Part shown: in pieces, positions 1 to 64,000 of the stretch
How positions within the stretch are numbered: the first letter of the stretch is position 1
Layout of the letters: each line of letters begins with the position of its first letter
From: an uncultured Desulfobacterales bacterium
GTDB taxonomy: Bacteria; Desulfobacterota; Desulfobacteria; Desulfobacterales; C00003060
Assembly (NCBI GenBank): GCA_964430705.1
Contig: CAYSGJ010000186.1
Coordinates: 892 to 64,891 of the forward strand
DNA length: 64,000 nt
Direction of reading: 5' to 3'
Translations under genes and position numbers: made by a program
Notes under the pieces: generated by a model
Database searches by the model: none
Told to the model about the DNA's origin: nothing
What the model saw: the letters and a program-made list of their open reading frames with translations, nothing else

Positions 1-663
1 GCCAATGGCTCTGGACATGCCCAGAATAATGGCCGTACAGATCCCTGATAAGGAAGACGGAATAACCACCCTGCTGATCGTTTCCCAATGGGTGGCGCCC
101 AAAGCCAAAGACGCTTCCCTGAGTTCGCGTCGGACGGCATGAATAGCATCTTCTGAGATGCTGGAGATAGTCGGCACCGCCATAAAGGCCAGCATCAACG
201 AGGCATTGAAAACGTTTAACCCCGTTGGTATGTCGAGCAATTCCTGCAGCAAAGGCGCCACCACGACCATACCGAAAAAACCGATCACCACCGAAGGAAG
301 AGATGCCAGCATTTCTATGGTCGGTTTCAGGATTTCTTTCATTCTGATGCCGGCGATCTCTGAAATATAGACGGCGGAAAGCAGTCCCAGGGGAATGGCG
401 ATAACGGAAGAAAAAAAAGTAACCACCACCGATGCCACAATCAAAGGAAAGATACCGAAATCAGGCGGATCATAGGTCGGATACCAGTATCGGCCAAAGA
501 GGAAATCCTTGACCGATACCACTTTAAAAATCGGAATGCCCTCTTTGAAAAGAAAAAACACGATCAGGGCCAAAACAATAATGGAACCAAGAGCGACCAG
601 AAGAAAAAAATTCTTTATGATGTTTTCCTTGGTTCTTGTAAGTGCTGCCCGTTGCATCGACAT
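1..663 (-). CDS. pstC: Phosphate ABC transporter permease PstC (partial; C-terminus lies beyond the left edge)
   Basis: Not in the ORF track because no stop lies in the window. My reverse-strand translation from the ATG at 663 stays open to position 1. It reads MSMQRAALTRTKENIIKNFFLLVALGSIIVL...YWYPTYDPPDFGIFPLIVASVVVT...LREASLALGATHWETISRVVIPSSLSGICTAIILGMSRAIG, a typical PstC-type permease. It lies directly downstream of pstS on the same strand. Confidence 0.85.
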   Translation of the reverse strand, partial: MSMQRAALTRTKENIIKNFFLLVALGSIIVLALIVFFLFKEGIPIFKVVSVKDFLFGRYWYPTYDPPDFGIFPLIVASVVVTFFSSVIAIPLGLLSAVYISEIAGIRMKEILKPTIEMLASLPSVVIGFFGMVVVAPLLQELLDIPTGLNVFNASLMLAFMAVPTISSISEDAIHAVRRELREASLALGATHWETISRVVIPSSLSGICTAIILGMSRAIG

Positions 664-763
664 TCCCTTGATTTTTTTAAAAAACAGGGTAGCGCCAAGG
701 CGCTACCCCTTCCGCCGGCTCTTTGACTGCGAAAAAAACGGCAGGCCAAAGCCTGCCGCGTTC

Positions 764-1585
764 TTAATACATGGGGACGTAGCCTTCTTCCAGCACAATC
801 TTTTGCCCCGCCGGACTCACAACAAAATTGATAAACGACATGACATCGTCTTCCGGCCATCCGTTGGTAAACATGAACAATGCCCTTGAAACCGGGAACG
901 CCCCGTTCAGCGCAGTGGCCGGGGTGGCTTCAATACCGTCTACCGTCAAGGCCTTGACGTCTTTATTCACATAGCCAATGCCTATGTAGCCGATGGCGTA
1001 CTTGTTCTTGGCCACGGCCTGGGCCACCGCACCGTTTGAGGCCTGCAGTAGTGCTTTGGGCATGACTTTTTCTTTCTTGAGCACCTTGTCTTCCCATACC
1101 TCGTAGGTGCCGGAACTGGTATCCCTGGAAATGACCACGATCGGCTTGCTCGGACCGCCCAACTCGCCCCAGTTGGTGACCTTGCCCGTATAAATGTCCT
1201 TCAGCCTTGCGCTGCTGATGGCGCTCAAAGGATTGGAAGGATGGACCACGGGGACCACGCAATCCAAAGCCACACGGTGAGGCACCGGCAGGACACCGCG
1301 TTCCATGGCCAGCTTGATTTCCTTGTCTTTAATGAATCGCGATGAATCCGCGATGTCCGTGGTCCCGTCGATAATAGCCTTCATGCCGTTGCCGGACCCG
1401 CCACCGGATACCGAGATATTGATGTCGGGATTGGCCTTCATAAATTCCTCGGCCGCCTTCTGGGCGATTGGAAGCACCGTTGTGGAACCTTTGATGACAA
1501 CACTGCGGGCAAACGCATTGCCGCCGATCAAAAAACACATCATCGCTGAAAACACAACAACCTTTGACCAAAATGACTTTTTCAT
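764..1585 (-). CDS. pstS: Periplasmic phosphate-binding protein PstS
   Basis: ORF 764..1624. The start is chosen at MKKSFWSKVVVFSAMMCF (signal peptide) with an AAGGAG RBS upstream. GSTTVLPIAQKAAEEFMKANPDINISVSGGGSGNGMKAIIDGTTDIADSSR matches the PstS/PBP family. Confidence 0.9.
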   Translation of the reverse strand: MKKSFWSKVVVFSAMMCFLIGGNAFARSVVIKGSTTVLPIAQKAAEEFMKANPDINISVSGGGSGNGMKAIIDGTTDIADSSRFIKDKEIKLAMERGVLPVPHRVALDCVVPVVHPSNPLSAISSARLKDIYTGKVTNWGELGGPSKPIVVISRDTSSGTYEVWEDKVLKKEKVMPKALLQASNGAVAQAVAKNKYAIGYIGIGYVNKDVKALTVDGIEATPATALNGAFPVSRALFMFTNGWPEDDVMSFINFVVSPAGQKIVLEEGYVPMY

Positions 1586-1845
1586 ATCCACACTCCTTTT
1601 TTTACAATTTTTCCGATCATTCAACCCTTAAAATCAAACACACCAAAAACATACATCCCGACTTAATAATACAGAACGGACGAAACGTCCGCAACCGCTG
1701 TTACAACAGGCCTTTATTACCACCTCCCATCCAAGGTTTCGATTGAAAAACCGCAACCGGTCTCTGTGCCGGCCACGGTTGTCGGTAAACCGGCCCGCGT
1801 TTGCCGACAATCCCTTTTGACATGGCCTGTAAATTATGCACCGCA

Positions 1846-1896
1846 TGTCACATTCTTGTTACAATTTTGCTTTTTTCGTGTAACAATTGTTTAACA
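1846..1896 (-). promoter_or_regulatory. Pho-box-like array: TGTnACA half-sites at 11-bp spacing upstream of pstS
   Basis: The half-sites are TGTCACA (1846), TGTTACA (1857), a weak TGCTTTT (1868), TGTAACA (1879) and TTTAACA (1890). All are exactly 11 bp apart. On the reverse strand a CATAAT -10-like hexamer follows about 7 nt after the last box. Confidence 0.5.
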
Positions 1897-2096
1897 TGTT
1901 GATTATGAACGATAATGTGGCAATCAAATTGTAACAAACATGATCTGGATCGATTCGGCCGGGCGTGGCAAATCCCCGAAAGGATTATCAGAAATAACTT
2001 GTTGCAGTTTCGTGACGAAGGGGTGCTTGTCCGGCGACGATCAGACGACGGTGCGATTCAACACAACCCTGATTGAGGCCGGTTGATTTCTATGGT

Positions 2097-2185
2097 TCAT
2101 CCGGTTAAAGCATACTTGAAGGATAGCAGTGTGGGTCAACAGCCGACTTCGTGGAGGATTGAAGGAGTACGCTTTAACCGGATGA
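2097..2185. repeat. Long inverted repeat (15 bp perfect, 19 bp with one mismatch) immediately 3' of the DUF47 gene
   Basis: TCATCCGGTTAAAGC (2097-2111) pairs with GCTTTAACCGGATGA (2171-2185). The roughly 59-nt spacer contains a direct repeat of TTGAAGGA. Confidence 0.6.
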
Positions 2186-2192
2186 AACATTT

Positions 2193-2888
2193 CTATTTAC
2201 CCCAAAAACTCTTTTTGCGGCGGGCCATCATGGCTCTCATCATATCGCCGGCATTTTCCGCGTGATCGGCGACAGAGCCGATGATCTCGGCAAGTCTGAC
2301 CATATGAAATATGGTTACCGGGTCTTTTTCAATATTAAACACCTTGTATTTCAACTCATCTTCCAGGATATCCGCCCCATGTTCCTTTTTTCGCAGGCCA
2401 TCGATGATTTTTTTGACGAGCCTTCGTTGCTTTTCGGAATAAGTTTGAAAGTAGGTCTTCGCCTCGGCTACCAATCGGCTTAAATCCTCGAGAGGCTCTA
2501 CCACGGCATCCACCAAAAGGAATAGGACCTCCCTTATTTCCTCCTTTGAAGAGCCCCAGTGCGGACGATAAGAAATCCAGTCCAGGGCTTCCTCGACGGA
2601 ATCAAGCACCGCATCCTGTTCTTTCAAGTACATAAACAACTGAAACCGCTCCATGGGCATCTTGCCCCTCCTGGGAAGGTGCCCGCGGATACGGCGTTTG
2701 ACGACATCCGCTTCGTTTTCCAGTCTGATGACCTCCTGGCGATAATCTTCGAATCGCTTGCACCGGTCTTCGGCATGACACTCAATGGCCTGCTGAAACG
2801 CCCACCCGCACTCCTTCACCTTTTCCGCATGCTCCAAAAGACCGTCAAAGGGGGAAGTGGTGAACGCCGAAAACAATGAAATGCCCAT
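2193..2888 (-). CDS. DUF47 / PhoU-related phosphate transport regulator (Pit accessory protein)
   Basis: ORF 2193..2990, start chosen at MGISLFSAFTTSPFDGLLEHAEKV. This is 10 nt downstream of the PiT stop. Length and sequence fit the TIGR00153/DUF47 type. Confidence 0.8.
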   Translation of the reverse strand: MGISLFSAFTTSPFDGLLEHAEKVKECGWAFQQAIECHAEDRCKRFEDYRQEVIRLENEADVVKRRIRGHLPRRGKMPMERFQLFMYLKEQDAVLDSVEEALDWISYRPHWGSSKEEIREVLFLLVDAVVEPLEDLSRLVAEAKTYFQTYSEKQRRLVKKIIDGLRKKEHGADILEDELKYKVFNIEKDPVTIFHMVRLAEIIGSVADHAENAGDMMRAMMARRKKSFWGK

Positions 2889-2898
2889 GATCGCCTCC

Positions 2899-5169
2899 TC
2901 ATCCGACGGGACACGCCCCGTTGTTTGCCGTATTTCTCGCTTGAAAAGATTCCCTGAAAATGTCCAGCAAGTCTTGTGTCTGTTCGGCAATCTGCACGGC
3001 GTTTTCCATCAATCCGTAGAAAAGAATGCTTCGGCTGGTTTTGGATGCGCCGTTTTGAATGCGTTTTATCTGGTTTTTGTCAAATTGTACGGCAAAAGCC
3101 TTCAGCTTTCGACTCTGGTTGGCAATATAGTCATAATCCACTTCTTTGCGCTGCATCAACATGATCGAGGTGTTCCACAGCAACCTGGTAACAAAGGTCT
3201 TGATTTGGCCCAACTCTTCCTTTTGGCTGTCCTCAAATCCCGCATGACAGTCCTCAAAATGGATATGGGAACGTTTGATCATATCCCTGTGGCTTTCTGC
3301 AATGCCTTGAATGACCCGGATGGTTTTTGCGTACTTCTGCGTACTGCCCACGGCATCATGTCGAAGAAGGGAAAGGGTTTCAAAGATATTGGAGATAATC
3401 GTGTTGGCCCATTTCTGGATTCTATCGGTCCAAGTCGTCGCATCCCGGAGTCTTTGTCTGTCCTCCAAGAATGCAGATTCAAAACACAACTCCAGGCTAT
3501 CGCTGATTTCTTTCAGAAAAAAACCGGTCTGCTCAAACGTGACGTGGATTGCCGTATCGGCGTTACGGATGTCCCTGAGAGTGAACCCTTCAATGACGTC
3601 GCTTTCCTGTTCCCTTTTAAAATGAGCCAGGTAGCTGTGGTAGACCGCCGTCAGCAAAAGAACCAGCAGACCGATCATGGCCAGCAATTTGAAGTAATAA
3701 ATAAGAACCGCAAAAATCAAAGAAATCGAAAACGCCACCAGGGCGGTTAAAAACCATCCGCTGATGACCGTCAGCACCCCGGCCACCCGATAAACGGCGC
3801 TTTCGCGTCCCCACGCCTGATCTGAAAGGGATGTTCCCATGGCCACCATGAATGTCACATAGGTCGTCGACAGCGGCAGCTTCAATGATGTCGCGAGGGA
3901 AACCACGGCACTGGCCACAAAAAGGTTTACCGAGGCCCGCAACAAGTCAAAGGACGGCACCTTGCCGTGGATGGGAGCCGGGCAACCGCACTGCCCTGTA
4001 TCCAGGCGGTTGGAAATCGCCTGCTTCAATAGAACCGGAATCAGCTTCTGGCAAAAGGAAAAAACGGTGTGAGAGATGCGCACAATATTTCTTGAAAAAA
4101 TGGAAGAACCGAAGCGCTCCATCCCTTCCTCTTGTCTGCCCAGGTTGATTTCCGTTCTGGTAACCGTGCGGGCCTTTCTGGATACCCACAAGGTCAACGC
4201 CATAATCGCCCCGGCAATCAACAGGAAAAAGGTGTTGGACTGTATCGGCCGTTCCAGAGCATCCATGGTTACCCGCAACGGCTCAGCAGAAGCCTGTGCA
4301 ACATGATAGGCATTTAACCCGGCCAGAGGAACGCCGATAAAATTCACCAGATCATTGCCGGCAAACGCCATGGCAAGGGCGAAGGTTCCGATCAAAACAA
4401 TGGGTTTGAGGATGTCGATTCGCGTAAAAAGGGCCAACAGCTGAAAAATGACGCCAAAAAACCCAAAACCGATGGCCAAAACCGTCCAACCATGGGTATT
4501 GATCCAGTCAACAGCCTCCGGCGTGATAAATGACGCGCCTTGAGCGCCCTTTATCAGAATAAAATAAGAAATCGCCGCCAGAGACAACCCGGCCCAGATG
4601 CCGCCGTATCGCCGGAGGCGTTTGGTGTAATCAAAGGTAAAGATCAACCGGGCCACGAACTGTATAATCGCCCCGCAACAAAATGCGATGACAATCGACA
4701 AGAGTATTCCCGAAATAATCGCCAGGGCTTTTCCAGTGTTGATGTAGTCAACCAACGTCAACAGGCTGCCGCTCGCGGCATAAATCTTGATGAGCGATAC
4801 AGCCACGGCTGCACCAAGCAACTCAAAAACAATGGATACGGTGGTGGATGTAGGCAAACCAAAGGTATTGAACAGATCAAGAAGGATGATATCGGTGAGC
4901 ATAACGGCCAAAAAGATCGTCATCAATTCCGGCATGACGAAAAATTTCGGGTGGAATATTCCTTTTCTGGCCACTTCCATCATGCCGCTGGAAAAAGTCA
5001 CGCCGGCCAGCATACCAAGACTGGCGATGATCATGATCACATGGCGTGGCGCCACTCTCGAACCGATGGAAGAATTCAGAAAATTGACGGCATCATTGAC
5101 CACACCCACAATCAGGTCGAAAATCGCAAGTCCGATCAGCACGAAAACGGCAAAAAAATAGAAATCCAT
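2899..5169 (-). CDS. PiT (PHO4) family inorganic phosphate transporter with a ~235-aa soluble C-terminal extension
   Basis: 756-aa ORF. The N-terminus MDFYFFAVFVLIGLAIFDLIVGVVNDAVNFLNSSIGSR is typical of PiT. The hydrophobic region ends near aa 520 and a helix-rich hydrophilic tail follows. Confidence 0.85.
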   Translation of the reverse strand: MDFYFFAVFVLIGLAIFDLIVGVVNDAVNFLNSSIGSRVAPRHVIMIIASLGMLAGVTFSSGMMEVARKGIFHPKFFVMPELMTIFLAVMLTDIILLDLFNTFGLPTSTTVSIVFELLGAAVAVSLIKIYAASGSLLTLVDYINTGKALAIISGILLSIVIAFCCGAIIQFVARLIFTFDYTKRLRRYGGIWAGLSLAAISYFILIKGAQGASFITPEAVDWINTHGWTVLAIGFGFFGVIFQLLALFTRIDILKPIVLIGTFALAMAFAGNDLVNFIGVPLAGLNAYHVAQASAEPLRVTMDALERPIQSNTFFLLIAGAIMALTLWVSRKARTVTRTEINLGRQEEGMERFGSSIFSRNIVRISHTVFSFCQKLIPVLLKQAISNRLDTGQCGCPAPIHGKVPSFDLLRASVNLFVASAVVSLATSLKLPLSTTYVTFMVAMGTSLSDQAWGRESAVYRVAGVLTVISGWFLTALVAFSISLIFAVLIYYFKLLAMIGLLVLLLTAVYHSYLAHFKREQESDVIEGFTLRDIRNADTAIHVTFEQTGFFLKEISDSLELCFESAFLEDRQRLRDATTWTDRIQKWANTIISNIFETLSLLRHDAVGSTQKYAKTIRVIQGIAESHRDMIKRSHIHFEDCHAGFEDSQKEELGQIKTFVTRLLWNTSIMLMQRKEVDYDYIANQSRKLKAFAVQFDKNQIKRIQNGASKTSRSILFYGLMENAVQIAEQTQDLLDIFRESFQARNTANNGACPVG

Positions 5170-5293
5170 AAGTGCCCTTAAAAAATCTTTCCACTGAAAA
5201 AAAGACTGCTTGCAAGTAGGCCCATAGATGTCGGAAGAGGCGATGATTTCTGGAATGGTTTCTATTGGTTTTCAGCACTGCCGTCAACCAAAT

Positions 5294-5311
5294 TGTCACA
5301 CAATTGTAACA
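5294..5311 (-). promoter_or_regulatory. Pho-box-like direct repeat upstream of the PiT gene
   Basis: AATTGTCACAC/AATTGTAACAA gives TGTCACA (5294) and TGTAACA (5305), 11 bp apart. It sits about 125-140 nt upstream of the PiT start and uses the same half-site as the pstS array. Confidence 0.5.
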
Positions 5312-5433
5312 AAGGGGGGGGTCGTCTCCTTGGGATGAAAAACCATATAAGCATTGAAAATGGCCTGGGAAATTTAGCAATGCAAATCAGGCCGCCACTT
5401 TTTTTCCCCTATGCGACAGAGATGTTACAGACC

Positions 5434-6054
5434 TTAAAGGGCAGGGGCTATCCCGATTCCCTTGATTTGGGGAGGACCCTGAACCAGCATTTCCGCCAGG
5501 GTGAGCTTCACTTTAGGCATGGCGTAGCCCTGAAATGCCATCAGAGCCATTTCCAAAGAGGCCAGCGCTTTGTAAAAAGGAGTTCTGTCAAGCATGGGCG
5601 CTTGATCCAGGTCGGCATACTGTTCCTGGCACCGAATACAGCCTGGAAATCGCATGACTTTTCCATCCGGCCTTATAAAACTGTTGGGAACCCCGTGCAT
5701 GCGGCATATCATGAGTCGGTGCTCGTAGAGCCGGCAAAGCCCGTTTTCGTTCAATGGACACATCATCCCGGGGGTTTTGCCTTGGGCAAGGCAGAGCCGG
5801 CTTTGCGCCACATATGCCTTGGCCCTGTCTAAAAACCCTCGCCGTCGTTCTTCCGAACAAGCATTTATTCCCTCCCACAGGTAGGCCCACTCAATATAGG
5901 TATGGTGTTGAAAGTAGGATGTGCAGCAATTGTCGGAACAGCCCTCGCAAGACAACCCGAAGGTGTCGGCAGCACGGCTGTACGCCGCCTCCATCGTTGT
6001 ATAAAGATGGGCCAGGTCTTCAAACAGCTTGCTTTTTAATTCATTTTTTCCCAT
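5434..6054 (-). CDS. YkgJ/UPF0153-type cysteine-cluster (CxxCxxCC) protein
   Basis: 206-aa ORF with the CEGCSDNCCTSYF motif and further conserved Cys residues (MCPLNENGLCRLYEHRLMICRMHG). Confidence 0.7.
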   Translation of the reverse strand: MGKNELKSKLFEDLAHLYTTMEAAYSRAADTFGLSCEGCSDNCCTSYFQHHTYIEWAYLWEGINACSEERRRGFLDRAKAYVAQSRLCLAQGKTPGMMCPLNENGLCRLYEHRLMICRMHGVPNSFIRPDGKVMRFPGCIRCQEQYADLDQAPMLDRTPFYKALASLEMALMAFQGYAMPKVKLTLAEMLVQGPPQIKGIGIAPAL

Positions 6055-6181
6055 GGTAGGCGGAAACCCCGACTATCGTATGACTTTAGTCCCCTGAAAA
6101 GATTGGAGCTTCAAAAGGCATCGGATTTCAAAAGGTGCCGATAAACCTAGCACGGCCATGAAGAAAAAGGAAGGAGGATCC

Positions 6182-6709
6182 ATGTCATTCGAAGTTCAAA
6201 AGACAACGGAAATATACCGGGGAAAGATACTTGACGTCTTTGTGGACCAGGTGGTTCTGCCTAACGGGGTTGTCAAAAAACGGGAGGTCATTCGCCACCC
6301 CGGCGCCGCGGCCATGGTACCTGTTTTTGATGACGGCCGAATCGGATTGATCAAGCAGTTTCGCCATGCGGTAAGCGATTTTCTCTGGGAAATTCCCGCC
6401 GGCACGCTGGAGGCAAGAGAAACCCCCTTGGAATGCGCCCAACGCGAACTCATCGAAGAAATCGGATATCAAGCCAACGATTTCAAGAAGCTTGCCGAGA
6501 TCCTCCCCGCTCCGGGATACACAGACGAGTGCATTCACGTCTTTCTGGCCACGGGACTCACCCCGGCAAAGCAAGACCTGGACGACGACGAGGTCTTGGA
6601 ACTCCACCCCACGGGCTTTGACAGGGCCATACATATGATCTTGGAAGGAAAAATCCGGGATGCAAAGAGCATTGTGGGGTTGTTGCTGGCACGGCAACGA
6701 GCCCTGTAA
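6182..6709 (+). CDS. NUDIX hydrolase (ADP-ribose pyrophosphatase-like)
   Basis: Nudix box GTLEARETPLECAQRELIEEIGY. The start is chosen at MSFEVQK, after a GGAGGA RBS. Confidence 0.85.
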   Translation: MSFEVQKTTEIYRGKILDVFVDQVVLPNGVVKKREVIRHPGAAAMVPVFDDGRIGLIKQFRHAVSDFLWEIPAGTLEARETPLECAQRELIEEIGYQANDFKKLAEILPAPGYTDECIHVFLATGLTPAKQDLDDDEVLELHPTGFDRAIHMILEGKIRDAKSIVGLLLARQRAL

Positions 6710-6776
6710 ACGGCCATTCGTCGGCCGTAAACCTGTTATTGCAAGGGCTCGTTTGTTGGGCCGATGATGAAAAAAA

Positions 6777-7538
6777 TCACGGGGTCCGAGACACACGTCC
6801 GCTCTTGTCCTTATGCCTCGAGCCATACCATTCAATCTGGCGGCAGACACCGCGGATCATCTTCACATCCCGGGCGCGCAGGTCGATCCTGGAAAAAAAG
6901 CGGCGCACGTATCGCATCCAGTAGTCCGGATTTCCAGGGTCGATGAAATGGATATTGACAAAGACCTCTTTCAGCTGCGCATACATGTCTTCCAATTCCC
7001 TCCGGCTGGCCAGCCTGGGAGTAAAACAGCTCGCATCGTCTCCGCCGGCCATGAAGACCTCATAGCAGAGCACCATAATGGCCTGCGCCAGGTTCAGGGA
7101 CGCAAAGTCGGCCGTGGGAATGGTCACTACGGCCTGACAAAGGCTCAATTCGGCATTCGTCAAGCCTGTGTCTTCCGGACCGAAGATCAACGCAACGCTG
7201 TTTTTCTGAGAAACGGGAATCAGCTTACGAGCCATTTCCCTTGGACTTGGCAGGGTCGGTCGCCGGCTGCCGACGCGAGCCGTTGTGCCGACCGTGTATT
7301 GAAAAGGCGCCAAGGCGTTTTCCAGATCGTCATGAATTCCCATGTCTTCGACGATGTGGGCCGCAAAATGGGTCGCCATTCTGAGAATCCGTGTCAGGTC
7401 GCAGTCAAGCGGATCCACAACAACAAGCCGACGGATCCCCATATTGCAGGCAGCGCGGGCTGCGGCCCCAATATTTTCAGGAAATTTCGGCTTGTGGAGC
7501 ACGACAGCTATGTTGTCCAGATTTACCCGCAAAGCCAT
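6777..7538 (-). CDS. SpoU/TrmH-family RNA 2'-O-methyltransferase (TrmJ-like)
   Basis: VLHKPKFPENIGAAARAACNMGIRRLVVV and the C-terminal SLNLAQAIMVLCYE motif are present. The start is chosen at MALRVNLDNIAVV. Confidence 0.8.
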   Translation of the reverse strand: MALRVNLDNIAVVLHKPKFPENIGAAARAACNMGIRRLVVVDPLDCDLTRILRMATHFAAHIVEDMGIHDDLENALAPFQYTVGTTARVGSRRPTLPSPREMARKLIPVSQKNSVALIFGPEDTGLTNAELSLCQAVVTIPTADFASLNLAQAIMVLCYEVFMAGGDDASCFTPRLASRRELEDMYAQLKEVFVNIHFIDPGNPDYWMRYVRRFFSRIDLRARDVKMIRGVCRQIEWYGSRHKDKSGRVSRTP

Positions 7539-7684
7539 GACTGTTACCTCGTTTCCATCTATAAGCCCATATCCATACCCGGAGGCGGTAGCGTTGATTT
7601 GCCTCTTCGAAAGAGGGCCGGCAGTATCAAAAGCACCCATTCAGAACAATCACGGCGGATTTTATACAGCCCATTTACCGCCGC

Positions 7685-8104
7685 TTATGCCGCCAACTCC
7701 AGAGCACTGAAAAAATAGCCGATCTCAACGGCGGCACTTTCCACAGAATCAGAACCATGCACGACATTACGCCGGCCATCCGTAGCAAAGGCCTTGCGGA
7801 TCGTTCCATCCGCCGCCTTGGCGGGGTCTGTAGCTCCCATTATTTCCCGGTACCCGGCAACGACGTTTTTTCCTTCCAGCACCAAGACCACCGATGGCCC
7901 GGAAGACATGAAATCAATCAACCCTTGATAATAAGGACGCCCTTTGTGCTCTGTGTAGAATGTTCCCGCCTCAGCCTGTGACAACCAAACCATCTTCATG
8001 GCAATGATTCGGAAGCCGGCCTTTTCCAGTATGCCTGTGATTTCCCCTACCAGACCCCTGGCAACACCGTCCGGTTTAATAATGGACAACGTTCTTTCTT
8101 TCAT
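7685..8104 (-). CDS. ndk: Nucleoside diphosphate kinase
   Basis: [38 protein letters not shown]...[20 protein letters not shown]. The longer 251-aa ORF is an upstream read-through artefact. Confidence 0.93.
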
Positions 8105-8315
8105 GGAAATACCCCCTTTCAGCCCCATAACAACACGGAAGATCTCGTAACAAAAAGATAAAAACAAATCAACAGGTGAGGCAAGAAAGCAGAGCATATC
8201 TTGGCAAGCCTTGGCCATACGGGTCCTTGTCTTATGTAAAGTTAAAATAATGCTGTAAGAATGGCCTCTTTTACGATATGGAGATACCATAAACACGGTG
8301 CGACAAAGGGGGAGC

Positions 8316-9680
8316 ATGAAAGTACTCGTATACGGGTCCGGTGGTCGGGACCACTGCCTGGCCGACAAATACGGCGACAGCCAACATGTGGATAAGGTGT
8401 ATTTTTCCCCGGGAAACCCCGGGGTTCTCCATACACCCAAAGGACGGAGCGATAGGAAACTGATAGAGATTGTGCGCCTGAAAGACTTTCAGGCATTGGC
8501 CGACTTCTGTGTGGACCAAGGAGTGGACCTCGTAGATGTGGGATCCGAGAACCCCCTGAGTGAAGGCCTGGTCAATGTGTTGAGCGGCAAGGGGATTAAA
8601 AGCGTAGGACCCAAAAAAGAATACTGTGTCATCGAAAGCGATCGGGCCTTTACGGACGATTTGCTGAAACGCATTGGTGTGCCCAAACCGCAGTATCAGG
8701 TTTTTGACGATCCGGAAAAGGCCAAGGCGTATGTGCGCAATATCGGGTATCAGGTGGTGATAAAGGCCAACGGTCTGGCGGCCGGCAAAGGGGCCATCGT
8801 GTGCGACGACGTGCCCGACGCCCTCACGGCTATAGACCGCATGATGGTGGACAAGGTTTTCGGCCGTTCGGGCGACCGGGTAGTTGTAGAGGAGAGAAAG
8901 TATGGCACAGAGCTTTCGTTCTATACCTATTTGGATGGTCGGCATGCGCTGCCTTTGAGAATGCTTGCCCAGGATTACAAGCCGGCCTTTGACCCCGACG
9001 ACGAAGAGGCGATCAAACAGTTCGGTGGAAACTTCAACACCGGCGGTACCGGTTGTTACTGTCCCCACAAGCTGCTAAGTCCTTGGCTGGTTAACAGAAT
9101 CATCAAGGAGATCGTAAATCCCACCGTCAACGAGATCTACAATCATCTGGGGTGGAATTACAAGGGGGTCCTTTATTTCGGTTTGAATCTGGACCCTTAC
9201 GACAACCTAGAGGTGTTCGAAATCAATGTCCGGCACGGCGATCCCGAGTGGCTGGTCATCGCCCGCAAATTAAGCACCGACCTCTTTGAGATCGGTTCTG
9301 CCGTGTGGGAAGGAACCCTGGATCAAATCCGGCAAGCATGGAACCAACAGCACTATGTGGACGTTATCGCCATGGAAGGCCGGTCCAAGGCATCCAGAGG
9401 ATGGAACAAGGGGTATCCGGGCCGTTACGGGAAAGGGCACCGTATACTCGGGCTCAATGAGATCGAACGGGGCATTGCCGTCTACTTTGCCGGCGTGGAC
9501 GAAGACCCTGAGAAAGGCCTGGTTACTTATGGGGGTCGGGTGCTGCACCTGGTGGCCGGCGACGCCACCCTGGAAAAAGCCAGAAAAAAAGCCTACCGGA
9601 ACATGGAAAAACTGGTGTTTGTAGATCACAACAACCAGGATTCAAACTGTCTGAGGTTCCGCCGGACCATTGGGGCATAG
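8316..9680 (+). CDS. purD: Phosphoribosylamine--glycine ligase
   Basis: [19 protein letters not shown]... with an ATP-grasp core ([16 protein letters not shown]). Confidence 0.9.
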
Positions 9681-9748
9681 GGCATGCTTTGTCTCTCGTA
9701 ATAAACAACCAAGATAGCAGGTCGATAAAACAACGAACGGGGGTTCAT

Positions 9749-10276
9749 ATGAGCGAACAAAAAGACACCGCCAAATCCCCGGTGGTGGGAATTGTCATGG
9801 GAAGCGATTCAGACTGGGGCGTCATGGAAAAGGCGGCTGCGATGCTGAGGCAGCTCGGCATCCCGTTTGAGGCAACGGTGGCTTCCGCCCACCGCAGCCC
9901 GGACAGGACAGCCACCTATACCCGATCCGCCCGGTCCAGGGGACTCAAGGTAATTATCGCGGGGGCCGGCGCTGCAGCCCATCTGGCCGGGGCCATTGCG
10001 GCAGGGACAACCTTGCCGGTTATTGGTGTTCCCATTGATTCTTCGTCTCTTAAAGGCCTGGATGCCCTTTTGGCTACCGTCCAAATGCCCTCCGGCATTC
10101 CTGTGGCCACCATGGCTATCGGGACGGCGGGCGCAAAAAATGCCGCTGTATTGGCAGCGCAGATTCTGGGAACAAGTGACCCGGCCGTTGAAGCAAGACT
10201 CGAAAAATTCAAAGAGGATCTGGCCGGCCAGGTGGAAAAAAAAGCAGAAGCGCTGAAAGGGAATCTTTCCGCTTGA
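9749..10276 (+). CDS. purE: 5-(carboxyamino)imidazole ribonucleotide mutase
   Basis: VGIVMGSDSDWGVMEKAAAMLRQLGIPFEATVASAHRSPDRT. The start is chosen at MSEQKD. Confidence 0.92.
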   Translation: MSEQKDTAKSPVVGIVMGSDSDWGVMEKAAAMLRQLGIPFEATVASAHRSPDRTATYTRSARSRGLKVIIAGAGAAAHLAGAIAAGTTLPVIGVPIDSSSLKGLDALLATVQMPSGIPVATMAIGTAGAKNAAVLAAQILGTSDPAVEARLEKFKEDLAGQVEKKAEALKGNLSA

Positions 10277-10310
10277 CCCCCAAAAAAATATATGCTCTAG
10301 TAACCATTAA

Positions 10311-10409
10311 GGCCGTGGGAGCTGCCCTTCCGATAGTCATTTCTTTGGCGGGAAACAGCTTAGGAACATCTTAACCAACCGTTAAGAGGCTCCCCGGCCT
10401 TTTCTTTTG
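10311..10409 (+). other. Structured, terminator-like RNA element downstream of purE (complex terminator or 3'UTR/sRNA candidate)
   Basis: The outer stem is GGCCGTGGGAGC (10311-22) paired with GCTCCCCGGCC (10389-99), 11 bp with one bulge. It encloses inner hairpins including CTTAAC-caacc-GTTAAG. TTTTCTTTT follows. Confidence 0.35.
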
Positions 10410-10490
10410 TCCAAATCGTCTTTTTTGTAAGACGTTGACCCCTTGAAAATCACGGCATTTCAAAGCGCTAAACGGTTACGTTTTTGAATA

Positions 10491-11138
10491 ATGTCTGAAA
10501 GCATCTGTGAAATCCTTGCAGTTGATCCTCATGTACCTGATAAACAAGTCATTGCCCGGGCGGCCTCATCTATCAGGAGAGGCGGCCTGGTAGTGTTTCC
10601 CACCAACACAATTTATGGACTTGGGGCCATGGCGTCACATGCCGATGCCGTTAAAAGGGTGTATCAGGCCAAGAAGCGGGGTACTGAAAAGCCATTGCTT
10701 GTGCTTATATCCAGCCCGACGGACCTTGCCGCCCTGGTTCAGTTTGTGACGGTCCCAGCCGAGCGCCTCATCAAGGCCTTCTGGCCGGGCAGTGTTACTC
10801 TGGTCTTCCATGCCAAAGGAAACCTTCCGGGCGGTCTTACCGGTCATACGGGAAAAATAGGCATCCGCCTTGCCGGCCATCCTGTAGCCTCGGCACTGGT
10901 ACGCCATGTGGGAAGTCCTATCACGGGAACCAGTGCGAATATCTCGGGAAACCAAGGCGCCGCGTCGGTGGATGGGCTTGACGCAAAGGTGTTGGAACAG
11001 GTTGACCTGGTGCTTGATGCAGGCAAACTTGCGGGGGGGAAGGGATCGACACTTGTGGACGTCACTGTGGATCCTCCCGGCATTCTGCGGGAAGGCACCA
11101 TCTCGGCCGACAGGATTCGGGCCGTATTCGGCCGTTAG
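10491..11138 (+). CDS. tsaC: L-threonylcarbamoyladenylate synthase (YrdC/TsaC/Sua5 family)
   Basis: VVFPTNTIYGLGAMASHADAVKRVYQAKKRGTEKPL... and STLVDVT fit the YrdC domain. Confidence 0.85.
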   Translation: MSESICEILAVDPHVPDKQVIARAASSIRRGGLVVFPTNTIYGLGAMASHADAVKRVYQAKKRGTEKPLLVLISSPTDLAALVQFVTVPAERLIKAFWPGSVTLVFHAKGNLPGGLTGHTGKIGIRLAGHPVASALVRHVGSPITGTSANISGNQGAASVDGLDAKVLEQVDLVLDAGKLAGGKGSTLVDVTVDPPGILREGTISADRIRAVFGR

Positions 11139-11179
11139 TCCACAATCAACGAACAAACGCCAATTCTGAAAGGAATGCC

Positions 11180-11692
11180 ATGTCACGGATCGACCAATTG
11201 TCCAAGGATCGATTGTTGATTTTGCTTGAAAATTTTGCCAAAAACTGGCTTGCTCACGATGGGCTCTGGTTTCAGGCCGTAGAGCGCATCCATGGCATGG
11301 AGCAGGCCATGGAACTCGATGCGCAAGCGTGGCGTCGGTTTTCTCCAATCGAGGCCCGACGAATTAAGGCTTTCTTGGGCTTGCCTGAAAACGGGGGGCT
11401 TGAGGCCTTACAGACCGCTCTGGAATATCGACTTTATGCAGTGCTCAACAAGCAGCAGAGTGAACTGCGAGAGGGGCGTCTTCGATTTTTCATGAATGAT
11501 TGCAGGGTCCAGAGCGCCCGGAAACGCAAAGGATTGCCTGACTTTCCCTGCAAACCGGTAGGCCTTGTGGAGTACGGCACTTTCGCCCGGGAGATCGATT
11601 CGAGAATCCAAACCCGGTGTATCGCGTGCCCTCCCGACGATCACCCCGAAGAGTACTACTGCGGGTGGGAATTCCGGATCGAAGAGGAATAG
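11180..11692 (+). CDS. Conserved hypothetical cytosolic protein (DUF6125-like, assigned from memory)
   Basis: 170-aa ORF with a reasonable RBS. It contains LAHDGLWFQAVERIHGMEQAMELDAQAW and a C-terminal Cys pair. The family assignment is uncertain. Confidence 0.5.
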   Translation: MSRIDQLSKDRLLILLENFAKNWLAHDGLWFQAVERIHGMEQAMELDAQAWRRFSPIEARRIKAFLGLPENGGLEALQTALEYRLYAVLNKQQSELREGRLRFFMNDCRVQSARKRKGLPDFPCKPVGLVEYGTFAREIDSRIQTRCIACPPDDHPEEYYCGWEFRIEEE

Positions 11693-11700
11693 GGGGCCTG

Positions 11701-12738
11701 TTATATCAACAAAGGCTGGAAGGCTTCTCGGGACCTTTGATTCACTTCGATGGTTTTCGATCCTTCGGGGCTTTTTATGGAGACGCGAACAGGACGGCCA
11801 TTGTCGGTTTTGCTGTAGGCCGCGCAAAGGACGGCTGCCTCCCTTACCGTTTGTTCGGGAGCCCCACAAGGAATCAAGACTATGGGACCCGGCACGTCCG
11901 TCATACGCAGCGACACGTCCTTGGCGGGATTCAAGAAATGAAGGATCCGTTCGTTGTCTTTCTGGGTGCGACCTACAATCGCCTTGTGTGGACCGTGTAA
12001 ACGAAAATGGCGGCCGTGTTTCAATAATTCGAAATCCCGTTCCTCATAACTTTTTTTGCCGGCAAAAAGATCCTTGAGTCTTCTGGAAAAACCCACATCG
12101 GTAAGCAGACAGCCCCCGGCGGGGGCGGGATAGTCCATAACACCGAAGCTCTTGGCCAGTTCCATCTGCCGCTTTCGTCCCCGGCCGGAGATGTCCAGAA
12201 GACGGTCCCGATCCACCAGCCCGCGTCGTTCCGGGACGGTTTCAGGCAACAGCTTGGCGCTCAGCGGTCGAATAATGAGCCCTTCCACGCCGGAATGTTT
12301 TTCTACATACCTCAGAGACGGTCTGGTTTGGGACATAGGGCGCTGCCCCAAAACTTCGCCGGAAAAGAGAAAATCGAATCCTTTGTCTCTCATGACTTCG
12401 GCGGCAAGACGAAACATCAGGGCGTGGCAGTCCAGACAGGGGTTCATGTTGTTTCCATAGCCGCAGTGGGGATCCTTGAGCATTTCAAGGTAGACAGGGG
12501 TAATGTTTTTTACACTGAGAGGTATTCCCGTCGTCTGGGACGCTCGGCGGGCCTTCTCGGCACTGAAAAAGGGCGTTTCAAAGTTGATCCATTCCACCTC
12601 GATGCCCTGTTTTTTGAGCACAACGGCTGAAAGGATGCTGTCCAACCCGCCGGAGCACAGGCCCAGGGCCCGTACCGGTCGGGACTTTTTCGGCTCCAAA
12701 TGTTTTGTCAACGGCTCGTCATGGGAGGTGTGATTCAT
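11701..12738 (-). CDS. PP-loop ATP-pyrophosphatase (ThiI/MnmA-like tRNA thiolation-type enzyme)
   Basis: SGGxDS PP-loop (LGLCSGGLDSILSAVVL). It also has CLDCHALMF and SGEVLGQRPMSQ. Confidence 0.7.
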   Translation of the reverse strand: MNHTSHDEPLTKHLEPKKSRPVRALGLCSGGLDSILSAVVLKKQGIEVEWINFETPFFSAEKARRASQTTGIPLSVKNITPVYLEMLKDPHCGYGNNMNPCLDCHALMFRLAAEVMRDKGFDFLFSGEVLGQRPMSQTRPSLRYVEKHSGVEGLIIRPLSAKLLPETVPERRGLVDRDRLLDISGRGRKRQMELAKSFGVMDYPAPAGGCLLTDVGFSRRLKDLFAGKKSYEERDFELLKHGRHFRLHGPHKAIVGRTQKDNERILHFLNPAKDVSLRMTDVPGPIVLIPCGAPEQTVREAAVLCAAYSKTDNGRPVRVSIKSPEGSKTIEVNQRSREAFQPLLI

Positions 12739-13381
12739 GTCTCAACCTGTCAGCAAAAAACGTGTACAAACCATACTTACAACACTAAGGGAGGCCTACC
12801 CGGATGTCAAGACGGCCCTTAATTACAAAACCCCTCTGGAAATGCTGGTTGCCACCATCCTTTCCGCCCAATGCACGGACGTTCGGGTCAACGAGGTTAC
12901 CAAGACACTTTTTGAAAAGCTTCGAACAACCCGCGACTATGCACGGATATCTCTTCCTGAGTTGGAGGCACTGATTCGGCCAACGGGGTTCTTTCGCAAT
13001 AAGGCCAAAAACATCAAGGCGTGCTGCCGGACTCTGGTGGAAAAGCACGGGGGAAAGATCCCCGCCAACATGCAAGACCTGGTGGCGCTGCCCGGTATTG
13101 GACGAAAGACCGCCAACGTAGTTCTGGGAAGTGCCTTCGGGATTCCGGGAATCGTCGTGGACACTCACGTCAAAAGGATTTCTCAACGCATCGGACTCAC
13201 CAAAGAAAAGGATCCGGTCAAGATCGAGTTTGATCTTATGCCGATCATTCCGAAAAAGGACTGGATCGACTTCTCCCACCAGCTCATCTGGCACGGCAGG
13301 AAGGTGTGTACGGCCCGAAAGCCCGCGTGCCTGCAGTGTCCCCTCCTTGCGCTTTGCGATTACGGCCAAAAAAACGCTTGA
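12737..13381 (+). CDS. nth: Endonuclease III
   Basis: HhH-GPD core (LVALPGIGRKTANVVL) and a C-terminal 4Fe-4S loop (CTARKPACLQCPLLALC). Confidence 0.92.
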   Translation: MSQPVSKKRVQTILTTLREAYPDVKTALNYKTPLEMLVATILSAQCTDVRVNEVTKTLFEKLRTTRDYARISLPELEALIRPTGFFRNKAKNIKACCRTLVEKHGGKIPANMQDLVALPGIGRKTANVVLGSAFGIPGIVVDTHVKRISQRIGLTKEKDPVKIEFDLMPIIPKKDWIDFSHQLIWHGRKVCTARKPACLQCPLLALCDYGQKNA

Positions 13382-13611
13382 CCCCGGCCGTTTGTATGAA
13401 CATCCGAGGGTCGGCGATGCCATGGAAGAACCTATTATCGCCGGTACGCTGCCGACAGTGCGCATTCCCACACGGGTTTAAAATGTTGCCGGCTTGGCGC
13501 GAGAACTCTTAACGGATGGATGGCGGCAGCAGCAGGGGACAACCCTTTCCGGGGGAGGGCGCCTCACACGTCATCCTCCGGCTTTGCTTGTGATTGCAGA
13601 TTCTATGCGCC

Positions 13612-13653
13612 TTCGCAGAAGACCACGGGCGTTTGGTCGTGGCCTTCTGCGAA
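13612..13653. repeat. 16-bp stem hairpin (one mismatch) in the nth/CBS convergent intergenic region
   Basis: TTCGCAGAAGACCACG-ggcgtttggt-CGTGGCCTTCTGCGAA. No U-tract on either strand. Confidence 0.5.
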
Positions 13654-13729
13654 TCGCTGAGACGGTCGGAATGCCGGGGCGGGAACTTGAACGGAACTAA
13701 GGGTTTACCCGAGCGGCTCGATTTGTCGA

Positions 13730-14311
13730 CTAGGTCAGGAAACACTCATCTCCGGCAATTTCCAGCAACAAAGGAAATATGTCCATGATGTTCACCACGC
13801 CGACAATTTTGTTGTCCCGTACCACCATGGGCTGTCTGATTTTTTCTTTGAACATGATGTAGATGGCCTTGTTGATGCTGTCTTCTTCATTCAAAAGGGG
13901 GTGAACAGGCGACATGACGTCTTTGACCTTTTTTTGCGTTTCTTTTTTTACCAGCTCCAAAAAGGTACTATGGAGCCATTGGAAACGTTCCTGGAATTCG
14001 CCGATTTCTTGAGCCACTTCCAGTGCCCGCGAAGACAAGGTCCGATAGTACGCTCTTGACGCGTCCTCTTGCTTGGCAGCCTCCGGAACCAGCCCTCTGA
14101 TAAGATCAAAGACGGACAGCTTACCCACAATCTTTTTAGATGCGTCCGTAACCAGCAATGTCTTGTGGAATTTGCCGGGTTCGCTGGACTGGATTTTTTC
14201 ATGATTTTTTTTCAGGATTTGCAGGACGTCGCAAAGGGGGGCATCAGAATCTACCTGCTCGTATTCCTCAACACCCGCCATAACGTCCTTAATCTTTTTT
14301 TCTTCTGCCAT
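13730..14311 (-). CDS. CBS-domain pair protein
   Basis: The start is chosen at MAEEKKIKDVMAG. Two CBS-like repeats are present (VKDVMSPVHPLLNEEDSINKAIYIM...VVRDNKIVGVVNIMDI). Confidence 0.75.
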   Translation of the reverse strand: MAEEKKIKDVMAGVEEYEQVDSDAPLCDVLQILKKNHEKIQSSEPGKFHKTLLVTDASKKIVGKLSVFDLIRGLVPEAAKQEDASRAYYRTLSSRALEVAQEIGEFQERFQWLHSTFLELVKKETQKKVKDVMSPVHPLLNEEDSINKAIYIMFKEKIRQPMVVRDNKIVGVVNIMDIFPLLLEIAGDECFLT

Positions 14312-14523
14312 TGTCAACCTCCTCCTCGTTCGAAGCTCCAATTCGAATTGGGCTGTTAATTTACAACCGCACGATATCAGGAACCCGCTGGTATGACAAT
14401 GGAGAAATAACAATAGCGGCTGTGGTTAAAGGGAAATCCGGGTTATAGGCTGCAAAGGCAAGGCCCCAACCTTGGTGTGTGACTGCCCACCACATGCGTT
14501 GGGGTGCTGATGAACAATCCGGG

Positions 14524-16164
14524 TCAGTACTGAGCCAAACCCGCCAAATCACTGCCGTCCACGTCGCCGTCGCCGTCCAGGTCGCCTTCGCAAGGGTTGA
14601 AGTTCGAGCAACCCGCACGGCCGAGATGATCGGCCAGAAAGTGTAGGAAAAAGGCAAGGTCCCGGGCGTCCACATCCAGTGATTTCTCAAGATCGATAAT
14701 CCCGGATGTGGCATTCCGGCCGTTAAGCGCATCCACGACGCGAACCGAGTCCAGGATAATGTCCACAACGGAAAACGGGGACCATCCGGGAAACCGGGAC
14801 AGCAGCAGCGCCGTCAGGCCGGCCACATGAGGCGCAGCCATGGAGGTGCCGCTTTTGTCACAGTAGGTGTCGGCCAGGCAGGCGCTCAAAATGTTCACAC
14901 CGGGGGCCGACACGTCCACCCAGAGTCCATAATTGGAATTTTGCGGCTTTTTATCACTGCTGTCGGTGGATCCCACGGCAAGAATGAGCGGATCCGGATA
15001 ACCGGCGGGATAAAAGGGACCGGTAGACCCGGAATTGCCGGCCGCCGCGCAGATGATCACGCCGATTTCCGATGCATATTGAACGGCTTCTCGAATGACC
15101 GTATGGTCTGACGTACCGCCCCAACTAAGGTTGAGCACATGGGCGCCGTTGTCGGCGGCATAGCGAATGGCCTCGACCGCGTCGGCCACTTCCAGGACAC
15201 CCTGTCCAGCGTAATCTTTGTAACCGGCCCTGACGGCCATGATCCGGCAGTGCCAGACAACGCCGGCGATGCCCAGCCCGTTATCGGTCACCGCGCCGGC
15301 GATGCCGGCCACGTGAGTGCCGTGTCCCTGGCCGTCCATGGGCTCGTTGTCCCTTTCCAGGCAGTCGGGGTCTGAACAGCTGTTCTCGGTATCCACAAAA
15401 TCCCAGCCGATGTAATCGTCGACAAAGCCGTTTCCATCGTCATCGATGTCATTGTTGCCTGGAACCAGTTGGCCGGACCAGTCTTCGACCCAGTCCTCGC
15501 CCATGTTTTGCCAGATATTGCCCGCCAGGTCCGGGTGGGCGTAGTCGACGCCCGTGTCGATAACGGCGATCACCGCGTCGGAGACACCGGTTTCCAAGTC
15601 CCAGCCCGCTTCGGCGCCGATGTTTCTCGGCGCCCATTGTTCGTGGTACCTCGCATCATCGGGGATCTCCTGGGTGAAGAGCAGATAATTGGGCTCGGCA
15701 AACTCCACGGCGCTTTGTGCCCGAAACCATGCAGCGGCGTCGCGCAGCGGCCATCGGTCAGGCACGGAGATTACGAAATAATTCGCCTTTTTGCTCTGCT
15801 TCCGGACCGCGACGCCTTTGTCGGCAAGGGCTTGTTTGATCCCGGACCGCGCGGCGTCGCGCTTGAAACGGACTAGAAGTTCACCGGGGACAAAGCGGGC
15901 CTGTTCTGCCCAATTGATCGTCGCCCCGGCGTCCGGTCGGGTTTGGCCGTCGGCCCGAGGTACAAACACGGTGCGTTGTTTTGCAAAAGGCCCCCGGGCG
16001 TTTTTATCCTCCGATCGGAGTTGCCCGGCCGCGACCACCTTTGCGGGCTCGGAGGAGGGGTTGCCGGATTGTCCACAACAGCGCTCTGCGCCTTGCCAAA
16101 GACAAAGCGTGACGCCGATTCCAGCTACAAGGGCTGTTAATCTTATCCTTTTTCCCGATTTCAC
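14524..16164 (-). CDS. Secreted S8 (subtilisin-like) serine peptidase with a C-terminal dockerin/EF-hand-like repeat
   Basis: GTG start and a signal peptide. The catalytic motifs are VIDTGVDYAHPDL, GHGTHVAGI and SGTSMAAPHVAG. The tail is CEGDLDGDGDVDGSDLAGLAQY. Confidence 0.88.
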   Translation of the reverse strand: MKSGKRIRLTALVAGIGVTLCLWQGAERCCGQSGNPSSEPAKVVAAGQLRSEDKNARGPFAKQRTVFVPRADGQTRPDAGATINWAEQARFVPGELLVRFKRDAARSGIKQALADKGVAVRKQSKKANYFVISVPDRWPLRDAAAWFRAQSAVEFAEPNYLLFTQEIPDDARYHEQWAPRNIGAEAGWDLETGVSDAVIAVIDTGVDYAHPDLAGNIWQNMGEDWVEDWSGQLVPGNNDIDDDGNGFVDDYIGWDFVDTENSCSDPDCLERDNEPMDGQGHGTHVAGIAGAVTDNGLGIAGVVWHCRIMAVRAGYKDYAGQGVLEVADAVEAIRYAADNGAHVLNLSWGGTSDHTVIREAVQYASEIGVIICAAAGNSGSTGPFYPAGYPDPLILAVGSTDSSDKKPQNSNYGLWVDVSAPGVNILSACLADTYCDKSGTSMAAPHVAGLTALLLSRFPGWSPFSVVDIILDSVRVVDALNGRNATSGIIDLEKSLDVDARDLAFFLHFLADHLGRAGCSNFNPCEGDLDGDGDVDGSDLAGLAQY

Positions 16165-16913
16165 GAGAACTCACCCTTTAGAAATTAATAATGCGGTTAT
16201 CCAGAATACTCATGTTTATGGTACAACAAGGCCGATGGAGATCGAGACAAAAGCCGGGCAACTGTCTGAGCCGTTTAGACCGCGTTTTGAGCGGCCGTAA
16301 CTCGGTCTAGTCGACACCCCATAAGAGCCTGAATGAATAGACTTTCTATTATGCCCATTCAAAGGCCGCTTTTACGCGGCCTTGACGGCGAGTTTTGCCC
16401 GGCTGGAGGATTGATGTCCATTGGCCGACCAAAACCCTGACTGGAGCTTTGTATATAACCGCAATTAATAATTTCCAAAAAGATTCGGCAAACACCGTGC
16501 CAGAAGTTCAAAACGCCGGATATGCGGTCGGTTCTCGTTCGGCAGTCGGTCCGTTTTTCCGGCTTTCTCAAGACAAAGGCTGAAGGTAAAGAATCTAAAA
16601 TCAGGCGGTTATGCGATTGCCCGGTTTTGTCCTTACAAGGAACCGGGGGCGATGTCTATCGAAAACCGTCTCTTGGCGGCAAGGCCGACAAAGCCTGTAC
16701 GGCACCAAAAGGCCCTGAAAAAAAGGCAATTGGTTGCCCTTCATGGCAACAAATTGCCCATAAAGAAACCGATGAAATACGAAAACCAATCGGCCGGCTG
16801 AACAACAATCTTGGGCAATCATTGCCCAACACGCCCCCTCCTTCCCGGGGCAGGGAGGGGCGGGGCTGCGCACCGTTGGCTCGGAAACAGCGCCATTTTC
16901 TGGTTGTTCCTGC

Positions 16914-17669
16914 CTATTTGGGTTCGGAAATGCCGTGCAGACCGAAGCAGGCTTTCGCATTCCGGGTGGTTTGATCGGCGATCTCCGCGGCGCTCCTTTT
17001 TTTCACCCTGGCGGCTTCTTTCAAGGTCAGCTGCACATGGACGGGGCGCGCATGGAGGTCTCCGTATATCACGGGCGAGTCGGTTTCCAGGAGGAGATTG
17101 GATAAGGGAACAACCCGAATCGCCTCTTGGTGATATGGATTGAAAAGAAGTGCAGGAGAAGCGGACATGTAATAGCCTTGTGCGGCGATCGACGGGATAA
17201 GTTCAACAGGTCCGCTGTACCAGTGAAAGACCACCTTCGTAAGGCCCGCGTCTTTCACCATCTGAAAAGCCCTTTTGTGGGAATATCGGCAATGCAGTAT
17301 GATGGGCTTGTCGTGTTTTTTGGCCAGCGCGATGAGTTGAAGAAAAACGGCTTTTTGAATTTTTTTCTTGACCTTGGCTTTGTAGTCCAGGCCAACCTCT
17401 CCCAGGGCCACACACCGGCCGAGGTTTTGATCGATATAGGCAAGTGTCTCGTCGTGGTTTTCCGTCTTGAGGCGCCAAGGATGATACCCGATTGCAGGAA
17501 AGACAAATCCGGGGTTTTGGGATGCCGTTTCCAGGGCTACGGCATTCGATGCAATGTCCTGGCCTATTGCCACGATAGCCAAGACCCCGCCCAGGCGGGC
17601 GTCGTCCACGGCTTTGTGCGGATCATCCAGTTCTTCAAAATGGGCGTGGGTGTCGATGACGAAGTACAT
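16914..17669 (-). CDS. tatD: TatD-family metal-dependent hydrolase
   Basis: MYFVIDTHAHFEEL...ILHCRYSHKRAF...LLLETDSP. Confidence 0.88.
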   Translation of the reverse strand: MYFVIDTHAHFEELDDPHKAVDDARLGGVLAIVAIGQDIASNAVALETASQNPGFVFPAIGYHPWRLKTENHDETLAYIDQNLGRCVALGEVGLDYKAKVKKKIQKAVFLQLIALAKKHDKPIILHCRYSHKRAFQMVKDAGLTKVVFHWYSGPVELIPSIAAQGYYMSASPALLFNPYHQEAIRVVPLSNLLLETDSPVIYGDLHARPVHVQLTLKEAARVKKRSAAEIADQTTRNAKACFGLHGISEPK

Positions 17670-17725
17670 GTTTTTTCGTGAGTTTCCGGCCCTTCGAGGC
17701 TGCCGGTGGATCCGGGTGGTGCTGT

Positions 17726-18109
17726 CTACTTTTCATAAATATTGATATGTTCTATGCCTGGCTTCAGAAAAAAGGTGCTCATCTCCACCTTTTTCTGATT
17801 TGGCGAAAAGCTGATAACGATTTTTTGCTCGCACCCTATTCGCTCCAGGGTCTTGATGTCTGCCAACTCGATGGTGGGGTTGCTGCAAAAGGCAATGACC
17901 ACGACGTTGTCGTCGTTCACGCCCACCATATCCGCAGGGCCTTCCTGGTATCGCGGGTCCCGAAAGGCAGGCACGGCATGGAGTCCTTGCTCATGCAAAT
18001 ACGTATACAAAACACACCGAATAGTCTCTTTGACTACGGGGTTCTTGAGATAGTCTTTCGGAATGGCCCTGATGGCCGCCAATATCCTTTTTATCAGTTC
18101 ATCTTTCAT
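17726..18109 (-). CDS. Hypothetical protein
   Basis: ORF 17726..18142, start chosen at MKDELIKRILAAIRAIPKDY. I recognise no family. Confidence 0.4.
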   Translation of the reverse strand: MKDELIKRILAAIRAIPKDYLKNPVVKETIRCVLYTYLHEQGLHAVPAFRDPRYQEGPADMVGVNDDNVVVIAFCSNPTIELADIKTLERIGCEQKIVISFSPNQKKVEMSTFFLKPGIEHINIYEK

Positions 18110-18431
18110 GGAAGCGTTGGCCTTTTTTCTGCAGACATGCATACGGTGTTTTAGATAGCCGAATCGATTTCAGTTTGCCATCCTTTTCTGTGATTTACAA
18201 CCCCTTATGTTTTTCAGCAAGGTAAGCGGGAAGGAGTTTCCTTGACACGGTTTGGTATTTGGCGGACACTTTTTAGGTCATCACGGCATCAAAAATTGCC
18301 AAAAAAAAGACAAAGCGTTTTTGGGCTATGAGTCCCCGGGGGAACGGGCGTGGACAGAACGTGACTTCCGGGCGGGTTTTCAAACGCCTTCACGCGCGGT
18401 ATCCAAGGGGCACTGTCGACAGGCCAAGACA

Positions 18432-20828
18432 ATGACTTCAGACACTGTGGGCAATCTCTACCAGACTTTAGAATTTCACAAGGTGCTTGAGGACTTGGCC
18501 CGCAGAACCCACTGTGCCCTTTCGGCCGAACGTCTTCGGCGCCTCAAACCGCTACCAAGCCGGGCACGCGTCCGGCAAAGCCTCGATAGGATTTCCGAGG
18601 TCCGCACGTTCATGGACTTGGGAGGCTCTGTGTCCATGGATCCTTTTGAGGACATCCGAAAAGACTTGAAAGGCGCATCCATTGAGGGAGCCTACCTGGA
18701 TCCGGAGGCCTTCGGCCGAATTTACAGGCTTCTTGCCCTGACGTCTCGGATGGAAAGATTCCTTACACAGCACCGCGCCAACCTGCCTCATATCTTTAAA
18801 ATTGGCCGGGCCCTCGCCCCGCGTCCCGGACTGGCGGATCAAATCGTGAAAGTCATTGATCTGCAATCCCTGGATATCCGGAACAGTGCCAGCGCCAGGC
18901 TTGCAACCCTCAGGCGGGATTTGGCCGGAACCCGTGAACGGGTCCGAAAGCAGCTTGAGGACCTGCTGAGCGCATTGGCCAACAAGGGGGTCCTGCAAGA
19001 ACGCTTCATTACCGAACGATCCGGCCGGTGGGTCATCCCCGTGAAAGAAACCCATCGGCACCTGGTGAAGGGGGTGTTGCACGACAAATCAGCCAGCGGG
19101 GCCACTGCGTTTATTGAGCCGCTTAAAACGTTGGAACTTAACAACCGGATCCGCCGTCTGGAAGCAGAGGAACGTCACGAGGTGGAGAAAGTGCTCCGTC
19201 TCCTGACCGATTCTGTTCGCCAAGCATCAGAGGCATTGGAAGCTGACCTAGAGGTTCTGGTCAGCCTCGACTGTATCCTGGCCAAGGCACTGACCTCCAA
19301 GACCCTGGATCAACATGCTCCGGCCATCAATAACGGCGGGGCGTTGTGGATCAAAAACGGGCGGCACCCACTGTTGACCTTGAAAGAAACGCCGGAGACC
19401 CAGGTGGTTCCCCTGACATTGTCCATTGGAGAAGGTTTTAACACCCTGGTCATTACCGGCCCCAATGCCGGGGGCAAGACCGTAGCCCTCAAGACAATCG
19501 GACTTCTTGCCCTCATGGTTGGCTGCGGTCTTCACATACCCGCGGATGCCGATTCACATATCCCCATATTTGGTCAAATTTTTGCCTATGTGGGAGATGC
19601 CCAGTCCATTGAAATGGACTTATCCACCTTCTCCGCCCACCTTCGAGACCTCAAGCATGTGGTCGATACGAGTGCGCCCGGAGACCTTGTCCTTGTAGAT
19701 GAAATAGGCACCGGCACCGATCCCCAGGAAGGCTCGGCGCTCGCCATGGCCGTACTCGAAACGCTGACGACCGGAGGCGTAATGACAGCCGTGACAACCC
19801 ACCACGGCACGCTCAAGGCTTTTGCCCATGAGACGCCGGGAATTGCCAACGGCTCCATGGCCTTTGATGGGCAGACCCTTGTTCCCACCTACCAGTTCTG
19901 CCCGGATGTTCCCGGTTCAAGCTATGCCTTTGAAATCGCCCAACGCCTGGGATTGTCTGAAACCGTCATCGCCCGGGCCCGATCGCTAACAGGATCCCAG
20001 GCAACCCATCTGGAAGAGCTGGTCCAGGAATTGGGCCGGCAGATCGACGACAACAGGCAACTGAAAAGAACCCTGGACGCACAGAAGGCTGCGGCGGACC
20101 GGTTGGCGCGGTTATATGAGATGGAAACCAGCCGCTTGAAGAAAGAAACCGATGCCGTGCGCCGACAGGCTGTGCAAGAGGCCGGAGCCATTATTAAAAA
20201 CGCCAATGCCGCCATAGAAGAAGCCATTCGCACGGTACGTCATGGCGGAGCCGGCAAAAAAGCCATTCATGAGGCCAAGGCCCTTATTCAAAAACAAAAA
20301 GAAACCTTGGACTCGGAAATGGCGCGCGTGCTGCCGCTGCAAGAGTCAGCGACAAATACGTACCAAAAAGATGGATTCCCAACGGCCAGTCAGGTTATCT
20401 GGGCGCGCAATGGCATGGTAGGAACGGTATTGGATGAGGAAAGTCCGGAAGGCCGAGTACTCGTAGCATTTGACAGGCTGAAGGTCCACGTACCAAGGCA
20501 TGAACTGAAAAGAACCCATATAGTGGAAAAGCCTCTGGCGGCAGGCACCTCCGCTGTAAGCGTTTCTATTCCCGGAAATCTCAAAACAGAGCTCGACATT
20601 CGTGGAATGCGGGTTCAAGAAGCATTGGATGTAGTGGACAAGTTTTTGGATGACTCGGCTTTGGCCGGATCAAAGGAGGTGCGGATTATCCACGGTGTGG
20701 GAACAGGAGCTCTTCGTGAAAGCCTCGGCGCCTTTTTAAGGGAACATCCCCACGTTCTCAAAGCCCGGGTGGGATATGCCGGGCAGGCCAATCCCGGAAT
20801 AACGATCGTGACTATGGAAACCGACTAA
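18432..20828 (+). CDS. mutS2: Endonuclease MutS2 (MutS domain V ATPase plus C-terminal Smr)
   Basis: The start is chosen at MTSDTVGNLYQTLEFHKVLEDL. Walker A is ITGPNAGGKTVALKT. The C-terminal Smr domain reads LDIRGMRVQEALDVVDKFLDDSALAGSKEVRIIHGVGTGALR. Confidence 0.92.
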   Translation: MTSDTVGNLYQTLEFHKVLEDLARRTHCALSAERLRRLKPLPSRARVRQSLDRISEVRTFMDLGGSVSMDPFEDIRKDLKGASIEGAYLDPEAFGRIYRLLALTSRMERFLTQHRANLPHIFKIGRALAPRPGLADQIVKVIDLQSLDIRNSASARLATLRRDLAGTRERVRKQLEDLLSALANKGVLQERFITERSGRWVIPVKETHRHLVKGVLHDKSASGATAFIEPLKTLELNNRIRRLEAEERHEVEKVLRLLTDSVRQASEALEADLEVLVSLDCILAKALTSKTLDQHAPAINNGGALWIKNGRHPLLTLKETPETQVVPLTLSIGEGFNTLVITGPNAGGKTVALKTIGLLALMVGCGLHIPADADSHIPIFGQIFAYVGDAQSIEMDLSTFSAHLRDLKHVVDTSAPGDLVLVDEIGTGTDPQEGSALAMAVLETLTTGGVMTAVTTHHGTLKAFAHETPGIANGSMAFDGQTLVPTYQFCPDVPGSSYAFEIAQRLGLSETVIARARSLTGSQATHLEELVQELGRQIDDNRQLKRTLDAQKAAADRLARLYEMETSRLKKETDAVRRQAVQEAGAIIKNANAAIEEAIRTVRHGGAGKKAIHEAKALIQKQKETLDSEMARVLPLQESATNTYQKDGFPTASQVIWARNGMVGTVLDEESPEGRVLVAFDRLKVHVPRHELKRTHIVEKPLAAGTSAVSVSIPGNLKTELDIRGMRVQEALDVVDKFLDDSALAGSKEVRIIHGVGTGALRESLGAFLREHPHVLKARVGYAGQANPGITIVTMETD

Positions 20829-20903
20829 ACCGTTCTTGGATATGGACCATGAAGCCTGAATATCGACTGGAAGGTACGCTCCGAGGACCGTGGTCTTTTG
20901 TTG

Positions 20904-21884
20904 TCAATCCGACAGGCGGGTCCGGTTGCCGCCATCTTTTTTGGCCATATACATGGCCTTGTCCGCCCGCTTCGTTAGCTCTTCCCAACCCTCCTCTTGC
21001 TGTCGTTCCGCAATGCCGACGCTGACCGTGGCCGTAAATTTTTGACCCGGTTCCGGAGTAAATCCGGCAGCACAAAACTCCTCCCGGATCCTTTCAGCAA
21101 CCGTTACGGCTTCTTGTCCATGAGTCATGGGAAGAATGGCGGTAAATTCATCGCCGCCATATCGATAACCGGTGTCGTTCTTGCGCATACATCCCCGGAT
21201 GATCTCGCCAAGCGTCGACAGGACCTTGTCTCCTTCCAGGTGGCCATACGTATCATTGAAATGTTTAAAGCCGTCTATGTCAAGAAGCAAGAGCGACAGG
21301 GGGTGGTTGTAGCGGGCGGCACGGTCGATCTCGGACTGAATTTGTTCGAAGAAATGCCTTGAATTGAACAACTTGGTCAGGTTGTCCGTAAGCGTGAGTT
21401 CTCGCAGGCGTTTTTCCATCTGGCGCCGCTCCGCGATGAGCTTGCGTTCATTGAGAACCCGCTTAAGCCTGGCAACCAATTCTTCTGGTCTAACGGGCTT
21501 TTGCGCAAAGTCGCTGGCCCCTTTTTCCAGGGCTTCCTCATAGGAAAACGCATCTCCGTACCCGGTAATGATGATCACGTCGGAGTTGTATTTTTCTTTT
21601 ATGGTTTCGGTGAGTTCGAGCCCGTTGCAGCCGGGCATGATAATGTCTGTGATCACTACGTCCACCGGTTCACGGTCCAGAAACGCCAACGCCTCTTTTG
21701 CTCCGCAAGCCCCGGAGCATGCATGACCGGCCTGGCGGATAACATCGCAAAGAATAGTCCTGACGGACTCCTCATCGTCAACAACGAGTACCCTGGGAAC
21801 AAGAGAATCCGCAGCAGCGCTTTTACGGGTGTGTTCAGCGGCATTTGGTTGCGCGTCGGGGCTGTTTTTTGCCTCATCGGTCAT
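20904..21884 (-). CDS. Response-regulator receiver + GGDEF diguanylate cyclase
   Basis: The REC domain has RVLVVDDEESVRTIL...DVVITDIIMPGCNG. The GGDEF domain has YRYGGDEFTAILP. The start is trimmed to MTDEAKN because the longer ORF overlaps the tRNA-Ser gene. Confidence 0.88.
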   Translation of the reverse strand: MTDEAKNSPDAQPNAAEHTRKSAAADSLVPRVLVVDDEESVRTILCDVIRQAGHACSGACGAKEALAFLDREPVDVVITDIIMPGCNGLELTETIKEKYNSDVIIITGYGDAFSYEEALEKGASDFAQKPVRPEELVARLKRVLNERKLIAERRQMEKRLRELTLTDNLTKLFNSRHFFEQIQSEIDRAARYNHPLSLLLLDIDGFKHFNDTYGHLEGDKVLSTLGEIIRGCMRKNDTGYRYGGDEFTAILPMTHGQEAVTVAERIREEFCAAGFTPEPGQKFTATVSVGIAERQQEEGWEELTKRADKAMYMAKKDGGNRTRLSD

Positions 21885-21930
21885 GTTTCGCTGCTGATTG
21901 AAAAGGTCTACAACCGGGTGGCAGGGAATG

Positions 21931-22023
21931 TGGCGGAGAGAGAGGGATTCGAACCCTCGGTGCAACTTTAACCGCACACTCGCTTAGCAGGCGAGCGCCT
22001 TCAGCCGACTCGGCCATCTCTCC
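21931..22023 (-). tRNA. tRNA-Ser (anticodon GCT), CCA encoded
   Basis: The reverse complement is GGAGAGATGGCCGAGTCGGCTGAAGGCGCTCGCCTGCTAAGCGAG...GGTTCGAATCCCTCTCTCTCCGCCA. The acceptor stem is GGAGAGA/TCTCTCC, the anticodon loop is CT-GCT-AA, and there is a long variable arm. Confidence 0.9.
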
Positions 22024-22088
22024 AATATCCTGCTTTTAGACAACGATCAAACAAATGCCGATCTCAGATTGGATGAAGCCGGGATCCG

Positions 22089-22176
22089 TGGCGGAGGGAG
22101 TAGGATTCGAACCCACGTTCCGTTGCCGGAAAACGGTTTTCAAGACCGCCGCCTTCAACCACTCGGCCATCCCTCC
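22089..22176 (-). tRNA. tRNA-Ser (anticodon TGA), CCA encoded
   Basis: The reverse complement is GGAGGGATGGCCGAGTGGTTGAAGGCGGCGGTCTTGAAAACCGTT...GGTTCGAATCCTACTCCCTCCGCCA. The acceptor stem is GGAGGGA/TCCCTCC and the anticodon loop is CT-TGA-AA. Confidence 0.9.
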
Positions 22177-22251
22177 CCTCATGGCGAATTACGCATTATC
22201 CCATTGGCTTAATCATTATCAAACCATAGAATTTTCGTCAAGAAATAGGTG

Positions 22252-22488
22252 CTACTGGTTTCCAAACCCCCGCAATTCCCCACAATCCGGGCAGGTCCAA
22301 ATGATACCATTACACGTCATACCCCACAGATTTTCTTCCATGCACTCGGAACAGATTTCGAACCCGCAGCGGCAAACCCAGCAAAACGGCAGTGTCTTAT
22401 CGCATGCATGACAACGGTAGTTTCTATTGCGTCTGTATTTTTGTCTGTATCGGCTCAGCGGCTTGGTTTCTTTGTTCATATTTTTCAC
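22252..22488 (-). CDS. Small basic Cys-rich (multi-CxxC, zinc-ribbon-like) protein
   Basis: 78 aa with motifs CHAC...CWVCRC...CSEC...C...CPDC after a Lys/Arg-rich N-terminus. No family recognised. Confidence 0.5.
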   Translation of the reverse strand: MKNMNKETKPLSRYRQKYRRNRNYRCHACDKTLPFCWVCRCGFEICSECMEENLWGMTCNGIIWTCPDCGELRGFGNQ

Positions 22489-22571
22489 CTGTTTTGCGAT
22501 CCTATATTAATACACGATCACGTATTGTCTATGTTGTCATGGTCCGAAATTCATGCTAACCGTCACATGCT

Positions 22572-25253
22572 ATGAATGCTCCGGAAAAAACCATCTACCT
22601 CGTTGACGGAAGTGGTTATATATACCGTGCTTACCACGCTGTCCGCAACCTTTCCACCCGCAAGGGATTGCCCACAAACGCCACGTTCGGCTTTACGAAT
22701 ATGCTGATGAAGCTTCTCTCTGAGAAGAATCCTGTATACATGGTCATGGCTTTTGATGCAAAGGGCCCCACCTTTCGCCACGAGATATACCGGGATTACA
22801 AGGCCAACCGCCCCCCCATGCCCGAAGATCTGGTTGAACAAATACCCTATATCAAACAAGTGGTCGAAGGGTTCAACATTCCCTCCGAAGAACTTCCAGG
22901 TTACGAAGCGGATGACATTATCGGCACGATCGTTCACGTTGCGACAAAGATGGGCTTCAGGGTCGTCATGGTTACAGGCGATAAAGACTTCAAACAGCTC
23001 GTCTCACCCGCGGCCAGCATATGGGATCCCATGCGTGACCGGACGACGCACTATGAGGGATTGAAAAAGGACTTCGGCCTGGAGCCGCCCCAGTGGATCG
23101 ATGTGATGGCCCTGGCCGGAGATACCTCAGACAATATTCCCGGCGTGCCGGGTATTGGGGAAAAGACGGCGATTCGGTTAATAAGGGATTTCGGAGATCT
23201 TGAAACCCTCTTGCAGAGCCTTGATAAGATCAAGCAAAAAAAACTTCACGAAAATCTTTCCAGGTTCACTGAACAGGCCAAGATCAGTCGTCAGCTCGTG
23301 ACGATCAATACCCAGGCGCCTTTTGTTGTAGATCCGACGGCCTATAAGGTTTGCGGGCCTGACAGAGAAAAACTGGCCCATCTTTTCAGCACCCTGGAAT
23401 TTCGTAAACTCCAGGAAAAGTTTCCGCCGAAAAGGGACTTCACCCGGAAGTCCTACCGGGCGGTCACGGACGCCGCCGCCTTAAGCGCCCTTATTGAGGC
23501 ACTGCAATCGTCGGAAGTTTTTGCCATCGATCTTGAGACAACGGCCAAAGACCCCATGACGGCGGCTATTGTGGGCCTTTCTTTTTCGTACCGCCCGAAT
23601 GAAGGGTATTACATACCCCTTGCTCACCGTGACGAGAACGGGCAGCAGCAGATTGAAGAAAAAGTCGCCTTTTCCCTTCTGAGGCCTCTCCTCGAAGATC
23701 CGGATCTGGCAAAAGTCGGGCAAAATATCAAGTACGACTGGATCGTGTTGAAGCGTCACGGCATTGAATTAAGGGGCGTTGTCTTTGATTCCATGGTGGC
23801 GTCTTATCTCCTGGATCCCACCCGGCGGTCTCACAGCCTGGAATCCATAGCTGCAGAGCATCTGAACTACACCATGGTGACCTATAAAGAGATCACCGGA
23901 GACCAAAAGGGCAAGAAGGGCTTTGACGAAGTCTCCATCAAGGATGCCGTGCACTACGCATCCGAAGACGCAGACATTACTTTCATGGCCTACAAAACGC
24001 TGGAGCCGAAACTAAAAAAGGGCCGATTTGAATCTCTGTTTAAAGACGTGGAGATCCCGCTCATTGAAGTTTTAGTCCACATGGAAATGACCGGGATTTC
24101 CGTGGATAAGAATCGCCTGAAAGACATATCAAAGGACTTCCAACAGCAGCTTCTGCACATAGAAAAGCGAATATACGCCATTGCCGGAGAACAGTTCAAC
24201 ATCCAATCACACCAACAATTGGGTGACATCCTTTTTGAAAGGCTGGGACTCCCTGTTCAAAAAAAGACAAAAAAGACGAAAGGCTATTCCACGGACGTGG
24301 AAGTCCTTAAGGCCCTATCCTTGGAACACGAACTGCCCGCCCTGGTCCTTCAGTACCGGTCTTTGGCGAAGCTCAAATCGACGTATGCAGACGCCATTGT
24401 CGATCTCATTCATCCACAAACCGGACGCATCCACACGTCGTTCAACCAGACGATCACGGCGACGGGGCGTTTGAGCAGCAGTACCCCCAATTTGCAGAAC
24501 ATCCCCATACGCACCGAAGAGGGCAGGAAGATTCGGGCCGCCTTTGTACCTAGAAAAGGGTGGCTTATGTTATCTGCAGACTATTCCCAGATTGAACTCA
24601 GGCTTCTGGCCCACTATTCGGGAGATCCTATTCTTGTTGAGGCCTTTGAGAAAGACGAAGACATCCATACCCGCACGGCAGCGGAAGTGTTTCAGATCTT
24701 CCCGGCAATGGTCACACCGGAATTGCGCCGCCAGGCCAAAGTCATCAACTTTGGAATTATCTACGGAATGGGGGCCTTTAGGTTGGCCAAAGAACTGGGC
24801 ATCAGCCAAAAGATGGCAAAAATTTATATTGAACACTATTTCACCACATACAAAGGGGTAAAACGTTTCATAGAAAAGACCATCGAAGACGCTAGAAAGG
24901 TCGGCAAGGTCCGCACTTTACTGGATCGTCATCGGTGGCTGCCGGACATCTTAAGCCCAAATCGTAATTTGCGAGAGTTTGCCGAACGCACTGCTGTAAA
25001 CACCCCCCTTCAGGGCACAGCCGCGGACCTTATCAAGGTGGCCATGGTTCGGATACACCACGGCTTAGCAAAAAAGGGGATGAAGGCAAAAATGCTCTTG
25101 CAGGTGCATGACGAATTGGTCTTTGAGGCGCCCCACGGAGAACAGGAAGAGACATCCGAAACGGTCAAATCGATAATGGAAGGCGTGTACGAGCTCAGGG
25201 TCCCCCTGAAAGTGAATATCGCTTGGGGAGAAAACTGGGCGGAAGCCCACTAG
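22572..25253 (+). CDS. polA: DNA polymerase I
   Basis: 893 aa. It has the 5' nuclease (YLVDGSGYIYRAYHA), a 3'-5' exonuclease-like domain and the polymerase motifs (LLSADYSQIELRLLAH, QVHDELVFE). Confidence 0.97.
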   Translation: MNAPEKTIYLVDGSGYIYRAYHAVRNLSTRKGLPTNATFGFTNMLMKLLSEKNPVYMVMAFDAKGPTFRHEIYRDYKANRPPMPEDLVEQIPYIKQVVEGFNIPSEELPGYEADDIIGTIVHVATKMGFRVVMVTGDKDFKQLVSPAASIWDPMRDRTTHYEGLKKDFGLEPPQWIDVMALAGDTSDNIPGVPGIGEKTAIRLIRDFGDLETLLQSLDKIKQKKLHENLSRFTEQAKISRQLVTINTQAPFVVDPTAYKVCGPDREKLAHLFSTLEFRKLQEKFPPKRDFTRKSYRAVTDAAALSALIEALQSSEVFAIDLETTAKDPMTAAIVGLSFSYRPNEGYYIPLAHRDENGQQQIEEKVAFSLLRPLLEDPDLAKVGQNIKYDWIVLKRHGIELRGVVFDSMVASYLLDPTRRSHSLESIAAEHLNYTMVTYKEITGDQKGKKGFDEVSIKDAVHYASEDADITFMAYKTLEPKLKKGRFESLFKDVEIPLIEVLVHMEMTGISVDKNRLKDISKDFQQQLLHIEKRIYAIAGEQFNIQSHQQLGDILFERLGLPVQKKTKKTKGYSTDVEVLKALSLEHELPALVLQYRSLAKLKSTYADAIVDLIHPQTGRIHTSFNQTITATGRLSSSTPNLQNIPIRTEEGRKIRAAFVPRKGWLMLSADYSQIELRLLAHYSGDPILVEAFEKDEDIHTRTAAEVFQIFPAMVTPELRRQAKVINFGIIYGMGAFRLAKELGISQKMAKIYIEHYFTTYKGVKRFIEKTIEDARKVGKVRTLLDRHRWLPDILSPNRNLREFAERTAVNTPLQGTAADLIKVAMVRIHHGLAKKGMKAKMLLQVHDELVFEAPHGEQEETSETVKSIMEGVYELRVPLKVNIAWGENWAEAH

Positions 25254-25420
25254 GATTCCTCTTTTTCTTCAGAGCCATAGGCCGACACTGCTTCTTTGAC
25301 ACTTTTGAAAACGCTTTTGAACACTTCGTCAAAGGTGGTTGGCGATACCCGCCCAACCTCTATGAACTTGGCCACAATCTCCTTGGTTATCTTCAACACG
25401 TGCTCATCAAGCTTTTTCAT
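25250..25420 (-). CDS. Small hypothetical protein (56 aa)
   Basis: MKKLDEHVLKITKEIVAKFIEVGRVSPTTFDEVFKSVFKSVKEAVSAYGSEEKEES. Its stop overlaps the polA stop within CTAG. Confidence 0.4.
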   Translation of the reverse strand: MKKLDEHVLKITKEIVAKFIEVGRVSPTTFDEVFKSVFKSVKEAVSAYGSEEKEES

Positions 25421-25672
25421 AACGGCTCCCTGAACCGGATAAACCGGAACCAAAAATAACGAATTAATCACGAAAGTATGAACACACAAAACCCCGGACA
25501 TGTTTCCTGCTCGCGCTTTGCGGCTTGCCCTTTGTAAACGGCACGATCTTTGGGGGTTTCAAGGCTGCAGGGTTTTATATCACAAACGGCCCTGTTGCGA
25601 AAGATTTGCGCAATGGAGCCGGCAACCTTCCAAACCCTTGACAATGTCCGGTTGTTTTGGTATTCGGCTGCC

Positions 25673-25832
25673 TATGTACGCATTGGAAGGCATTGAAACA
25701 AACGACGTCAATGACCTCTGGTGCTGTTGGCGGCACGATTGGAAGGAGGGGGCTGCCGGCAACCCGAGGTAAACATCGACATGTTAAACAAATCCAAGCC
25801 GTGGGCAGTTCTTAGGAATCCGCGGCTTTTTT
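25673..25832 (+). ncRNA. Candidate structured leader/sRNA ending in an intrinsic terminator, upstream of the TRAP operon
   Basis: A possible promoter is TTGACA (25638) -17 nt- TATTCG. The hairpins are CATTGA/TCAATG (25691/25708), GTTGGCGGCA/TGCCGGCAAC (25726/25754) and AACAT-cgac-ATGTT (25772-85). The terminator is AAGCCGTGGG...TCCGCGGCTT followed by TTTTTT (25796-25832). No class recognised. Confidence 0.3.
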
Positions 25833-25980
25833 ATTGTGTATACAAAAACCTGGTTTCCAGGATCACGGCGAGGCGGGCATTGCCCCATGATGCGTTTTGT
25901 GGAAATGTAAAGATGTATTTAGAATAGAATTGCAGTATGTCGAGGTTAGGCGTATCGCCCTAGAAAAGGAGGATCGGGAA

Positions 25981-27006
25981 ATGAAACACAGGATCGGATG
26001 GTTGGTTGTCGGCATTGTCTTGGCTGGTCTTTTGGCGCCTCTGTGCAGCCCGTCGGTATCGGTGGCGGGGCCCATCACCCTCAGTTACGCGAATTTCCCC
26101 CCGGCTCCCACGTTTCCGTGTGTCCAGATGGAAAAGTGGAAGGCAGAGGTTGAAAAACGCACCGACGGCAAGGTCGCCATCAACACATACCCCGGAGGCA
26201 CCCTGCTGGACGCTAAAAATATGATGGACGGCGTGATTGCGGGCCAGGCCGATATTGGTTGTTTGTGCATGGCTTATCAACCAGGGCGGTTTGTGATCAC
26301 CAATGCCGTAAGCCTTCCTCTCGGGATACCCAATTCACGGGTGGGAAGTCTCGTGCTTTGGGATCTTTACAAAAAATACGAGCCGGAGGCTTTCTCCAAG
26401 GTGAAAGTGCTCACCATGTTCACAACGGCTCCTTCGAACATTATGTCTAAAATCCCCATCAGGACCCTGAAAGACATCAAGGGGGTGGACCTGCGAGCCT
26501 CTGGTGGTGCGGCACAGATTCTCAAGGCATGGGGCGCCAATCCCGTGGGGATGCCTATGCCGGCCACGCCGGAGGCCCTGCAAAAAGGTGTGGTAAAAGG
26601 CCTGTTCTCGTCTCTTGAGGTGATGAAAGATTTTAAGTTTGCCGAGCTGTGCGGTTATGTAACCATCACGGATGCGGCCGTGTATCCCTTTGCCGTTGTG
26701 ATGAACATGGACAAGTGGAACGCCCTTCCCAAAGACGTGCAGAAAACCATGGACGATTTGGGAACGCAGCAGGCGGCATGGACAGGCACGTACATGGACA
26801 ATCATGTGGATGAATCCATTGCCTGGTCTCGGGACACGCACAAGGTTGAAGTCATTACACTTTCAACACCGGACAAGGCCCAGTGGGATGCATTGCTCAG
26901 CCCCATGACCGCCGAATGGATCAAGGACGGGAAAGCAAAAGGCCTTCCCGCAGAAGCGATTGTCGGAGATATTCAGGCATTTGCCAAGATGTATGCGGGC
27001 GAGTAG
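25981..27006 (+). CDS. TRAP transporter substrate-binding protein (DctP-type)
   Basis: The start is at MKHRIGWLVVGIVLAGLLAPL (signal peptide) after an AAGGAGGA RBS. Layout is DctP-family. Confidence 0.85.
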   Translation: MKHRIGWLVVGIVLAGLLAPLCSPSVSVAGPITLSYANFPPAPTFPCVQMEKWKAEVEKRTDGKVAINTYPGGTLLDAKNMMDGVIAGQADIGCLCMAYQPGRFVITNAVSLPLGIPNSRVGSLVLWDLYKKYEPEAFSKVKVLTMFTTAPSNIMSKIPIRTLKDIKGVDLRASGGAAQILKAWGANPVGMPMPATPEALQKGVVKGLFSSLEVMKDFKFAELCGYVTITDAAVYPFAVVMNMDKWNALPKDVQKTMDDLGTQQAAWTGTYMDNHVDESIAWSRDTHKVEVITLSTPDKAQWDALLSPMTAEWIKDGKAKGLPAEAIVGDIQAFAKMYAGE

Positions 27007-27030
27007 GCAACATGTCGCAGAAAAAATGCC

Positions 27031-27522
27031 ATGGCCTTTCTGGAAAAAATCAATAGCGTTTTAAATAAAATTCTGATGGGCATCGCCGGCCTTTTTCTTG
27101 TGGCAATGATTGCCATGACCTGCGCAAACATTTTTCTCCGTCTGACCTGGGTCCCGTTGAGCGGCACTTTCGAATTGATGGGATATTTCAGCGCTGTGGC
27201 AACGGCTTTTGCGTTGGGGTTTACCCAAATGCATCGCGGCCATGTGGCTGTGGATATTGTTGTAAGCCGCTTTTCTAAAAGGACCCGCAGGACGCTCAAT
27301 GGCGTCAACTATTTTGTGTGCATGGTTTTCTTCGCCTTGGCGGCCTGGCAGATAACTTGTTACGGCTTAACCCTACTGGGAACGGGGGAGGTCACGGAAA
27401 CCCTTAGAATCGTTTACTATCCCTTTACTTTTGCCGTAGCCCTGGGGTGTGGCGTTTTATCCCTGGTTTTCCTCACGGATTTTCTCAGATCCGTATTTCG
27501 TGTCAAAGCAGGTGGGAAATGA
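27031..27522 (+). CDS. TRAP transporter small permease (DctQ-type)
   Basis: 163-aa protein with about four TM segments between the DctP and DctM genes. It has an ATGA stop/start overlap with the next gene. Confidence 0.85.
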   Translation: MAFLEKINSVLNKILMGIAGLFLVAMIAMTCANIFLRLTWVPLSGTFELMGYFSAVATAFALGFTQMHRGHVAVDIVVSRFSKRTRRTLNGVNYFVCMVFFALAAWQITCYGLTLLGTGEVTETLRIVYYPFTFAVALGCGVLSLVFLTDFLRSVFRVKAGGK

Positions 27523-28823
27523 GCTTGACCTTGGTAGCAATTCTGGGAATTGTTGCCCTTTTTGTTGCCCTGTTTTTTCTCGGTATGCCCGTCGGCTTTG
27601 CCATGGCCATTGTCGGTTTTTGCGGGTTTGGCTACGTCGTTTCGTTTAAAGCCGCTGTAAACATGGTAGGCACCGACCTGTGGTCGACGTTTTCCCGATA
27701 TGGACTAACCGTCATCCCGCTGTTCATTTTCATGGGATACATTGCCTTTCACTCCGGTATTGCCGAAAAACTCTACAATGCTGCCTACAAATGGTTCGGC
27801 CACTGGCGTGGAGGCTTGGCTATTGCAACAATCGGCGCCGACGAGCTTTTCGCAGCCATCTGCGGTTCCAATACGGCTACCGCCGCCACCATGGGAACCG
27901 TGGCTTTGCCGCAGATGAAGAAATACAACTATGACACCAGGTTGAGCAGCGGCACAGTAGTGACCGGCGGCACCCTCGGGACCGTCATGCCTCCCAGTGT
28001 GGTGCTTATTATTATTGGGCTTCAAACAGAACAATCGATTATCAAACTGTTTCTCGGGGGAATACTGCCGGCCGTCCTTTTGGGTTCACTGTTTGTCCTC
28101 ACGATCGTGGTGCTGTGTCGCATTCATCCGAACCTGGGTCCGGCAGGCCCGAAAACCAGTTTTAAGGAAAAACTCAAATCACTCACTGGGATTGTCGAGG
28201 CCCTTGTCATCTTTGTCTTGGTCATCGGCGGTTTGTATGCGGGGATTTTTACCCCCACCGAGGCGGGCGCTGTCGGGGTTTTTTTTACGCTGCTTGTTAC
28301 CGTGATTACCGGAAGGCTGTCCTGGGACGGCCTTTTGCGCTCTATGACAGACACGCTGAAGATCTCCTGCATGGTTTTCGTCCTCGTTGCAGGGGCTATC
28401 ATCTTTGGCCGGTTTCTTGCCAGAACCAGATTGCCCTTCATGGTAGCCGATTTCGTCGTGGGCCTTCCCGTGTCGCCGTTTATTATTTTGGCCTTTGTGC
28501 TCCTGGTCTACTTGATAGGCGGGTGTTTCATTGATTCCCTGGGGTTTCTGGTATTGACCATACCCATCTTTTTCCCCTTGGGTAAAGCCCTGGGCTTTGA
28601 TCCGATTTGGTATGCCATTCTCCTGACCATGGTTACGACCATGGGAGCCATCACCCCGCCGGTGGGCGTTAATATCTATGTCGTAAAAGCATTGGCGCCG
28701 GAAATCCCTCTTAGTACAATTTTTGGCAGCGTGAGCTATTTTTTGTTGGCCTGTATCGTCTGCATTGTCATTCTGATCATTTTCCCTGAGATTGTGTTGC
28801 TGATACCTTCCCTGGTGCATTAA
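27519..28823 (+). CDS. TRAP transporter large permease (DctM-type)
   Basis: The start is chosen at MSLTLVAILGIVALF. It is a polytopic membrane protein typical of DctM. Confidence 0.88.
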   Translation: MSLTLVAILGIVALFVALFFLGMPVGFAMAIVGFCGFGYVVSFKAAVNMVGTDLWSTFSRYGLTVIPLFIFMGYIAFHSGIAEKLYNAAYKWFGHWRGGLAIATIGADELFAAICGSNTATAATMGTVALPQMKKYNYDTRLSSGTVVTGGTLGTVMPPSVVLIIIGLQTEQSIIKLFLGGILPAVLLGSLFVLTIVVLCRIHPNLGPAGPKTSFKEKLKSLTGIVEALVIFVLVIGGLYAGIFTPTEAGAVGVFFTLLVTVITGRLSWDGLLRSMTDTLKISCMVFVLVAGAIIFGRFLARTRLPFMVADFVVGLPVSPFIILAFVLLVYLIGGCFIDSLGFLVLTIPIFFPLGKALGFDPIWYAILLTMVTTMGAITPPVGVNIYVVKALAPEIPLSTIFGSVSYFLLACIVCIVILIIFPEIVLLIPSLVH

Positions 28824-28958
28824 CTTTGATTTACGCTCACGGATGCCGGCAGTGGGACAGGAAGGGTCATTTCCTTTGCTTGCAAGGCTGCGTGAAAACG
28901 CTCTCCTGCTTTGCCCACGCCAAAAAACTTGCACTTTTATGAAATTCACGTAATTTAA

Positions 28959-30254
28959 ATGATCATGCCAAAAACGTTTATGCCGACGGCGACATCGAAA
29001 GAAGAACTAAAAGCCATTCAGGTTGATGGCCTGAAATGGACCGTGAATCATGCCTATAAAGGTTCGCCTTTCTATAGAAAGCGCATGGATGAGGCCGGCG
29101 TAGCGCCGGAAGACATACGATCACTTGATGATTTGAACAGGCTCCCGTTTACCACGGCCGATGATCTGAAGGCGGGCTATCCGTTTCCCCTCTTGTCCGT
29201 TGCCATGGACAAAGTCGTTCGCATTCATGCCTCTTCAGGAACCACGGGAAAAAGAAAGGTCCTTGCCTACACCCGGAAAGACATCAACGACTGGGCCGAC
29301 ATGTTTGCCCGGTGTTACGAGACGGCGGGACTCACAAGACAGGATAAGGTGCAGATTGCTGTGGGTTATGGCCTCTGGACGGCAGGCGCGGGGTTCCAGT
29401 TGGGCTGCGAACGTTTTGGCGCGATGGCCGTCCCGGTAGGACCGGGCAATAGGGATATGCACTGCGAACTCATGGTTGACCTTCAGACCACTGTATTTTG
29501 CTGTACGGCCTCCATGGGACTTCTCATGGCCGAAGAAATCCGGAACCGCGGCCTTAGAGACAAGATCGCGGTGAAGAAGATAATTTTCGGCGCCGAGCGC
29601 CATAGTCCCGCCATGCGAAACAAAATCGAAGAACATTTCGGTATTGATCAAAGTTTTGACATCCCGGGGCTTACAGAGTTGTACGGGCCGGGCACCGGCC
29701 TTGAATGCCAAAAACATGAGGGGGTCCATTACTGGGCGGACTACTATATCCTGGAAATCATTGATCCCGAAACCCTCAGCCCCGTATTGCCCGGTGAGAC
29801 CGGAGAGATGGTGGTCACCACCCTCCGTAAGGAGGCGACCCCTCTGATTCGATACCGGACACGCGATCTGACGCATCTGAAGACCTCCCCTTGTTCCTGC
29901 GGCAGTGTGCTTCCTATGCATGGCCATTTGCTGGGACGCACGGACGACATGTTCATTATTCGAGGGGTCAATGTCTATCCCGGCCAGATCGATGCCCTCC
30001 TTTCGGAACAAACCCGTCTGGGCAGCGAGTATCACGTCGTACTGACACGCACCGAGGGCCGTGATTCCATGACCATCACGGTAGAACAAACAGAATCGTC
30101 GGGGCCATCGCAGGATCGGACCGTTGCGACTGAGCTTGAAGAACAGATTCGCCGCCGGCTCTTGGTTCGAAGCAGGGTTGAGCTGGTACCCTACGGCTCT
30201 CTTCCCCGCACAGAAAGAAAGAGCAGGCGGGTCTTTGACGAAAGAGACCGTTGA
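28959..30254 (+). CDS. Phenylacetate-CoA ligase family (PaaK / coenzyme F390 synthetase-like) adenylate-forming enzyme
   Basis: FTTADDLKAGYPFPLLSV...RIHASSGTTGKRKV...YRTRDLT..GRTDDMFIIRGVNVYP. Confidence 0.85.
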   Translation: MIMPKTFMPTATSKEELKAIQVDGLKWTVNHAYKGSPFYRKRMDEAGVAPEDIRSLDDLNRLPFTTADDLKAGYPFPLLSVAMDKVVRIHASSGTTGKRKVLAYTRKDINDWADMFARCYETAGLTRQDKVQIAVGYGLWTAGAGFQLGCERFGAMAVPVGPGNRDMHCELMVDLQTTVFCCTASMGLLMAEEIRNRGLRDKIAVKKIIFGAERHSPAMRNKIEEHFGIDQSFDIPGLTELYGPGTGLECQKHEGVHYWADYYILEIIDPETLSPVLPGETGEMVVTTLRKEATPLIRYRTRDLTHLKTSPCSCGSVLPMHGHLLGRTDDMFIIRGVNVYPGQIDALLSEQTRLGSEYHVVLTRTEGRDSMTITVEQTESSGPSQDRTVATELEEQIRRRLLVRSRVELVPYGSLPRTERKSRRVFDERDR

Positions 30255-30476
30255 TCATTGACCTCCCGAGACGCCGGCCATGAATTTGCACTGGAGGTTA
30301 TATCCAAAAAAACGCGCAGAGCGGAACCGGAAAAGCATGGGATTGTCATGCAGCCGCGCCGAGAAGGGCCTCAAGATCTCGCCGAATAGTCGGTGATTTT
30401 TCAGAGGCCATTTTTTTTTGAAAGGCCATTGAGAAGGAAAGGGACAAAAGACAGGACGCCTATCGCATGCCACGCA

Positions 30477-30794
30477 TCAACGAGTAGCCCGCTTTGCTAT
30501 GGTGAGTACTTCCACAGACTCTATTTCAACGCTGTGCGTGTCCGCCATGCGCATACACCAGTGCCTGTATCTGCATTTCTCCTCGGCACAGGGAGGAATG
30601 GCTTTCCCAAAGCAGGCCAAGTTGCCTTCACTGATCTGCCTTTTGTGAATGATGGGAGATATCACTTCTTTGAAACATGGATCGCAAAGCGAGGAGCTGA
30701 TATCATCCGGCCCCCAAGGAATGACTGAATTTTTATGCCACTCTTTACCACATTTGACACACTTGACCCGCAACCTGTTCAATATCCCCACCAT
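30477..30794 (-). CDS. Small Cys-rich protein (CxxC...CxxC...CFG...C..C....C)
   Basis: The start is chosen at MVGILNRLRVKCVKCGKEW. It contains ...SLCDPCFKEV... and EGNLACFGKAIPPCAEEKCRYRHWC. It resembles small Cys-rich proteins common in deltaproteobacteria. Function unknown. Confidence 0.5.
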   Translation of the reverse strand: MVGILNRLRVKCVKCGKEWHKNSVIPWGPDDISSSLCDPCFKEVISPIIHKRQISEGNLACFGKAIPPCAEEKCRYRHWCMRMADTHSVEIESVEVLTIAKRATR

Positions 30795-31171
30795 GCCCTT
30801 TGCTGAATGGGATGCCCGGTTCCTTCGGAAAATCCATGCCGGCGCAAAGATTTTTTGTCTATAGTCGATTTGGATAGAAAAATCAAGGACTTTTTTTGGC
30901 AGGGCGGGCGCTTGTTCCAAGGCTTTAAAAAAGCGAACCCTTGGGTTGACTTATTACCGGCGTTTGGTTATAAGTTATACTTAAAAGCTGATGCTGCGTT
31001 TAAGCTAAGATGACATGGCCTGTTGTCATTTTCTTGGTATACGGGTAAACGACATGTACGAAGGATTCATTGATTCAGGATGTGATTTGCGTACAGGGTC
31101 GTCTCGTCGGCACAAAGGTTGTTTTTGATCAGGCCATCGTAGGTCCCGTGCGGAACTACAAGGAGGTTTGT

Positions 31172-31372
31172 ATGTGGCCAAAAGAACTTCCCACAGGGTC
31201 TTGGATTGACTGCCTGGATGCGATCGAGAACGAACTCGGTTCGCTGAGGAGACTCCGAAGCGATACCGGCAAGGGTCATGAGTTTCAGGAAAAACTTTCT
31301 CATCACGAGATGAAGGCCAAATTCGATCTCATCTGGCGATATGCCGGAAAGGCCGTCAAGGATCTTGAATAA
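31172..31372 (+). CDS. Small hypothetical protein (66 aa)
   Basis: An AAGGAGG RBS lies 5 nt before the ATG at 31172. A strong hairpin terminator follows directly. The overlapping minus-strand ORF 31067..31468 lacks both signals. Confidence 0.5.
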   Translation: MWPKELPTGSWIDCLDAIENELGSLRRLRSDTGKGHEFQEKLSHHEMKAKFDLIWRYAGKAVKDLE

Positions 31373-31373
31373 T

Positions 31374-31398
31374 CTTATGGCCATAAGGTGGCCATAAG
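31374..31398 (+). terminator. Intrinsic terminator (10-bp stem) made from an 11-bp tandem repeat
   Basis: CTTATGGCCA-taagg-TGGCCATAAG is followed by a T-rich tract (gtactttatgtttgtttctgtattt). It starts 2 nt after the stop at 31372. Confidence 0.65.
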
Positions 31399-31539
31399 GT
31401 ACTTTATGTTTGTTTCTGTATTTCCCGCCTTGTATCTCGTGGTTTCTGTGTAACCGTCCCGGCAACAATCCCCACTTTTTTTGAACAAATTACGTCAGTA
31501 CCGTAGAAGATGGCGGCCGGCCAACGGGATATTGAAATG

Positions 31540-31568
31540 TTGACAGGCGCAGCAACCTCCCATATACA
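31540..31568 (+). promoter_or_regulatory. Sigma-70-type promoter of the GAF-ANTAR gene
   Basis: TTGACA (31540-45), a 17-nt spacer, then TATACA (31563-68). The -10 element ends only 9 nt before the ATG at 31578. Confidence 0.5.
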
Positions 31569-31577
31569 AAACACGTT

Positions 31578-32273
31578 ATGGCAGATGAAGAAGATTTCCA
31601 GGATCATATTGTAGCCTTGTCCAGAATCAGCAAGGCCATTACCTCCGACCGGTATATTGAAGATATCCTTCGCTTGGTGGTCACTGCCACTGCAGAAACC
31701 ATGCGGTCGAAGATCTGTGCCCTTTGGCTTCTGGAAGAAGACGAAAGCACGTTGAAATTGCGGGCCACCCAGAGCATTAGTGAGGACTATCTGCGTGAGC
31801 GCTCCCTGAAGATTGGAGAAGGGGTTGTCGGCAAGGTTGCCCTTGCCAAACAATCCAGGGCGGTGCTCAATGTACTGGAAGACCCGGATTACAAAGAAAA
31901 AGATCTGGCAAAAAAAGAAGGTCTCATTTCCATGCTCAGCGTGCCCATGGTGGTCAAGGACAGGGTCATCGGCGTGATTAACTGCTACACATCTTATCGC
32001 CACGACTTTTCGGAAATGGAGAAAAACGTGCTGATCACCGTAGCCAATGCGGCGGCCGTGGCTATCGAAAACACCCAATTGATGGTAAAAACCACGGTCA
32101 TTCAAGAGGAATTGGAGTCAAGGAAGTTGGTTGAACGGGCCAAGGATGTCCTCATGGCAAAGCGGGGTCTGAACGGCACCGATGCCTATCGTTGGATTCA
32201 AAAACGCAGTATGGATGCCCGCAAGTCGATGCGCCAGGTTGCCGAGGCGATCCTGCTGACCGAAGAAATGTAA
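31578..32273 (+). CDS. GAF + ANTAR RNA-binding antiterminator-type regulator
   Basis: The N-terminal GAF domain has ICALWLLEEDESTLKLRATQ...VVGKVA...VIGVINCY. The C-terminal ANTAR domain has ELESRKLVERAKDVLMAKRGLNGTDAYRWIQKRSMDARKSMRQVAEAIL. Confidence 0.88.
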   Translation: MADEEDFQDHIVALSRISKAITSDRYIEDILRLVVTATAETMRSKICALWLLEEDESTLKLRATQSISEDYLRERSLKIGEGVVGKVALAKQSRAVLNVLEDPDYKEKDLAKKEGLISMLSVPMVVKDRVIGVINCYTSYRHDFSEMEKNVLITVANAAAVAIENTQLMVKTTVIQEELESRKLVERAKDVLMAKRGLNGTDAYRWIQKRSMDARKSMRQVAEAILLTEEM

Positions 32274-32360
32274 CCGCTGCTTTCCATCTGTCTTTTCTGA
32301 AAAAGGCCTTGACGGCCGACCTTATCTTGATGGTTTTTTCTCGGTTTCCCAATAAACGTC

Positions 32361-32390
32361 TTGACGTTCGTCCTTTAATTTTAGTATAAG
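32361..32390 (+). promoter_or_regulatory. Sigma-70-type promoter for the leader plus the GltB-like gene
   Basis: TTGACG (32361-66), an 18-nt spacer, then TATAAG (32385-90). Confidence 0.45.
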
Positions 32391-32395
32391 TAACA

Positions 32396-32507
32396 TTCCA
32401 GGCGAGATTGTAAGCCGTACTTGCCTGGAACTGGGATACAAAGGCGTATCACCGAAACAAAGACAATGAGGTCCAATGGCCCGCAATGGGTTGTTGGGCC
32501 TTTTTTT
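32396..32507 (+). promoter_or_regulatory. Structured 5' leader with terminator (candidate ANTAR-responsive attenuator)
   Basis: There is an 11-bp hairpin TTCCAGGCGAG...CTTGCCTGGAA (32396-32430). A hexaloop hairpin GATAC-AAAGGC-GTATC follows (32435-50), with loop A1 and G4. CAATG occurs at 32464, 32474 and 32484. The terminator spans 32478-32507. Confidence 0.5.
32478..32507 (+). terminator. Leader intrinsic terminator, 30 nt upstream of the GltB-like start
   Basis: GGCCC-gcaatgggttgtt-GGGCC is followed by TTTTTTT. The AGGAGGA RBS and the ATG at 32537 lie just downstream. Confidence 0.6.
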
Positions 32508-32536
32508 GTCAATACTGCTTAAATGAGGAGGACGCT

Positions 32537-34120
32537 ATGAATTTACATCGACCCAATGCGAACGAGGCCCTGCGGACCAAAAACCGGTCACGTGATGTCG
32601 CGCCTCAATCTGGAATTTGCAGCAGGTGTATTGACGGGTGCAGGGGCAACTGCGACCTGTTCAATGCCACATTCCGTGGAAGAGAATTGTTGTATCCGTC
32701 TCCGTTTGGCGAAATCACCGCAGGCGCCGACAAAGACTATCCGGTGGACTACTCCCATCTCAACATTATGGGGTATGCCCTGGGAGCCGAGGGCGCCGAT
32801 GCTGATTCGGACCGGGCTACTTTTCCGGCCGTAAATACGGAGACATCCTTTGGCGTTACGGATCAGGTGAAGATGAAGATTCCCATGTTCACGGGAGCAC
32901 TGGGCAGTACGGAAATTGCGAGAAAAAACTGGGAACACTTTGCGATCGGTGCCGCCATTACGGGAATCACCCTTGTTTGTGGTGAAAACGTCTGCGGAAT
33001 TGACCCCAAGCTGGCGTTGGACAAACACGGGAAAGTGAAGGACTCACCGGATATGCGGCGCAGAGTGGAAGAATACCGCCGATATCATCAAGGGTACGGG
33101 GATATCCTCGTCCAACTGAATGTAGAAGATACACGGCTTGGCGTCGCCGAATATGTTTTGGACAAACTCGGTGTTGAGACCATTGAGCTGAAATGGGGCC
33201 AGGGCGCCAAGTGTATCGGCGGGGAGATCAAGGTCAACTCTCTGGAGCGGGCCCTGGAACTAAAAAAGCGCGGCTACATTGTAACGCCCGACCCCGAAAG
33301 GAAGGCGAATCAGGCGGCATTCAGGGACGGCGCCATCACCGAGTTTGAACGTCATTCGCGTCTCGGGTTTGTGGACCAAGAAGGCTTTATGGCAGAGGTC
33401 TCGCGACTTCGCACATTGGGCGCCAAGCGTATTACCCTAAAGACCGGCGCCTACCCCATGCGTGAACTGGCCATGGCCATACGTTGGTGTTCTGATGCCA
33501 AAATAGACCTTCTGACCATCGACGGGGCGCCGGGAGGAACCGGTATGAGCCCCTGGCGCATGATGGCTGAATGGGGTATGCCTTCCATTTATCTGCATTC
33601 CATGGCCTATGAACTGTGCCACCGACTTGCCGACAAGGGGGCCCGGGTTCCCGATATTGCCTTTGCAGGCGGCTTTTCATCCGAGGACCACATATTTAAG
33701 GCCCTTGCCCTGGGAGCGCCTTTTTGTAAGGCCGTCTGTATGGGAAGGGCTCTCATGATTCCCGGTATGGTGGGAAAAAATATCGGCCGTTGGATCAACG
33801 GCGAAGACGGCGGTCTTCCCAACACCGTTTCCAAGTATGGTTCCACCAAAGAAGAAATATTCGCATGCTACGAGGAGTTGAAAGAAAAATATGGAAAAGA
33901 AACCGACAAGCTCCCATTAGGGGCCATTGGCATTTATAGTGCTTCGGAAAAAATCCGGGTGGGTCTTCAGCAGTTGATGGCCGGCGCCAGAAAATGGCGT
34001 GTGGACCTCATGTCCAGAAACGACCTGGCCGCTTTGACCGAAGAGGCCTCTAAGATAACCGGGATCCCGTACATTATGGATGCGTACAGAGAGGAAGCAC
34101 TGGCAATCCTGGATGCCTGA
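32537..34120 (+). CDS. Stand-alone glutamate-synthase-related FMN-binding protein (GltB domain-2 family), paralog 1
   Basis: The start is chosen at MNLHRPNANE after an AGGAGGA RBS. The N-terminal Cys cluster is CSRCIDGCRGNCDLF. The family motifs are ELKWGQGAK and IDGAPGGTGMSPWRMM. Confidence 0.85.
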   Translation: MNLHRPNANEALRTKNRSRDVAPQSGICSRCIDGCRGNCDLFNATFRGRELLYPSPFGEITAGADKDYPVDYSHLNIMGYALGAEGADADSDRATFPAVNTETSFGVTDQVKMKIPMFTGALGSTEIARKNWEHFAIGAAITGITLVCGENVCGIDPKLALDKHGKVKDSPDMRRRVEEYRRYHQGYGDILVQLNVEDTRLGVAEYVLDKLGVETIELKWGQGAKCIGGEIKVNSLERALELKKRGYIVTPDPERKANQAAFRDGAITEFERHSRLGFVDQEGFMAEVSRLRTLGAKRITLKTGAYPMRELAMAIRWCSDAKIDLLTIDGAPGGTGMSPWRMMAEWGMPSIYLHSMAYELCHRLADKGARVPDIAFAGGFSSEDHIFKALALGAPFCKAVCMGRALMIPGMVGKNIGRWINGEDGGLPNTVSKYGSTKEEIFACYEELKEKYGKETDKLPLGAIGIYSASEKIRVGLQQLMAGARKWRVDLMSRNDLAALTEEASKITGIPYIMDAYREEALAILDA

Positions 34121-34149
34121 GATGGAAACGGATCACTTGGACGCCCTTT

Positions 34150-34189
34150 AAAAAACGGCGGAACCCCCATCAGGTTTCGCCGTTTTTTT
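34150..34189. terminator. Bidirectional intrinsic terminator between the convergent GltB-like genes
   Basis: AAAAAACGGCG-gaacccccatcaggttt-CGCCGTTTTTTT, with an A-tract and a T-tract on opposite sides. Confidence 0.7.
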
Positions 34190-34242
34190 ACAACCGTCCG
34201 CCATCCGTGCCGTCCGCGTAAACGCCTCTTCGCCGGCACGCG

Positions 34243-35820
34243 CTATCCCAGGATTTTTTCTACTTCCTCCGCGTCCATGTCGGACACCAACGGTATGCCG
34301 CTGACCCTTGACGCATCAGGGGTCAGAGCTGCAACATCATTGGTGCTTATATGTTCGACCGAGAATTTACGCGAACCGCACATCAACTGACGCAGTCCCT
34401 GGGCAAGCCGCTCGTAGTATGTATACAGACCGATAGCCCCCGCGGGAATCCGGTCGTAATCCTTACCGTATTGTCTTTTCAGCTCTTCCGCGGTCACAAA
34501 GATGGACTCCTTGGTTTGTCCGAAGCGCTGGATAAAGATGGGAAGCTCATCGCTTTCTATGGCCTTGCCGATAGTCTTTCCGACCATGGCCGCGGCTAGC
34601 GGCGCCCTTGCCATGGTAATGGCTTTACAATACGGAGCGCACAGGGCCAACCCCTTGAACATCTGATCTTCCATAGTAAATCCGGCAGCCAGCGTGACGT
34701 CGGCAACGTATTCGCCCTTTTGTGCAAGACGATCGCAGTATTTGCGTAGAAGCGACCACAGCTCCACCGTGGGGATGCCCCATTCGTTCATCATGCGCCA
34801 GGGGCTCATGCCGGTGCCCCCGCCGGCCCCGTCAACGGTTAAATAATCGATCTTGGCGACGGACGAAAACTTGACGGCACGGGCCAGGTCCGCCGGCCGA
34901 TACGCACCGGTCTTTAAGGAAATATATTTTGCGCCGGCCTTACGCAGTGCTTCCACCCGCGCCACAAAGGCTTCCTCGGAAACCATCCCCACCCGGGAAT
35001 GCCGCTCAAACTCGGTAAAAAGGCCCTTCTTGAAATCCTCGATCGTCGAAAACTGAAGAGGATCGGGAAGCACCACGTATCCGCGCTTTTTAAGCAGCTG
35101 CGCCTTTTCAAGACTCTTTATTTTCACTTCCCCGCCGATATCTTTAGCCCCTTGTCCCCATTTCAACTCGACGACCTCGACCCCAAGTTTCTCGATGCCG
35201 TACTCCTGGGCCTTCAGGTACGTATCTTCTACATTGGACTGCAAAACAATCGCCCCGTATCCATCACGCTGCCAGTCCTTAAAAAGACTGACCCTACGCT
35301 CCAACTCTGGAGAGCGGATGACCCTGCCATTTTTTATTTCAGCGTTGGCATCCATGCCGCACACATTTTCGCCTATCGTGAGAACGGTCCCCGCCAGCGC
35401 GGAGCCTATGGCAAGACCATCCCAGTTTATCTCAGCCACATTCGTGGAACCGAGGCCCCCGATTACAATCGGCAACCGCAACTTGATCCCCTTGTCGTGT
35501 CCCAGCCTCGTCTCGATGTTTACGTTCGGGAATATCGCCTTGTCGGAATCTTCTTCGATTCCAACAGCCCCCACCGTGGTGCCCATAATGTTGAAATGCG
35601 ACAAATCAACGGGATAGTCCTTCTGAGATGCCATGGTGGTAATTCCGAACGGCTGGGGGTAGATGACTTCATGGCCACGGTATGCGCTTTTTCCTATCTC
35701 GCACATGCCGATGCAGCCATCCACGCAAGTCACGCACATGCCGCTGATCGGGCACCAATCTCCGCCCGTTCTGTTCTTGCTCAACGTGGCGGCAGTTGCA
35801 TTATACCGTGTCAAGGTCAT
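34243..35820 (-). CDS. Stand-alone glutamate-synthase-related FMN-binding protein, paralog 2 (last gene of the NuoEF-like operon)
   Basis: 525 aa with the Cys cluster CVTCVDGCIGMCEIG and the motifs ELKWGQGAK and VDGAGGGTGMSPWRMM. It is clearly paralogous to 32537..34120. Confidence 0.85.
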   Translation of the reverse strand: MTLTRYNATAATLSKNRTGGDWCPISGMCVTCVDGCIGMCEIGKSAYRGHEVIYPQPFGITTMASQKDYPVDLSHFNIMGTTVGAVGIEEDSDKAIFPNVNIETRLGHDKGIKLRLPIVIGGLGSTNVAEINWDGLAIGSALAGTVLTIGENVCGMDANAEIKNGRVIRSPELERRVSLFKDWQRDGYGAIVLQSNVEDTYLKAQEYGIEKLGVEVVELKWGQGAKDIGGEVKIKSLEKAQLLKKRGYVVLPDPLQFSTIEDFKKGLFTEFERHSRVGMVSEEAFVARVEALRKAGAKYISLKTGAYRPADLARAVKFSSVAKIDYLTVDGAGGGTGMSPWRMMNEWGIPTVELWSLLRKYCDRLAQKGEYVADVTLAAGFTMEDQMFKGLALCAPYCKAITMARAPLAAAMVGKTIGKAIESDELPIFIQRFGQTKESIFVTAEELKRQYGKDYDRIPAGAIGLYTYYERLAQGLRQLMCGSRKFSVEHISTNDVAALTPDASRVSGIPLVSDMDAEEVEKILG

Positions 35821-35859
35821 CCTGTAGCTCCTTTCGCTTCTTGTAATAACTGCAATGTA

Positions 35860-36525
35860 TCAAAAGGCCTTATGGCCTTTGCTTCCCACGCTTTCCGAGC
35901 AACCCACGCAAACGGGGCAGGTCTGTACGGGCCGGATATTCTGGCAACCGCCACAAAGGCCGTCCACCAAGTTTCCGGCCAGGCAGGCACGTTCGCACAC
36001 CGGACAGATCCACTCACATCCGCCGCAGTTGCGGCATTCTTCCGGTGTTACCCCGAAGGCGGCGGCAACTTTGCGTGAAGTACCCCGCCCGACAAAACCG
36101 ATGCCTCCGGACTGCATTTGCTCCTTGCAATACCGGACGCAAAGCCCGCAAAGAATGCATCCCTTGTCCTTTATGGTAAATCGGACCTTGTTGACGCCGA
36201 AATTTGACGCCATGTCCTGCAAGGTCTTTGAGTTGGGGCAGGACGACAAAAGAAGTTCCAGAATGATCTTTCTGGCCGCCTTGACTTTTCCGGAGTCCGT
36301 CAGAATCACCTGTCCATCCGAAACCGGCAGGGTGCAGGACGCCTCCAGTGACGAATTGTTGCCCTTGACCACCTCAACAATACAGATGCGGCAGGCGCCG
36401 TATGCGCTCAGACCGGGATGGTGGCAAAGTGTCGGGATGAAAATCCCCAAAGCCGCAGCGGCCTCCAGAACCGTCGTCCCTTTCGGCGCTTTGCTCTTGA
36501 CGCCGTCAATAGTAAGCTCGACCAT
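35860..36525 (-). CDS. 2Fe-2S plus 4Fe-4S iron-sulfur subunit (NuoG/HydA N-terminal-like)
   Basis: MVELTIDGVKSKAPKGTTVLEAAAALGIFIPTLCHHPGLSAYGACRICIVEV, followed by CILCGLCVRYC and CRNCGGCEWICP clusters. Confidence 0.8.
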   Translation of the reverse strand: MVELTIDGVKSKAPKGTTVLEAAAALGIFIPTLCHHPGLSAYGACRICIVEVVKGNNSSLEASCTLPVSDGQVILTDSGKVKAARKIILELLLSSCPNSKTLQDMASNFGVNKVRFTIKDKGCILCGLCVRYCKEQMQSGGIGFVGRGTSRKVAAAFGVTPEECRNCGGCEWICPVCERACLAGNLVDGLCGGCQNIRPVQTCPVCVGCSESVGSKGHKAF

Positions 36526-36537
36526 ATTTGTTCCTCG

Positions 36538-38397
36538 CTATGAAACAATAACCGCGTTGACTTTACAGACGTCCCGGCACAGTCCGCACTTGATGCATTG
36601 TTCCTGGTCAATGGTGTGGGGCTCTTTCTTTTTGCCCGAGATAGCTTCCTGCGGACACCTCCGGGCGCATTGCATACAGCCGTTGCATGCGTCTTCATCA
36701 ATGGTAAAGGTGATAAGCGCTTTGCACACACCCGCCGGGCACCGGTTTTCTTTTATGTGCGCCTCGTATTCCGCGCCGAAGTATCGAATGGTGGAAAGAA
36801 CGGGGTTGGGTGCCGTGCCTCCCAGAGCGCATAAGGAGGTCTCTTTGATGGCTGCGCCAAGTTCTTCAAGCAGCTCGATACTTCCTTGTTTGCCTCGGCC
36901 TTCGGTGATGTCGGTAAGGATGTCGAGCATTCTGTCGAGCCCCACGCGGCATGGAACACATTTGCCGCACGATTCCTCGGTCAGAAATTTTACGAAATAT
37001 TTGGCCACATCCACCATGCAGGTCGATTCATCCATGACAATCATGCCGCCCGAACCCATGATGGATCCAACCTCTTTGAGCTTGTCAAAATCAACGGGCA
37101 GATCGATCAGGCTCTCAGGGATACAGCCCCCCGAGGGACCTCCCGTTTGAACCGCCTTAAATTTTTTGCCGTTGGGAATTCCTCCTCCAATGTCGTCAAT
37201 GATCTCCCTGAGCGTCATGCCCATCGGCACTTCGACAAGGCCCGTATTGTTTATTTTGCCCACCAGCGAAAATATCTTGGTCCCTTTGCTTCCCTCGGTC
37301 CCGATTCCGGAATACCACCGCGCACCGCGGTTAATGATAACCGGCACATTGGCCCAGGTCTCGACATTGTTGAGCGTGGTGGGTTTTCCGTGCAAGCCGT
37401 TGACGGCTGTGTGAACATGTTTCGACCGGGGTTCGCCGATTTTCCCTTCCAAAGAAGCCATCAGGGCGGTCGATTCGCCGCAGATGAAAGCCCCGCCTCC
37501 CCGGGAGATCTTGATGTTGAACCGGAAACCCGAGCCGAGAATGTTCTCTCCGAGAAGACCCAGTTCGCGGGCCTGATTCAAAGCGATTCCAAGGTTCTTC
37601 ACCGCCAGGGGATACTCGTGGCGCACGTACACATACCCTTCACTGCTCCCGACGGCATAGGCCCCTATGAGCATGCCTTCGATGACGCTGTGCGGATTGC
37701 CCTCCAGCAAGCTCCTGTCCATATACGCGCCCGGGTCGCCCTCATCGGCATTGCAGATAACGTAGCGCGTCCCATTTCTTGACGGGGCGTTCTTGCAGGA
37801 TTCCCATTTTCTGCCCGTCGGAAACCCGCCGCCGCCGCGGCCGCGAAGACCCGATTTCTTTATTTCCTCGACAATTTCCTCCGGTGCCATTTCAAACAAC
37901 GCTTTGACCAAAGCCGAATATCCGCCGATGGCCAGGTAGTCTTCCACGCTGGTCGGATCAATAAGACCATTGCCGCCCAACACCAGTCTTTGCTGCCTTC
38001 GGTAAAAAGGCACTTCGTATTCATGGGTTATCTTCTTGCTGCTTACCGGGTCGGTATACAACAGTCTTTCGATGACATTATTGTCAAGTACCGCCTCCTG
38101 GACTATTTCGGGGACATCTTTTGGTTTGACCCGGACATACATCGTTTCTTCGGGGCGACTTACCACCAGGGTCCCGCACTCGCAGAACCCATGGCAACCG
38201 GTCAGTTTCACATCCATTTTGTCGCCGGCTCCCAGACGTTGCACTTCGTCCTTGAACGCGGTGTATACCTCTTCACACCCGTGTGCCCGGCAGCCGGTTC
38301 CGCCGCAAACGCCTATACAAGGTTTTCCCGACTTATGCTGCGTGGCAAGACGTGCTCTTAGTTTTTCGAGGTGAATTGGAGACTGCAACTTTTTCAT
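36538..38397 (-). CDS. NuoF/HydB-like NAD(H)-binding FMN flavoprotein with an N-terminal thioredoxin-like 2Fe-2S domain and C-terminal 2x[4Fe-4S]
   Basis: 619 aa. Motifs are IGVCGGTGCRAHGC, GLRGRGGGGFPTGRKW, ICNADEGDPGA and ESCGKCVPCR. The C-terminal clusters are CNGCMQCARRCP and CIKCGLCRDVC. Confidence 0.88.
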   Translation of the reverse strand: MKKLQSPIHLEKLRARLATQHKSGKPCIGVCGGTGCRAHGCEEVYTAFKDEVQRLGAGDKMDVKLTGCHGFCECGTLVVSRPEETMYVRVKPKDVPEIVQEAVLDNNVIERLLYTDPVSSKKITHEYEVPFYRRQQRLVLGGNGLIDPTSVEDYLAIGGYSALVKALFEMAPEEIVEEIKKSGLRGRGGGGFPTGRKWESCKNAPSRNGTRYVICNADEGDPGAYMDRSLLEGNPHSVIEGMLIGAYAVGSSEGYVYVRHEYPLAVKNLGIALNQARELGLLGENILGSGFRFNIKISRGGGAFICGESTALMASLEGKIGEPRSKHVHTAVNGLHGKPTTLNNVETWANVPVIINRGARWYSGIGTEGSKGTKIFSLVGKINNTGLVEVPMGMTLREIIDDIGGGIPNGKKFKAVQTGGPSGGCIPESLIDLPVDFDKLKEVGSIMGSGGMIVMDESTCMVDVAKYFVKFLTEESCGKCVPCRVGLDRMLDILTDITEGRGKQGSIELLEELGAAIKETSLCALGGTAPNPVLSTIRYFGAEYEAHIKENRCPAGVCKALITFTIDEDACNGCMQCARRCPQEAISGKKKEPHTIDQEQCIKCGLCRDVCKVNAVIVS

Positions 38398-38905
38398 CTG
38401 TTTTGCGCCTCGGGGATTCCTCGTATTTAGCCATTAACCTCTCGGCTTTACCCACATTCATATTTGCATTGTACTGGCCGTCCACAACCACGATCGGGCC
38501 CAGAGCGCATGCCCCCAGGCAGTTGACGCTCTCGAGTGTAAACTGCATGTCCGGCGTCGTTTCACCGGCCGCTATACCCAAACGCCTTTCCATTGCCTCC
38601 AGGACCCGGGGCGCCCCTCGGACGTGGCAGGCCGTACCAAGACAAACGCTGCACAGATGTTCACCCCGCGGCGTCAGGCTGAACGCCTTGAAAAATGTCG
38701 CCACGCCGTAGACCTGAATCAGCGGCAGCCTCACACTGTCGGCGACTTGCCTGATGGCTTGTTCGGGGAGGTAGTGATATTCCGATTGCACATCTTGAAG
38801 TATCGAGATCAGTGAATCAGGGTTTCCACCGTAACTCCTGATAATATCCTCTACAGGATCGACAACGTTTTCTACGGCTCTTGCCGCTTGCATAACCCGC
38901 CCCAT
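38333..38905 (-). CDS. NuoE/HydC-like 2Fe-2S thioredoxin-fold subunit
   Basis: The start is chosen at MGRVMQAARAV after an AAGGGAGA RBS. Motifs are SILQDVQSEYHYLP, CLGTACHVRG and NCLGACALGP. Its 3' end overlaps the next gene by 65 nt. Confidence 0.8.
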   Translation of the reverse strand: MGRVMQAARAVENVVDPVEDIIRSYGGNPDSLISILQDVQSEYHYLPEQAIRQVADSVRLPLIQVYGVATFFKAFSLTPRGEHLCSVCLGTACHVRGAPRVLEAMERRLGIAAGETTPDMQFTLESVNCLGACALGPIVVVDGQYNANMNVGKAERLMAKYEESPRRKTDEKVAVSNSPRKTKSTSCHAA

Positions 38906-39084
38906 TTCCCATCTCCCTTGCCGATACGGCCGAAAATGTCTGCCCGATTGGTTCGCATTGCTCGAAGATCCCCCCGGCGTTTTGCCGGGCCGCAAGCATG
39001 CCGATCGATTGCTCTGAACCGATGCCCCCGCGTTCATCACGCCAAGCGCTTACGGCAAGGAGCAATCAAGGCCGTTTTACGACA

Positions 39085-39396
39085 TCAGCGATCCTTGCCT
39101 TCGCAAAGCCTTCTGACGTAGTCCAGGTTATGCCGGAGCATCCACATTCTTTCCAAAAACTCCGGCCAACCGCACCGCGGCGTGAAACCGTCTTTAACCT
39201 CAGGCGACACCAAAACCCCGTGCGTCACGGAGCCTTGCAACTCATTCCATATGTCTGCCCATGTATCGAGAGCATCCTGTAGAACCGATCCCGTTACATT
39301 CCGAAAATGCAGGAGCTTTTCTTCGGGCAGCATTCCCTTGTAGCGTTGTTGCTCTCCTTCACCTGTACGTGAAATGACCCTGAATTCTCTGGGCAT
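39085..39396 (-). CDS. Small uncharacterised protein, tandem paralog B (103 aa)
   Basis: MPREFRV...LLHFRNVTGSVLQDALDTWADIWNEL...CGWPEFLERMWMLRHNLDYVRRLCEG. The start has an AAGGGGA RBS. It is paralogous to the upstream ORF. Confidence 0.6.
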   Translation of the reverse strand: MPREFRVISRTGEGEQQRYKGMLPEEKLLHFRNVTGSVLQDALDTWADIWNELQGSVTHGVLVSPEVKDGFTPRCGWPEFLERMWMLRHNLDYVRRLCEGKDR

Positions 39397-39424
39397 CGTT
39401 GCATCCCCTTTTCCCAAGGTGTCG

Positions 39425-39742
39425 TCAAAAAGAGCCGTCGCAAAGCCTCTTGGTGTAGTCTATGTAATGCCTGAGCAGATCCAGCTTTTTCCTGAGCTCC
39501 GGCCAGCCGCAAGCCGGAAGTCGGGCTTGGGGCTCCTCAACCCCTTCAAGTATGTCTTCACATGTCCGGGGATCTTTGCAGACCTCCCAAATCTCTTCCC
39601 AGAGTATGAACGCGTCACTCAGCACGCCGGCTGCCACGCCTCGAAAATGTCTCATCTTCGCGTTCGTGCGTTCAATCTCCCTTTTGATGGCGTCGTCGGG
39701 GCTATTTTCAGTCTTTGCCACGGCCCCGGTTGCTTCTTGCAT
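39425..39742 (-). CDS. Small uncharacterised protein, tandem paralog A (105 aa)
   Basis: ...KMRHFRGVAAGVLSDAFILWEEIWEV...CGWPELRKKLDLLRHYIDYTKRLCDG. It is the first ORF downstream of the sigma-54 promoter. Confidence 0.6.
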   Translation of the reverse strand: MQEATGAVAKTENSPDDAIKREIERTNAKMRHFRGVAAGVLSDAFILWEEIWEVCKDPRTCEDILEGVEEPQARLPACGWPELRKKLDLLRHYIDYTKRLCDGSF

Positions 39743-39856
39743 TTTTCATAGCCCTTTCTTTGGCGATGAGTCGGGTACTTGGAAACACGTCGAGAGGCTT
39801 CCGCAGAACCGTTTCGGTAGCCGAACCACAAACATTTTCACAAATTCAGGCTTCAG

Positions 39857-39873
39857 AGCAAGGCGTATGCCAG
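39857..39873 (-). promoter_or_regulatory. Sigma-54 (-24/-12) promoter
   Basis: The reverse complement reads CC-TGGCAT-ACGCC-TTGCT, with canonical GG/GC spacing. It is about 115 nt upstream of the ATG at 39742. Confidence 0.7.
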
Positions 39874-39968
39874 GTGTGGGGCCGCGCTAAAACAACAGGC
39901 TAACTGCCTGTAATTAAACGCACAAATGGATCCGGCCGTCGAATGGTTTCATTGGCGAGACAATTGGT

Positions 39969-39986
39969 TGTGGTGCTCAAACACCA
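39969..39986. promoter_or_regulatory. Inverted repeat, possible enhancer-binding-protein site
   Basis: GTGGTG-ctcaaa-CACCAC lies about 100 bp upstream of the sigma-54 promoter and next to the NtrC-family gene. Confidence 0.3.
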
Positions 39987-40104
39987 CCCGGAACGGGGGT
40001 TTCATATGCACGAACCGCCGCAAACGTGAATGACCATGCGGGACGGCGAAGCTGTTCAGATTTTGATCAGCACTGTTGCTTTTCAAACAACGACGGGAAG
40101 GTTT

Positions 40105-41550
40105 CTATGGGGAATCCGGATCTATATGGTATTTTTTTTTCCTGTGTCTCAATGTATTGCGGCTGATTCCAAGCATTTTGGCGGCCCTTACCTGGTTGTT
40201 GCCGCATTCCTCAAGAGCCCTTGATATCAACATTTCCTCGACCACTTCTATAACATTGGCGTGCACGCTTTCATTGGAAAACCGCAAGATGTGGGTAACA
40301 AGTTCCGCCAGTTTGTCCTTGAGCTTATCAGGGAGCTGTTCGCGGCCGTCGGTTTCCCGTACTTTATGGGGGTCTCCCTCGAGCTTGACATGCTCATCGA
40401 GAATCACATCCCCCGCGGATAAGAGGACCGCCCGTCTCACGCAGTTTTTTAATTCCCGGACATTTCCCGGCCAGGAATGGGACTGGAGTTTATGCACCGC
40501 GCTATCCGCGACATAGCGAACAGGCTTGTTATAATCTTTGCTGAATCGCCCCACAAAGTAGTCCAGAAGCGCGGGGATATCTTCAAGGCGCTCTCTGAGC
40601 GGAGGCAGTTGGATAGAAATAATCTTCAGTCTCCAGTAAAGGTCTTCTCTGAACTTGCCTTCTTTCACGGCTTTTTCCAGGTTCTTGTTGGTAGCCGCGA
40701 TGGTCCTCGTATCGACCTTTATCGTCTCGGTTCCTCCCAGTCTTTCGAGCTCTCCTTCCTGCAGCACACGCAACACTTTGGCCTGGGTCGGCAAGGACAT
40801 ATCTCCGATTTCATCAAAGAAGATTGTTCCTCCGTTACATCGTTCCAGCTTGCCGATGTGAGTATGCTCCGCTCCCGTAAAAGCGCCGCGTTCATATCCA
40901 AAAAGCTCGCTTTCGAACAAGGTATCCGGTATAGCCGCGCAGTTGACGGTAAGAAACGGTTTGTCTTTTCTGTGGCTGTGGTGATAGATGGCGCCTGCGA
41001 CGAGTTCTTTGCCCGTTCCGCTTTCACCGGTAATGAGAACGGTGACATCTTTACCCGCTATCTGCCCTATGAGCTTGTAAACCTCCTGCATTTTTCTATG
41101 GTTGCCGATGATCTCAACCATCCCTTTTAATTCGGTTGGCGAGACCTTGATGAGTTCACTGGGAAAGCTGACCACTTCTTTCATCAGACGATTGACTTCA
41201 AGGGCATCAACAACGACACGGCTTAATTCCGCCCTGTCGAACGGCTTCAGCAGGTAATCATAAGCACCGCGCTTCATGGCCTCGATTGCCGTCTCCGTGG
41301 TGCCGTATGCCGTCATAACAATGACAGGTGTTTTAATCTGAAGTTTTCTAATTTCCTTTAAGGTGTCAAGTCCGCTTAGTCCCGGCATCTTGTAATCAAG
41401 CAGTATCAAATCAAACTGCGCTTCAGCCAGCATGTCGAGTCCGGATGAGGCATCGGTACAAGCGACGACGTCATAGCTTTGCTTAGAGAAGAAGCGACTG
41501 AGAAAGTGAATCAAGCCCTCATCATCATCCACTATCAATATCTTTTCCAT
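40105..41550 (-). CDS. Sigma-54-dependent response regulator (REC-AAA+-Fis HTH, NtrC family)
   Basis: MEKILIVDDDEGL...; Walker A GESGTGKE; GAFTGA loop; C-terminal NQVRAAKMLGISRNTLRHRKKKY. Confidence 0.9.
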   Translation of the reverse strand: MEKILIVDDDEGLIHFLSRFFSKQSYDVVACTDASSGLDMLAEAQFDLILLDYKMPGLSGLDTLKEIRKLQIKTPVIVMTAYGTTETAIEAMKRGAYDYLLKPFDRAELSRVVVDALEVNRLMKEVVSFPSELIKVSPTELKGMVEIIGNHRKMQEVYKLIGQIAGKDVTVLITGESGTGKELVAGAIYHHSHRKDKPFLTVNCAAIPDTLFESELFGYERGAFTGAEHTHIGKLERCNGGTIFFDEIGDMSLPTQAKVLRVLQEGELERLGGTETIKVDTRTIAATNKNLEKAVKEGKFREDLYWRLKIISIQLPPLRERLEDIPALLDYFVGRFSKDYNKPVRYVADSAVHKLQSHSWPGNVRELKNCVRRAVLLSAGDVILDEHVKLEGDPHKVRETDGREQLPDKLKDKLAELVTHILRFSNESVHANVIEVVEEMLISRALEECGNNQVRAAKMLGISRNTLRHRKKKYHIDPDSP

Positions 41551-41554
41551 GCCC

Positions 41555-43402
41555 CTAAATTCCTTGCGCAGCAATAGATGGAAGAAAAACCGAAAAAGTG
41601 GTGCCTTCACCTTCAGCGCTTTGAACCTTTACGGCGCCTCCATGACGGCCGACGGTGCTTTGCACAATGGACAGCCCAAGCCCGCTACCGGAGGCCTTGG
41701 TAGTAAAAAACGGATCAAAAAGCTTTGAGATGTTTTCCGTTTTTATGCCCGGTCCCGTGTCGCAAACATCTATCCGCACACACGCGCGCAGCTTACCGTC
41801 CCTTTCGCATCGGTCCGGCATTGCGGAAACTATGAGCCTCCCATGGCTCGTCATTGCTTCCAGTGCATTTACCATCAAGTTCAACAACACGTCTCCGAGT
41901 TGCTTTTTGTCCCCTCTTATTTTAGGCAGGTTGTCATCCACCATCACCTGCAAGGCAACCTGCTGATGATTCGCTTTCGGCTTTACGAGCAACAAGGCGT
42001 CTTCAATCAGTTGCGCTGTGTCGATCGTGGAAAATATGGGTTCTTGAGGTCTTGCATAGTCAAGAAAGCGGTTGATGGTGGTCTCTATACGCTTCACCTG
42101 GTGCATGGCAATGTGAAAGTCTTCTTGATACTCCGGCGAAATTTCTATCTCCCCGCGCACCGATTCCAAGAACAGTTTCAGAGAGGTAAGAGGCGTCCTT
42201 ATCTCGTGGGTAACACCGGCGGCCAGGCGCCCCAGCGCTGCAAGCTGTTCTGAACGCGCAGCGGCCAATTCCGTTTTTTTCAGTTTTACATCCGTTTGTC
42301 TCAGTTCCTCCTGGGTCAAGTCCGCCTTTTCTTTAAGGCCGATCTGCCTTTCCTGAAGCCGGTTCGCCATATGCTGAAAAGCATGATACAAGGACCCGAT
42401 TTCATCGGTGCGATCGGTTTTGACTGCCGCCGCCTGGAATTCGCCTCCGGCCAGGGCGTTGGCGGCCTCGCTTAAAGTTCGAATAGGCTGAGCGATATAA
42501 AAAGACAGGAGTAATGCGACAACCATCGCCCCACACGCTGAAAACGCCAATACCAGATAGACGTATCGCTTCAGACCATCCGCGCTCCTAAATGCTTCGT
42601 CTCTATCCTGCTCCACCACAAGGTACCAATCCGTGTCGGCAACCCTTCGGGAAGCACCCAAAACCTCTATCCCCCTATAATCGTCATATATTTTCCCGTG
42701 GTCCGGGCTGCCGAATATTTTCTTGAAACTTCCCGACTGTGCGATGTTTTCCGTCAATATCCGCCGCGGTTCCTTGTGGGCTAAAAATGTCCCGCTGCCA
42801 TTGACCAAATAGCACTCTCCGGTTTGGCCAAGCTGTACGCGCAGGATAATCGACAAGATGGTTCGGGTGCCCACGGCAGCGCACACCACGCCCTTGACTG
42901 TGCCGGCATCCCCGACCACGGGGGCCGAAACCCGAAAAACAGATTGTTTGCTGTCGGGATTAAAGAAGATGGGCGATAGATATGGTTTGCCGGCCATCGT
43001 TTCTTCATACCATGGTTCTTCCGTATTATGAACGTGACCACCCCAGGAGTCGACAACAACCGCTCCCTCACTGGATATCACGACAAACCCCTCATAGACG
43101 CCATATTTTTCTTGCACTAATTTCAGGTACGGGGTGATTTGTTCAGCGTCCATCTGTTTGAGGATGGATGAGCCGGCAACCACCTGGAGATCTCCCCGCC
43201 GCTCCGAAAGCCACCTTTCCAACAGTGCCGCCTTGTCGGTAGCCACGTTTTCAAGTTCATTGGACACCATGTTCGTAATGATGTCTTCAGCGGTTTTTAT
43301 GGAAAAAGCGCCGACGATTCCGAGCGGTATTAAGGCCACCAGAAGAAAAAGAATCCCCACTTTGATCTGCAAATTATTGACAAGGAAAGGAATCTTGCCC
43401 AT
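41555..43402 (-). CDS. Sensor histidine kinase (periplasmic Cache-like domain, HAMP, HisKA, HATPase_c)
   Basis: Two TM segments flank a sensor domain of about 260 aa. The H-box is AAGVTHEIRTPL. The N/G boxes are LLNLMVNALEAM and DTGPGI...GSGLGLS. Confidence 0.88.
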   Translation of the reverse strand: MGKIPFLVNNLQIKVGILFLLVALIPLGIVGAFSIKTAEDIITNMVSNELENVATDKAALLERWLSERRGDLQVVAGSSILKQMDAEQITPYLKLVQEKYGVYEGFVVISSEGAVVVDSWGGHVHNTEEPWYEETMAGKPYLSPIFFNPDSKQSVFRVSAPVVGDAGTVKGVVCAAVGTRTILSIILRVQLGQTGECYLVNGSGTFLAHKEPRRILTENIAQSGSFKKIFGSPDHGKIYDDYRGIEVLGASRRVADTDWYLVVEQDRDEAFRSADGLKRYVYLVLAFSACGAMVVALLLSFYIAQPIRTLSEAANALAGGEFQAAAVKTDRTDEIGSLYHAFQHMANRLQERQIGLKEKADLTQEELRQTDVKLKKTELAAARSEQLAALGRLAAGVTHEIRTPLTSLKLFLESVRGEIEISPEYQEDFHIAMHQVKRIETTINRFLDYARPQEPIFSTIDTAQLIEDALLLVKPKANHQQVALQVMVDDNLPKIRGDKKQLGDVLLNLMVNALEAMTSHGRLIVSAMPDRCERDGKLRACVRIDVCDTGPGIKTENISKLFDPFFTTKASGSGLGLSIVQSTVGRHGGAVKVQSAEGEGTTFSVFLPSIAAQGI

Positions 43403-43802
43403 GAATCCATCCTATCTTCCCAAGCAACACCAAATAGATAAAATTACACCAACGCTCTGATTCATGTCAACGCTCAACGGGCTCCCAGATCCACCGGCTG
43501 CCAAGTTTGCCGGAAATGCTGTAATCAAAAAAACAGACTCGTTCTTCGTTTTTCCGGCGGTGGATTTGGGGACTGCCGGATCCGGGAACTTATGTGGGAA
43601 GGCCGGCCTTAAAGTCCGGTTCGCTTTTTTAATCACGGAACGGCATGGATGGAGGCAAAAGTTGTTGGCCAAAAGAGCGCCGGGGGCCGCCATGGCGCGC
43701 TCCAGGGATGCTTATGGACACATGGCCTTGGAAATGATCAACGCATTCATGGACATCGGTTCGGTTTTTTGGGTTGAATAAGGGTTTTCGATTTGCAACC
43801 CG

Positions 43803-45101
43803 CTATGTTGTCGTTATCCACAGCAAGCGAGCTACATCAGGGCCCGGATTTGTCCAACCTTCAGGCGCTTCGGTTCGCAGATAAACGACATCGCCCATCT
43901 TGACGGAATGCCTGACATTCTTGATTTCAACCTCCAATTCGCCCTGCAACAGATAGCCCATTTCTTCTCCTTTGTGGGCCAGGAAGTGGTCGGTGAGTCG
44001 TTCTCCCGGAGGTATTTCAATAATATAGGATTCGATTTTTCCCTCCAGGTCCTGAGGGGTTAGCTGTCGTCCCTCCAGATTGGCTCTTGGAAGGCCGGCA
44101 AAGGTCAGGGGAGTACCCCCGTGATCGGGGAACACAAAGCGGCCCTCGGAGTCGCCAACACCGCGAAAGAGAAATCCCATGTTGACCCCAAGAATCTCGG
44201 CCATTTTCATCAACGCCGGCACCGAAGGATAGATCGTATTGGTTTCAACCTGCGAAATAGTGCTAGGGGTAACCCCTACCAGTTTGGCCAGTTCGCTCTG
44301 CGACATGCCCCGCTTGGTCCGCAATGTCTTGATTCGGAGCCCCAGGTTCAGTTGCCCTTTTGCTTCCCGCCCGGTTCCAAAACGAATGTCGTCATCCTTG
44401 ACCCAGTATTGATGAGGCCTATCGATTTCTCCGGTCCCTCGTTTTTCAGCTTTCAGAATGGTCAGTGACGTGGTGCCTCGTTTAATGGAAAGGTCGATGG
44501 CAACCTGGGCGATCTGGTTGATTCGCGCCTTCAATTGCCGAGAGTGGGCGAGCTTTTCTATGATCCAATAGGCGACTGTTTCCAATTCATATAAACGGGG
44601 GCATGAGTGGGTATAGAACTTCTGAACGGCCTCGTCGCCGCCCCAGACTTCCTGCATGCCCGTAACACTTTCGAAAATGAGTCCCACGTTTCCCGTCAGG
44701 CGGGCATGCAGATCGTAAAGGACCTCACTTACGTGGTCCGGCAAGTGGGGCTTTTCAATGAGCTCGATATTGAAACCCCTCAATTTTTCGGATTCGTCAT
44801 AGAACTTCATGAACACGGAACTGCATTTACCCTTGCCGCAGGTAAAGCCATCGAGAATCCAAAGATGTTCGCTCTGTGCAAGGACTCCCAATTTATCGAG
44901 GAGATTTTTGGGCGAGCGGTCAAAGCTGACATAAATGACGGGCAGCCCCGACGCCAGGGAGTGCCTGAGAAAACTAAGACAAAACGGTGATGCCAGATTA
45001 CCGGAGTCATCGTACCAAACCACGTTGTCTCCAATAAAAAGGCCCTCAAGCAGGCTGTCCAGGCTTGGTATACCCGAGCTGAATCGCGTCTTTGTCGTCA
45101 C
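43803..45101 (-). CDS. Degenerate KaiC/RecA-like domain + XRE HTH + cupin regulator
   Basis: The N-terminus has GIPSLDSLLEGLFIGDNVVWYDDSGNLASPF, KaiC-like but without a GxxGxGKT P-loop. The middle has RGMSQSELAKLVGVTPSTISQVETN. The C-terminal cupin has GEEMGYLLQGELEVEI...GDVVYL. Confidence 0.75.
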   Translation of the reverse strand: MTTKTRFSSGIPSLDSLLEGLFIGDNVVWYDDSGNLASPFCLSFLRHSLASGLPVIYVSFDRSPKNLLDKLGVLAQSEHLWILDGFTCGKGKCSSVFMKFYDESEKLRGFNIELIEKPHLPDHVSEVLYDLHARLTGNVGLIFESVTGMQEVWGGDEAVQKFYTHSCPRLYELETVAYWIIEKLAHSRQLKARINQIAQVAIDLSIKRGTTSLTILKAEKRGTGEIDRPHQYWVKDDDIRFGTGREAKGQLNLGLRIKTLRTKRGMSQSELAKLVGVTPSTISQVETNTIYPSVPALMKMAEILGVNMGFLFRGVGDSEGRFVFPDHGGTPLTFAGLPRANLEGRQLTPQDLEGKIESYIIEIPPGERLTDHFLAHKGEEMGYLLQGELEVEIKNVRHSVKMGDVVYLRTEAPEGWTNPGPDVARLLWITTT

Positions 45102-45681
45102 GGGGTTGTCTCCTTGGCAACAAAGCCGTTTGCATTTGCCTGTTGCCGGCGAAAAATCTATTTCAGATCAGTCGGTTTTGGTCATTTAATATTGTTTGCG
45201 GCTTACGCCTTGAGAACATCACGGATTTTTATGCCGGGTAAGTTGAATTCGTCCCTCTCTTCGGGGCTTCCTGATACCACCCGATTCGCGGATAAGAAAT
45301 TAATTAATCATATCAGAGGCGTCGGCAGTGTCAACTTCGGTCTTTTTTCGGTATTTCAAATTGTTAAAGGAGCAATCATTGGGAGGAAACAGAAAACGGA
45401 TTGCAGGTTCACGCGATTGTATCTCGGGAAAAAGACGGGGCGAAAAGGTCGTATTGGTTGGAAGGGCGGCGATCCTGGCCGCCGGCATACCATCCAAGCC
45501 CGACACGTAGTAAGCGCTACTGGATATCCAAGAGATGCGGTCGGATGGCGATCAGTTCTACGGCAAGTATTCGACGCCTGTTCTTCCAAACCGGCCTCAT
45601 CTTGAATACGGCAGTGGAGGCGGCCAAGCTTCATTGTAATCCGTATAAGCCCAGTGGCAGCAGTCCCGTGATCCGGACCAC

Positions 45682-45897
45682 CTATACCCCATTGCCATAT
45701 TCCGTAATGGTCAGCACGACCGGTTTCTTCGTGAGGCCTTCGATAGAGAGGTAAGCGGCACCCTGTGTGTACAGCCCGTCCTCAATCTTCTGGACCAATG
45801 TCTTCAACGTACTATCGGTGTCCGGGGTGATGCTGATTTTGGTCTTTGCTTGCACCGTGCGGTTGTCATCAGACAGTTGTAAGTTGATGTTTTTCAT
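45682..45897 (-). CDS. Small hypothetical protein (71 aa)
   Basis: MKNINLQLSDDNRTVQAKTKISITPDTDSTLKTLVQKIEDGLYTQGAAYLSIEGLTKKPVVLTITEYGNGV. AT-rich palindromes lie upstream. Confidence 0.4.
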   Translation of the reverse strand: MKNINLQLSDDNRTVQAKTKISITPDTDSTLKTLVQKIEDGLYTQGAAYLSIEGLTKKPVVLTITEYGNGV

Positions 45898-46262
45898 AGT
45901 CCACCTCCATGGTCTGCGCCTACGGGATGTTAGCCATGCTTACCTCGGCCTCTCAAACTTAAGTTATTCTAATAATAACAAGGTGTTACCTAATATTAGG
46001 GCCTGCTTGGCATTCCGTCAAGTAAAATCGACACAAGGTGCTTTAGTCTGATAAGAGACCGGAAAATCGCACATGAAGGCCCAACACCCTTTTACGGCCT
46101 GACGGAAACATACAAGTCAAGGGGCCGGAGCCGGAAGAACCCATAGAAAAAGAGTTTTGGCCGGTGGGATGAGGTGGTCTTGATATGGGTTGTCCGAATG
46201 TCATAAGGAAGGACAACCACACAACGTGTCCTGAAGTGTCAAGGGGTTATGGACTCGGATCT

Positions 46263-49200
46263 CTAATGCCTGCTTTCCAGAAGATACCTGGTGTAGGCCT
46301 CCCGGATTCGGGCAAAAGCAGTGTTGAGTGCCTCTGTAAACCTGTCGGCGGTTGTGTCGATGCCCAGGACCCTTTTGGCCAAAGCCGTGAGTTCTTTTGA
46401 ACTGCTCGGCAGGGCATGAACCTGGCGGTCTTCCAGTATCTGAAGGTGGTGCTCCACCCGCCGCAAGAACAGATAGTCCGTCCTGAGCTGGAAGGCCACG
46501 GATTCGGGAAGTATTCCGGAGTCCCTGAGCCTGTCCAAAGCCATGAGCGTATTGGCTGCCGGCACAGGATGATTGTTCGGGCCATGGATCAGTTGCAGCC
46601 CTTGAACCAGGAATTCCACATCCCGCAATCCACCCATACCGGCTTTCACGTCTGCGCCTCTTCCCCGACCGGGCAGGGTGATTTTAATGGCTGTTTTCCG
46701 CATTTTTTCTATCGATTGCACGATGTCGTCGCGTTTTCGGTTCCGCATGAGCAACGGCCGTATTTTTTCCAAAAACCGGTATCCGACCTGAAGGTTTCCG
46801 GCGATTGGACGCATTTTTAAGGCCGCTTGAATTTCCCACAGCGACGCCGTGTGTTCATAGTAGTCGATGAGTGCCGGAAGCGACGGAACAAGGCAGCCCT
46901 GGGTGCCGTAGGGCCTGAGCCGAAGATCCACCCGATAGGCGTACCCTTCTTGTGTGTGGGTTGACAGATCGGCCCGCACTCTTTCCATGATACCCACACA
47001 GGCATCCATCCGTGAAGGGCTGAACCCTTCGGGTCGCAGGTCAGAATCTCCGGGAGGACGCTGTAAGCCCATGAGGTCAATGTCCGAGCTGTAATTGAGC
47101 TCAGAACCGCCCAGTTTACCAAAGGCCATGATACAAAAACCACTTTTTACCGCTTCTTTTTCCCGGCTTTCAGCGTGGGCGTTGGCCGGAAGGCTTTCCA
47201 GCACCCGTTCGAGGACCGCCTGGGTAATGGCTTCAGCCAATATCGACAGTTCCAGCATGATTACTTCCGTGCCCACGCCCAGGCACATGTCGCGGGTGCC
47301 TATCCGCAGTATCTCTCGCCTTCTGAAACGACGTATCTTGTTCAACCATTCGCCGGTCGTATCGCAGCTGATGGAAGCCATTCTCAACTCATGTTCCAAG
47401 TCCTGGCGTTTACAGATCTGTTGGAGATTTTTCGGGATCATGATCCAGTCCAGAAAGCCGGGATATTTCACCAAGGTGTCTGCCAGAAACTGGCTGCTGG
47501 AAAAGATTTTTAGCAAGATCTCCAGGCGCATGGGTTGGGACAAAAGGGTGCCGTAGTGGAACTCTACGCTTGGAATGGTACGAATGTATCGTTCCCAATT
47601 GTTCAGCGCCATGTCCGGGTCCGGTGTTCTGGAAAGGATATCAAAAGCCAGCAAACCCAGCCTGGCAAACGCTTGGCGCCGGGGCTCATTTCCCGCCAGG
47701 CTTTGAAGGTTTATGTGCGCCCTGGAAGGATTGTCAAAGCCGGCACGCGACAGGATCCGGTGGCAAAGTTCCGGGGGCGGATTGTCGGACAGTATCAGAT
47801 CGGCGACGGTGCCTGTGACGGGTCCCGGCAGTGAATCCCGGCCGAAATGCCGATCCACAAAAGCGCGGATGGCCGCCATGTGGGTTTCAAGGTCCAGGAG
47901 CAGTCGTTGGAACGGCAGCAGGGCACTTGCCCGAGCGTACCCCATGCGTCTTGCCAGATGGGTGAATTCTTCTGAGTCGACCTCCGGGAGAAACAGATCT
48001 TTGGCCGAGCCTCTCACCATTCTCATGGCGTTGATCAGTTGGCGGAAAAAATCGTATGCGGCATGGAGCCGGGCGGCCTCTCGCCCGGACACAACCCCAA
48101 GGTCGGACAGGGCGGCAAGGGCGGCAAGGGTTTTTGGCGTTCTGAGTTCAGAATCGTTTTCTCCGTACATGACCTGAAGTATTTGAATGGCATATTCCAG
48201 GTCCACAAGGCCTCCCGGGCTGAACTTGGCGTTGAGACGACCGCCGCGGGTTTTTTCGGCGAATTGTTTCTCCCTGAGTCGGCGCAGTTCGTCCGGATTG
48301 ATGCTTCGGGAGGCATAGACCAGCTCATCTCGGATTCTCTCAACCCTGTGCCCCAGCCCGGAATCACCCCCAACCGCCCTGAGTCTGACAAGGGCTAGGC
48401 GTTCATAAGCATGCGCCTCGCCGCTCTTTCCGTAGTAACGACAGAAATTCTCAAGGCTGCAGGCCAATGGCCCGTCATTGCCGTAGGGGCGCAGTCTCAG
48501 GTCGATGTGAAATATGCCCTCTCGCTTTGCCCGAATGTACCCTGTGATTTCCCGGACAAGACGGTCAAAAAACTCGGCATTACCAATGGAATCCACGCCA
48601 TCGGTCGTGCCGTTGTCGCTGTAGACAACGAGCATCTCGATGTCGGACGCATACCCAAGGGCGGCCCCGCCAAGTTTTCCCAGGCCGAATATCGCGAATT
48701 TGGCTTCCAGGTCCGCCGCGGTTCTGGGCCTTCCGAACCGTTCAACGAGGCCCTTGTAAGCAAAGTCGGCTGCGGCCTTTACGATATTTTCCGCCAGGAT
48801 AACGAGTCTTTCGGACAGGGTGTGGAAATCCGAGCCGGGGGTCAAGATATGGTCCAGATCGATCAGAAAAATCTCCCGGTCCTTGAACGCGTTCAGGCGC
48901 TTGCGCTGCTCGTCGGGGGTTGTTGCGCCTGCAAGGGTGGTCGACAACCGCCGGGCCAGGCTGTCGGCGGGCTTGCTCAACCGACGGCCGTTCAACACCG
49001 GATGGAGTATGGGAAGAAGGGTCTCATATTGGGAGCGAATGAAATCTTCCCACAAAAAGTCGCTTGCCCCGAGCAACCGGGCCAAATCGTCCAGTGCGTG
49101 AGGGTTGGAGAGCAATTCCAGCCACCGGCCTCTTTCAGGCAGTTGCAACACGTCCCTTACAAGGAACTCAAAACGCCACAGGGCATCAAAAGGGACGGGC

Positions 49201-50084
49201 GCATTTTTGAGAAAGTATGTGAATTGTTTTGTCAGAAGAACAGAAAATTTTACCCGGTTCAGGGCTTCGGGGTCTTCGATCTTTCTGCCGCCCCCATCCA
49301 CGATGTCGATTTCGTCCATGGCCCGTTCGCCGATAGTGCGGATTCTCACGTGTTCGATGGATATGCGTTGCAGCGACAAGGCGTTGGTCAAGGCGTACAG
49401 GAATGCCGGTGTATCTGAAGAAATGATTTTGAGCCGGGTGAAGGCATCATTGTGGTTGTCGATGTCGATCTCAACGGGAGAAAGGAACGGGCCGGGCCCG
49501 AAATCGAGATCGGCCAATTGGGCCACCACCATGTCGGTAACCCTGTGCCTGGCTTCGGTGATGGTTTCGGGTTGTCCCGTGTGCAGCAAGGCAATGGTCT
49601 TTTCCATCTCAAACGTGAGCTTTTTCGCCCATGCCTTAAAGTCAAGGGCTGTTTTAACCGTGCCGGCAAAGTGGTCTATGATGCGCCGTCTTCTTTCAAT
49701 CTGCGCGTTATTGGAAAGACCACGCCGTAATTGCCTTCCATAGTCCTGTCGGCCGGACTTTTCGGGAATGCGTTTGTAGGTAAAGACATCTCCGGAATTG
49801 ATGTCAAATCCGTGACCGGCCAATATTCCCGTAATAAGCGCAAACAGGTACGGGCGGTCAAAGGATAAAACCGTACAGGATACGGTTGCGTCTCGCTTGG
49901 TATCCAGCAGGACCTGTACGGGACGTTCGTCGGACAGACGGAACAGGCCCTCGATGTGGGCGGCAAGGTCTTTGTTTTCGAAGCTTCGGAAATACCGTTC
50001 GTCCAGGCGCGAGAGGTGCGCATGCAAAAACTTCTCGTCAATGTCGGGACACATTGCCCGTAATGCTTCAATAGTGGGGTTCAC
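46263..50084 (-). CDS. glnE: Glutamine synthetase adenylyltransferase/adenylyl-removing enzyme GlnE with an N-terminal ~300-aa extension carrying two ACT-like domains
   Basis: 1273 aa with two NTase cores, FGLGKLGGAALGYASDIEMLVVY and FGKLGGSELNYSSDIDLMGL. The N-terminus has VLSFDRPYLFALITGILAGHGFDINSGDVFT and LKIISSDTPAFLYALTNALSLQRISIEHVRIRTIGERAMDEIDIV. Confidence 0.85.
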   Translation of the reverse strand: MNPTIEALRAMCPDIDEKFLHAHLSRLDERYFRSFENKDLAAHIEGLFRLSDERPVQVLLDTKRDATVSCTVLSFDRPYLFALITGILAGHGFDINSGDVFTYKRIPEKSGRQDYGRQLRRGLSNNAQIERRRRIIDHFAGTVKTALDFKAWAKKLTFEMEKTIALLHTGQPETITEARHRVTDMVVAQLADLDFGPGPFLSPVEIDIDNHNDAFTRLKIISSDTPAFLYALTNALSLQRISIEHVRIRTIGERAMDEIDIVDGGGRKIEDPEALNRVKFSVLLTKQFTYFLKNAPVPFDALWRFEFLVRDVLQLPERGRWLELLSNPHALDDLARLLGASDFLWEDFIRSQYETLLPILHPVLNGRRLSKPADSLARRLSTTLAGATTPDEQRKRLNAFKDREIFLIDLDHILTPGSDFHTLSERLVILAENIVKAAADFAYKGLVERFGRPRTAADLEAKFAIFGLGKLGGAALGYASDIEMLVVYSDNGTTDGVDSIGNAEFFDRLVREITGYIRAKREGIFHIDLRLRPYGNDGPLACSLENFCRYYGKSGEAHAYERLALVRLRAVGGDSGLGHRVERIRDELVYASRSINPDELRRLREKQFAEKTRGGRLNAKFSPGGLVDLEYAIQILQVMYGENDSELRTPKTLAALAALSDLGVVSGREAARLHAAYDFFRQLINAMRMVRGSAKDLFLPEVDSEEFTHLARRMGYARASALLPFQRLLLDLETHMAAIRAFVDRHFGRDSLPGPVTGTVADLILSDNPPPELCHRILSRAGFDNPSRAHINLQSLAGNEPRRQAFARLGLLAFDILSRTPDPDMALNNWERYIRTIPSVEFHYGTLLSQPMRLEILLKIFSSSQFLADTLVKYPGFLDWIMIPKNLQQICKRQDLEHELRMASISCDTTGEWLNKIRRFRRREILRIGTRDMCLGVGTEVIMLELSILAEAITQAVLERVLESLPANAHAESREKEAVKSGFCIMAFGKLGGSELNYSSDIDLMGLQRPPGDSDLRPEGFSPSRMDACVGIMERVRADLSTHTQEGYAYRVDLRLRPYGTQGCLVPSLPALIDYYEHTASLWEIQAALKMRPIAGNLQVGYRFLEKIRPLLMRNRKRDDIVQSIEKMRKTAIKITLPGRGRGADVKAGMGGLRDVEFLVQGLQLIHGPNNHPVPAANTLMALDRLRDSGILPESVAFQLRTDYLFLRRVEHHLQILEDRQVHALPSSSKELTALAKRVLGIDTTADRFTEALNTAFARIREAYTRYLLESRH

Positions 50085-50233
50085 AAGGAATCCTTTTTCA
50101 TGTCGCGCTGCCCGGCAAAGACACTCGAGTCACACCGAGCATACAAACAATACACCTCCCGGAGGGTTATTGAATAACAAATATCGTATAGCACAACACA
50201 TGGTCTTTCGTCAGGGAGCCCTTCTCTTTCCCC

Positions 50234-50286
50234 AAAAAAACAACCCCGAAAAAGGGTTTCCTGTCAGGAAAGCCCTTTGTCGGGGT
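50234..50286 (-). terminator. Intrinsic terminator of glnA (long imperfect hairpin plus U-tract)
   Basis: The reverse strand reads ACCCCGACAAAGGGCTTTCCTG-a-CAGGAAACCCTTTTTCGGGGT, followed by TGTTTTTTTGGGG. Confidence 0.65.
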
Positions 50287-50303
50287 CATGGCGGCAGCGA
50301 AGT

Positions 50304-51728
50304 CTAAATGTCGTAATACAAGGCAAACTCCCACGGATGGGGCCGCAGATCAAGGGCCTGTACTTCCCTTTCCATCTTGTAGGATATCCATGTCTCAATC
50401 ACATCCGAGGTAAAGACATCGCCTTTGAGCAAAAAGGCATTGTCCGCCTCAAGCGCCACGAGGGACTCGCGCAATGAGCCCGGCGTGGTCGGAACTTTGG
50501 CAAGCTCTTCCCGTGGAAGATCGTAGATATCCTTGTCCAGAGGGTCGCCGGGATCGATTTTGTTCTGAATGCCGTCTATGGCGGCCATCAGTATGGCGGA
50601 AAATGCCAGATAGGGGTTGCAGCTTGGATCCGGACATCGGAATTCAACCCGTTTGGCCTTGGCGGAAGCCGAATACATGGGGATCCGTATGGCGGCGCTT
50701 CGGTTTCGACTCGAATAGGCCAGGTTTACCGGCGCCTCAAAGCCTGGAACCAAGCGTTTGTAGCTGTTTGTCGTGGGGTTCGTGAAGCCCAAAAGGGCGG
50801 GGGCGTGTTTCAAAATGCCGCCGATGGCATACATGGCCATTTCCGAAAGCCCGGCATACCTGTCACCGGCAAAGAGGTTTTCGTTGCCCTTCCACAGTGA
50901 GATGTGGGTGTGCATACCGGTGCCGTTATCGTTAAAAAGGGGTTTGGGCATAAAAGTAACCGTCTTGCCGTGTTTTCGGGCCGTGTTCTTAATAACGTAC
51001 TTGTACTTCAGAAGCTTGTCCGCCATCTCCACCAGAGGCGAAAACCGCATATCGATTTCCGCCTGCCCGCCCGTGGCGACTTCATGGTGCTGGGCTTCAA
51101 TAAAAATGCCCATTTTTTCCATGGTCAACATCATTTCGCTGCGGATGTCCTGCTGGCTGTCAGTAGGGGGCACGGGGAAATAGCCTTCTTTGTAACGAGG
51201 CTTGTAGCCCAGGTTCGGATCTTCCCGGCGGCCCGTATTCCAGCGGCCTTCCACGGAATCGATGTAATAATAGCCTTCGTGTTCGTTCTGACCGAAACGG
51301 ATGTCATCAAAGATAAAGAACTCCGCCTCAGGGCCGAAATAAGCGATATCGGCAATCCCGGAATTCTTAAGGTAGCTTTCCGCCTTGCGGGCGATGTTCC
51401 GGGGATCCCGTGTGTAGTCTTCGCCGGTAACCGGGTCGCAAATATTGCAGATCAATACCAGGGTCTTGGCAGCAAAAAACGGGTCTATAAAGGCTGTTTC
51501 CGGGACGGGCTTTACCAGCATGTCGGATTCATTGATGGCCTGCCATCCCCGGATACTGGAACCGTCAAAGCCCAGTCCGGCCTCAAAGGCCCCTTCATCC
51601 AGCTCCCTCGCGGGAATGGAAAAGTGCTGCCACAAACCGGGGAAATCCATAAACCGAAGGTCGATGACCTCCACCTTTTCCTTTTCGACTAAAGCCAGAA
51701 CCTCCGTTGGTGTTTTCAAACTCATCAT
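50304..51728 (-). CDS. glnA: Glutamine synthetase type I (beta-type, with adenylylation-loop motif)
   Basis: 474 aa. It contains MHTHISLW and [15 protein letters not shown], which matches the NLYDLPPEE adenylylation site of enteric GlnA. Confidence 0.93.
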
Positions 51729-51779
51729 GTTTTTACCTCCTTGAATGATTTTCTGTTGAAATAATTATGTGTTTTTAAG

Positions 51780-51794
51780 GCAAGGGATATGCCA
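51780..51794 (-). promoter_or_regulatory. Sigma-54 promoter of glnA
   Basis: The reverse complement is TGGCAT-ATCCC-TTGCC, about 50 nt upstream of the ATG at 51728. Confidence 0.7.
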
Positions 51795-52086
51795 CAGAGA
51801 AAAGAGGGAGAATTTTGCCTGAAGAACAAGCAGTTAGGCTGACAACCCGGCATTTGACGCTTCCTGTCAAAACGACAAATTTGTATGGTTGTCGCCCCGT
51901 ATCATGCGAAATCGTAGCAAGCCTTGCGCGTGTGGGAAAAATGGGTCGGACTGTGTCCATACCGTTGGCGCCGGTTGTCCTTAGGCCTTCTCGGGCGTTG
52001 TTATGCATCATTCCGGAAGCCGGGACAGAGAAGATTCCATCTCCCGAAAACGCGACAATCGCCGGATCCGGGACCGTGGTTGTAAA

Positions 52087-52115
52087 TTGACAAAGGACCA
52101 TGCTTTATATATATG
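52087..52115 (+). promoter_or_regulatory. Sigma-70-type promoter of the second glutamine synthetase gene
   Basis: TTGACA (52087-92) is followed 15-17 nt later by TATATATATG, giving several possible -10 registers. Confidence 0.5.
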
Positions 52116-52157
52116 GAAACATTGTTTATTAATGGATTTGAGAGGAGGAGTACATCC

Positions 52158-53516
52158 ATGCAGGCAGGAGGAACACAGGAGGCGGCAATGATTTGCCGGA
52201 CGCAAGAGGATGTGGCCAAAGTGGTCAAGGATGCCGGCATCAGCTTCATTCAATTCTGGTTTACCGATGTGTTGGGCATCTTAAAGAGTTTCGCCGTCAC
52301 GCCTTCGGAGTTGGACGAAGGCATGACTGAAGGCATGGGCTTTGATGGCTCTTCCATTGAGGGTTTTGCCAGAATAGAAGAAAGCGACATGATCGCCAAA
52401 CCGGACCCAACCACGTTTCAGTTCCTTCCCTGGAGGTCGGGAGACAGGCCGGTGGCCAGAATGTTCTGTGACATTTTGCGGCCGGACGGCACGCCCTACG
52501 AAGCCGATCCCAGATACGTACTGAAGCGGGTACTCAAAAAAGCGGCGGACAAGGGATATATCTTTTATCTTGGCCCCGAGCTGGAATACTTCTACTTTAG
52601 GAGCAATGAGGCCCCCGAGATCATCGACAGGGGCGGATATTTTGACACAAGACCGTTGGATATGGGCAGCGACTTGAGAAGAGAGACCATTTTTGCACTT
52701 CAAAAAATGGGAATTCAGATAGAATACAGCCACCATGAAGTTGCCCCAAGCCAGCACGAGATCGACATGCGTTACGACGAAGGTCTGAAAATGGCTGATA
52801 AGTGCATGACCATGAAGATCGTGATCAAAGAAATTGCCAGGCAAAACGGGGTGTATGCCACCTTCATGCCCAAGCCTATTTTCGGGGAAAACGGCAGCGG
52901 CATGCATACCCACCAATCCTTGTTCACGGGAAAGCGGAATGCCTTTTTTGACCCACAGGATCCCTACCTTTTGTCTGCCATAGGAAAATGCTACATTGCC
53001 GGGATCCTGAAGCATGCCCGCGAAATGGCGGCCATAACCAATCAGTGGGTGAACTCCTACAAACGTCTGGTGCCCGGCTATGAGGCGCCGGTATATGTTT
53101 CCTGGGCCAGGCGGAACCGGTCCGCCATGGTTCGGGTGCCCATGTACAAACCCGGCAAAGAGCAGGCCACGCGGATGGAGTTTCGCTCTCCTGATGCCAC
53201 GTGCAACCCCTACCTGGCGTTTGCCGTCATGTTGGCCGCGGGACTGAAGGGGATCGAGGAAAATTATCCTCTTCCCGACCCTGTGGAAGAAGACATCTAT
53301 GAAATGGACGAGGCGGCGCGGGAAAAGGCCGGCATTGCATCGTTGCCGGGCAGTCTATTTGAAGCCATCCTGGAGGTGGAACAAAGCCGGTTGGTGCGGG
53401 AAACCCTGGGTGATCATATTTTCAACAAGTTTGTGCAAAACAAAAAGATCGAATGGGACCAATACAGAACCCATGTAAGTCAATTCGAGATTGAAAAGTA
53501 TCTGCCCATTATGTAG
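52158..53516 (+). CDS. glnA: Glutamine synthetase type I (alpha-type, ~452 aa)
   Basis: The start is at MQAGG after a GAGGAGG RBS. Motifs are GFDGSSIEGFARIEESDM, MHTHQSLF and NPYLAFAVMLAAGL. Confidence 0.9.
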   Translation: MQAGGTQEAAMICRTQEDVAKVVKDAGISFIQFWFTDVLGILKSFAVTPSELDEGMTEGMGFDGSSIEGFARIEESDMIAKPDPTTFQFLPWRSGDRPVARMFCDILRPDGTPYEADPRYVLKRVLKKAADKGYIFYLGPELEYFYFRSNEAPEIIDRGGYFDTRPLDMGSDLRRETIFALQKMGIQIEYSHHEVAPSQHEIDMRYDEGLKMADKCMTMKIVIKEIARQNGVYATFMPKPIFGENGSGMHTHQSLFTGKRNAFFDPQDPYLLSAIGKCYIAGILKHAREMAAITNQWVNSYKRLVPGYEAPVYVSWARRNRSAMVRVPMYKPGKEQATRMEFRSPDATCNPYLAFAVMLAAGLKGIEENYPLPDPVEEDIYEMDEAAREKAGIASLPGSLFEAILEVEQSRLVRETLGDHIFNKFVQNKKIEWDQYRTHVSQFEIEKYLPIM

Positions 53517-53636
53517 GACGGCTTCGCGAAATGCCCATCTGTCTCAGGATTTTGGTAACGCTGCAACAGCAAATCATGCCCCCTGGGCTTAGACCAAAGC
53601 CGGGCCTTCCGGACCCGGATCTTTGCTTCTTTTCGG

Positions 53637-55301
53637 GTGTCTATGAAAATCGCTTTGGCCCAAGTTAATCCGACCATCGGGGATTTCGAAAAAAACACAG
53701 AGACGATCAGGGCCTTTGCCGGCCGAGCCGGAGCGTTGGGCTGTGATCTGGTCGTGTTTCCCGAGCTTGCTGTTTCCGGCTATCCGCCGAGGGATCTATT
53801 GGAACGCAAGGACTTTGTGCAAGGCAACATCGGATACCTTCACAATCTTGTAAATTCGGTGGAAGGGATCGGCGTCATCTGCGGGTTCGTGGACGAAAAC
53901 CCCCATGACACGGGATATCCGCTTCACAACTCGGCCGTCCTTTTTGAATCCGGCAAAATCCTGCATCAAGTCCACAAAAGGCTGCTTCCCGATTACGATG
54001 TCTTTGACGAAAGCAGGTATTTCGAACCGGGCATAGATTGTTCTTCATTCCTTTATAAAGGCTATAACCTGGGGTTGACCATCTGTGAAGATATTTGGAA
54101 CGACCGAAGCCTTTTTCCCCGCAGGCTTTATCCCGTAGATCCCGTGGAGCGCATGGTTCAGGACGGCGCAAACCTCATCATCAACATCTCATCGTCTCCG
54201 TATTATAGAGGAAAACAGGAATTCAAGCGGAAGCTGTTCGCGGGCATTACCGGCAAATATCGCGTTCCACTGGTATATGTCAACCAGGTGGGAGGAAACG
54301 ACAGCCTGCTTTTCGACGGCTTGAGCGTGGTCTTTGATTCGGCGGGTCGCATGGTTGCCGGGGCCGTAGATTTTGAGGAGGACCTGGTGGTTTGGGATAC
54401 CGACACCGGCACAGGAGAAATGCATTCGGTGTCGGAAACGCCGGATCGGTCCGTATTGAAAGCACTCATCGTGGGCACGCGGGATTATGTCCAAAAATGC
54501 GGGTTCTCGAAGGCGGTGGTGGGCTTGAGCGGCGGCGTCGATTCAGCGCTGACCGCCGCCATCGCCGTTCGGGCTCTGGGAAAAGAACATGTCACGGGCA
54601 TGTTCATGCCCTCTCAGTTCACTGCGCGGGAAAGCCGCGAGGATGCCAAGTCTCTTGCGGACAATTTGGGGATAACCTGTTTGCAATTTCCTATTTCAGG
54701 CATCTTCGATGGTTTTCTGGAGGCATTGTCCCCTGTTTTTCAACAGATCGAGACGGAAATCACGGGCCAAAACATACAGGCTCGGATTCGGGGCGCACTC
54801 CTCATGGCCTTTTCCAACAAGGCTGGGGCACTGCTTCTTTCGACGGGAAACAAGTCTGAACTCGCCGTCGGTTACTGCACGTTGTATGGGGATATGAGTG
54901 GCGGTCTCTCTGTTATTGCCGATGTGCCCAAGATGATGGTCTACGAACTGGCCCGCCTCATCAATGAAAAAGGGGAAGTAATTCCCCCACGCATTTTGGA
55001 AAAACCGCCTTCCGCGGAGTTGAAGCCTGATCAGCGGGATCAAGACGACCTGCCCCCTTACGAGGTCCTTGACGGCATCCTGGCCGCCTACATTGAGGAA
55101 AACAAGACCGAGGAAGAGATCATTGCCGAGGGATTTGACGAAGCCGTCGTGAAGGAGACGATTTGCAGGATCCATCGCAACGAGCACAAGCGTTATCAAG
55201 CCCCGCCGGGGTTAAAGGTAACCACCAAGTCCTTCGGGTCCGGCAGGCGCTACCCCATGGCCCAACGATATCTTCCCGGATGTTATTACGACACTGCGTG
55301 A
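53637..55301 (+). CDS. nadE: Glutamine-dependent NAD+ synthetase (CN-hydrolase + NAD synthase domains)
   Basis: MKIALAQVNPTIGDFEKN...VVFPELAVSGYP...LSGGVDSALTAA. Confidence 0.92.
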   Translation: MSMKIALAQVNPTIGDFEKNTETIRAFAGRAGALGCDLVVFPELAVSGYPPRDLLERKDFVQGNIGYLHNLVNSVEGIGVICGFVDENPHDTGYPLHNSAVLFESGKILHQVHKRLLPDYDVFDESRYFEPGIDCSSFLYKGYNLGLTICEDIWNDRSLFPRRLYPVDPVERMVQDGANLIINISSSPYYRGKQEFKRKLFAGITGKYRVPLVYVNQVGGNDSLLFDGLSVVFDSAGRMVAGAVDFEEDLVVWDTDTGTGEMHSVSETPDRSVLKALIVGTRDYVQKCGFSKAVVGLSGGVDSALTAAIAVRALGKEHVTGMFMPSQFTARESREDAKSLADNLGITCLQFPISGIFDGFLEALSPVFQQIETEITGQNIQARIRGALLMAFSNKAGALLLSTGNKSELAVGYCTLYGDMSGGLSVIADVPKMMVYELARLINEKGEVIPPRILEKPPSAELKPDQRDQDDLPPYEVLDGILAAYIEENKTEEEIIAEGFDEAVVKETICRIHRNEHKRYQAPPGLKVTTKSFGSGRRYPMAQRYLPGCYYDTA

Positions 55302-55471
55302 CCCCGTTGCCCCAAGGTTTATTGGCCTTTTTCGGGAGACCGGGGGGCTTGCCGGCGGCGCTTTACCCAAATTTGTTGCATTTCCCCGAAATTTACGACG
55401 AAAACGTAATTTTTTGAGGCGACTTACATCGCCATGTTTCCTAACTAATTAATATTTAGAGAAAATTTCCC

Positions 55472-55486
55472 TGGCATATATCTTGC
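55472..55486 (+). promoter_or_regulatory. Sigma-54 promoter of the split glutamate synthase operon
   Basis: TGGCAT-ATATC-TTGCC lies 55 nt upstream of the GTG at 55541. Confidence 0.7.
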
Positions 55487-55540
55487 CTCGCATTGAATTC
55501 GCGGATTCGATTCCGCCTATAACCAGCAAGGAGATGCACC

Positions 55541-56671
55541 GTGTGCCGTTTATTCGCAATAACCAGTGAAGTGCCGCAGTCCCCCATGTTGGCCATGCAG
55601 GCCCTCAATGCCATGAAGGAAGGACATGATGGATCGGGAGTGGGTCTTTTTTTGACCGATCTTGGCGGACCGTTTGAGGAACTGAAAGGAGCTCCCATCC
55701 TTTCGGGCATTTTTACGAACAAAGGGATTCGGCGCCTGGACGAATTCATGATGGAAGTGGGGTTTATGACGAAATACAAACTTTCCATCAAGGTACCGAA
55801 GAACGCTCCGCCCGGCGTTCCCAAACGGGACATGTACCTGATTCGCGCCTATGAATACCCTGAGACCTGGGATGGATTGAAGGACGGAGAGCTGCAAGAA
55901 CGCCTTATGCTGATTCGTCTTCAGCTCCGAAAAATGGGCGAAGACAGCGGGGATATGATCGTCTTCAGCTTCTGGCCTGATGTGATCATGATCAAAGAAA
56001 TCGGCGATCCCTTGACCGTGGCGGAATTTCTTCAACTGGATCGCGACGAGCTTCAGGCCCGGATCATGATGGCCCAGGGCAGGCAAAACACCAACTACGC
56101 CATCAATTTGTATGCCTGTCATCCCTTTTTTATCCAGGGGATTGCCACCATGACAAACGGGGAAAACACGGCTTTTGTGCCCATTCGGGAATACCTCGGT
56201 TCCCGGGGTTTTCCCGGATATACGGGATACCAATCGGACTCGGAAGTTTTCACTCACATTCTGCATTTCATGCTCAATGAATTGGGCCTGGGCCTGGACG
56301 CCTACAAGCATGTGATTACCCCCCTTCAGGACGGGGATTTGGCGCGCCATCCCGACGGTCCTTTTCTCAAACACCTGAAGCATACCTGCCGGCAACTGAC
56401 CATCGACGGGCCGAACTGCGTGATCGGGTGTCTTCCCGACAACACTCTGTTCATGGCGCAGGACCGAAAAAAACTCAGGCCCGGCGTAACAGGCGGCAGG
56501 CCGGGGCTTTATGCCATGAGTTCGGAGATGTGCGGTCTGGATGCGGCCATTCCCGATCGCGACAAGCGTCTGGACTTTCAGCCCATGCACCTGGACACGG
56601 CCGTTGTCCGACAGGATCGAAAAGAGGTGACCATATGTCGTCAAACGGAAAAATTGTCCCTTCCACATTAA
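55541..56671 (+). CDS. Glutamate synthase amidotransferase subunit (class II Ntn GATase, GltB domain 1 as a separate protein)
   Basis: A GTG start gives M-CRLFAITSE, with the Cys1 nucleophile. An AAGGAG RBS precedes it. 376 aa. Confidence 0.85.
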   Translation: MCRLFAITSEVPQSPMLAMQALNAMKEGHDGSGVGLFLTDLGGPFEELKGAPILSGIFTNKGIRRLDEFMMEVGFMTKYKLSIKVPKNAPPGVPKRDMYLIRAYEYPETWDGLKDGELQERLMLIRLQLRKMGEDSGDMIVFSFWPDVIMIKEIGDPLTVAEFLQLDRDELQARIMMAQGRQNTNYAINLYACHPFFIQGIATMTNGENTAFVPIREYLGSRGFPGYTGYQSDSEVFTHILHFMLNELGLGLDAYKHVITPLQDGDLARHPDGPFLKHLKHTCRQLTIDGPNCVIGCLPDNTLFMAQDRKKLRPGVTGGRPGLYAMSSEMCGLDAAIPDRDKRLDFQPMHLDTAVVRQDRKEVTICRQTEKLSLPH

Positions 56672-58269
56672 GCATCAAAGACCTGCCCTGGCAGATCCTG
56701 TGGCGCAAAGACCGGTGCACGCTTTGCGGCCGCTGCACGGCCGTTTGCCCGGTCAGCGCTATTGAACTGGGGGTGCACCGGAAGCGGGCGGTCCAAACCG
56801 CGATGGGCCTTGATACCCCGCCGTCCAATGTCTTTGAAGTCTACCACGGCATCCGCCAGAAGACGGACCCGGCGTATGCCTGCGTGGGTTGCGCCATGTG
56901 CAGTCTGGTTTGTCCCAACGATGCTATTATTCCCTTGCGAAGCGATGAAGCGGACAAGCTCAGGTACCATGTCAACCGCGGCGGGCAACCACGACGCAGG
57001 GGCGGCCGGAGAAATGCCGTGGGCGGGATTCTGGATCAGATCAAATTCATCCGCATTTCCATGCTCACCGATCCGGCCCTGGATGCCGGAAGACATGAAT
57101 TCGAACTCCGAACCCTTCTGGGGCGAATCCTGCCGCCCAAAGAAAACCTGGAACTGCAAAAAACGCAGGGATGGATCCCCCCGGTGCGGGAGATCTATCC
57201 GCTGGTCATCGGCGCCATGTCTTTCGGCGCCCTTTCTCCCAATATGTGGGAGGGCCTCCAGATGGGGGTGGCCTATCTGAATGAAGAGCTGGGGATGCCG
57301 GTTCGCATGTGCACGGGGGAAGGCGGGTGCCCTCCCAGACTGCTGCGGTCCCGGTTCATCAAGTACGTGATCCTGCAGATCGCCAGCGGCTATTTCGGGT
57401 GGGACGAGATTATTCATGCCATCCCCGAGATGAAGGAAGACCCGTGCGCCATAGAGATCAAGTACGGCCAGGGGGCCAAGCCGGGCGACGGCGGACTGCT
57501 CATGTGGCATAAGGTTAATAAGTTGATTGCTGCTATCCGGGGGGTTCCCGCGGGGGTGAATCTGCCCAGCCCGCCGACCCATCAGACGAAATATTCCATC
57601 GAAGAAGCGGTGGCCAAGATGATCCAGTCCATGTACATGGCCTGGGGGTTTCGGGTGCCGGTGTATCCCAAGATATCCGCGACAACGACCGCGACATCGG
57701 TGCTCAACAACCTGACGCGCAATCCCTATGCCGCGGGCCTGGCCATCGACGGGGAAGACGGCGGTACCGGCGCCGCCTACAACGTGTCCATGAATCACAT
57801 GGGCCATCCGATCGCAAGCAGTCTTCGGGACTGCTATCTCAACCTGGTCAAGGTGGGCAAACAAAACGAGATCCCGCTGTTCGCCGGCGGGGGCGTCGGC
57901 AAGCAGGGCAACCTGGCGGCCAACGCGGCGGCACTTATCATGCTCGGGGCCAGCGGGATTCAGGTCGGCAAGTACATCATGCAGGCCGCCGCCGGATGCC
58001 TGGGCTCCGAATCCGATCGGTGCAACATCTGCAACATCGGGCTGTGTCCCAAGGGGATTACCTCCCAGGACCCCCGGCTTTACCGCCGGCTCGACCCCGA
58101 ACAGGTCGCCGAACGGCTCGTGGACGTTTATCTTGCCTTTGATACGGAACTGAAAAAGATCCTCGCGCCCCTGGGCCGATCCACCTCGCTTCCCATCGGC
58201 ATGTCCGACGCCGTCGGCATCAACGACAAGGCGGCCGCAGACCGTCTTCAGATCAGATATGTGGTGTAA
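56635..58269 (+). CDS. Glutamate synthase FMN subunit (GltB domain 2) with an N-terminal 2x[4Fe-4S] ferredoxin domain
   Basis: The start is chosen at MSSNGKIVPS, a 37-nt overlap with the previous gene. Motifs are CTLCGRCTAVCP, CVGCAMCSLVCP, IKYGQGAKPG and DGEDGGTGAA. Confidence 0.85.
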   Translation: MSSNGKIVPSTLSIKDLPWQILWRKDRCTLCGRCTAVCPVSAIELGVHRKRAVQTAMGLDTPPSNVFEVYHGIRQKTDPAYACVGCAMCSLVCPNDAIIPLRSDEADKLRYHVNRGGQPRRRGGRRNAVGGILDQIKFIRISMLTDPALDAGRHEFELRTLLGRILPPKENLELQKTQGWIPPVREIYPLVIGAMSFGALSPNMWEGLQMGVAYLNEELGMPVRMCTGEGGCPPRLLRSRFIKYVILQIASGYFGWDEIIHAIPEMKEDPCAIEIKYGQGAKPGDGGLLMWHKVNKLIAAIRGVPAGVNLPSPPTHQTKYSIEEAVAKMIQSMYMAWGFRVPVYPKISATTTATSVLNNLTRNPYAAGLAIDGEDGGTGAAYNVSMNHMGHPIASSLRDCYLNLVKVGKQNEIPLFAGGGVGKQGNLAANAAALIMLGASGIQVGKYIMQAAAGCLGSESDRCNICNIGLCPKGITSQDPRLYRRLDPEQVAERLVDVYLAFDTELKKILAPLGRSTSLPIGMSDAVGINDKAAADRLQIRYVV

Positions 58270-58272
58270 TTC

Positions 58273-60621
58273 ATGATGCAAAACAACGCTACAAACAACC
58301 AACAGACCATTCGAATCGCCGGGGTAGAACACGGACGGCGCCTGGAATCCCGGGTGCTGGAAGAACGCATTCAGCAAGCTGTTCAGGATGGCGCCCGGCA
58401 TCTGGAGATCGAGGCCTTCGGCCAGCATGGCATCGGCGGAAGGCTGTGGCGCGCGGGCGATGAATCCGTGCATGTCGTCATCAACGGCTCTTCCGGGCAG
58501 CGCGTGGGATCCAAGGGGTTTGCCAACACCCGCATCGAGGTGATGGGACCTGCGTCCGACGACGTGGGATGGCTCAATGCCGGCGCTGAAATCGTGGTCC
58601 ACGGCCACGCCGCCAACGGGGCGGCCAATGCCATGGCCCAGGGCAAGATCTACGTGGGGGGCAATGTCGGCGCCCGGGCCATGACCATGACCAAGCACAA
58701 TCCGCGCTTTGAGCCCCCCGAGCTGTGGGTCCTGGGCTCTGCGGGCGACTATTTTGCTGAGTTCATGGCGGGCGGGATCGCCGTCATCTGCGGATTCGAA
58801 GCGCAGGATCCCGAGAACGTTCTGGGCTACCGCGCCTGCGTGGGCATGGTCGGCGGCAGGGTATTTTTCCGGGGACCCCATCAGGGATTCAGCCAGGCGG
58901 ACGCCAAGCTTGTGCCCATCAGCGATGAGGACTGGCAGTGGCTGACGGAAGGCCTCCGCGGTTTTCTCGAAAAGATCCGCCGCCCGGACATCCTTGAAAA
59001 CCTTTCGCGCAGCGAAGATTGGCAGCTCTTGGCAGCCCGAAGTCCCTGGGAAAAGGCCGCCATACCCAGAAGATCCATGGCGGCGTTCAGCAAGGAAGTC
59101 TGGGAGAAGGAACTGGGCGCCGGGGGGTTGATCGGTGATTTGACGGACCTGGACCGGTCTGCCGTTTCAGTGATCCCAACCGGAGAGATGCGCCGTTTCG
59201 TACCGGTTTGGGAAAACCGCAAATACACGCCGCCTTGTGAGGCCGGTTGTCCTACGGGCATGCCGGTTCAGGAGCGGTGGCGCCTGATTCGCGAAGGCCG
59301 CGTGGATGAGGCCGTGGACCTGGCCCTGGCGTATACGCCTTTTCCGGCCACGGTGTGCGGTTACCTGTGCCCCAATCTGTGCATGCAAAGTTGCACCCGC
59401 CATACGGCGGGCATGCCGCCGGTGGACGTGAAACAGCTCGGCCAGGCCAGCGCGGGCGCCAAATTGCCCCCATTGCCCTCCTTGTCCGGCAAGCGCGTTG
59501 CCGTGATCGGCGGGGGGCCGGCCGGCATTTCCCTGGCCTGGCAAATGCGGGAAAAAGAACACGAGGCGGTCGTGTTTGATACGGAAAAGAGCCTCGGCGG
59601 CAAGATGGAGTCGGTAATTCCCGATTCCCGAATCCCCAAAGAAGTGCTCGGCAGCGAACTGGCGCGCATCCGCGACATCCTGCCTCACGTACACCTGCAA
59701 CAACGACTTGTCGGGCAGGATGTGGAACAACTCAAGGCGGATTATGATTTTGTCGTCATAGCCGTGGGGGCGCAAAAACCCCGGATCATCCCCGTGCCGG
59801 GAAAGGAAAAAATGATTCCGGCTATGGAGTTCCTGCGGCAAAGCAAGCAGAACCAGGCCCGGGTGGGAAAGCGCATGGTGATCATCGGCGCGGGCAACGT
59901 GGGCTGCGATGTGGCCACCGAGGCCCATCGCCTGGGCGCCCAGGATATTTTGCTCATCGACGTGCAGGAACCGGCCTCTTTCGGGGCGGAAAGAAAAGCC
60001 GCGGAGGCCGTGGGCGCGAGATTCCGGTGGCCACTTTTTACCAAGGCCGTTACGGATGAAGGCGTGGAGCTGACTACCGGCGAGGTGCTTGCCGCCGACA
60101 CGGTCATCATTTCCATCGGGGATCAGCCGGATCTGGATTTTCTTCCCGACTCCGTGGCCACGGAGCGTGGATTTATTGTGGTCAATGACCTGAACCAGAC
60201 CACCGACTCGCAGATCTTTGCCGTTGGAGACGCCGTCAAGCCGGGCCTTCTTACAGACGCCATCGGCGCCGGCAGAAAGGCTGCTGCGGCCATATCCGAT
60301 ATCTTTGCGGGCAAGCGGCCCAAAGGGGATACCCGCCGGATAATCGATTACTCCCGGATCAAGCTCGAGTACTTTGATCCCAGGATGATCGGCTTCAACG
60401 GCATTCAAAGCTGCGCCGGGCAGTGCTCTTCCTGCGGCGCGTGCCGCGATTGCGGCATCTGCGTGGAGATCTGCCCCCAGGCGGCGATTTCCAAGCAGGA
60501 AAAGGACGACGACGATTTTGAGCTGGTGGTGGATCCGGAAAAATGCATCGGCTGCGGGTTTTGCGCCGCGGCGTGTCCCTGCGGTATCTGGACCCTGGTG
60601 GAAAACGAGCCTATCGGGTGA
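58273..60621 (+). CDS. Fusion of the GltB C-terminal GXGXG domain, a GltD-like FAD/NAD(P)H oxidoreductase and a C-terminal 2x[4Fe-4S] ferredoxin
   Basis: 782 aa. Motifs are [86 protein letters not shown] and [12 protein letters not shown]. Confidence 0.85.
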
Positions 60622-61310
60622 TGGCTTTTTGCCGGGAAGACATACTGCCATAGCCATTGACGATCTGCATTCGGATATTTTCGTGCAAGGGCGTATGGTA
60701 GATAAACCCGGCCACACCCCCTTGCATCGTCTGCTTCATGGAGTCTTTCCCTTGCCTCCAAATGCGCTTCCAACTCCTGCTTGACACTGTCAGGCAGGAG
60801 CGTCACGCGATCTTTCATGCCCTTGCCATTGCGAACCACGATCTGGTGGTTACCAAAATCAACATCCTTGACCCGAAGGCGCAGACATTCCATCAGCCGA
60901 AGTCCTGCTCCATAAAGGAGCTGTACGATCAACCTGTGAATATCGAAAAGTGCTGCGATTGTCTTTCTCGTTTCCTCCCTGGTCAATACCGTCGGTATTC
61001 GTCTTCGTCTTTTGGCTCGCACTGCCTGAATGTCATTGCCCAGATCTGTGCGCAACACTTGTTTATAAAGAAACAGCAAAGCATTGAACGCCTGATTCTG
61101 CGTGGAGGGGGCCACTTTCAGATCGGTGGCCAGATACGACAAAAAATTTTCAATCTGCTCCGTGCCCATATCCTTGGGATGACGTTTTTCGTGATACAGG
61201 ATAAACCGTCTTATCCAAGAGACGTATGATTGTTCTGTCCGCCGGGGATAGTGCTTCGTCCGGACGACCTCACGCACTTGATCCAGTAGCTTTTTCGGCC
61301 GTTTCTGCAT
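60622..61310 (-). pseudogene. intI: Integron integrase IntI, 3'-truncated (catalytic box II / Tyr region missing)
   Basis: [40 protein letters not shown]...[22 protein letters not shown]. The IntI-specific patch [24 protein letters not shown] is present. Similarity stops at about 60622. The rest of ORF 60405..61367 is antisense read-through of the glutamate synthase 3' end. Confidence 0.8.
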
Positions 61311-61522
61311 TTTTTTATTGAATTCCCGAGGCTTATAATATACAAAAACATTGGATTTTTCTCCCAAAACGCCATGCTGTGACGCGCCTTACTTCGGGAT
61401 GAAGGACACCGCCAATTTTCACGTCGAAAGTTCTGTCAAGAGACAATCGGTGGTGTACATTTCTTTGGCTTGATTTTTTGTTTAGCGTATTTTTGGACAG
61501 ATGGCAAGCCCTGTGATGATAT

Positions 61523-61551
61523 TTGACGAAGTCCGTTTTTTATCCCAATAT
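61523..61551 (+). promoter_or_regulatory. Candidate cassette promoter (Pc-like)
   Basis: TTGACG (61523-28), a 17-nt spacer, then CAATAT (61546-51), oriented toward the cassettes. Confidence 0.35.
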
Positions 61552-61637
61552 TCACAATATGCGGAAATGAGTCCGCTTTTGATGCCCAATATGGGGTGTT
61601 ATGCAGAATTAGAAATTCCGTATATTAATAGTTAAGG
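61531..61637 (+). other. attI-like region
   Basis: An imperfect direct repeat is GTCCGTTTTTTATCCCAATAT (61531) and GTCCGCTTTTGATGCCCAATAT (61571). GTTATGCAG lies at 61598. The terminal core is GTTAAGG (61631-37), 15 nt before the first cassette ORF. Confidence 0.5.
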
Positions 61638-61652
61638 CATAGAGGTAATGTC

Positions 61653-62015
61653 ATGAAAAAATCAATATTCTGTTTTTCTATCATTCTTTTATTTTCTTTG
61701 GGTAATCCTGTTGCAGCATTGGACATTAAAGTAGGGGATCGTTTTCATATAACAGGCTGCGAAAATGGCGAGCTCATGGTCCCTGTGGTTAATATGTGGG
61801 ATAAACCAGGTGGCACTATGAAAGGTGCTAAAGTAGTTGGTAAATTATCTGGAGATGGCAGAGAAGAGCAAGGATTAAAATGTCAGGGTGCAATAGTAGA
61901 GTTATTAGAAATAAAAAATGTTGATGGCAGAGTCTTTTTAAAAGTTAAATCGGTGGTTAATTCCAATGTAGGTTGGATAACTGATAGCTTTGTTGGTCGA
62001 AAAACAAAAAAATAA
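61653..62015 (+). CDS. Cassette 1: small secreted protein (signal peptide, SH3b-like C-terminus?)
   Basis: MKKSIFCFSIILLFSLGNPVAA... and ...VGWITDSFVG. The coding sequence is markedly AT-rich compared with its neighbours. Confidence 0.65.
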   Translation: MKKSIFCFSIILLFSLGNPVAALDIKVGDRFHITGCENGELMVPVVNMWDKPGGTMKGAKVVGKLSGDGREEQGLKCQGAIVELLEIKNVDGRVFLKVKSVVNSNVGWITDSFVGRKTKK

Positions 62016-62028
62016 AAGACAAAAAATG

Positions 62029-62159
62029 CCTTAACGACAAAATCAACTCAGACCTGGCTACTCTCTTGCCAGATCGGAATTGTGTGCAACATGGAATCAA
62101 TTGATCTTGGCAAATATTTAAAATTCTAAACCGCCAGGCTGGTTATTTAAGCGTTATGC
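62029..62159 (+). other. attC site of cassette 1 (~131 bp)
   Basis: R'' is CCTTAAC (62029-35) and R' is GTTATGC (62153-59). The internal arms are imperfect: TTGCCAGATC pairs with GATCtTGGCAA (one extrahelical T), and CCTGGC pairs with GCCAGG. Confidence 0.6.
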
Positions 62160-62177
62160 ATCAAAGGAGAGTTCTGC

Positions 62178-62594
62178 ATGAGGCCGAGGATAAGCATGAT
62201 TACCCTGGGCGTCAGGGATATGGGAAAGTCGGTTCACTTCTATGAGCAGGGTCTTGGCCTGCCGAGGATGGATTCGCCGCCAGAGGTAGCGTTCTTTACG
62301 CTCAATGGTAGCTGGCTCGGGCTATATGGCCGCGAGTTGTTGGCGGAAGATGCGGGGGTACCTGCCGACGGTACTGGCTTCGCCGGATTCACGATTGCGC
62401 ATAACGTGGACTCGGAGGCGGCAGTTGACGAACTCTTGGACCAGGCTGTCTCAGCAGGCGCCAAATTGGTGAAGCCGGCCCAGAAGGTATTCTGGGGTGG
62501 GTACTCCGGCTACTTTGCTGATCCAGACGGCTATCTGTGGGAAGTCGCGCATAACCCCCTCTTTTGGGTTGGTCCGAAGGATGAAGATGCATAA
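62178..62594 (+). CDS. Cassette 2: VOC (glyoxalase/bleomycin-resistance/dioxygenase) family protein
   Basis: MITLGVRDMGKSVHFYEQGLGL...FADPDGYLWEVAHNP, with an AAGGAG RBS. Confidence 0.85.
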   Translation: MRPRISMITLGVRDMGKSVHFYEQGLGLPRMDSPPEVAFFTLNGSWLGLYGRELLAEDAGVPADGTGFAGFTIAHNVDSEAAVDELLDQAVSAGAKLVKPAQKVFWGGYSGYFADPDGYLWEVAHNPLFWVGPKDEDA

Positions 62595-62647
62595 CAAAAC
62601 ACTGGTGCGAACGCAAAAAGCCGCGCCGCACAGTTCGGTCGTTTGGA
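62589..62647 (+). other. attC site of cassette 2 (59 bp)
   Basis: R'' is GCATAAC (62589-95) and overlaps the stop codon. It is the exact complement of GTTATGC at the cassette start. R' is GTTTGGA (62641-47). Inner arms are CGAAC/GTTCG. Confidence 0.6.
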
Positions 62648-62688
62648 GAAACCACTGAATTGATTTTGCTCGGTGGAAATGGTAGGTT

Positions 62689-62886
62689 GTGTATATGGAT
62701 AGGGAAAAAACAGCCAAATACAGAATGACAGACCATTGGGATGACGATTATGTTCCCGGTACCCCCGAATACCGCATTGGCCTCGTATGGCCGCTAACCC
62801 AAGAAATTGCATCTCTAAGCGCAAAACACGATGTTGAACGAAGACTACAGAGACATGTTACATGCCTTGTCCGCCGAGAAGGTTAG
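62689..62886 (+). CDS. Cassette 3, gene 1: small protein partnered with the nucleotidyltransferase (antitoxin-like?)
   Basis: 65 aa ending in ...DVERRLQRHVTCLVRREG. It overlaps the next ORF by 56 nt. Confidence 0.45.
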   Translation: MYMDREKTAKYRMTDHWDDDYVPGTPEYRIGLVWPLTQEIASLSAKHDVERRLQRHVTCLVRREG

Positions 62887-63322
62887 ATTCATCCTTGTCG
62901 GCGCCTATGCGCTGGCTGCCCACGGTTATTTAAGGGCAACAATGGACATAGATATTTGGGTCATGCCGTCCCCTCGGAACGCCAAAGCCGTGTTAAGGGC
63001 ATTGCGACGTTTCGGAGCCCCACTACACAATCTTACCAAGGAAGACCTTCAAAAAGATGGCACCATATTTCAGATAGGAGTCGCTCCAAGACGAATTGAC
63101 ATTATCACCGCCGCATCCGGCCTCAACTTTGAGGAAGTATTTCAAAATTCGATTTCGATAAACATAGAAGGACTTGAGGTCCACATCCCTTCAATTGATG
63201 ATTTGATCCGAAACAAAAAAGCGACAGGGAGAACTAAGGATTTGGCCGACGTTGAAGCCCTCGAATCCGTCAAAAACTCCGAACACGACGCTGCAGGCGA
63301 CGCCAAAAAGCCGCGTGCCTGA
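62831..63322 (+). CDS. Cassette 3, gene 2: Pol-beta-fold nucleotidyltransferase-like protein
   Basis: FILVGAYALAAHGYLRATMDIDIWV fits the hG[GS]-x(9-13)-DhDh NTase pattern. 163 aa. Confidence 0.65.
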   Translation: MLNEDYRDMLHALSAEKVRFILVGAYALAAHGYLRATMDIDIWVMPSPRNAKAVLRALRRFGAPLHNLTKEDLQKDGTIFQIGVAPRRIDIITAASGLNFEEVFQNSISINIEGLEVHIPSIDDLIRNKKATGRTKDLADVEALESVKNSEHDAAGDAKKPRA

Positions 63323-63336
63323 GCTTTTCGTTAGGG
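63278..63336 (+). other. attC site of cassette 3 (59 bp)
   Basis: R'' is TCCGAAC (63278-84) and pairs with G+TTTGGA at the cassette start. R' is GTTAGGG (63330-36). It shares the core CAAAAAGCCGCG with attC 2. Confidence 0.55.
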
Positions 63337-63359
63337 TCGCAAAAGGGAGGTCCACGACA

Positions 63360-64000
63360 TTGAAGTACGAAGAGGCAGTACAAAGCATCTGGCGACACTC
63401 GGAAACCGCACTGTCCGATGATGCGGCGCTGCTGAAAGAAATCGTCCGTTATGCCACGCTGGCTCCGTCCGGGCACAACACACAATGCTGGCGGTTTCGG
63501 CTCGATAGGCGCTCCATTGCGATCCTGCCGGATTTGTCTCGGCGTACCCCGGTAGTCGACCCAGACGACCATCATCTCTATGTCTCGTTAGGATGTGCTG
63601 CCGAGAACCTCATCCTGGCGGCAAAGGCATTCGGCTTCATGGGCAATCCGGAATTCAGTCCCTCTAACGGTGGATTAATAACAATTGGGCTGGAACGATC
63701 GAAGGCGGAAGGATCGCCTCTGTTCAAAGCAATTCCCCATCGCCAATGCACACGAACCGACTTTGATGGTAAACGGCTGGCTCCGGAAGAGCTGCGACAG
63801 CTCGAAGCAGCGGGAGCCGGGAATGGCGTTGCGGTCATCCTGTTGACCGAACGCGAAGCCATGGAAAAGGTTCTTGAATATGTGGTTCAGGGCAACACGA
63901 TGCAGATCAACAACCCGGCTTTTGTGAGTGAGCTGGAGAGTTGGATTCGCTTTAGTGATGGCGAAGCGATCCGAACCGGTGATGGGTTGACCGCTAGATC
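63360..64000 (+). CDS. Cassette 4: nitroreductase-family FMN oxidoreductase (partial, runs off the right edge)
   Basis: Not in the ORF track because no stop lies in the window. My translation from the TTG at 63360 (GGGAGG RBS 9 nt upstream) reads KYEEAVQSIWRHSETALSDDAALLKEIVRYATLAPSGHNTQCWRFRL...PDDHHLYVSLGCAAENLILAA. Confidence 0.75.
   Translation, partial: MKYEEAVQSIWRHSETALSDDAALLKEIVRYATLAPSGHNTQCWRFRLDRRSIAILPDLSRRTPVVDPDDHHLYVSLGCAAENLILAAKAFGFMGNPEFSPSNGGLITIGLERSKAEGSPLFKAIPHRQCTRTDFDGKRLAPEELRQLEAAGAGNGVAVILLTEREAMEKVLEYVVQGNTMQINNPAFVSELESWIRFSDGEAIRTGDGLTAR

Follow-up and report, generated by a model that had tools for sequence, protein, structure and literature searches.

The minus-strand unit at positions 34243–39872 of the window (the whole 64-kb stretch of DNA that was analysed) is predicted to encode a four-subunit iron–sulfur flavoenzyme composed of BfuC, BfuB, a small BfuA-like wire and a 525-amino acid catalytic subunit, hereafter FMN525. 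As read from the genes, the complex would couple an NADH/ferredoxin module of the electron-splitting kind found in hydrogenases to a highly conserved flavin enzyme that is distantly related to glutamate synthase (GltS), and it appears to be uncharacterised: an earlier note on this DNA knew of no characterised enzyme of this composition, and neither such an enzyme nor any description of the complex was found in the literature. Hundreds of anaerobic species carry this set of four genes, with nitrogen-metabolism genes as neighbours. We tentatively, and still with doubt, take the complex for a nitrogen-regulated reductase of the Bfu type that acts on a 2-oxo or imino acid, with ammonia-dependent glutamate formation as the most plausible candidate.

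Gene Organization

The unit runs from a sigma-54 −24/−12 element to a bidirectional terminator, and its gene order is two small paralogs, BfuC (NuoE-like), BfuB (NuoF-like), the BfuA-like protein and the 525-amino acid Fe-S/FMN TIM-barrel protein (Table 1). All ORFs of the earlier note were present on the minus strand in the ORF listing, and the spacing it gave agreed with the coordinates, namely intergenic gaps of 12 and 39 nt and a 65-nt overlap of the NuoE and NuoF ORFs. The listed ORF for small ORF 2 opens at TTG 39417; homologues align from query residue 8, so the real start is probably the ATG at 39396. Likewise, the Pfam domain in the NuoE-like ORF (38333–39040) begins at residue 64, which places the likely start of BfuC at about 38905.

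Table 1. Features of the unit and its neighbourhood, with positions in the window
Feature	Position	Strand	Basis or remark
Sensor kinase dCache_1-HAMP-HisKA-HATPase, activator's partner	41555–43402	−	Pfam
NtrC-family sigma-54 activator (REC + AAA+ + HTH_8)	40105–41550	−	Pfam and NCBIfam matches
Sigma-54-type −24/−12 promoter element TGGCATACGCCTTGCT	39857–39872	−	between activator gene and first ORF
Small ORF 1	39425–39742	−	105 aa; ORF listing; CGWPE...RLC(D/E)G motif
Small ORF 2	39085–39396	−	~103 aa from probable ATG; paralog of ORF 1
BfuC / NuoE-like [2Fe-2S] subunit	38333–38905	−	probable start at internal ATG; ORF open to 39040
BfuB / NuoF-like subunit	36538–38397	−	619 aa; Pfam domains
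Small BfuA-like 2Fe-2S/4Fe-4S subunit	35860–36525	−	221 aa; Fer2_4 + Fer4
FMN525, Fe-S/FMN TIM-barrel catalytic subunit	34243–35820	−	525 aa; PF01645
Bidirectional intrinsic terminator, common to unit and convergent paralog gene	34150–34190	both	hairpin 34150–34188
Convergent stand-alone FMN-subunit paralog	32537–34120	+	527 aa
GAF-ANTAR regulator, 5′ of FMN-subunit paralog	31578–32273	+	Pfam

Electron-input Module

In Pfam profile searches BfuC matched PF01257 (E 6e-48), and its best PDB matches were HydC (7P5H_C), BfuC (7T2R_C), HydC (8A6T_C) and WorC (9MQX_C). BfuB matched Complex1_51K, SLBB and NADH_4Fe-4S, for a layout of an N-terminal [2Fe-2S] domain, the FMN/NADH site, SLBB, the NuoF [4Fe-4S] cluster and a C-terminal ferredoxin-like domain with two [4Fe-4S] clusters. 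Of the extra domains that the earlier note ascribed to this protein, the C-terminal pair was matched by two Fer4 profiles, and the N-terminal 2Fe-2S_thioredx match was weak. Comparison with PDB sequences gave a full-length match to WorB (9MQX_B, E 2e-241) and matches to the bifurcating NiFe-BfuB, HydB, NfnB and StnB chains; non-bifurcating NuoF and FdsB chains cover only the BfuB core (residues ~148–550). The BfuA-like protein carries Fer2_4 and a 4Fe-4S dicluster, corresponding to one [2Fe-2S] and two [4Fe-4S] clusters, followed by a Cys-rich C-terminal tail; all cluster cysteines and seven tail cysteines are at least 97% conserved among 63 homologues. Its best PDB match is WorA, a small type-2 BfuA (9MQX_A, E 3.5e-37), and no catalytic domain of its own was detected by Pfam or PDB comparison. 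Because the best PDB matches, aligned over their full length, are bifurcating BfuB, BfuA and BfuC subunits, the three proteins are judged to form a genuine BfuABC (HydABC-type) module, as the earlier note had supposed from the layout. The NuoE, NuoF, SLBB, Fer2_4 and Glu_synthase families it had named were all matched.

The closest solved relatives of BfuB and the BfuA-like protein thus come from WorABCSL, a tungsten aldehyde oxidoreductase from Acetomicrobium mobile that bifurcates electrons and is classed as a 'type 2' BfuABC enzyme (PDB 9MQX; PMC12318220). WorABCSL and the unit share a BfuC, a BfuB of about 620 amino acids with the same domain set and a small BfuA (~220–250 amino acids) that lacks a catalytic domain and carries one [2Fe-2S] and two [4Fe-4S] clusters; the handling of the third substrate in WorABCSL by separate subunits docked on the BfuA C terminus is a further likeness. 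The two differ in the catalytic part, which is tungstopterin WorL plus polyferredoxin WorS in WorABCSL but an Fe-S/FMN TIM barrel here, and in the BfuA tail, a four-Cys zinc finger plus helix in WorABCSL as opposed to seven conserved cysteines. Electron bifurcation by the complex of the window is what we infer.

In long-form relatives, which make up about 33 of the fetched loci (the short form about 38), the C-terminal ferredoxin-like domain of BfuB is replaced by a fused GltD-like Fer4_20 plus Pyr_redox_2 domain, an FAD/NAD(P)H domain with a GGGN...YRR nucleotide motif. Coupling to ferredoxin is therefore not a feature of every family member, which counts against our main reading. This dispensability of the ferredoxin branch would fit a plain NADH-dependent reductase lacking energetic coupling to ferredoxin, in which the extra Bfu-like domains are wires or vestigial and the long forms use NADH and NADPH; the presumed substrate also lies, by our own estimate, above NADH in potential. 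We regard such an enzyme as unlikely, given that the BfuB of the window retains all cluster domains and aligns full-length with proven bifurcating enzymes. Those extra clusters are what divides bifurcating BfuB from its non-bifurcating homologues, which are devoid of them (Schut 2022, PMC9304861).

The BfuBC core is also shared with NfnABC and StnABC (PDB 9N5U, 8OH5; PMC12018979, PMC10482914), in which, as in the long forms, the complex includes a GltD/NfnL-like NADP(H) domain. In Nfn/Stn this domain lies on the A subunit (StnC) rather than on the BfuB C terminus; it is absent from the enzyme of the window, and Nfn/Stn have no FMN TIM-barrel subunit. The long forms, which join the NuoF NADH site to a GltD-like NADPH-type site as NfnABC/StnABC do (PMC12018979), could also suggest an enzyme that is mainly an Nfn/Stn-like transhydrogenase and keeps NADH, NADPH and ferredoxin in balance for an adjoining NADP-dependent glutamate dehydrogenase (GDH), with the FMN protein as an accessory or regulatory electron sink and not the place where a metabolite is converted. 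GDH is indeed the commonest neighbour of the core in relatives, one copy scoring above the NADP-specific GDH cut-off, but we consider this very unlikely, since no protein in the cluster is better conserved than the FMN subunit, which is present in long and short forms alike, including short forms with no NADPH domain, and retains motifs of a catalytic barrel (FMN-phosphate and QGAK).

Catalytic Subunit

Glu_synthase (PF01645) was the sole significant Pfam family in FMN525, at 36.9 bits against a cut-off of 20.4, with just profile positions 185–298 of 369 covered. Alignment to the GltS FMN domain by hhalign gave a probability of 97% (E 9e-11, 329 columns, ~20% identity), and the FMN domain of the window's own GltB was 21% identical (E 0.011). 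The GGTGMSPW motif and the N-terminal C29-x2-C32-x3-C36-x3-C40 cluster reported in the earlier note were found and are invariant in 105 homologues. FMN525 is best placed within the glutamate synthase FMN-domain family as a branch of its own and is a remote relative of GltS; the 'GltB-type' label of the earlier note holds only at the level of the superfamily, and the GltS [3Fe-4S] ligands are absent.

FMN525 keeps the QGAK lysine (K226, Synechocystis K972) and GGTGxSP (T336, T1065). Three synthase-site residues could be mapped, Lys972, Gln978 and Arg992, whose roles we take from the Fd-GltS structure papers; only Lys972 is retained. An invariant Glu (E231) stands at the position of Gln978, and Leu242, closely followed by K244-K245-R246, at that of Arg992. 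Relative to the NADPH-GltS alpha/beta and Fd-GltS structures (PDB 1EA0, 1OFD, 6S6X), the homologous barrel and an Fe-S cluster feeding FMN are shared, the genes lie in a nitrogen-assimilation context in both cases, and the GltD-like NAD(P)H/FAD/2x[4Fe-4S] module recurs in long-form relatives, which thus would recreate the GltD-plus-FMN-domain pairing of GOGAT. FMN525 differs in having no glutaminase domain, central domain or GXGXG beta-helix, in carrying Cx2Cx3Cx3C in place of the Cx5Cx4C [3Fe-4S] site and in its electrons, which would come from the NuoEF/Bfu module. The archaeal-type split GOGAT of the window (55541–60621) likewise includes its PF01645 FMN subunit as a separate protein, with Fe-S domains at the N terminus, but that subunit is a close GltB relative (PF01645 E 3e-56; solved GltS chains matched at E 1e-22 to 2e-25).

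The same BfuABC-to-FMN architecture could act on another nitrogen-related or carboxylate substrate (a different 2-oxo, 2-hydroxy or 2-imino acid, a cyclic imine, or the C=C bond of a heterocycle, as dihydropyrimidine dehydrogenase does) and could then serve nitrogen scavenging or amino-acid fermentation, which we rate as possible but somewhat unlikely. The kinship to GltS is remote: in Foldseek the AF2 model (pLDDT 82.6) was roughly as similar to IDI-2 and to glycolate/lactate oxidases as to GltS, and as close to alpha-hydroxy-acid oxidases and IMPDH-like barrels. The lack of preference for GltS speaks against glutamate formation, and so does the loss of the Arg992 and Gln978 equivalents; FMN525 also has invariant motifs of its own, such as F271-E-R-H-S275. 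Furthermore, the path of the long forms from GltD-like NAD(P)H/FAD module through an Fe-S chain to an FMN TIM barrel is equally the design of dihydropyrimidine dehydrogenase (DPD/PreTA; PMC8097209), although its barrel is of the DHODH-like family, it has no NuoEF module, and no pyrimidine-pathway genes are linked to the core. Against another substrate stand the single Pfam family of FMN525 and the recurrent neighbours, which are specifically GDH, glutamine synthetase (GS) and NrpR-like genes, no other pathway genes recurring beside the core in related loci.

Promoter and Regulators

TGGCATACGCCTTGCT is the sole exact TGGCAY-N5-TTGCW match in the 64 kb. Taken alone the motif is weak promoter evidence, because 0.28 matches are expected by chance and 22% of shuffles contain at least one; the call is supported by its position ~115 nt 5′ of the first ORF and immediately 3′ of the sigma-54 activator gene. 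The motif also lies 5′ of the cluster in related loci L001, L005 and L007, as well as in four distant ones (L019, L039, L073 and L082). The sigma-54 promoter of the earlier note was thus recovered together with a neighbouring NtrC-type activator and nitrogen-assimilation surroundings. The bidirectional terminator it described is a hairpin with a 16-bp stem, an A6 run 5′ and a U7 run 3′ (−27.4 kcal/mol on both strands; z-scores −7.2 and −4.2).

The NtrC-family activator is the probable regulator of the unit, and in L001, L005 and L006 both it and the dCache_1 sensor kinase show conserved synteny with the cluster. Weaker activator homologues lie 5′ of the cluster in many further loci, among them those of Zixibacteria, Phycisphaerae and Scalindua. 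Expression would depend on sigma-54 and on this adjoining kinase/activator pair. The dCache sensor suggests that the inducer is a specific small molecule rather than overall nitrogen status, which counts against glutamate formation, and the presence of the pair favours another substrate, since such a pairing would suit a substrate-induced catabolic operon.

Distribution of the Four-gene Core

At least 590 matches were found in species-representative genomes of more than 20 phyla, including archaea, and the four-gene core was syntenic in all fetched relatives with enough flanking DNA. The unit is thus not specific to the Desulfobacterota, the group across which the earlier note had proposed to check the gene order. 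The BfuA-like gene lies directly 5′ of the FMN gene in all 85 related loci except L021, which is at a contig end, and BfuB was found in all 76 loci with sufficient upstream DNA. Identities in relatives are 66–86% for the FMN subunit (tblastn, across the >20 phyla), 48–77% for BfuB, 40–79% for BfuA and 37–70% for BfuC.

The gene evidence favours one complex over separate BfuABC-like and FMN enzymes lying side by side by coincidence. Coincidence is highly improbable in view of the invariant gene order across 85 loci in >20 phyla including archaea, the tight 12- and 39-nt gaps, the conserved cysteines of the BfuA tail and FMN-subunit N terminus, and a small BfuA with no catalytic domain. The earlier note's proposal that the module feeds the FMN/Fe-S subunit gains from its fixed place beside that protein in all relatives examined; the glutamate-synthase part of the proposal is tempered by the remote kinship.

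Nitrogen Context and Proposed Reaction

The window also encodes GlnE, two GS genes, NadE and the split GOGAT. Recurrent neighbours of the core in relatives are GDH (16 loci), GS (4–5), NrpR-like regulators (8), NadE (3) and sigma-54 activators; one of the neighbouring GDHs exceeds the NADP-GDH equivalog cut-off, and in one case the GDH gene and the stop of the FMN gene overlap by 4 nt. NrpR senses 2-oxoglutarate in methanogens. A physical GOGAT–GDH complex is known in B. subtilis, as stated in a preprint (bioRxiv 10.1101/2021.04.12.439528).

In the proposed mechanism, NADH would be oxidised at the BfuB FMN, ferredoxin would exchange electrons at the BfuB C-terminal clusters, and the BfuA clusters and Cys-rich tail would relay electrons to the catalytic subunit, first to its N-terminal cluster and then to its FMN, where a C=N or C=O substrate bearing a carboxylate would be reduced. 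Genomic context makes 2-iminoglutarate, from 2-oxoglutarate and free ammonia, the likeliest substrate, in an amidotransferase-less, GOGAT-like reaction with NADH, with or without reduced ferredoxin; 2-oxoglutarate amination by the complex is what we infer. Profile searches bore out the lack of amidotransferase, GXGXG and GltD parts in the unit, and no amidotransferase or GXGXG gene, glutaminase and central domains included, was found near the core in 87 related loci. A GOGAT-type reaction would accordingly need free ammonia, and the alternative in the earlier note, that subunits are borrowed from 55541–60621, finds no counterpart in those loci (0 of 87).

Canonical GltS uses free ammonia poorly, which weighs against glutamate formation. 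By our own estimate, 2-oxoglutarate amination lies above NADH in potential, so the Bfu module is not obviously needed for it. The third substrate of a Bfu module is described as 'mid-potential' (PMC12318220), and a mid- or low-potential substrate other than 2-oxoglutarate would better suit known Bfu logic.

Paralogs and Small ORFs

The organism already has a complete split GOGAT, whose FMN subunit has as gene neighbours a weak class-II amidotransferase-like ORF and a GXGXG+GltD+ferredoxin fusion, as well as the FMN-subunit paralog, a redundancy that counts against glutamate formation by the unit. The paralog is 52% identical to FMN525 with the same N-terminal four-Cys motif, is linked to the cluster in L005, L010, L025 and L070, and adjoins an NrpR-like gene in Thermodesulforhabdus norvegica. 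Its pairing with GAF-ANTAR recurs in L070, and a leader terminator precedes the RBS of the paralog.

The two small ORFs, which may be accessories co-transcribed with the unit, are paralogs (40% identity over 75 amino acids, E 1e-19). Small ORF 1 matched nothing in Pfam and NCBIfam profile searches, and its homologues lie 5′ of the cluster in L001, L005, L006 and L007. The small ORF 2 family consists of stand-alone proteins of ~100 amino acids, in 92 clusters at 50% identity (63 with E ≤ 1e-10).

Gene organization and transcription signals

The minus-strand gene series of an earlier note was recovered in the ORF map (see the table), and the gaps of 12 and 39 nt and the overlap of 65 nt given there agree with the ORF coordinates. 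The profile search that it had proposed for the NuoE, NuoF, SLBB, Fer2_4, and Glu_synthase families returned all of these domains with Pfam. The two small ORFs at the start of the unit are paralogs (40% identity, E = 1e-19) and belong to a family of ∼100-aa proteins with 92 clusters at 50% identity, 63 of which have E ≤ 1e-10; neither ORF matched any NCBIfam model.

The sole exact match of the TGGCAT-N5-TTGCT type within the window, TGGCATACGCCTTGCT, follows an NtrC-family activator gene and precedes the first ORF. By itself the motif is weakly significant (0.28 matches expected by chance in the window). Both close and distant relatives have the same motif ahead of their cluster. With a −24 GG/−12 GC element, correct spacing, and an activator directly upstream, the unit is predicted to be a sigma-54-dependent operon starting at the promoter already proposed. 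At the 3′ end, a hairpin with a 16-bp stem and A and U runs on its flanks is common to the unit and the convergent gene; its free energy of −27.4 kcal/mol, equal on both strands, fits the bidirectional terminator described before. The hairpin was confirmed by folding, having been missed by a simple terminator scan, and Rfam gave no match in window positions 30000–46000.

Features of the window and of related loci (L numbers denote loci with relatives of the four-gene core)
Feature	Location	Strand	Basis or remark
−24/−12 element	39857–39872	−	exact motif match
Small ORF 1	39425–39742	−	ORF map
Small ORF 2	39085–39417	−	ORF map; ATG at 39396 indicated as start by homologue alignments
NuoE-like ORF (BfuC)	38333–39040 (open)	−	ORF map; 2Fe-2S_thioredx (PF01257, E = 6e-48)
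NuoF-like ORF, 619 aa (BfuB)	36538–38397	−	ORF map; Pfam
221-aa ORF (BfuA-like)	35860–36525	−	ORF map; Fer2_4 + 4Fe-4S dicluster (Pfam)
525-aa ORF (FMN525)	34243–35820	−	ORF map; Glu_synthase PF01645 (Pfam)
Paralog leader	32274–32536	+	
HTH + cupin regulator, 432 aa	43803–45101	−	
GlnE	46263–50084	−	window
Glutamine synthetases, two	50304–51728; 52113–53516		window
Glutamine-dependent NAD synthetase	53637–55301		window
Split archaeal-type GOGAT	55541–60621	+	window
NrpR-like + lone hisF	L002:5118–6886; L011; L013–L015; L033; L048; L057; L061		
Small Cys-rich ORF	L019:1177–1542; L038:2727–3182; L039:2823–3176; L032:2574–2894; L046:2413–2712; L050:2769–3185; L063:2884–3159; L073:4083–4445; L083:4102–4443		

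The electron module

For BfuB, Pfam identified Complex1_51K, SLBB, NADH_4Fe-4S, and two Fer4 domains, together with a weak N-terminal 2Fe-2S_thioredx match. In the PDB, its top match is full-length, to WorB (9MQX_B) from WorABCSL, a bifurcating aldehyde oxidoreductase (E = 2e-241); next come the BfuB subunits of NiFe-Bfu hydrogenase, HydABC, NfnABC, and Stn. Alignments to WorB, HydB, and NfnB span both extra domains, the N-terminal [2Fe-2S] and the C-terminal 2×[4Fe-4S], whereas non-bifurcating NuoF and formate dehydrogenase β (FdsB) align to residues ∼148–550 only. Schut et al. 2022 (PMC9304861) tell bifurcating homologues from non-bifurcating ones by these extra clusters. BfuB carries both of them on a NuoF core (FMN, NADH site, and [4Fe-4S]), the combination that marks the Bfu family (PMC9304861).

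The NuoE-like protein finds its best PDB matches in HydC and BfuC chains, as a Bfu-family BfuC, a [2Fe-2S] subunit of thioredoxin fold, should, and the 221-aa protein in WorA, a small BfuA without a catalytic domain of its own. Twelve cluster cysteines of the BfuA-like protein are 100% conserved, in keeping with the N-terminal domain whose [2Fe-2S] and [4Fe-4S] clusters link the third-substrate module to BfuBC in Bfu-family BfuA, and it has no His-ligated cluster, like the BfuA of "type 2" enzymes, in which a small BfuA is fed by extra subunits (PMC9304861). Its tail holds seven cysteines, each conserved in at least 97% of 63 homologues; in WorABCSL, by contrast, the BfuA C terminus docks the catalytic module through a zinc finger and a helix (PMC12318220). 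The HydABC-type layout ascribed earlier to the NuoE, NuoF, and 2Fe-2S proteins stands on these full-length and best matches, and the electron module is, as judged from sequence, a Bfu (HydABC-type) module.

FMN525 and its kinship

FMN525, the Fe-S/FMN TIM-barrel protein proposed as catalytic subunit, scored 36.9 bits against PF01645 (cut-off 20.4), the match covering profile positions 185–298 of 369 only. Its homologues number in the thousands, and the only names that they carry are "FMN-binding glutamate synthase family protein" or "glutamate synthase domain-containing protein 2"; no NCBIfam model matched either FMN525 or its paralog in the window. Identity to the bona fide GltB FMN subunit of the window is 21% (E = 0.011), and PDB sequence searches with phmmer and with a 14-sequence profile returned noise only, with no match to GltS. 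Profile–profile alignment with hhalign, on the other hand, joined FMN525 to GltS FMN domains at 97% probability (E = 9e-11, 329 columns), so that it has the GltS FMN/synthase (β/α)8 domain remotely, with partial PF01645 coverage.

Two features are kept in the hhalign alignment: the QGAK lysine, with invariant Lys-226 at Synechocystis Lys-972, and the GGTGxSP loop, with Thr-336 at Thr-1065. Lys-972, Gln-978, and Arg-992 are residues that we take to form the synthase site of GltS. Gln-978 is aligned with an invariant glutamate (Glu-231) and Arg-992 with Leu-242, just before Lys-244–Lys-245–Arg-246. A naive ungapped alignment would equate Arg-246 with Arg-992; this was ruled out, since hhalign and two anchors put Leu-242 there. 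The segment aligned with the GltS [3Fe-4S] ligands Cx5Cx4C (Cys-1137, Cys-1143, and Cys-1148 in Synechocystis) is free of cysteine in FMN525. All 105 aligned sequences, which represent three subfamilies, share without change the N-terminal motif C29-x2-C32-x3-C36-x3-C40, and its four cysteines are predicted to stand in place of those ligands. Both motifs picked out in the earlier note, GGTGMSPW and the N-terminal Cx2Cx3Cx3C, are thus conserved features.

A confident AF2 model built from the 105-sequence alignment (pLDDT 82.6, pTM 0.86) has a TIM barrel and a helical C-terminal region; it replaced a model from a shallow alignment (pLDDT 55), whose Foldseek ranking was set aside. Foldseek with the new model returned type-II IPP isomerase, glycolate/lactate oxidases, flavocytochrome b2, and Fd-GltS (1OFD, rank 10), all scoring alike (TM 0.42–0.47), so that FMN-barrel families were not discriminated. 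The FMN-dependent α-hydroxy-acid oxidases/dehydrogenases among them (E about 1e-10 to 1e-9, TM 0.43–0.46) form the PF01070 family, presumably marked by a catalytic His...Arg motif. Membership of FMN525 in this family is contradicted by the absence of a PF01070 match (the paralog is sub-threshold, 16.7 versus 24.9 bits) and by its loop DGAGGGTGMSP, as in GltS. Because the GltS alignment is remote, the cluster motif its own, and Foldseek undiscriminating, FMN525 is best placed as a deep and separate branch within the FMN-barrel superfamily, with the GltS synthase domain as predicted nearest sequence family. Of the original "GltB-type" label, kinship with the GltS FMN domain survives (PF01645; hhalign); FMN525 is not a GltB orthologue.

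Distribution and two architectures of the cluster

A scan of one genome per species gave at least 600 pattern matches, and of those listed 590 were confirmed relatives, ANME-1 included; the best 80 of these at least 590 were fetched. Two conserved peptides served to find the loci, which therefore represent the orthologous group from 66% identity upward (tblastn), and ORF calls in them are crude. The relatives belong to Dehalococcoidia, Desulfobacterota-like MAGs, Planctomycetota including Ca. Scalindua, Aminicenantes, Zixibacteria, Ignavibacteria, Bacteroidota, Chlorobiaceae, Bacillota (Dethiobacter), Acetothermia, Latescibacterota, Actinomycetota, Altiarchaeales, and Methanophagales. The check on gene order suggested earlier gave a uniform answer: the FMN gene is immediately preceded by the BfuA-like gene in all of 85 loci but L021, where the contig ends, and BfuB occurs in 76/76 loci whose upstream DNA is long enough to show it. 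Conservation is highest for FMN525 (66–86% identity to the window protein), compared with 48–77% for BfuB, 40–79% for BfuA, and 37–70% for BfuC.

Two architectures of BfuB were seen. In the short form, which is that of the window, BfuB has ∼620 aa and the C-terminal 2×[4Fe-4S] domain; in the long form (∼1030–1100 aa), that domain is replaced by GltD/NfnL-like Fer4_20 and Pyr_redox_2 domains with FAD and NAD(P)H motifs. The GltD-like domain of NfnABC/Stn is carried on the A subunit, whereas in long-form relatives it is fused to the BfuB C terminus. Such NuoF–GltD fusions of ∼1050 aa occur at L022:4061–7222 and ∼30 other loci. In many long-form loci the NuoE-like subunit has a C-terminal Zn-ribbon-like extension; in L038:3237–4085 and other long NuoE-like genes (∼280–340 aa), ∼130 C-terminal residues hold four CxxC-type pairs.

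Distant lineages have another small Cys-rich ORF (90–150 aa) between the sigma-54 activator and GDH/NuoE, with the duplicated motif "GLCxxC...CE.F(D/E)" then "GLCxxCE...GG(V/I)WHCEEY"; neither Pfam nor NCBIfam matches it. This ORF is a possible counterpart of the two small ORFs of the window.

A search of the literature found no description of a Bfu/NuoEF module with a GltB-like subunit; matches on Pelotomaculum, deep-sea Chloroflexi, Margulisbacteria, heliorhodopsin, and Cedars isolates are unrelated to the complex. The Bfu classification lists 18 of 57 clades as uncharacterized, and its text and supplement name no glutamate-synthase-like partner, the word "glutamate" being absent (PMC9304861). 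That no characterized enzyme of this composition was known to the earlier note is consistent with that result. The Bfu core and the GltS-superfamily barrel are known parts; no earlier description of their combination, of the N-terminal cluster motif, of the BfuB–GltD fusion variant, or of so broad a distribution is apparent.

Missing GOGAT parts and the nitrogen-metabolism neighbourhood

As the earlier note had it, the unit is without an amidotransferase or GXGXG part: Pfam found in it neither a PurF-type (Ntn) glutaminase with the central domain that lines the ammonia tunnel of GltS (domain definitions from PMC8097209) nor a C-terminal β-helix (GXGXG) domain (PF01493). The split GOGAT of the window consists of a class-II amidotransferase-like ORF with weak matches only (E = 0.0086), a ferredoxin + GltB FMN subunit (PF01645, E = 3e-56), and a GXGXG + GltD + ferredoxin fusion. 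By tblastn, the amidotransferase-like ORF has no homologue in 87 related loci, matches to the GXGXG–GltD protein span its GltD part only, and amidotransferase, GXGXG, and canonical GltB genes are absent from 87/87 loci. Borrowing of these proteins by FMN525 from the split GOGAT, as suggested earlier, was rejected as a general account on their absence from every related locus. The split GOGAT region has a GC content of 59–62%, compared with about 0.50–0.55 in the rest of the window, and its long antisense ORFs are probably artefacts. GlnE is unusually long (1273 aa), with an N-terminal extension that weakly matches an ACT domain.

Clustering of neighbours over 85 loci identified GDH as the commonest non-core neighbour (16/85 loci, many phyla), on the same strand in all but two; one copy is above the NADP-GDH equivalog cut-off, and in L036 the GDH gene overlaps the stop of the FMN gene by 4 nt. 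A precedent for functional GOGAT–GDH pairing is the GltAB–GudB complex of Bacillus subtilis (bioRxiv 10.1101/2021.04.12.439528). Sigma-54 activators are frequent neighbours of the core; others are glutamine synthetase (4–5 loci), NrpR-like regulators (8), and NadE (3).

Dehalococcoidia, together with a few further loci, carry an NrpR-like regulator and a solitary hisF immediately upstream (or downstream) of the cluster; in L002 the two genes overlap by 4 nt, with no further his genes nearby. HisF as a dedicated ammonia-channel partner was set aside on its ordinary hisF equivalog score and lineage-restricted occurrence.

Proposed reaction

The subunit set, cofactor motifs, and fixed gene order are established from sequence. 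All four proteins would form one complex, in which BfuB would exchange electrons with NADH at its FMN and with ferredoxin at its C-terminal clusters. Electrons would pass from the BfuA clusters through the Cys-rich BfuA tail to the N-terminal cluster of FMN525 and its FMN, which would reduce the C=N or C=O bond of a substrate that bears a carboxylate. The leading candidate is 2-iminoglutarate, from 2-oxoglutarate and free ammonia, because of the nitrogen context and the GltS kinship; free ammonia is favored as nitrogen source because a glutaminase is never linked. Formation of glutamate is also favored by the long form, since its GltD fusion recreates the GltD + FMN-domain pairing of the GOGAT design (PMC8097209).

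We propose glutamate formation by this Bfu-type enzyme tentatively, rating it at somewhat below an even chance. Several points weigh against it: of three synthase-site residues that could be mapped only one is kept, a GOGAT is already encoded by the host, and canonical GltS makes poor use of free ammonia. By our own estimate, the 2-oxoglutarate/glutamate couple also has a potential above that of NADH. So high a potential is at odds with known Bfu enzymes, whose logic calls for a "mid-potential third substrate" (PMC12318220). A dCache sensor kinase, finally, suggests induction of the unit by a specific ligand, which likewise speaks against glutamate. That the same Bfu + FMN525 architecture acts on a substrate other than 2-iminoglutarate is somewhat less likely in our estimate; such a substrate would still make FMN525 a new catalytic module on a bifurcating core. 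The remaining probability is shared by a non-bifurcating variant, a transhydrogenase variant, and coincidental adjacency; the replacement of the ferredoxin-like domain by a GltD-like one in long-form relatives bears on the coupling of ferredoxin and NAD(H) to a third substrate.

The most far-reaching version, a new and very widespread Bfu-type class with an amino-acid/2-oxo-acid couple as third substrate ("bifurcating glutamate synthase/dehydrogenase"), we regard as improbable. Such an enzyme would either spend NADH and reduced ferredoxin to draw ammonia into glutamate, needing neither ATP nor a glutaminase, or gain reduced ferredoxin from the exergonic NADH-dependent amination of 2-oxoglutarate. 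Under both schemes, anaerobes in more than 20 phyla would have their nitrogen assimilation linked directly to the ferredoxin pool.

Research on anaerobic energy coupling is at present much concerned with the BfuABC family, and the four-gene unit has at least 590 matches in species-representative genomes, with a catalytic subunit 66–86% identical across phyla. If glutamate is made from free ammonia with NADH/ferredoxin, the textbook GS-GOGAT/GDH account of nitrogen assimilation would leave out part of what takes place in much of the anoxic biosphere, and if glutamate is formed, "glutamate synthase family protein" annotations would need revision. The putative sigma-54 two-component control and the NrpR-like neighbours provide direct handles on expression.

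FMN-subunit paralogs and their regulators

A paralog of FMN525 (52% identical) converges on the unit in the window and is preceded by a GAF-ANTAR regulator gene. Its leader, directly downstream of that gene and without an Rfam match, ends in a strong intrinsic terminator at ∼32467–32507 (15-bp stem + U7) just before the RBS, the ATG being at 32537; it looks like an ANTAR antitermination switch. In a Dethiobacter alkaliphilus MAG (L023), FMN-subunit genes at 2129–3712 and 8001–9584 are 58% and 70% identical to that of the window, with an IclR-type regulator just downstream of the first copy and upstream of the BfuABC-like genes. The FMN paralog of Thermodesulforhabdus norvegica adjoins an NrpR-like gene. 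The 432-aa regulator of the window combines HTH_3 and Cupin_2 (PuuR-like C-terminal half) with a weakly KaiC-like N terminus, and a like HTH + cupin regulator adjoins the FMN paralog of Desulfoferula mesophila, where the 431-aa homologue (6087–7382 of the paralog locus, L086) lies directly before it.

Follow-up and report, generated by a model that had tools for sequence, protein, structure and literature searches.

A chromosomal integron with a 3'-truncated integrase gene beside a glutamate-synthase-like operon in an uncultured Desulfobacterota bacterium

The end of the window, that is, of the whole 64,000-nt stretch of DNA analysed here, very probably carries a chromosomal integron of an uncultured Desulfobacterota bacterium of the sulfate-reducer type, the recombinase of which was destroyed by a 308-bp deletion. 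The gene-capture element is a genuine integron and an ordinary example of a well-known kind. In its present form it is a pseudo-integron, and its array is probably frozen. The initial annotation described a canonical intI/attI/cassette-attC layout at this locus. All the features described are present, and the layout is borne out by the integrase profile, attC models, and the comparison with a sister genome. The term "canonical" nevertheless overstates the case, since the integrase is a 3'-deleted remnant, predicted to be catalytically dead, and the platform therefore could not run itself. This truncation is the point that was underplayed.

The minus-strand ORF at 60405-61367 contains the integron-integrase-specific patch and box that had been reported in it. 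The ORF scores 297.3 bits against the "integron integrase" profile TIGR02249 (cutoff 265), as compared with 64 and 60 bits against XerC and XerD, respectively. The best solved structure for the remnant is VchIntIA (IntI4; 2A3V, E = 1e-56), the identity with IntI1 is 48%, and thousands of its homologues are annotated as integron integrase; it thus groups with IntI rather than with XerC/XerD. The TIGR02249 match covers profile positions 1-223 of 315 only. Alignment with full-length P0001 (320 aa), whose residues 1-229 are 96% identical to the remnant, identifies the ATG at 61310 as the true start and demonstrates the truncation directly. Codons 1-229 of intI occupy 60622-61310 on the minus strand, and the alignment to P0001 and other IntI proteins fails after ...QYVFPAKS, so that integrase homology stops at 60622-60624. 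The 72-codon remainder of the ORF (60405-60621, minus strand) is a read-through tail that crosses the 3' end of the neighbouring 782-aa subunit gene in antisense, and in which the same alignments find no integrase homology. The remnant retains the N-terminal SAM-like domain, box I, the beta-hairpin Lys, and the IntI-specific patch. The last ~90 codons are gone, the ...GH...IYTHVL segments of the P0001 alignment are lacking, and a tblastn search with the full-length protein finds the C-terminal part nowhere in the window. Because the lost codons include HxxR, the second His/Trp, and the nucleophilic catalytic Tyr, the window integrase is predicted to be catalytically dead. A second intI is absent from the 64-kb window.

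The deletion junction (60619..60627) was located by BLAST and direct comparison with L014, the one sister contig found with an intact intI at the locus, which has the same operon, the same attI, and a full-length 320-aa intI. Relative to L014, the deletion removes the 3' end of intI (~90 codons and the stop) plus a 34-bp spacer, reaching as far as the neighbour's stop codon. The endpoints have the microhomology GGC in common, and window 60615-60633 matches both L014rc 9960-9978 and L014rc 10268-10286. Besides the window, the identical deletion is observed in three independent metagenome assemblies (L001, L002, and L003). The surviving 229 codons contain zero stop codons and zero frameshifts, and 15 synonymous and 9 non-synonymous codon differences separate them from the sister gene, which suggests a fairly recent loss of the intI 3' end.

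The neighbouring gene (58273-60621, plus strand), whose stop codon at 60619-60621 lies at the deletion junction, encodes a 782-aa subunit with GXGXG, GltD-like, and ferredoxin parts (Pfam PF07992, PF01493, PF14691). This gene closes a split operon lying tail-to-tail with the integron, belongs to the housekeeping flank outside it, and adjoins intI in L014 too. The operon, which had been named as glutamate synthase, is confirmed as glutamate-synthase-like by PF01645, GXGXG, and GltD-like domains.

The attI region, together with the intI/cassette promoter region, is situated at 61311-61631. The ~320-bp AT-rich attI-like stretch noted initially is recovered as 321 bp with a GC content of 39% versus 53% for the whole window. 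The window-L014 homology (95%) ends at ...ATTAATAGTTA, which places the recombination crossover between G61631 and T61632, exactly at the attI G/TT; beyond it, L014 carries a different cassette with its own matching R''. Two imperfect direct repeats of ~40 nt (61530-61609, plus strand; repeat families D2 and D5), the second of which includes GTTATGC, are possibly integrase-binding repeats of the kind represented by DR1 and DR2 in attI1. Two promoter-like sites, 61494-61523 and 61523-61552, point at the cassettes, which may be expressed from an attI promoter; the count of such sites in attI is not above chance as judged from shuffled sequence, and Pc was not located. We also note a patch of 11 substitutions in 53 bp (61327-61379) upstream of the intI start, in which the window alone differs while L001-L003 and L014 mutually agree.

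The architecture of the attC sites, all on the plus strand, is directly visible. attC1 (131 nt, 62029-62159) has R'' CCTTAAC, R' GTTATGC, and an L'' (AAT-C-AAC...CAG-A-CCTGGC) with extra-helical bases at the canonical positions. In attC2 (60 nt, 62588-62647), R'' GCATAAC overlaps the stop codon of the VOC gene. Five spacer nucleotides separate it from a 3-bp stem (ACT/AGT) and a bulged G, after which come the stem GTGCG/CGCAC, six further spacer nucleotides, and R' GTTTGGA. attC3 (59 nt, 63278-63336) starts within the 3' end of the NTase ORF and runs from R'' TCCGAAC to R' GTTAGGG, with the stems GCT/AGC (3 bp) and CAGGC/GCCTG between them, set apart by a bulged G. The loop motif GC(C)AAAAAGCCGCG, common to attC2 and attC3, constitutes direct-repeat family D1. 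The imperfect palindromes reported at the cassette ends are real attC-type sites, although only attC1 outfolds shuffled sequence (bottom strand, z = -3.76; equalled by 0 of 200 shuffles); the folds of attC2 (z = +0.26) and attC3 are no better than those of shuffled sequence.

The search for attC sites relied on R2, a covariance model built from class 1 resistance-cassette attC sites only, which is not IntegronFinder's curated model. On both strands of the 64-kb window, the three predicted sites take ranks 1 (attC2, 13.6 bits), 3 (attC1, 10.8 bits), and 4 (attC3, 9.1 bits), i.e. three of the five best matches, with scores of 9-14 bits that are individually insignificant (E = 0.45 to 6.3). Detection by this class 1-only model of our own, weak in the window, reaches 30-32 bits in the extension provided by L001, where two sites on the same strand score 32.4 bits (E = 2e-6) and 29.8 bits (E = 1e-5). 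R1 gives 15.2 bits for attC2 and 11.7 bits for attC3. R3, a model from seven attC sites of the lineage, gives 51.6 and 58.5 bits for these two and 40.3 bits for attC1, which is in its training set. In the reverse direction, R3 run on four plasmid loci recovers 10 of 10 genuine class 1 attC sites, on the correct strand and ahead of any false match (E 3e-11 to 1e-3). In the seven-site alignment, 95% of base-pair positions pair standardly versus 30-44% with partners slid, and compensatory changes occur in 11 of 21 pairs; R3 and these pair counts use an alignment chosen and fitted by R2 and are partly circular.

Three complete cassettes and the beginning of a fourth, all on the plus strand, are present in the window, with GC contents from 36% to 57% and boundaries that can be read directly. 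The four plus-strand units were described with ORFs 20-50 nt past a GTTRRRY-like site, and the measured distances of 22, 25, 48, and 30 nt after the G of GTTAAGG (61631), GTTATGC (62153), GTTTGGA (62641), and GTTAGGG (63330), respectively, agree with this. Cassette 1 (61632-62153, 522 bp, 36% GC) encodes a 120-aa protein (ORF 61653-62015) with zero family matches in Pfam, NCBIfam, and PADLOC. Cassette 2 (62154-62641, 488 bp, 57% GC) encodes a 138-aa Glyoxalase/VOC-family protein (ORF 62178-62594; PF00903, 71.6 bits), whose matches to Fos-family models are far under the cutoffs. The product of cassette 3 (62642-63330, 689 bp, 48% GC) is a 163-aa DUF6036 nucleotidyltransferase (ORF 62831-63322; PF19502, 34 bits; weak AbiEii matches), and a paralogous NTase cassette, 39% identical, is found farther along the array. 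Cassette 4 (63331-64000), cut by the window end, encodes from a TTG at 63360 a 338-aa Acg-family FMN nitroreductase-like protein (NF047509, 192.8 bits on the partial protein); the full gene is present in L001, where the cassette and its 61-nt attC (L001 11552-11612) finish ~436 bp past the window. Among the products originally proposed, the VOC, NTase, and nitroreductase-like proteins stand. The secreted nature of the small cassette 1 protein depends on a signal-peptide-like N-terminus recognized by eye only. The two-gene NTase module is doubtful: the 65-aa ORF (62689-62886) that overlaps the NTase start has zero family matches and is called in only some assemblies, and there is no similarity between the small ORFs upstream of the two paralogous NTases.

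The cassettes also preserve a record of their insertion. The starts of cassettes 1 and 2, GTTAAGGCA and GTTATGCATC, are perfectly complementary to the R'' of their own attC sites, TGCCTTAAC and GATGCATAAC, respectively. When the six bases after the G-TT at the cassette start are compared with the six before the AAC of the cassette's own R'', 6, 6, 4, and 4 of 6 are complementary in cassettes 1-4. For 11 cassettes, the mean complementarity is 3.64/6 to the own R'' and 1.45 to the physically adjacent R', and a total as high as that observed arises in only 9 of 100,000 permutations. Such complementarity is the trace that circular cassettes leave when they are inserted at attI.

Rightward extension in L001, a near-identical metagenome contig, lengthens the array by ~7 kb and brings it to at least 10 model-supported attC sites (10-12 seen) over ~9.6 kb, with lengths of 56-132 nt in the lineage and heterogeneous sequences. 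The extension cargo, which includes PemK/MazE, VapB/PIN, and small unknown ORFs, is typical of integrons. Two downstream attC sites carry GCT instead of GTT, and decayed IS91-like and IS200-like genes lie within the array. Cassette order is identical in all five population contigs, which fits a frozen array; by the same token, the lineage itself shows no turnover. A different cassette content is directly apparent in the sister genome, past the attI crossover, with intI, attI, and the operon in common. Strict conservation of the gene order does not extend to distant relatives either: an integrase beside the operon is absent in 35 of the more distant ones.

The following history accounts for these observations. 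The platform would once have operated in the standard manner, with IntI inserting circular cassettes by recombination, at G/TT, between attI and their attC sites in folded single-stranded form, and with new cassettes stacked beside a promoter in the attI/intI region. In the window lineage, the 308-bp deletion took the last ~90 intI codons and the spacer up to the neighbour's stop codon. The element's own enzyme would no longer rearrange the array, which would persist, frozen and slowly decaying, as a string of accessory genes resembling an operon, unless it is acted on in trans by an integrase encoded at another site.

The implicit first reading, a complete and self-sufficient integron whose active integrase shuffles the array, is highly improbable. 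An intI-type ORF of normal length (320 aa from the TTG at 61367) is open and exceeds the TIGR02249 cutoff, but its last 72 codons are antisense read-through, profile positions 224-315 with the catalytic HxxR, His/Trp, and Tyr are missing, and the C-terminal part is not encoded elsewhere in the window. A reading that denies the integron altogether, in which a phage- or Xer-type recombinase remnant lies by an accessory or toxin-antitoxin island and terminator hairpins mimic attC, deserves hardly any credence. It could draw on the short sites, weak with an independent model and thermodynamically unremarkable, but the IntI-specific profile and best structural match, bulged bases at canonical L'' positions, reciprocal detection of class 1 attC, each R'' complementing its own cassette's start, and the homology break exactly at G/TT are all against it.

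Rather unlikely is an array that is still dynamic, with an intact second intI elsewhere in the genome or on a mobile integron acting in trans, so that the deletion would matter little. More than one-fifth of integron-bearing lineages have more than one intI (PMC2426708), and half of CALIN, i.e. attC clusters without integrase, occur in genomes encoding IntI elsewhere (PMC4889954). Intact attI and most R' GTT cores would also suit such an enzyme, and gene conversion from a paralogous platform might account for the substitution patch at 61327-61379. Against this, the 64-kb window has a single intI locus and five population contigs have one cassette order, while the GCT cores and the decayed IS91-like and IS200-like genes suggest relaxed maintenance. 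The preferred reading is that of a disabled integron, the array of which is presumably immobile today.

The closest known systems are pseudo-integrons, e.g. the Xanthomonas integrons by ilvD, together with clusters of attC sites that lie close to an intI pseudogene (Nemergut 2008, PMC2426708; Cury 2016, PMC4889954). The features in common are a fixed chromosomal site by a housekeeping operon, an intI that one lineage has lost the use of but a close relative keeps intact, and a retained array of mostly unknown, non-resistance cassettes with IS remnants inside. The host and the neighbour, an uncultured Desulfobacterota bacterium and a split glutamate-synthase-like operon, differ, and inactivation occurred by a clean 3' deletion to the neighbour's stop rather than by a frameshift or stop codon. 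The sedentary chromosomal integrons of Vibrio (VchIntIA / VCR superintegron) share the integrase family, 2A3V being the best structural relative, the divergent orientation of intI and cassettes, heterogeneous cassette GC, and toxin-antitoxin cassettes (here PemK/MazE and VapBC in the extension). In place of the near-identical VCR repeats, however, the attC sites here vary in length (56-132 nt) and sequence; the array, with at least 10-12 sites seen, is far smaller, and its integrase is predicted to be dead. As in class 1 mobile integrons, attC consists of a 7-nt R box, ~5 nt of spacer, a 3-bp stem followed by a bulged base, and a second bulge, the crossover is at G/TT, and attC models built from each set detect sites of the other. 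The differences from class 1 integrons are an identity to IntI1 of no more than 48%, a VOC cassette scoring far under the Fos-family cutoffs, and a locus that has no Tn402/Tn21 context, 3' conserved segment, or recognised resistance gene.

The minus-strand ORF at 60405-61367, which carries both of the peptide motifs quoted in the initial annotation, matches the NCBIfam profile TIGR02249 ("integron integrase") with 297.3 bits against a cutoff of 265, whereas the XerA/C/D models give only 60-94 bits (XerC 63.8 bits, cutoff 335; XerD 60 bits, cutoff 330), so that membership in the Xer families is not indicated. The closest solved structure to the fragment is that of the Vibrio cholerae integron integrase IntI4 (2A3V, E = 1e-56), compared with E = 6e-17 for a XerC-like protein. 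The additional domain, or patch, specific to IntI is present in both sequence and alignment, and the fragment shares 48% identity with IntI1 and 59% with a cyanobacterial plasmid IntI. Integron integrase is the label of thousands of metagenomic homologues, several of which come from Deltaproteobacteria, Anaerolineae and Brocadia MAGs. A grouping with XerC/XerD rather than IntI, which the initial annotation had named as grounds for giving up its reading, is therefore contradicted by the profile score, the best structure match and the homologue labels.

The integron interpretation is confirmed by this profile together with the attI break, the attC models and the cassette footprint. While the element as a whole is borne out, alignment and DNA comparison impose an important correction, namely that its integrase is 3'-deleted and inactive. 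Only positions 1-223 of the 315 in TIGR02249 are matched, and Pfam identifies the N-terminal SAM-like domain and the catalytic domain at positions 10-105 of 172 only. The closest homologue, P0001, is a 320-aa integrase encoded on the sister contig L014 (ENA scaffold ZHEN22-1_1321) and is 96% identical over residues 1-229; its alignment places the true start of intI at the ATG at 61310. After ...WQYVFPAKS the window protein diverges from every aligned IntI protein, and for its last 72 codons the ORF reads through into the neighbouring gene in the antisense direction. The catalytic set R-K-H-x-x-R-H/W-Y is accordingly incomplete, with HxxR, His/Trp and Tyr deleted; HxxR, the second His and the catalytic Tyr all lie in the corresponding C-terminal part of P0001. 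Neither the missing C-terminal fragment nor any other integrase-like sequence is found elsewhere in the 64-kb window.

The P0001 gene in L014 is located downstream of the same glutamine synthetase/NAD synthase/glutamate-synthase-like cluster, tail-to-tail with the orthologue of the 782-aa gene that adjoins the intI remnant (58273..60621, plus strand) and 34 bp from it. The DNA of L014 matches window 53641-60633 at 92% and window 60615-61640 at 95%, and between the two blocks 308 bp present in L014 are missing from the window. The junction reads ...CCTATCGGGTGATGGC|TTTTTGCCGGG..., GGC being common to both deletion ends. The same population is represented by five metagenome contigs (L001-L005) that share 99.7-99.9% identity with the window, and the three that span the junction (L001-L003) carry the identical deletion, which argues against an assembly artefact. 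The surviving 229 codons contain no stop codon or frameshift and differ from the sister gene by 15 synonymous and 9 non-synonymous codons, which suggests that intI was under constraint until fairly recently. This open N-terminal part retains box I, the SAM-like domain for DNA binding and the IntI patch by which extra-helical bases are read. We regard it as very improbable, nevertheless, that the 229-codon part with its 72-residue tail is expressed as a catalytically dead attC/attI binder, which could act as a dominant-negative block on incoming integrases and so lock an advantageous array.

Two local clusters of differences were observed when the window was compared with the population contigs. 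Directly upstream of the intI start codon, at 61327-61379, 11 of the 22 differences between the window and L001-L003 fall within 53 bp, outside of which the sequences are 99.8% identical. The more distant L014 agrees here with L001-L003, the window alone being different, and one pair of changes (AGC..GCT to AAT..ATT) seems to be compensatory; the patch may stem from gene conversion by a paralogous platform, from chimeric assembly or from regulatory-site variation. At 59518-59559, ten substitutions and one indel break the 782-aa gene into two gene calls; this occurs in L001 alone and most likely reflects a sequencing or assembly error local to that contig.

The attI region extends over 321 bp from the intI start to G61631, has a GC content of 39% against 53% for the window, and holds two imperfect direct repeats of ~40 nt each. 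Homology between the window and L014 runs through intI and all 321 bp of attI and ends at ...CCGTATATTAATAGTTA, which contains a GTTA core; beyond this point the window reads AGGCATAGAGG... and L014 reads GGCATCAGGAA..., and the first cassettes differ. The break therefore lies at G|TT of the GTTA core, the position where attI x attC recombination would put it. An attI site adjoining intI with insertion at G|TT is thus identified by sequence comparison with L014 rather than by a recombination assay. The check for cassette turnover in sister genomes, which the initial annotation had proposed, finds cassette content that differs between the lineages from the exact attI crossover point onward, and this indicates that the platform was active in the past. 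Two sigma-70-like sites at 61494-61552 in attI, candidates for a Pc promoter of the promoterless cassettes, face the array, their count being equal to the expectation from shuffled sequence.

The Rfam scan yielded nothing resembling attC, only three weak hits in the region that amount to noise. Covariance models were trained on genuine class 1 integron sites from six plasmids, with cassettes including aadA1, aadA2, aadA16, blaOXA-101, aac(6')-Ib, aac(6')-Il, dfrA14, dfrA16, dfrA27 and arr-3. Because a MAFFT alignment of full-length sites misaligned the L boxes and was dropped, the model R1 was built from 58-60-nt core "mini" attC sites, and the full sites were re-aligned with R1 to yield R2. 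The whole 64 kb was scanned with R2 on both strands with filters off, and the five best hits include 62589-62644 (13.6 bits), 62028-62159 (10.8 bits) and 63278-63336 (9.1 bits), which rank 1, 3 and 4, lie on the plus strand and are each situated at the 3' end of a cassette ORF. Singly the three hits are non-significant (E = 0.45-6.3); their clustering by chance is unlikely, however, since by our own estimate three of five hits would share one single-strand interval of 1.4 kb, out of 128 kb, with a probability of the order of 1e-5. On L001, which carries the array ~7 kb past the window end, R2 detects plus-strand sites at 17523-17640 (32.4 bits, E = 2e-6) and 14505-14635 (29.8 bits, E = 1e-5) and a weaker one at 12688-12741.

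A further model, R3, was trained on the seven best sites of the lineage alone, six from L001 (three of them in the window) and one from the L014 cassette. In four plasmid loci R3 finds all ten genuine attC sites on the correct strand (E 3e-11 to 1.4e-3), each ranked above any false hit, and it adds three plus-strand intergenic sites in L001 (16395-16475, 17113-17172 and 18269-18332). In the seven-site alignment, standard pairing holds at 95% of aligned base-pair positions and falls to 30-44% once the partners are slid. Compensatory changes on both sides affect 11 of 21 pairs and cluster in the L-box stem; these counts, like R3, lean towards the model, the seven sites having been chosen and aligned by R2. 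By eye, the sites have the canonical layout: a 7-nt R'' and a 5-nt spacer precede 3 bp and a bulged base, the stem that follows is interrupted by a second bulge, often within ...GAC..., and a 5-6-nt spacer leads to GTT. An example is AAT-C-AAC...CAG-A-CCTGGC in attC1 (62029-62159). Only attC1 (z = -3.8) and a few of the L001 sites clearly surpass shuffled sequence in single-strand folding. The short sites attC2 (62588-62647, z = +0.26) and attC3 (63278-63336, z = -1.0) fold no better than shuffled sequence, and thermodynamic folding thus fails as a discriminator of these short sites. R2, reciprocal R3 and the pairing agree on at least two attC sites on one strand, less than 4 kb apart and each following an ORF. 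The array contains at least ten model-supported sites before the contig end, ranging from 56 to 132 nt and differing in sequence.

The loop motif GCAAAAAGCCGCG is shared by attC2, attC3 and two other sites only. We also note the form GC(C)AAAAAGCCGCG in the loops of four attC-type sites (window 62612-62630 and 63303-63320; L001 12706-12720 and 16033-16051), the L001 16033 site appearing to be only a left half-site; the shared motif hints at a possible common origin for a subset of cassettes. A perfect 13-bp palindrome at L001 15283-15343 resembles attC and was not counted, since it has neither a model match nor a fit to the start of its cassette. Two model-supported sites, at L001 16469 and 17169, have GCT in place of the invariant GTT at the crossover core, a change that would permanently fuse the neighbouring cassettes and that fits relaxed selection after integrase loss.

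A cassette inserts as a circle cut between G and TT. The bases that follow TT hence belong to the cassette's own attC and are expected to be complementary to the R'' of that cassette, not to the R'' of its neighbour. The four window cassettes start with GTTAAGGCA, GTTATGCATC, GTTTGGAG and GTTAGG and face the R'' sequences TGCCTTAAC, GATGCATAAC, CTCCGAAC and CCTAAC, respectively; they show the expected footprint, with complementarity of 6/6, 6/6, 4/6 and 4/6. For the 11 cassettes of L001 the matches are 6, 6, 4, 4, 1, 5, 1, 0, 3, 4 and 6 of 6, a mean of 3.64; comparison with the R' that lies physically next to the start gives 1.45, and unrelated pairs give 1.95. The observed total is reached by 9 of 100,000 permutations for all 11 cassettes and by 75 of 100,000 for the first three alone, and the poor scorers are intervals with IS remnants or degenerate sites. 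The same footprint is present in the L014 cassette (GTTAGGCAT / ATGCCTAAC) and in a cassette on the unrelated contigs L052/L055 (GTTAGGTGG / CCACCTAAC).

Cassette 1 (61632-62153) encodes a 120-aa protein that starts in the manner of a signal peptide and matches no family, and cassette 2 (62154-62641) a VOC/glyoxalase protein whose Fos-family hits are far under the cutoffs. Cassette 3 (62642-63330) encodes a DUF6036 nucleotidyltransferase (NTase) with weak AbiEii similarity; PADLOC likewise gave weak AbiEii matches for this NTase and no match for the other cassettes. For the 65-aa ORF upstream of the NTase, openness is the sole support, and the upstream ORF of a paralogous NTase cassette (39% identity, further along the array) has no detectable similarity to it. 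Cassette 4 (63331 onward) encodes an Acg-type nitroreductase-like protein of 338 aa that is completed in L001. The array then extends through a second NTase, a flavodoxin-like reductase, PemK/MazE (opposite strand), VapB/PIN, DUF6883/DUF4926 and small unknown ORFs until the contig ends. GC content ranges from 36% to 57% among the cassettes, and no resistance gene was recognised in them.

Between attC4 and the next attC, L001 11607-12739 (about 440-1570 bp past the right end of the window) has no intact plus-strand gene. Its minus strand bears tyrosine recombinase remnants, with a SAM-like domain (E = 4e-4) and a box-I-like motif, and the interval also contains the C-terminus of a Y2/IS91-type transposase (PF04986, E = 0.004); it is, judging from these matches, a decayed insertion sequence inside the array. 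L001 12352-12713 was considered as a second intI and rejected, being a decayed tyrosine recombinase that adjoins the Y2/IS91-like transposase remnant. Within the cassette array, L001 13513-14055 encodes a Y1 transposase of IS200/RayT-like type (PF01797, E = 3e-4, just under the cutoff).

The window lineage and L014 share the locus at 92-95% DNA identity. Orthologues of the 782-aa gene occur in 35 species-representative genomes, with at most 81% amino-acid identity and labelled Desulfobacterota or Deltaproteobacteria in nearly all cases, and in all 35 the 10 kb around the orthologue are free of IntI-like sequence. The integron at this locus therefore appears confined to a shallow lineage comprising the window population and L014. 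No turnover was seen within the population, L001-L005 being collinear with the window, so that turnover is documented between lineages only; identical cassette order across the population contigs is what a dead integrase predicts. Neither an empty site nor the far array boundary was found among the distant relatives, in which the genes downstream of the 782-aa orthologue vary and include none of the array-side genes of L014.

In L014 (1-8017, minus strand) a single cassette comprises a 230-aa unknown protein and a 61-nt attC with R' GTTGGGC. A type I restriction-modification methylase gene begins 31 nt after this R' and is followed by hsdS, an AAA_13 ATPase gene and RhuM, with no convincing closing attC; the block is either chromosomal backbone past a one-cassette array or an unusually large cassette. 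A metagenome scan with the 18-nt attI end recovered only one further related platform, on L052/L055, the other six matches being due to chance. In these JGI metagenome contigs (L052 775-792, L055 7030-7047), a 98-bp stretch 80% identical to the cassette-proximal attI end is followed by another cassette with matching R''. On the other side there is no integrase gene within 7 kb, and a response regulator gene and an HU/IHF-like gene are present instead. L052/L055 may represent another member of this platform family, one from which intI has disappeared completely.

The locus provides a well-documented environmental example of integron decay, in which two close lineages carry one platform at one chromosomal site, with the integrase intact in one and a precisely mapped 3' deletion in the other. 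The Desulfobacterota attC sites and cassettes can also serve as a benchmark set for detection tools, while the current understanding of integrons is unchanged by this element. It does not belong to the mobile integron classes 1-5, its integrase being only 48% identical to IntI1; in contrast to the transposon or plasmid carriage of those classes, its neighbours are genes for glutamine synthetase, NAD synthase and glutamate synthase. The heterogeneous attC sites do not fit a Vibrio-type "superintegron", nor does an array with sites of 56-132 nt and differing sequences correspond to a sedentary chromosomal integron with a large array of highly similar attC. About one third of genomic intI genes are pseudogenes, and close relatives often carry an intact orthologue (Nemergut et al., PMC2426708). 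Such pseudogenes adjoin 15 of 279 attC clusters without integrase, and integrase loss and IS activity have been proposed as routes from complete integrons to these clusters (Cury et al., PMC4889954). The 3' deletion is plausibly a first step from a complete integron to an integrase-less attC cluster (CALIN), and the array shows the onset of decay, with GCT replacing GTT in two R' cores, an IS91-like element that has decayed and an IS200/RayT-like gene. The element closely fits the picture drawn by Nemergut et al. and Cury et al., as a pseudo-integron soon after integrase loss.
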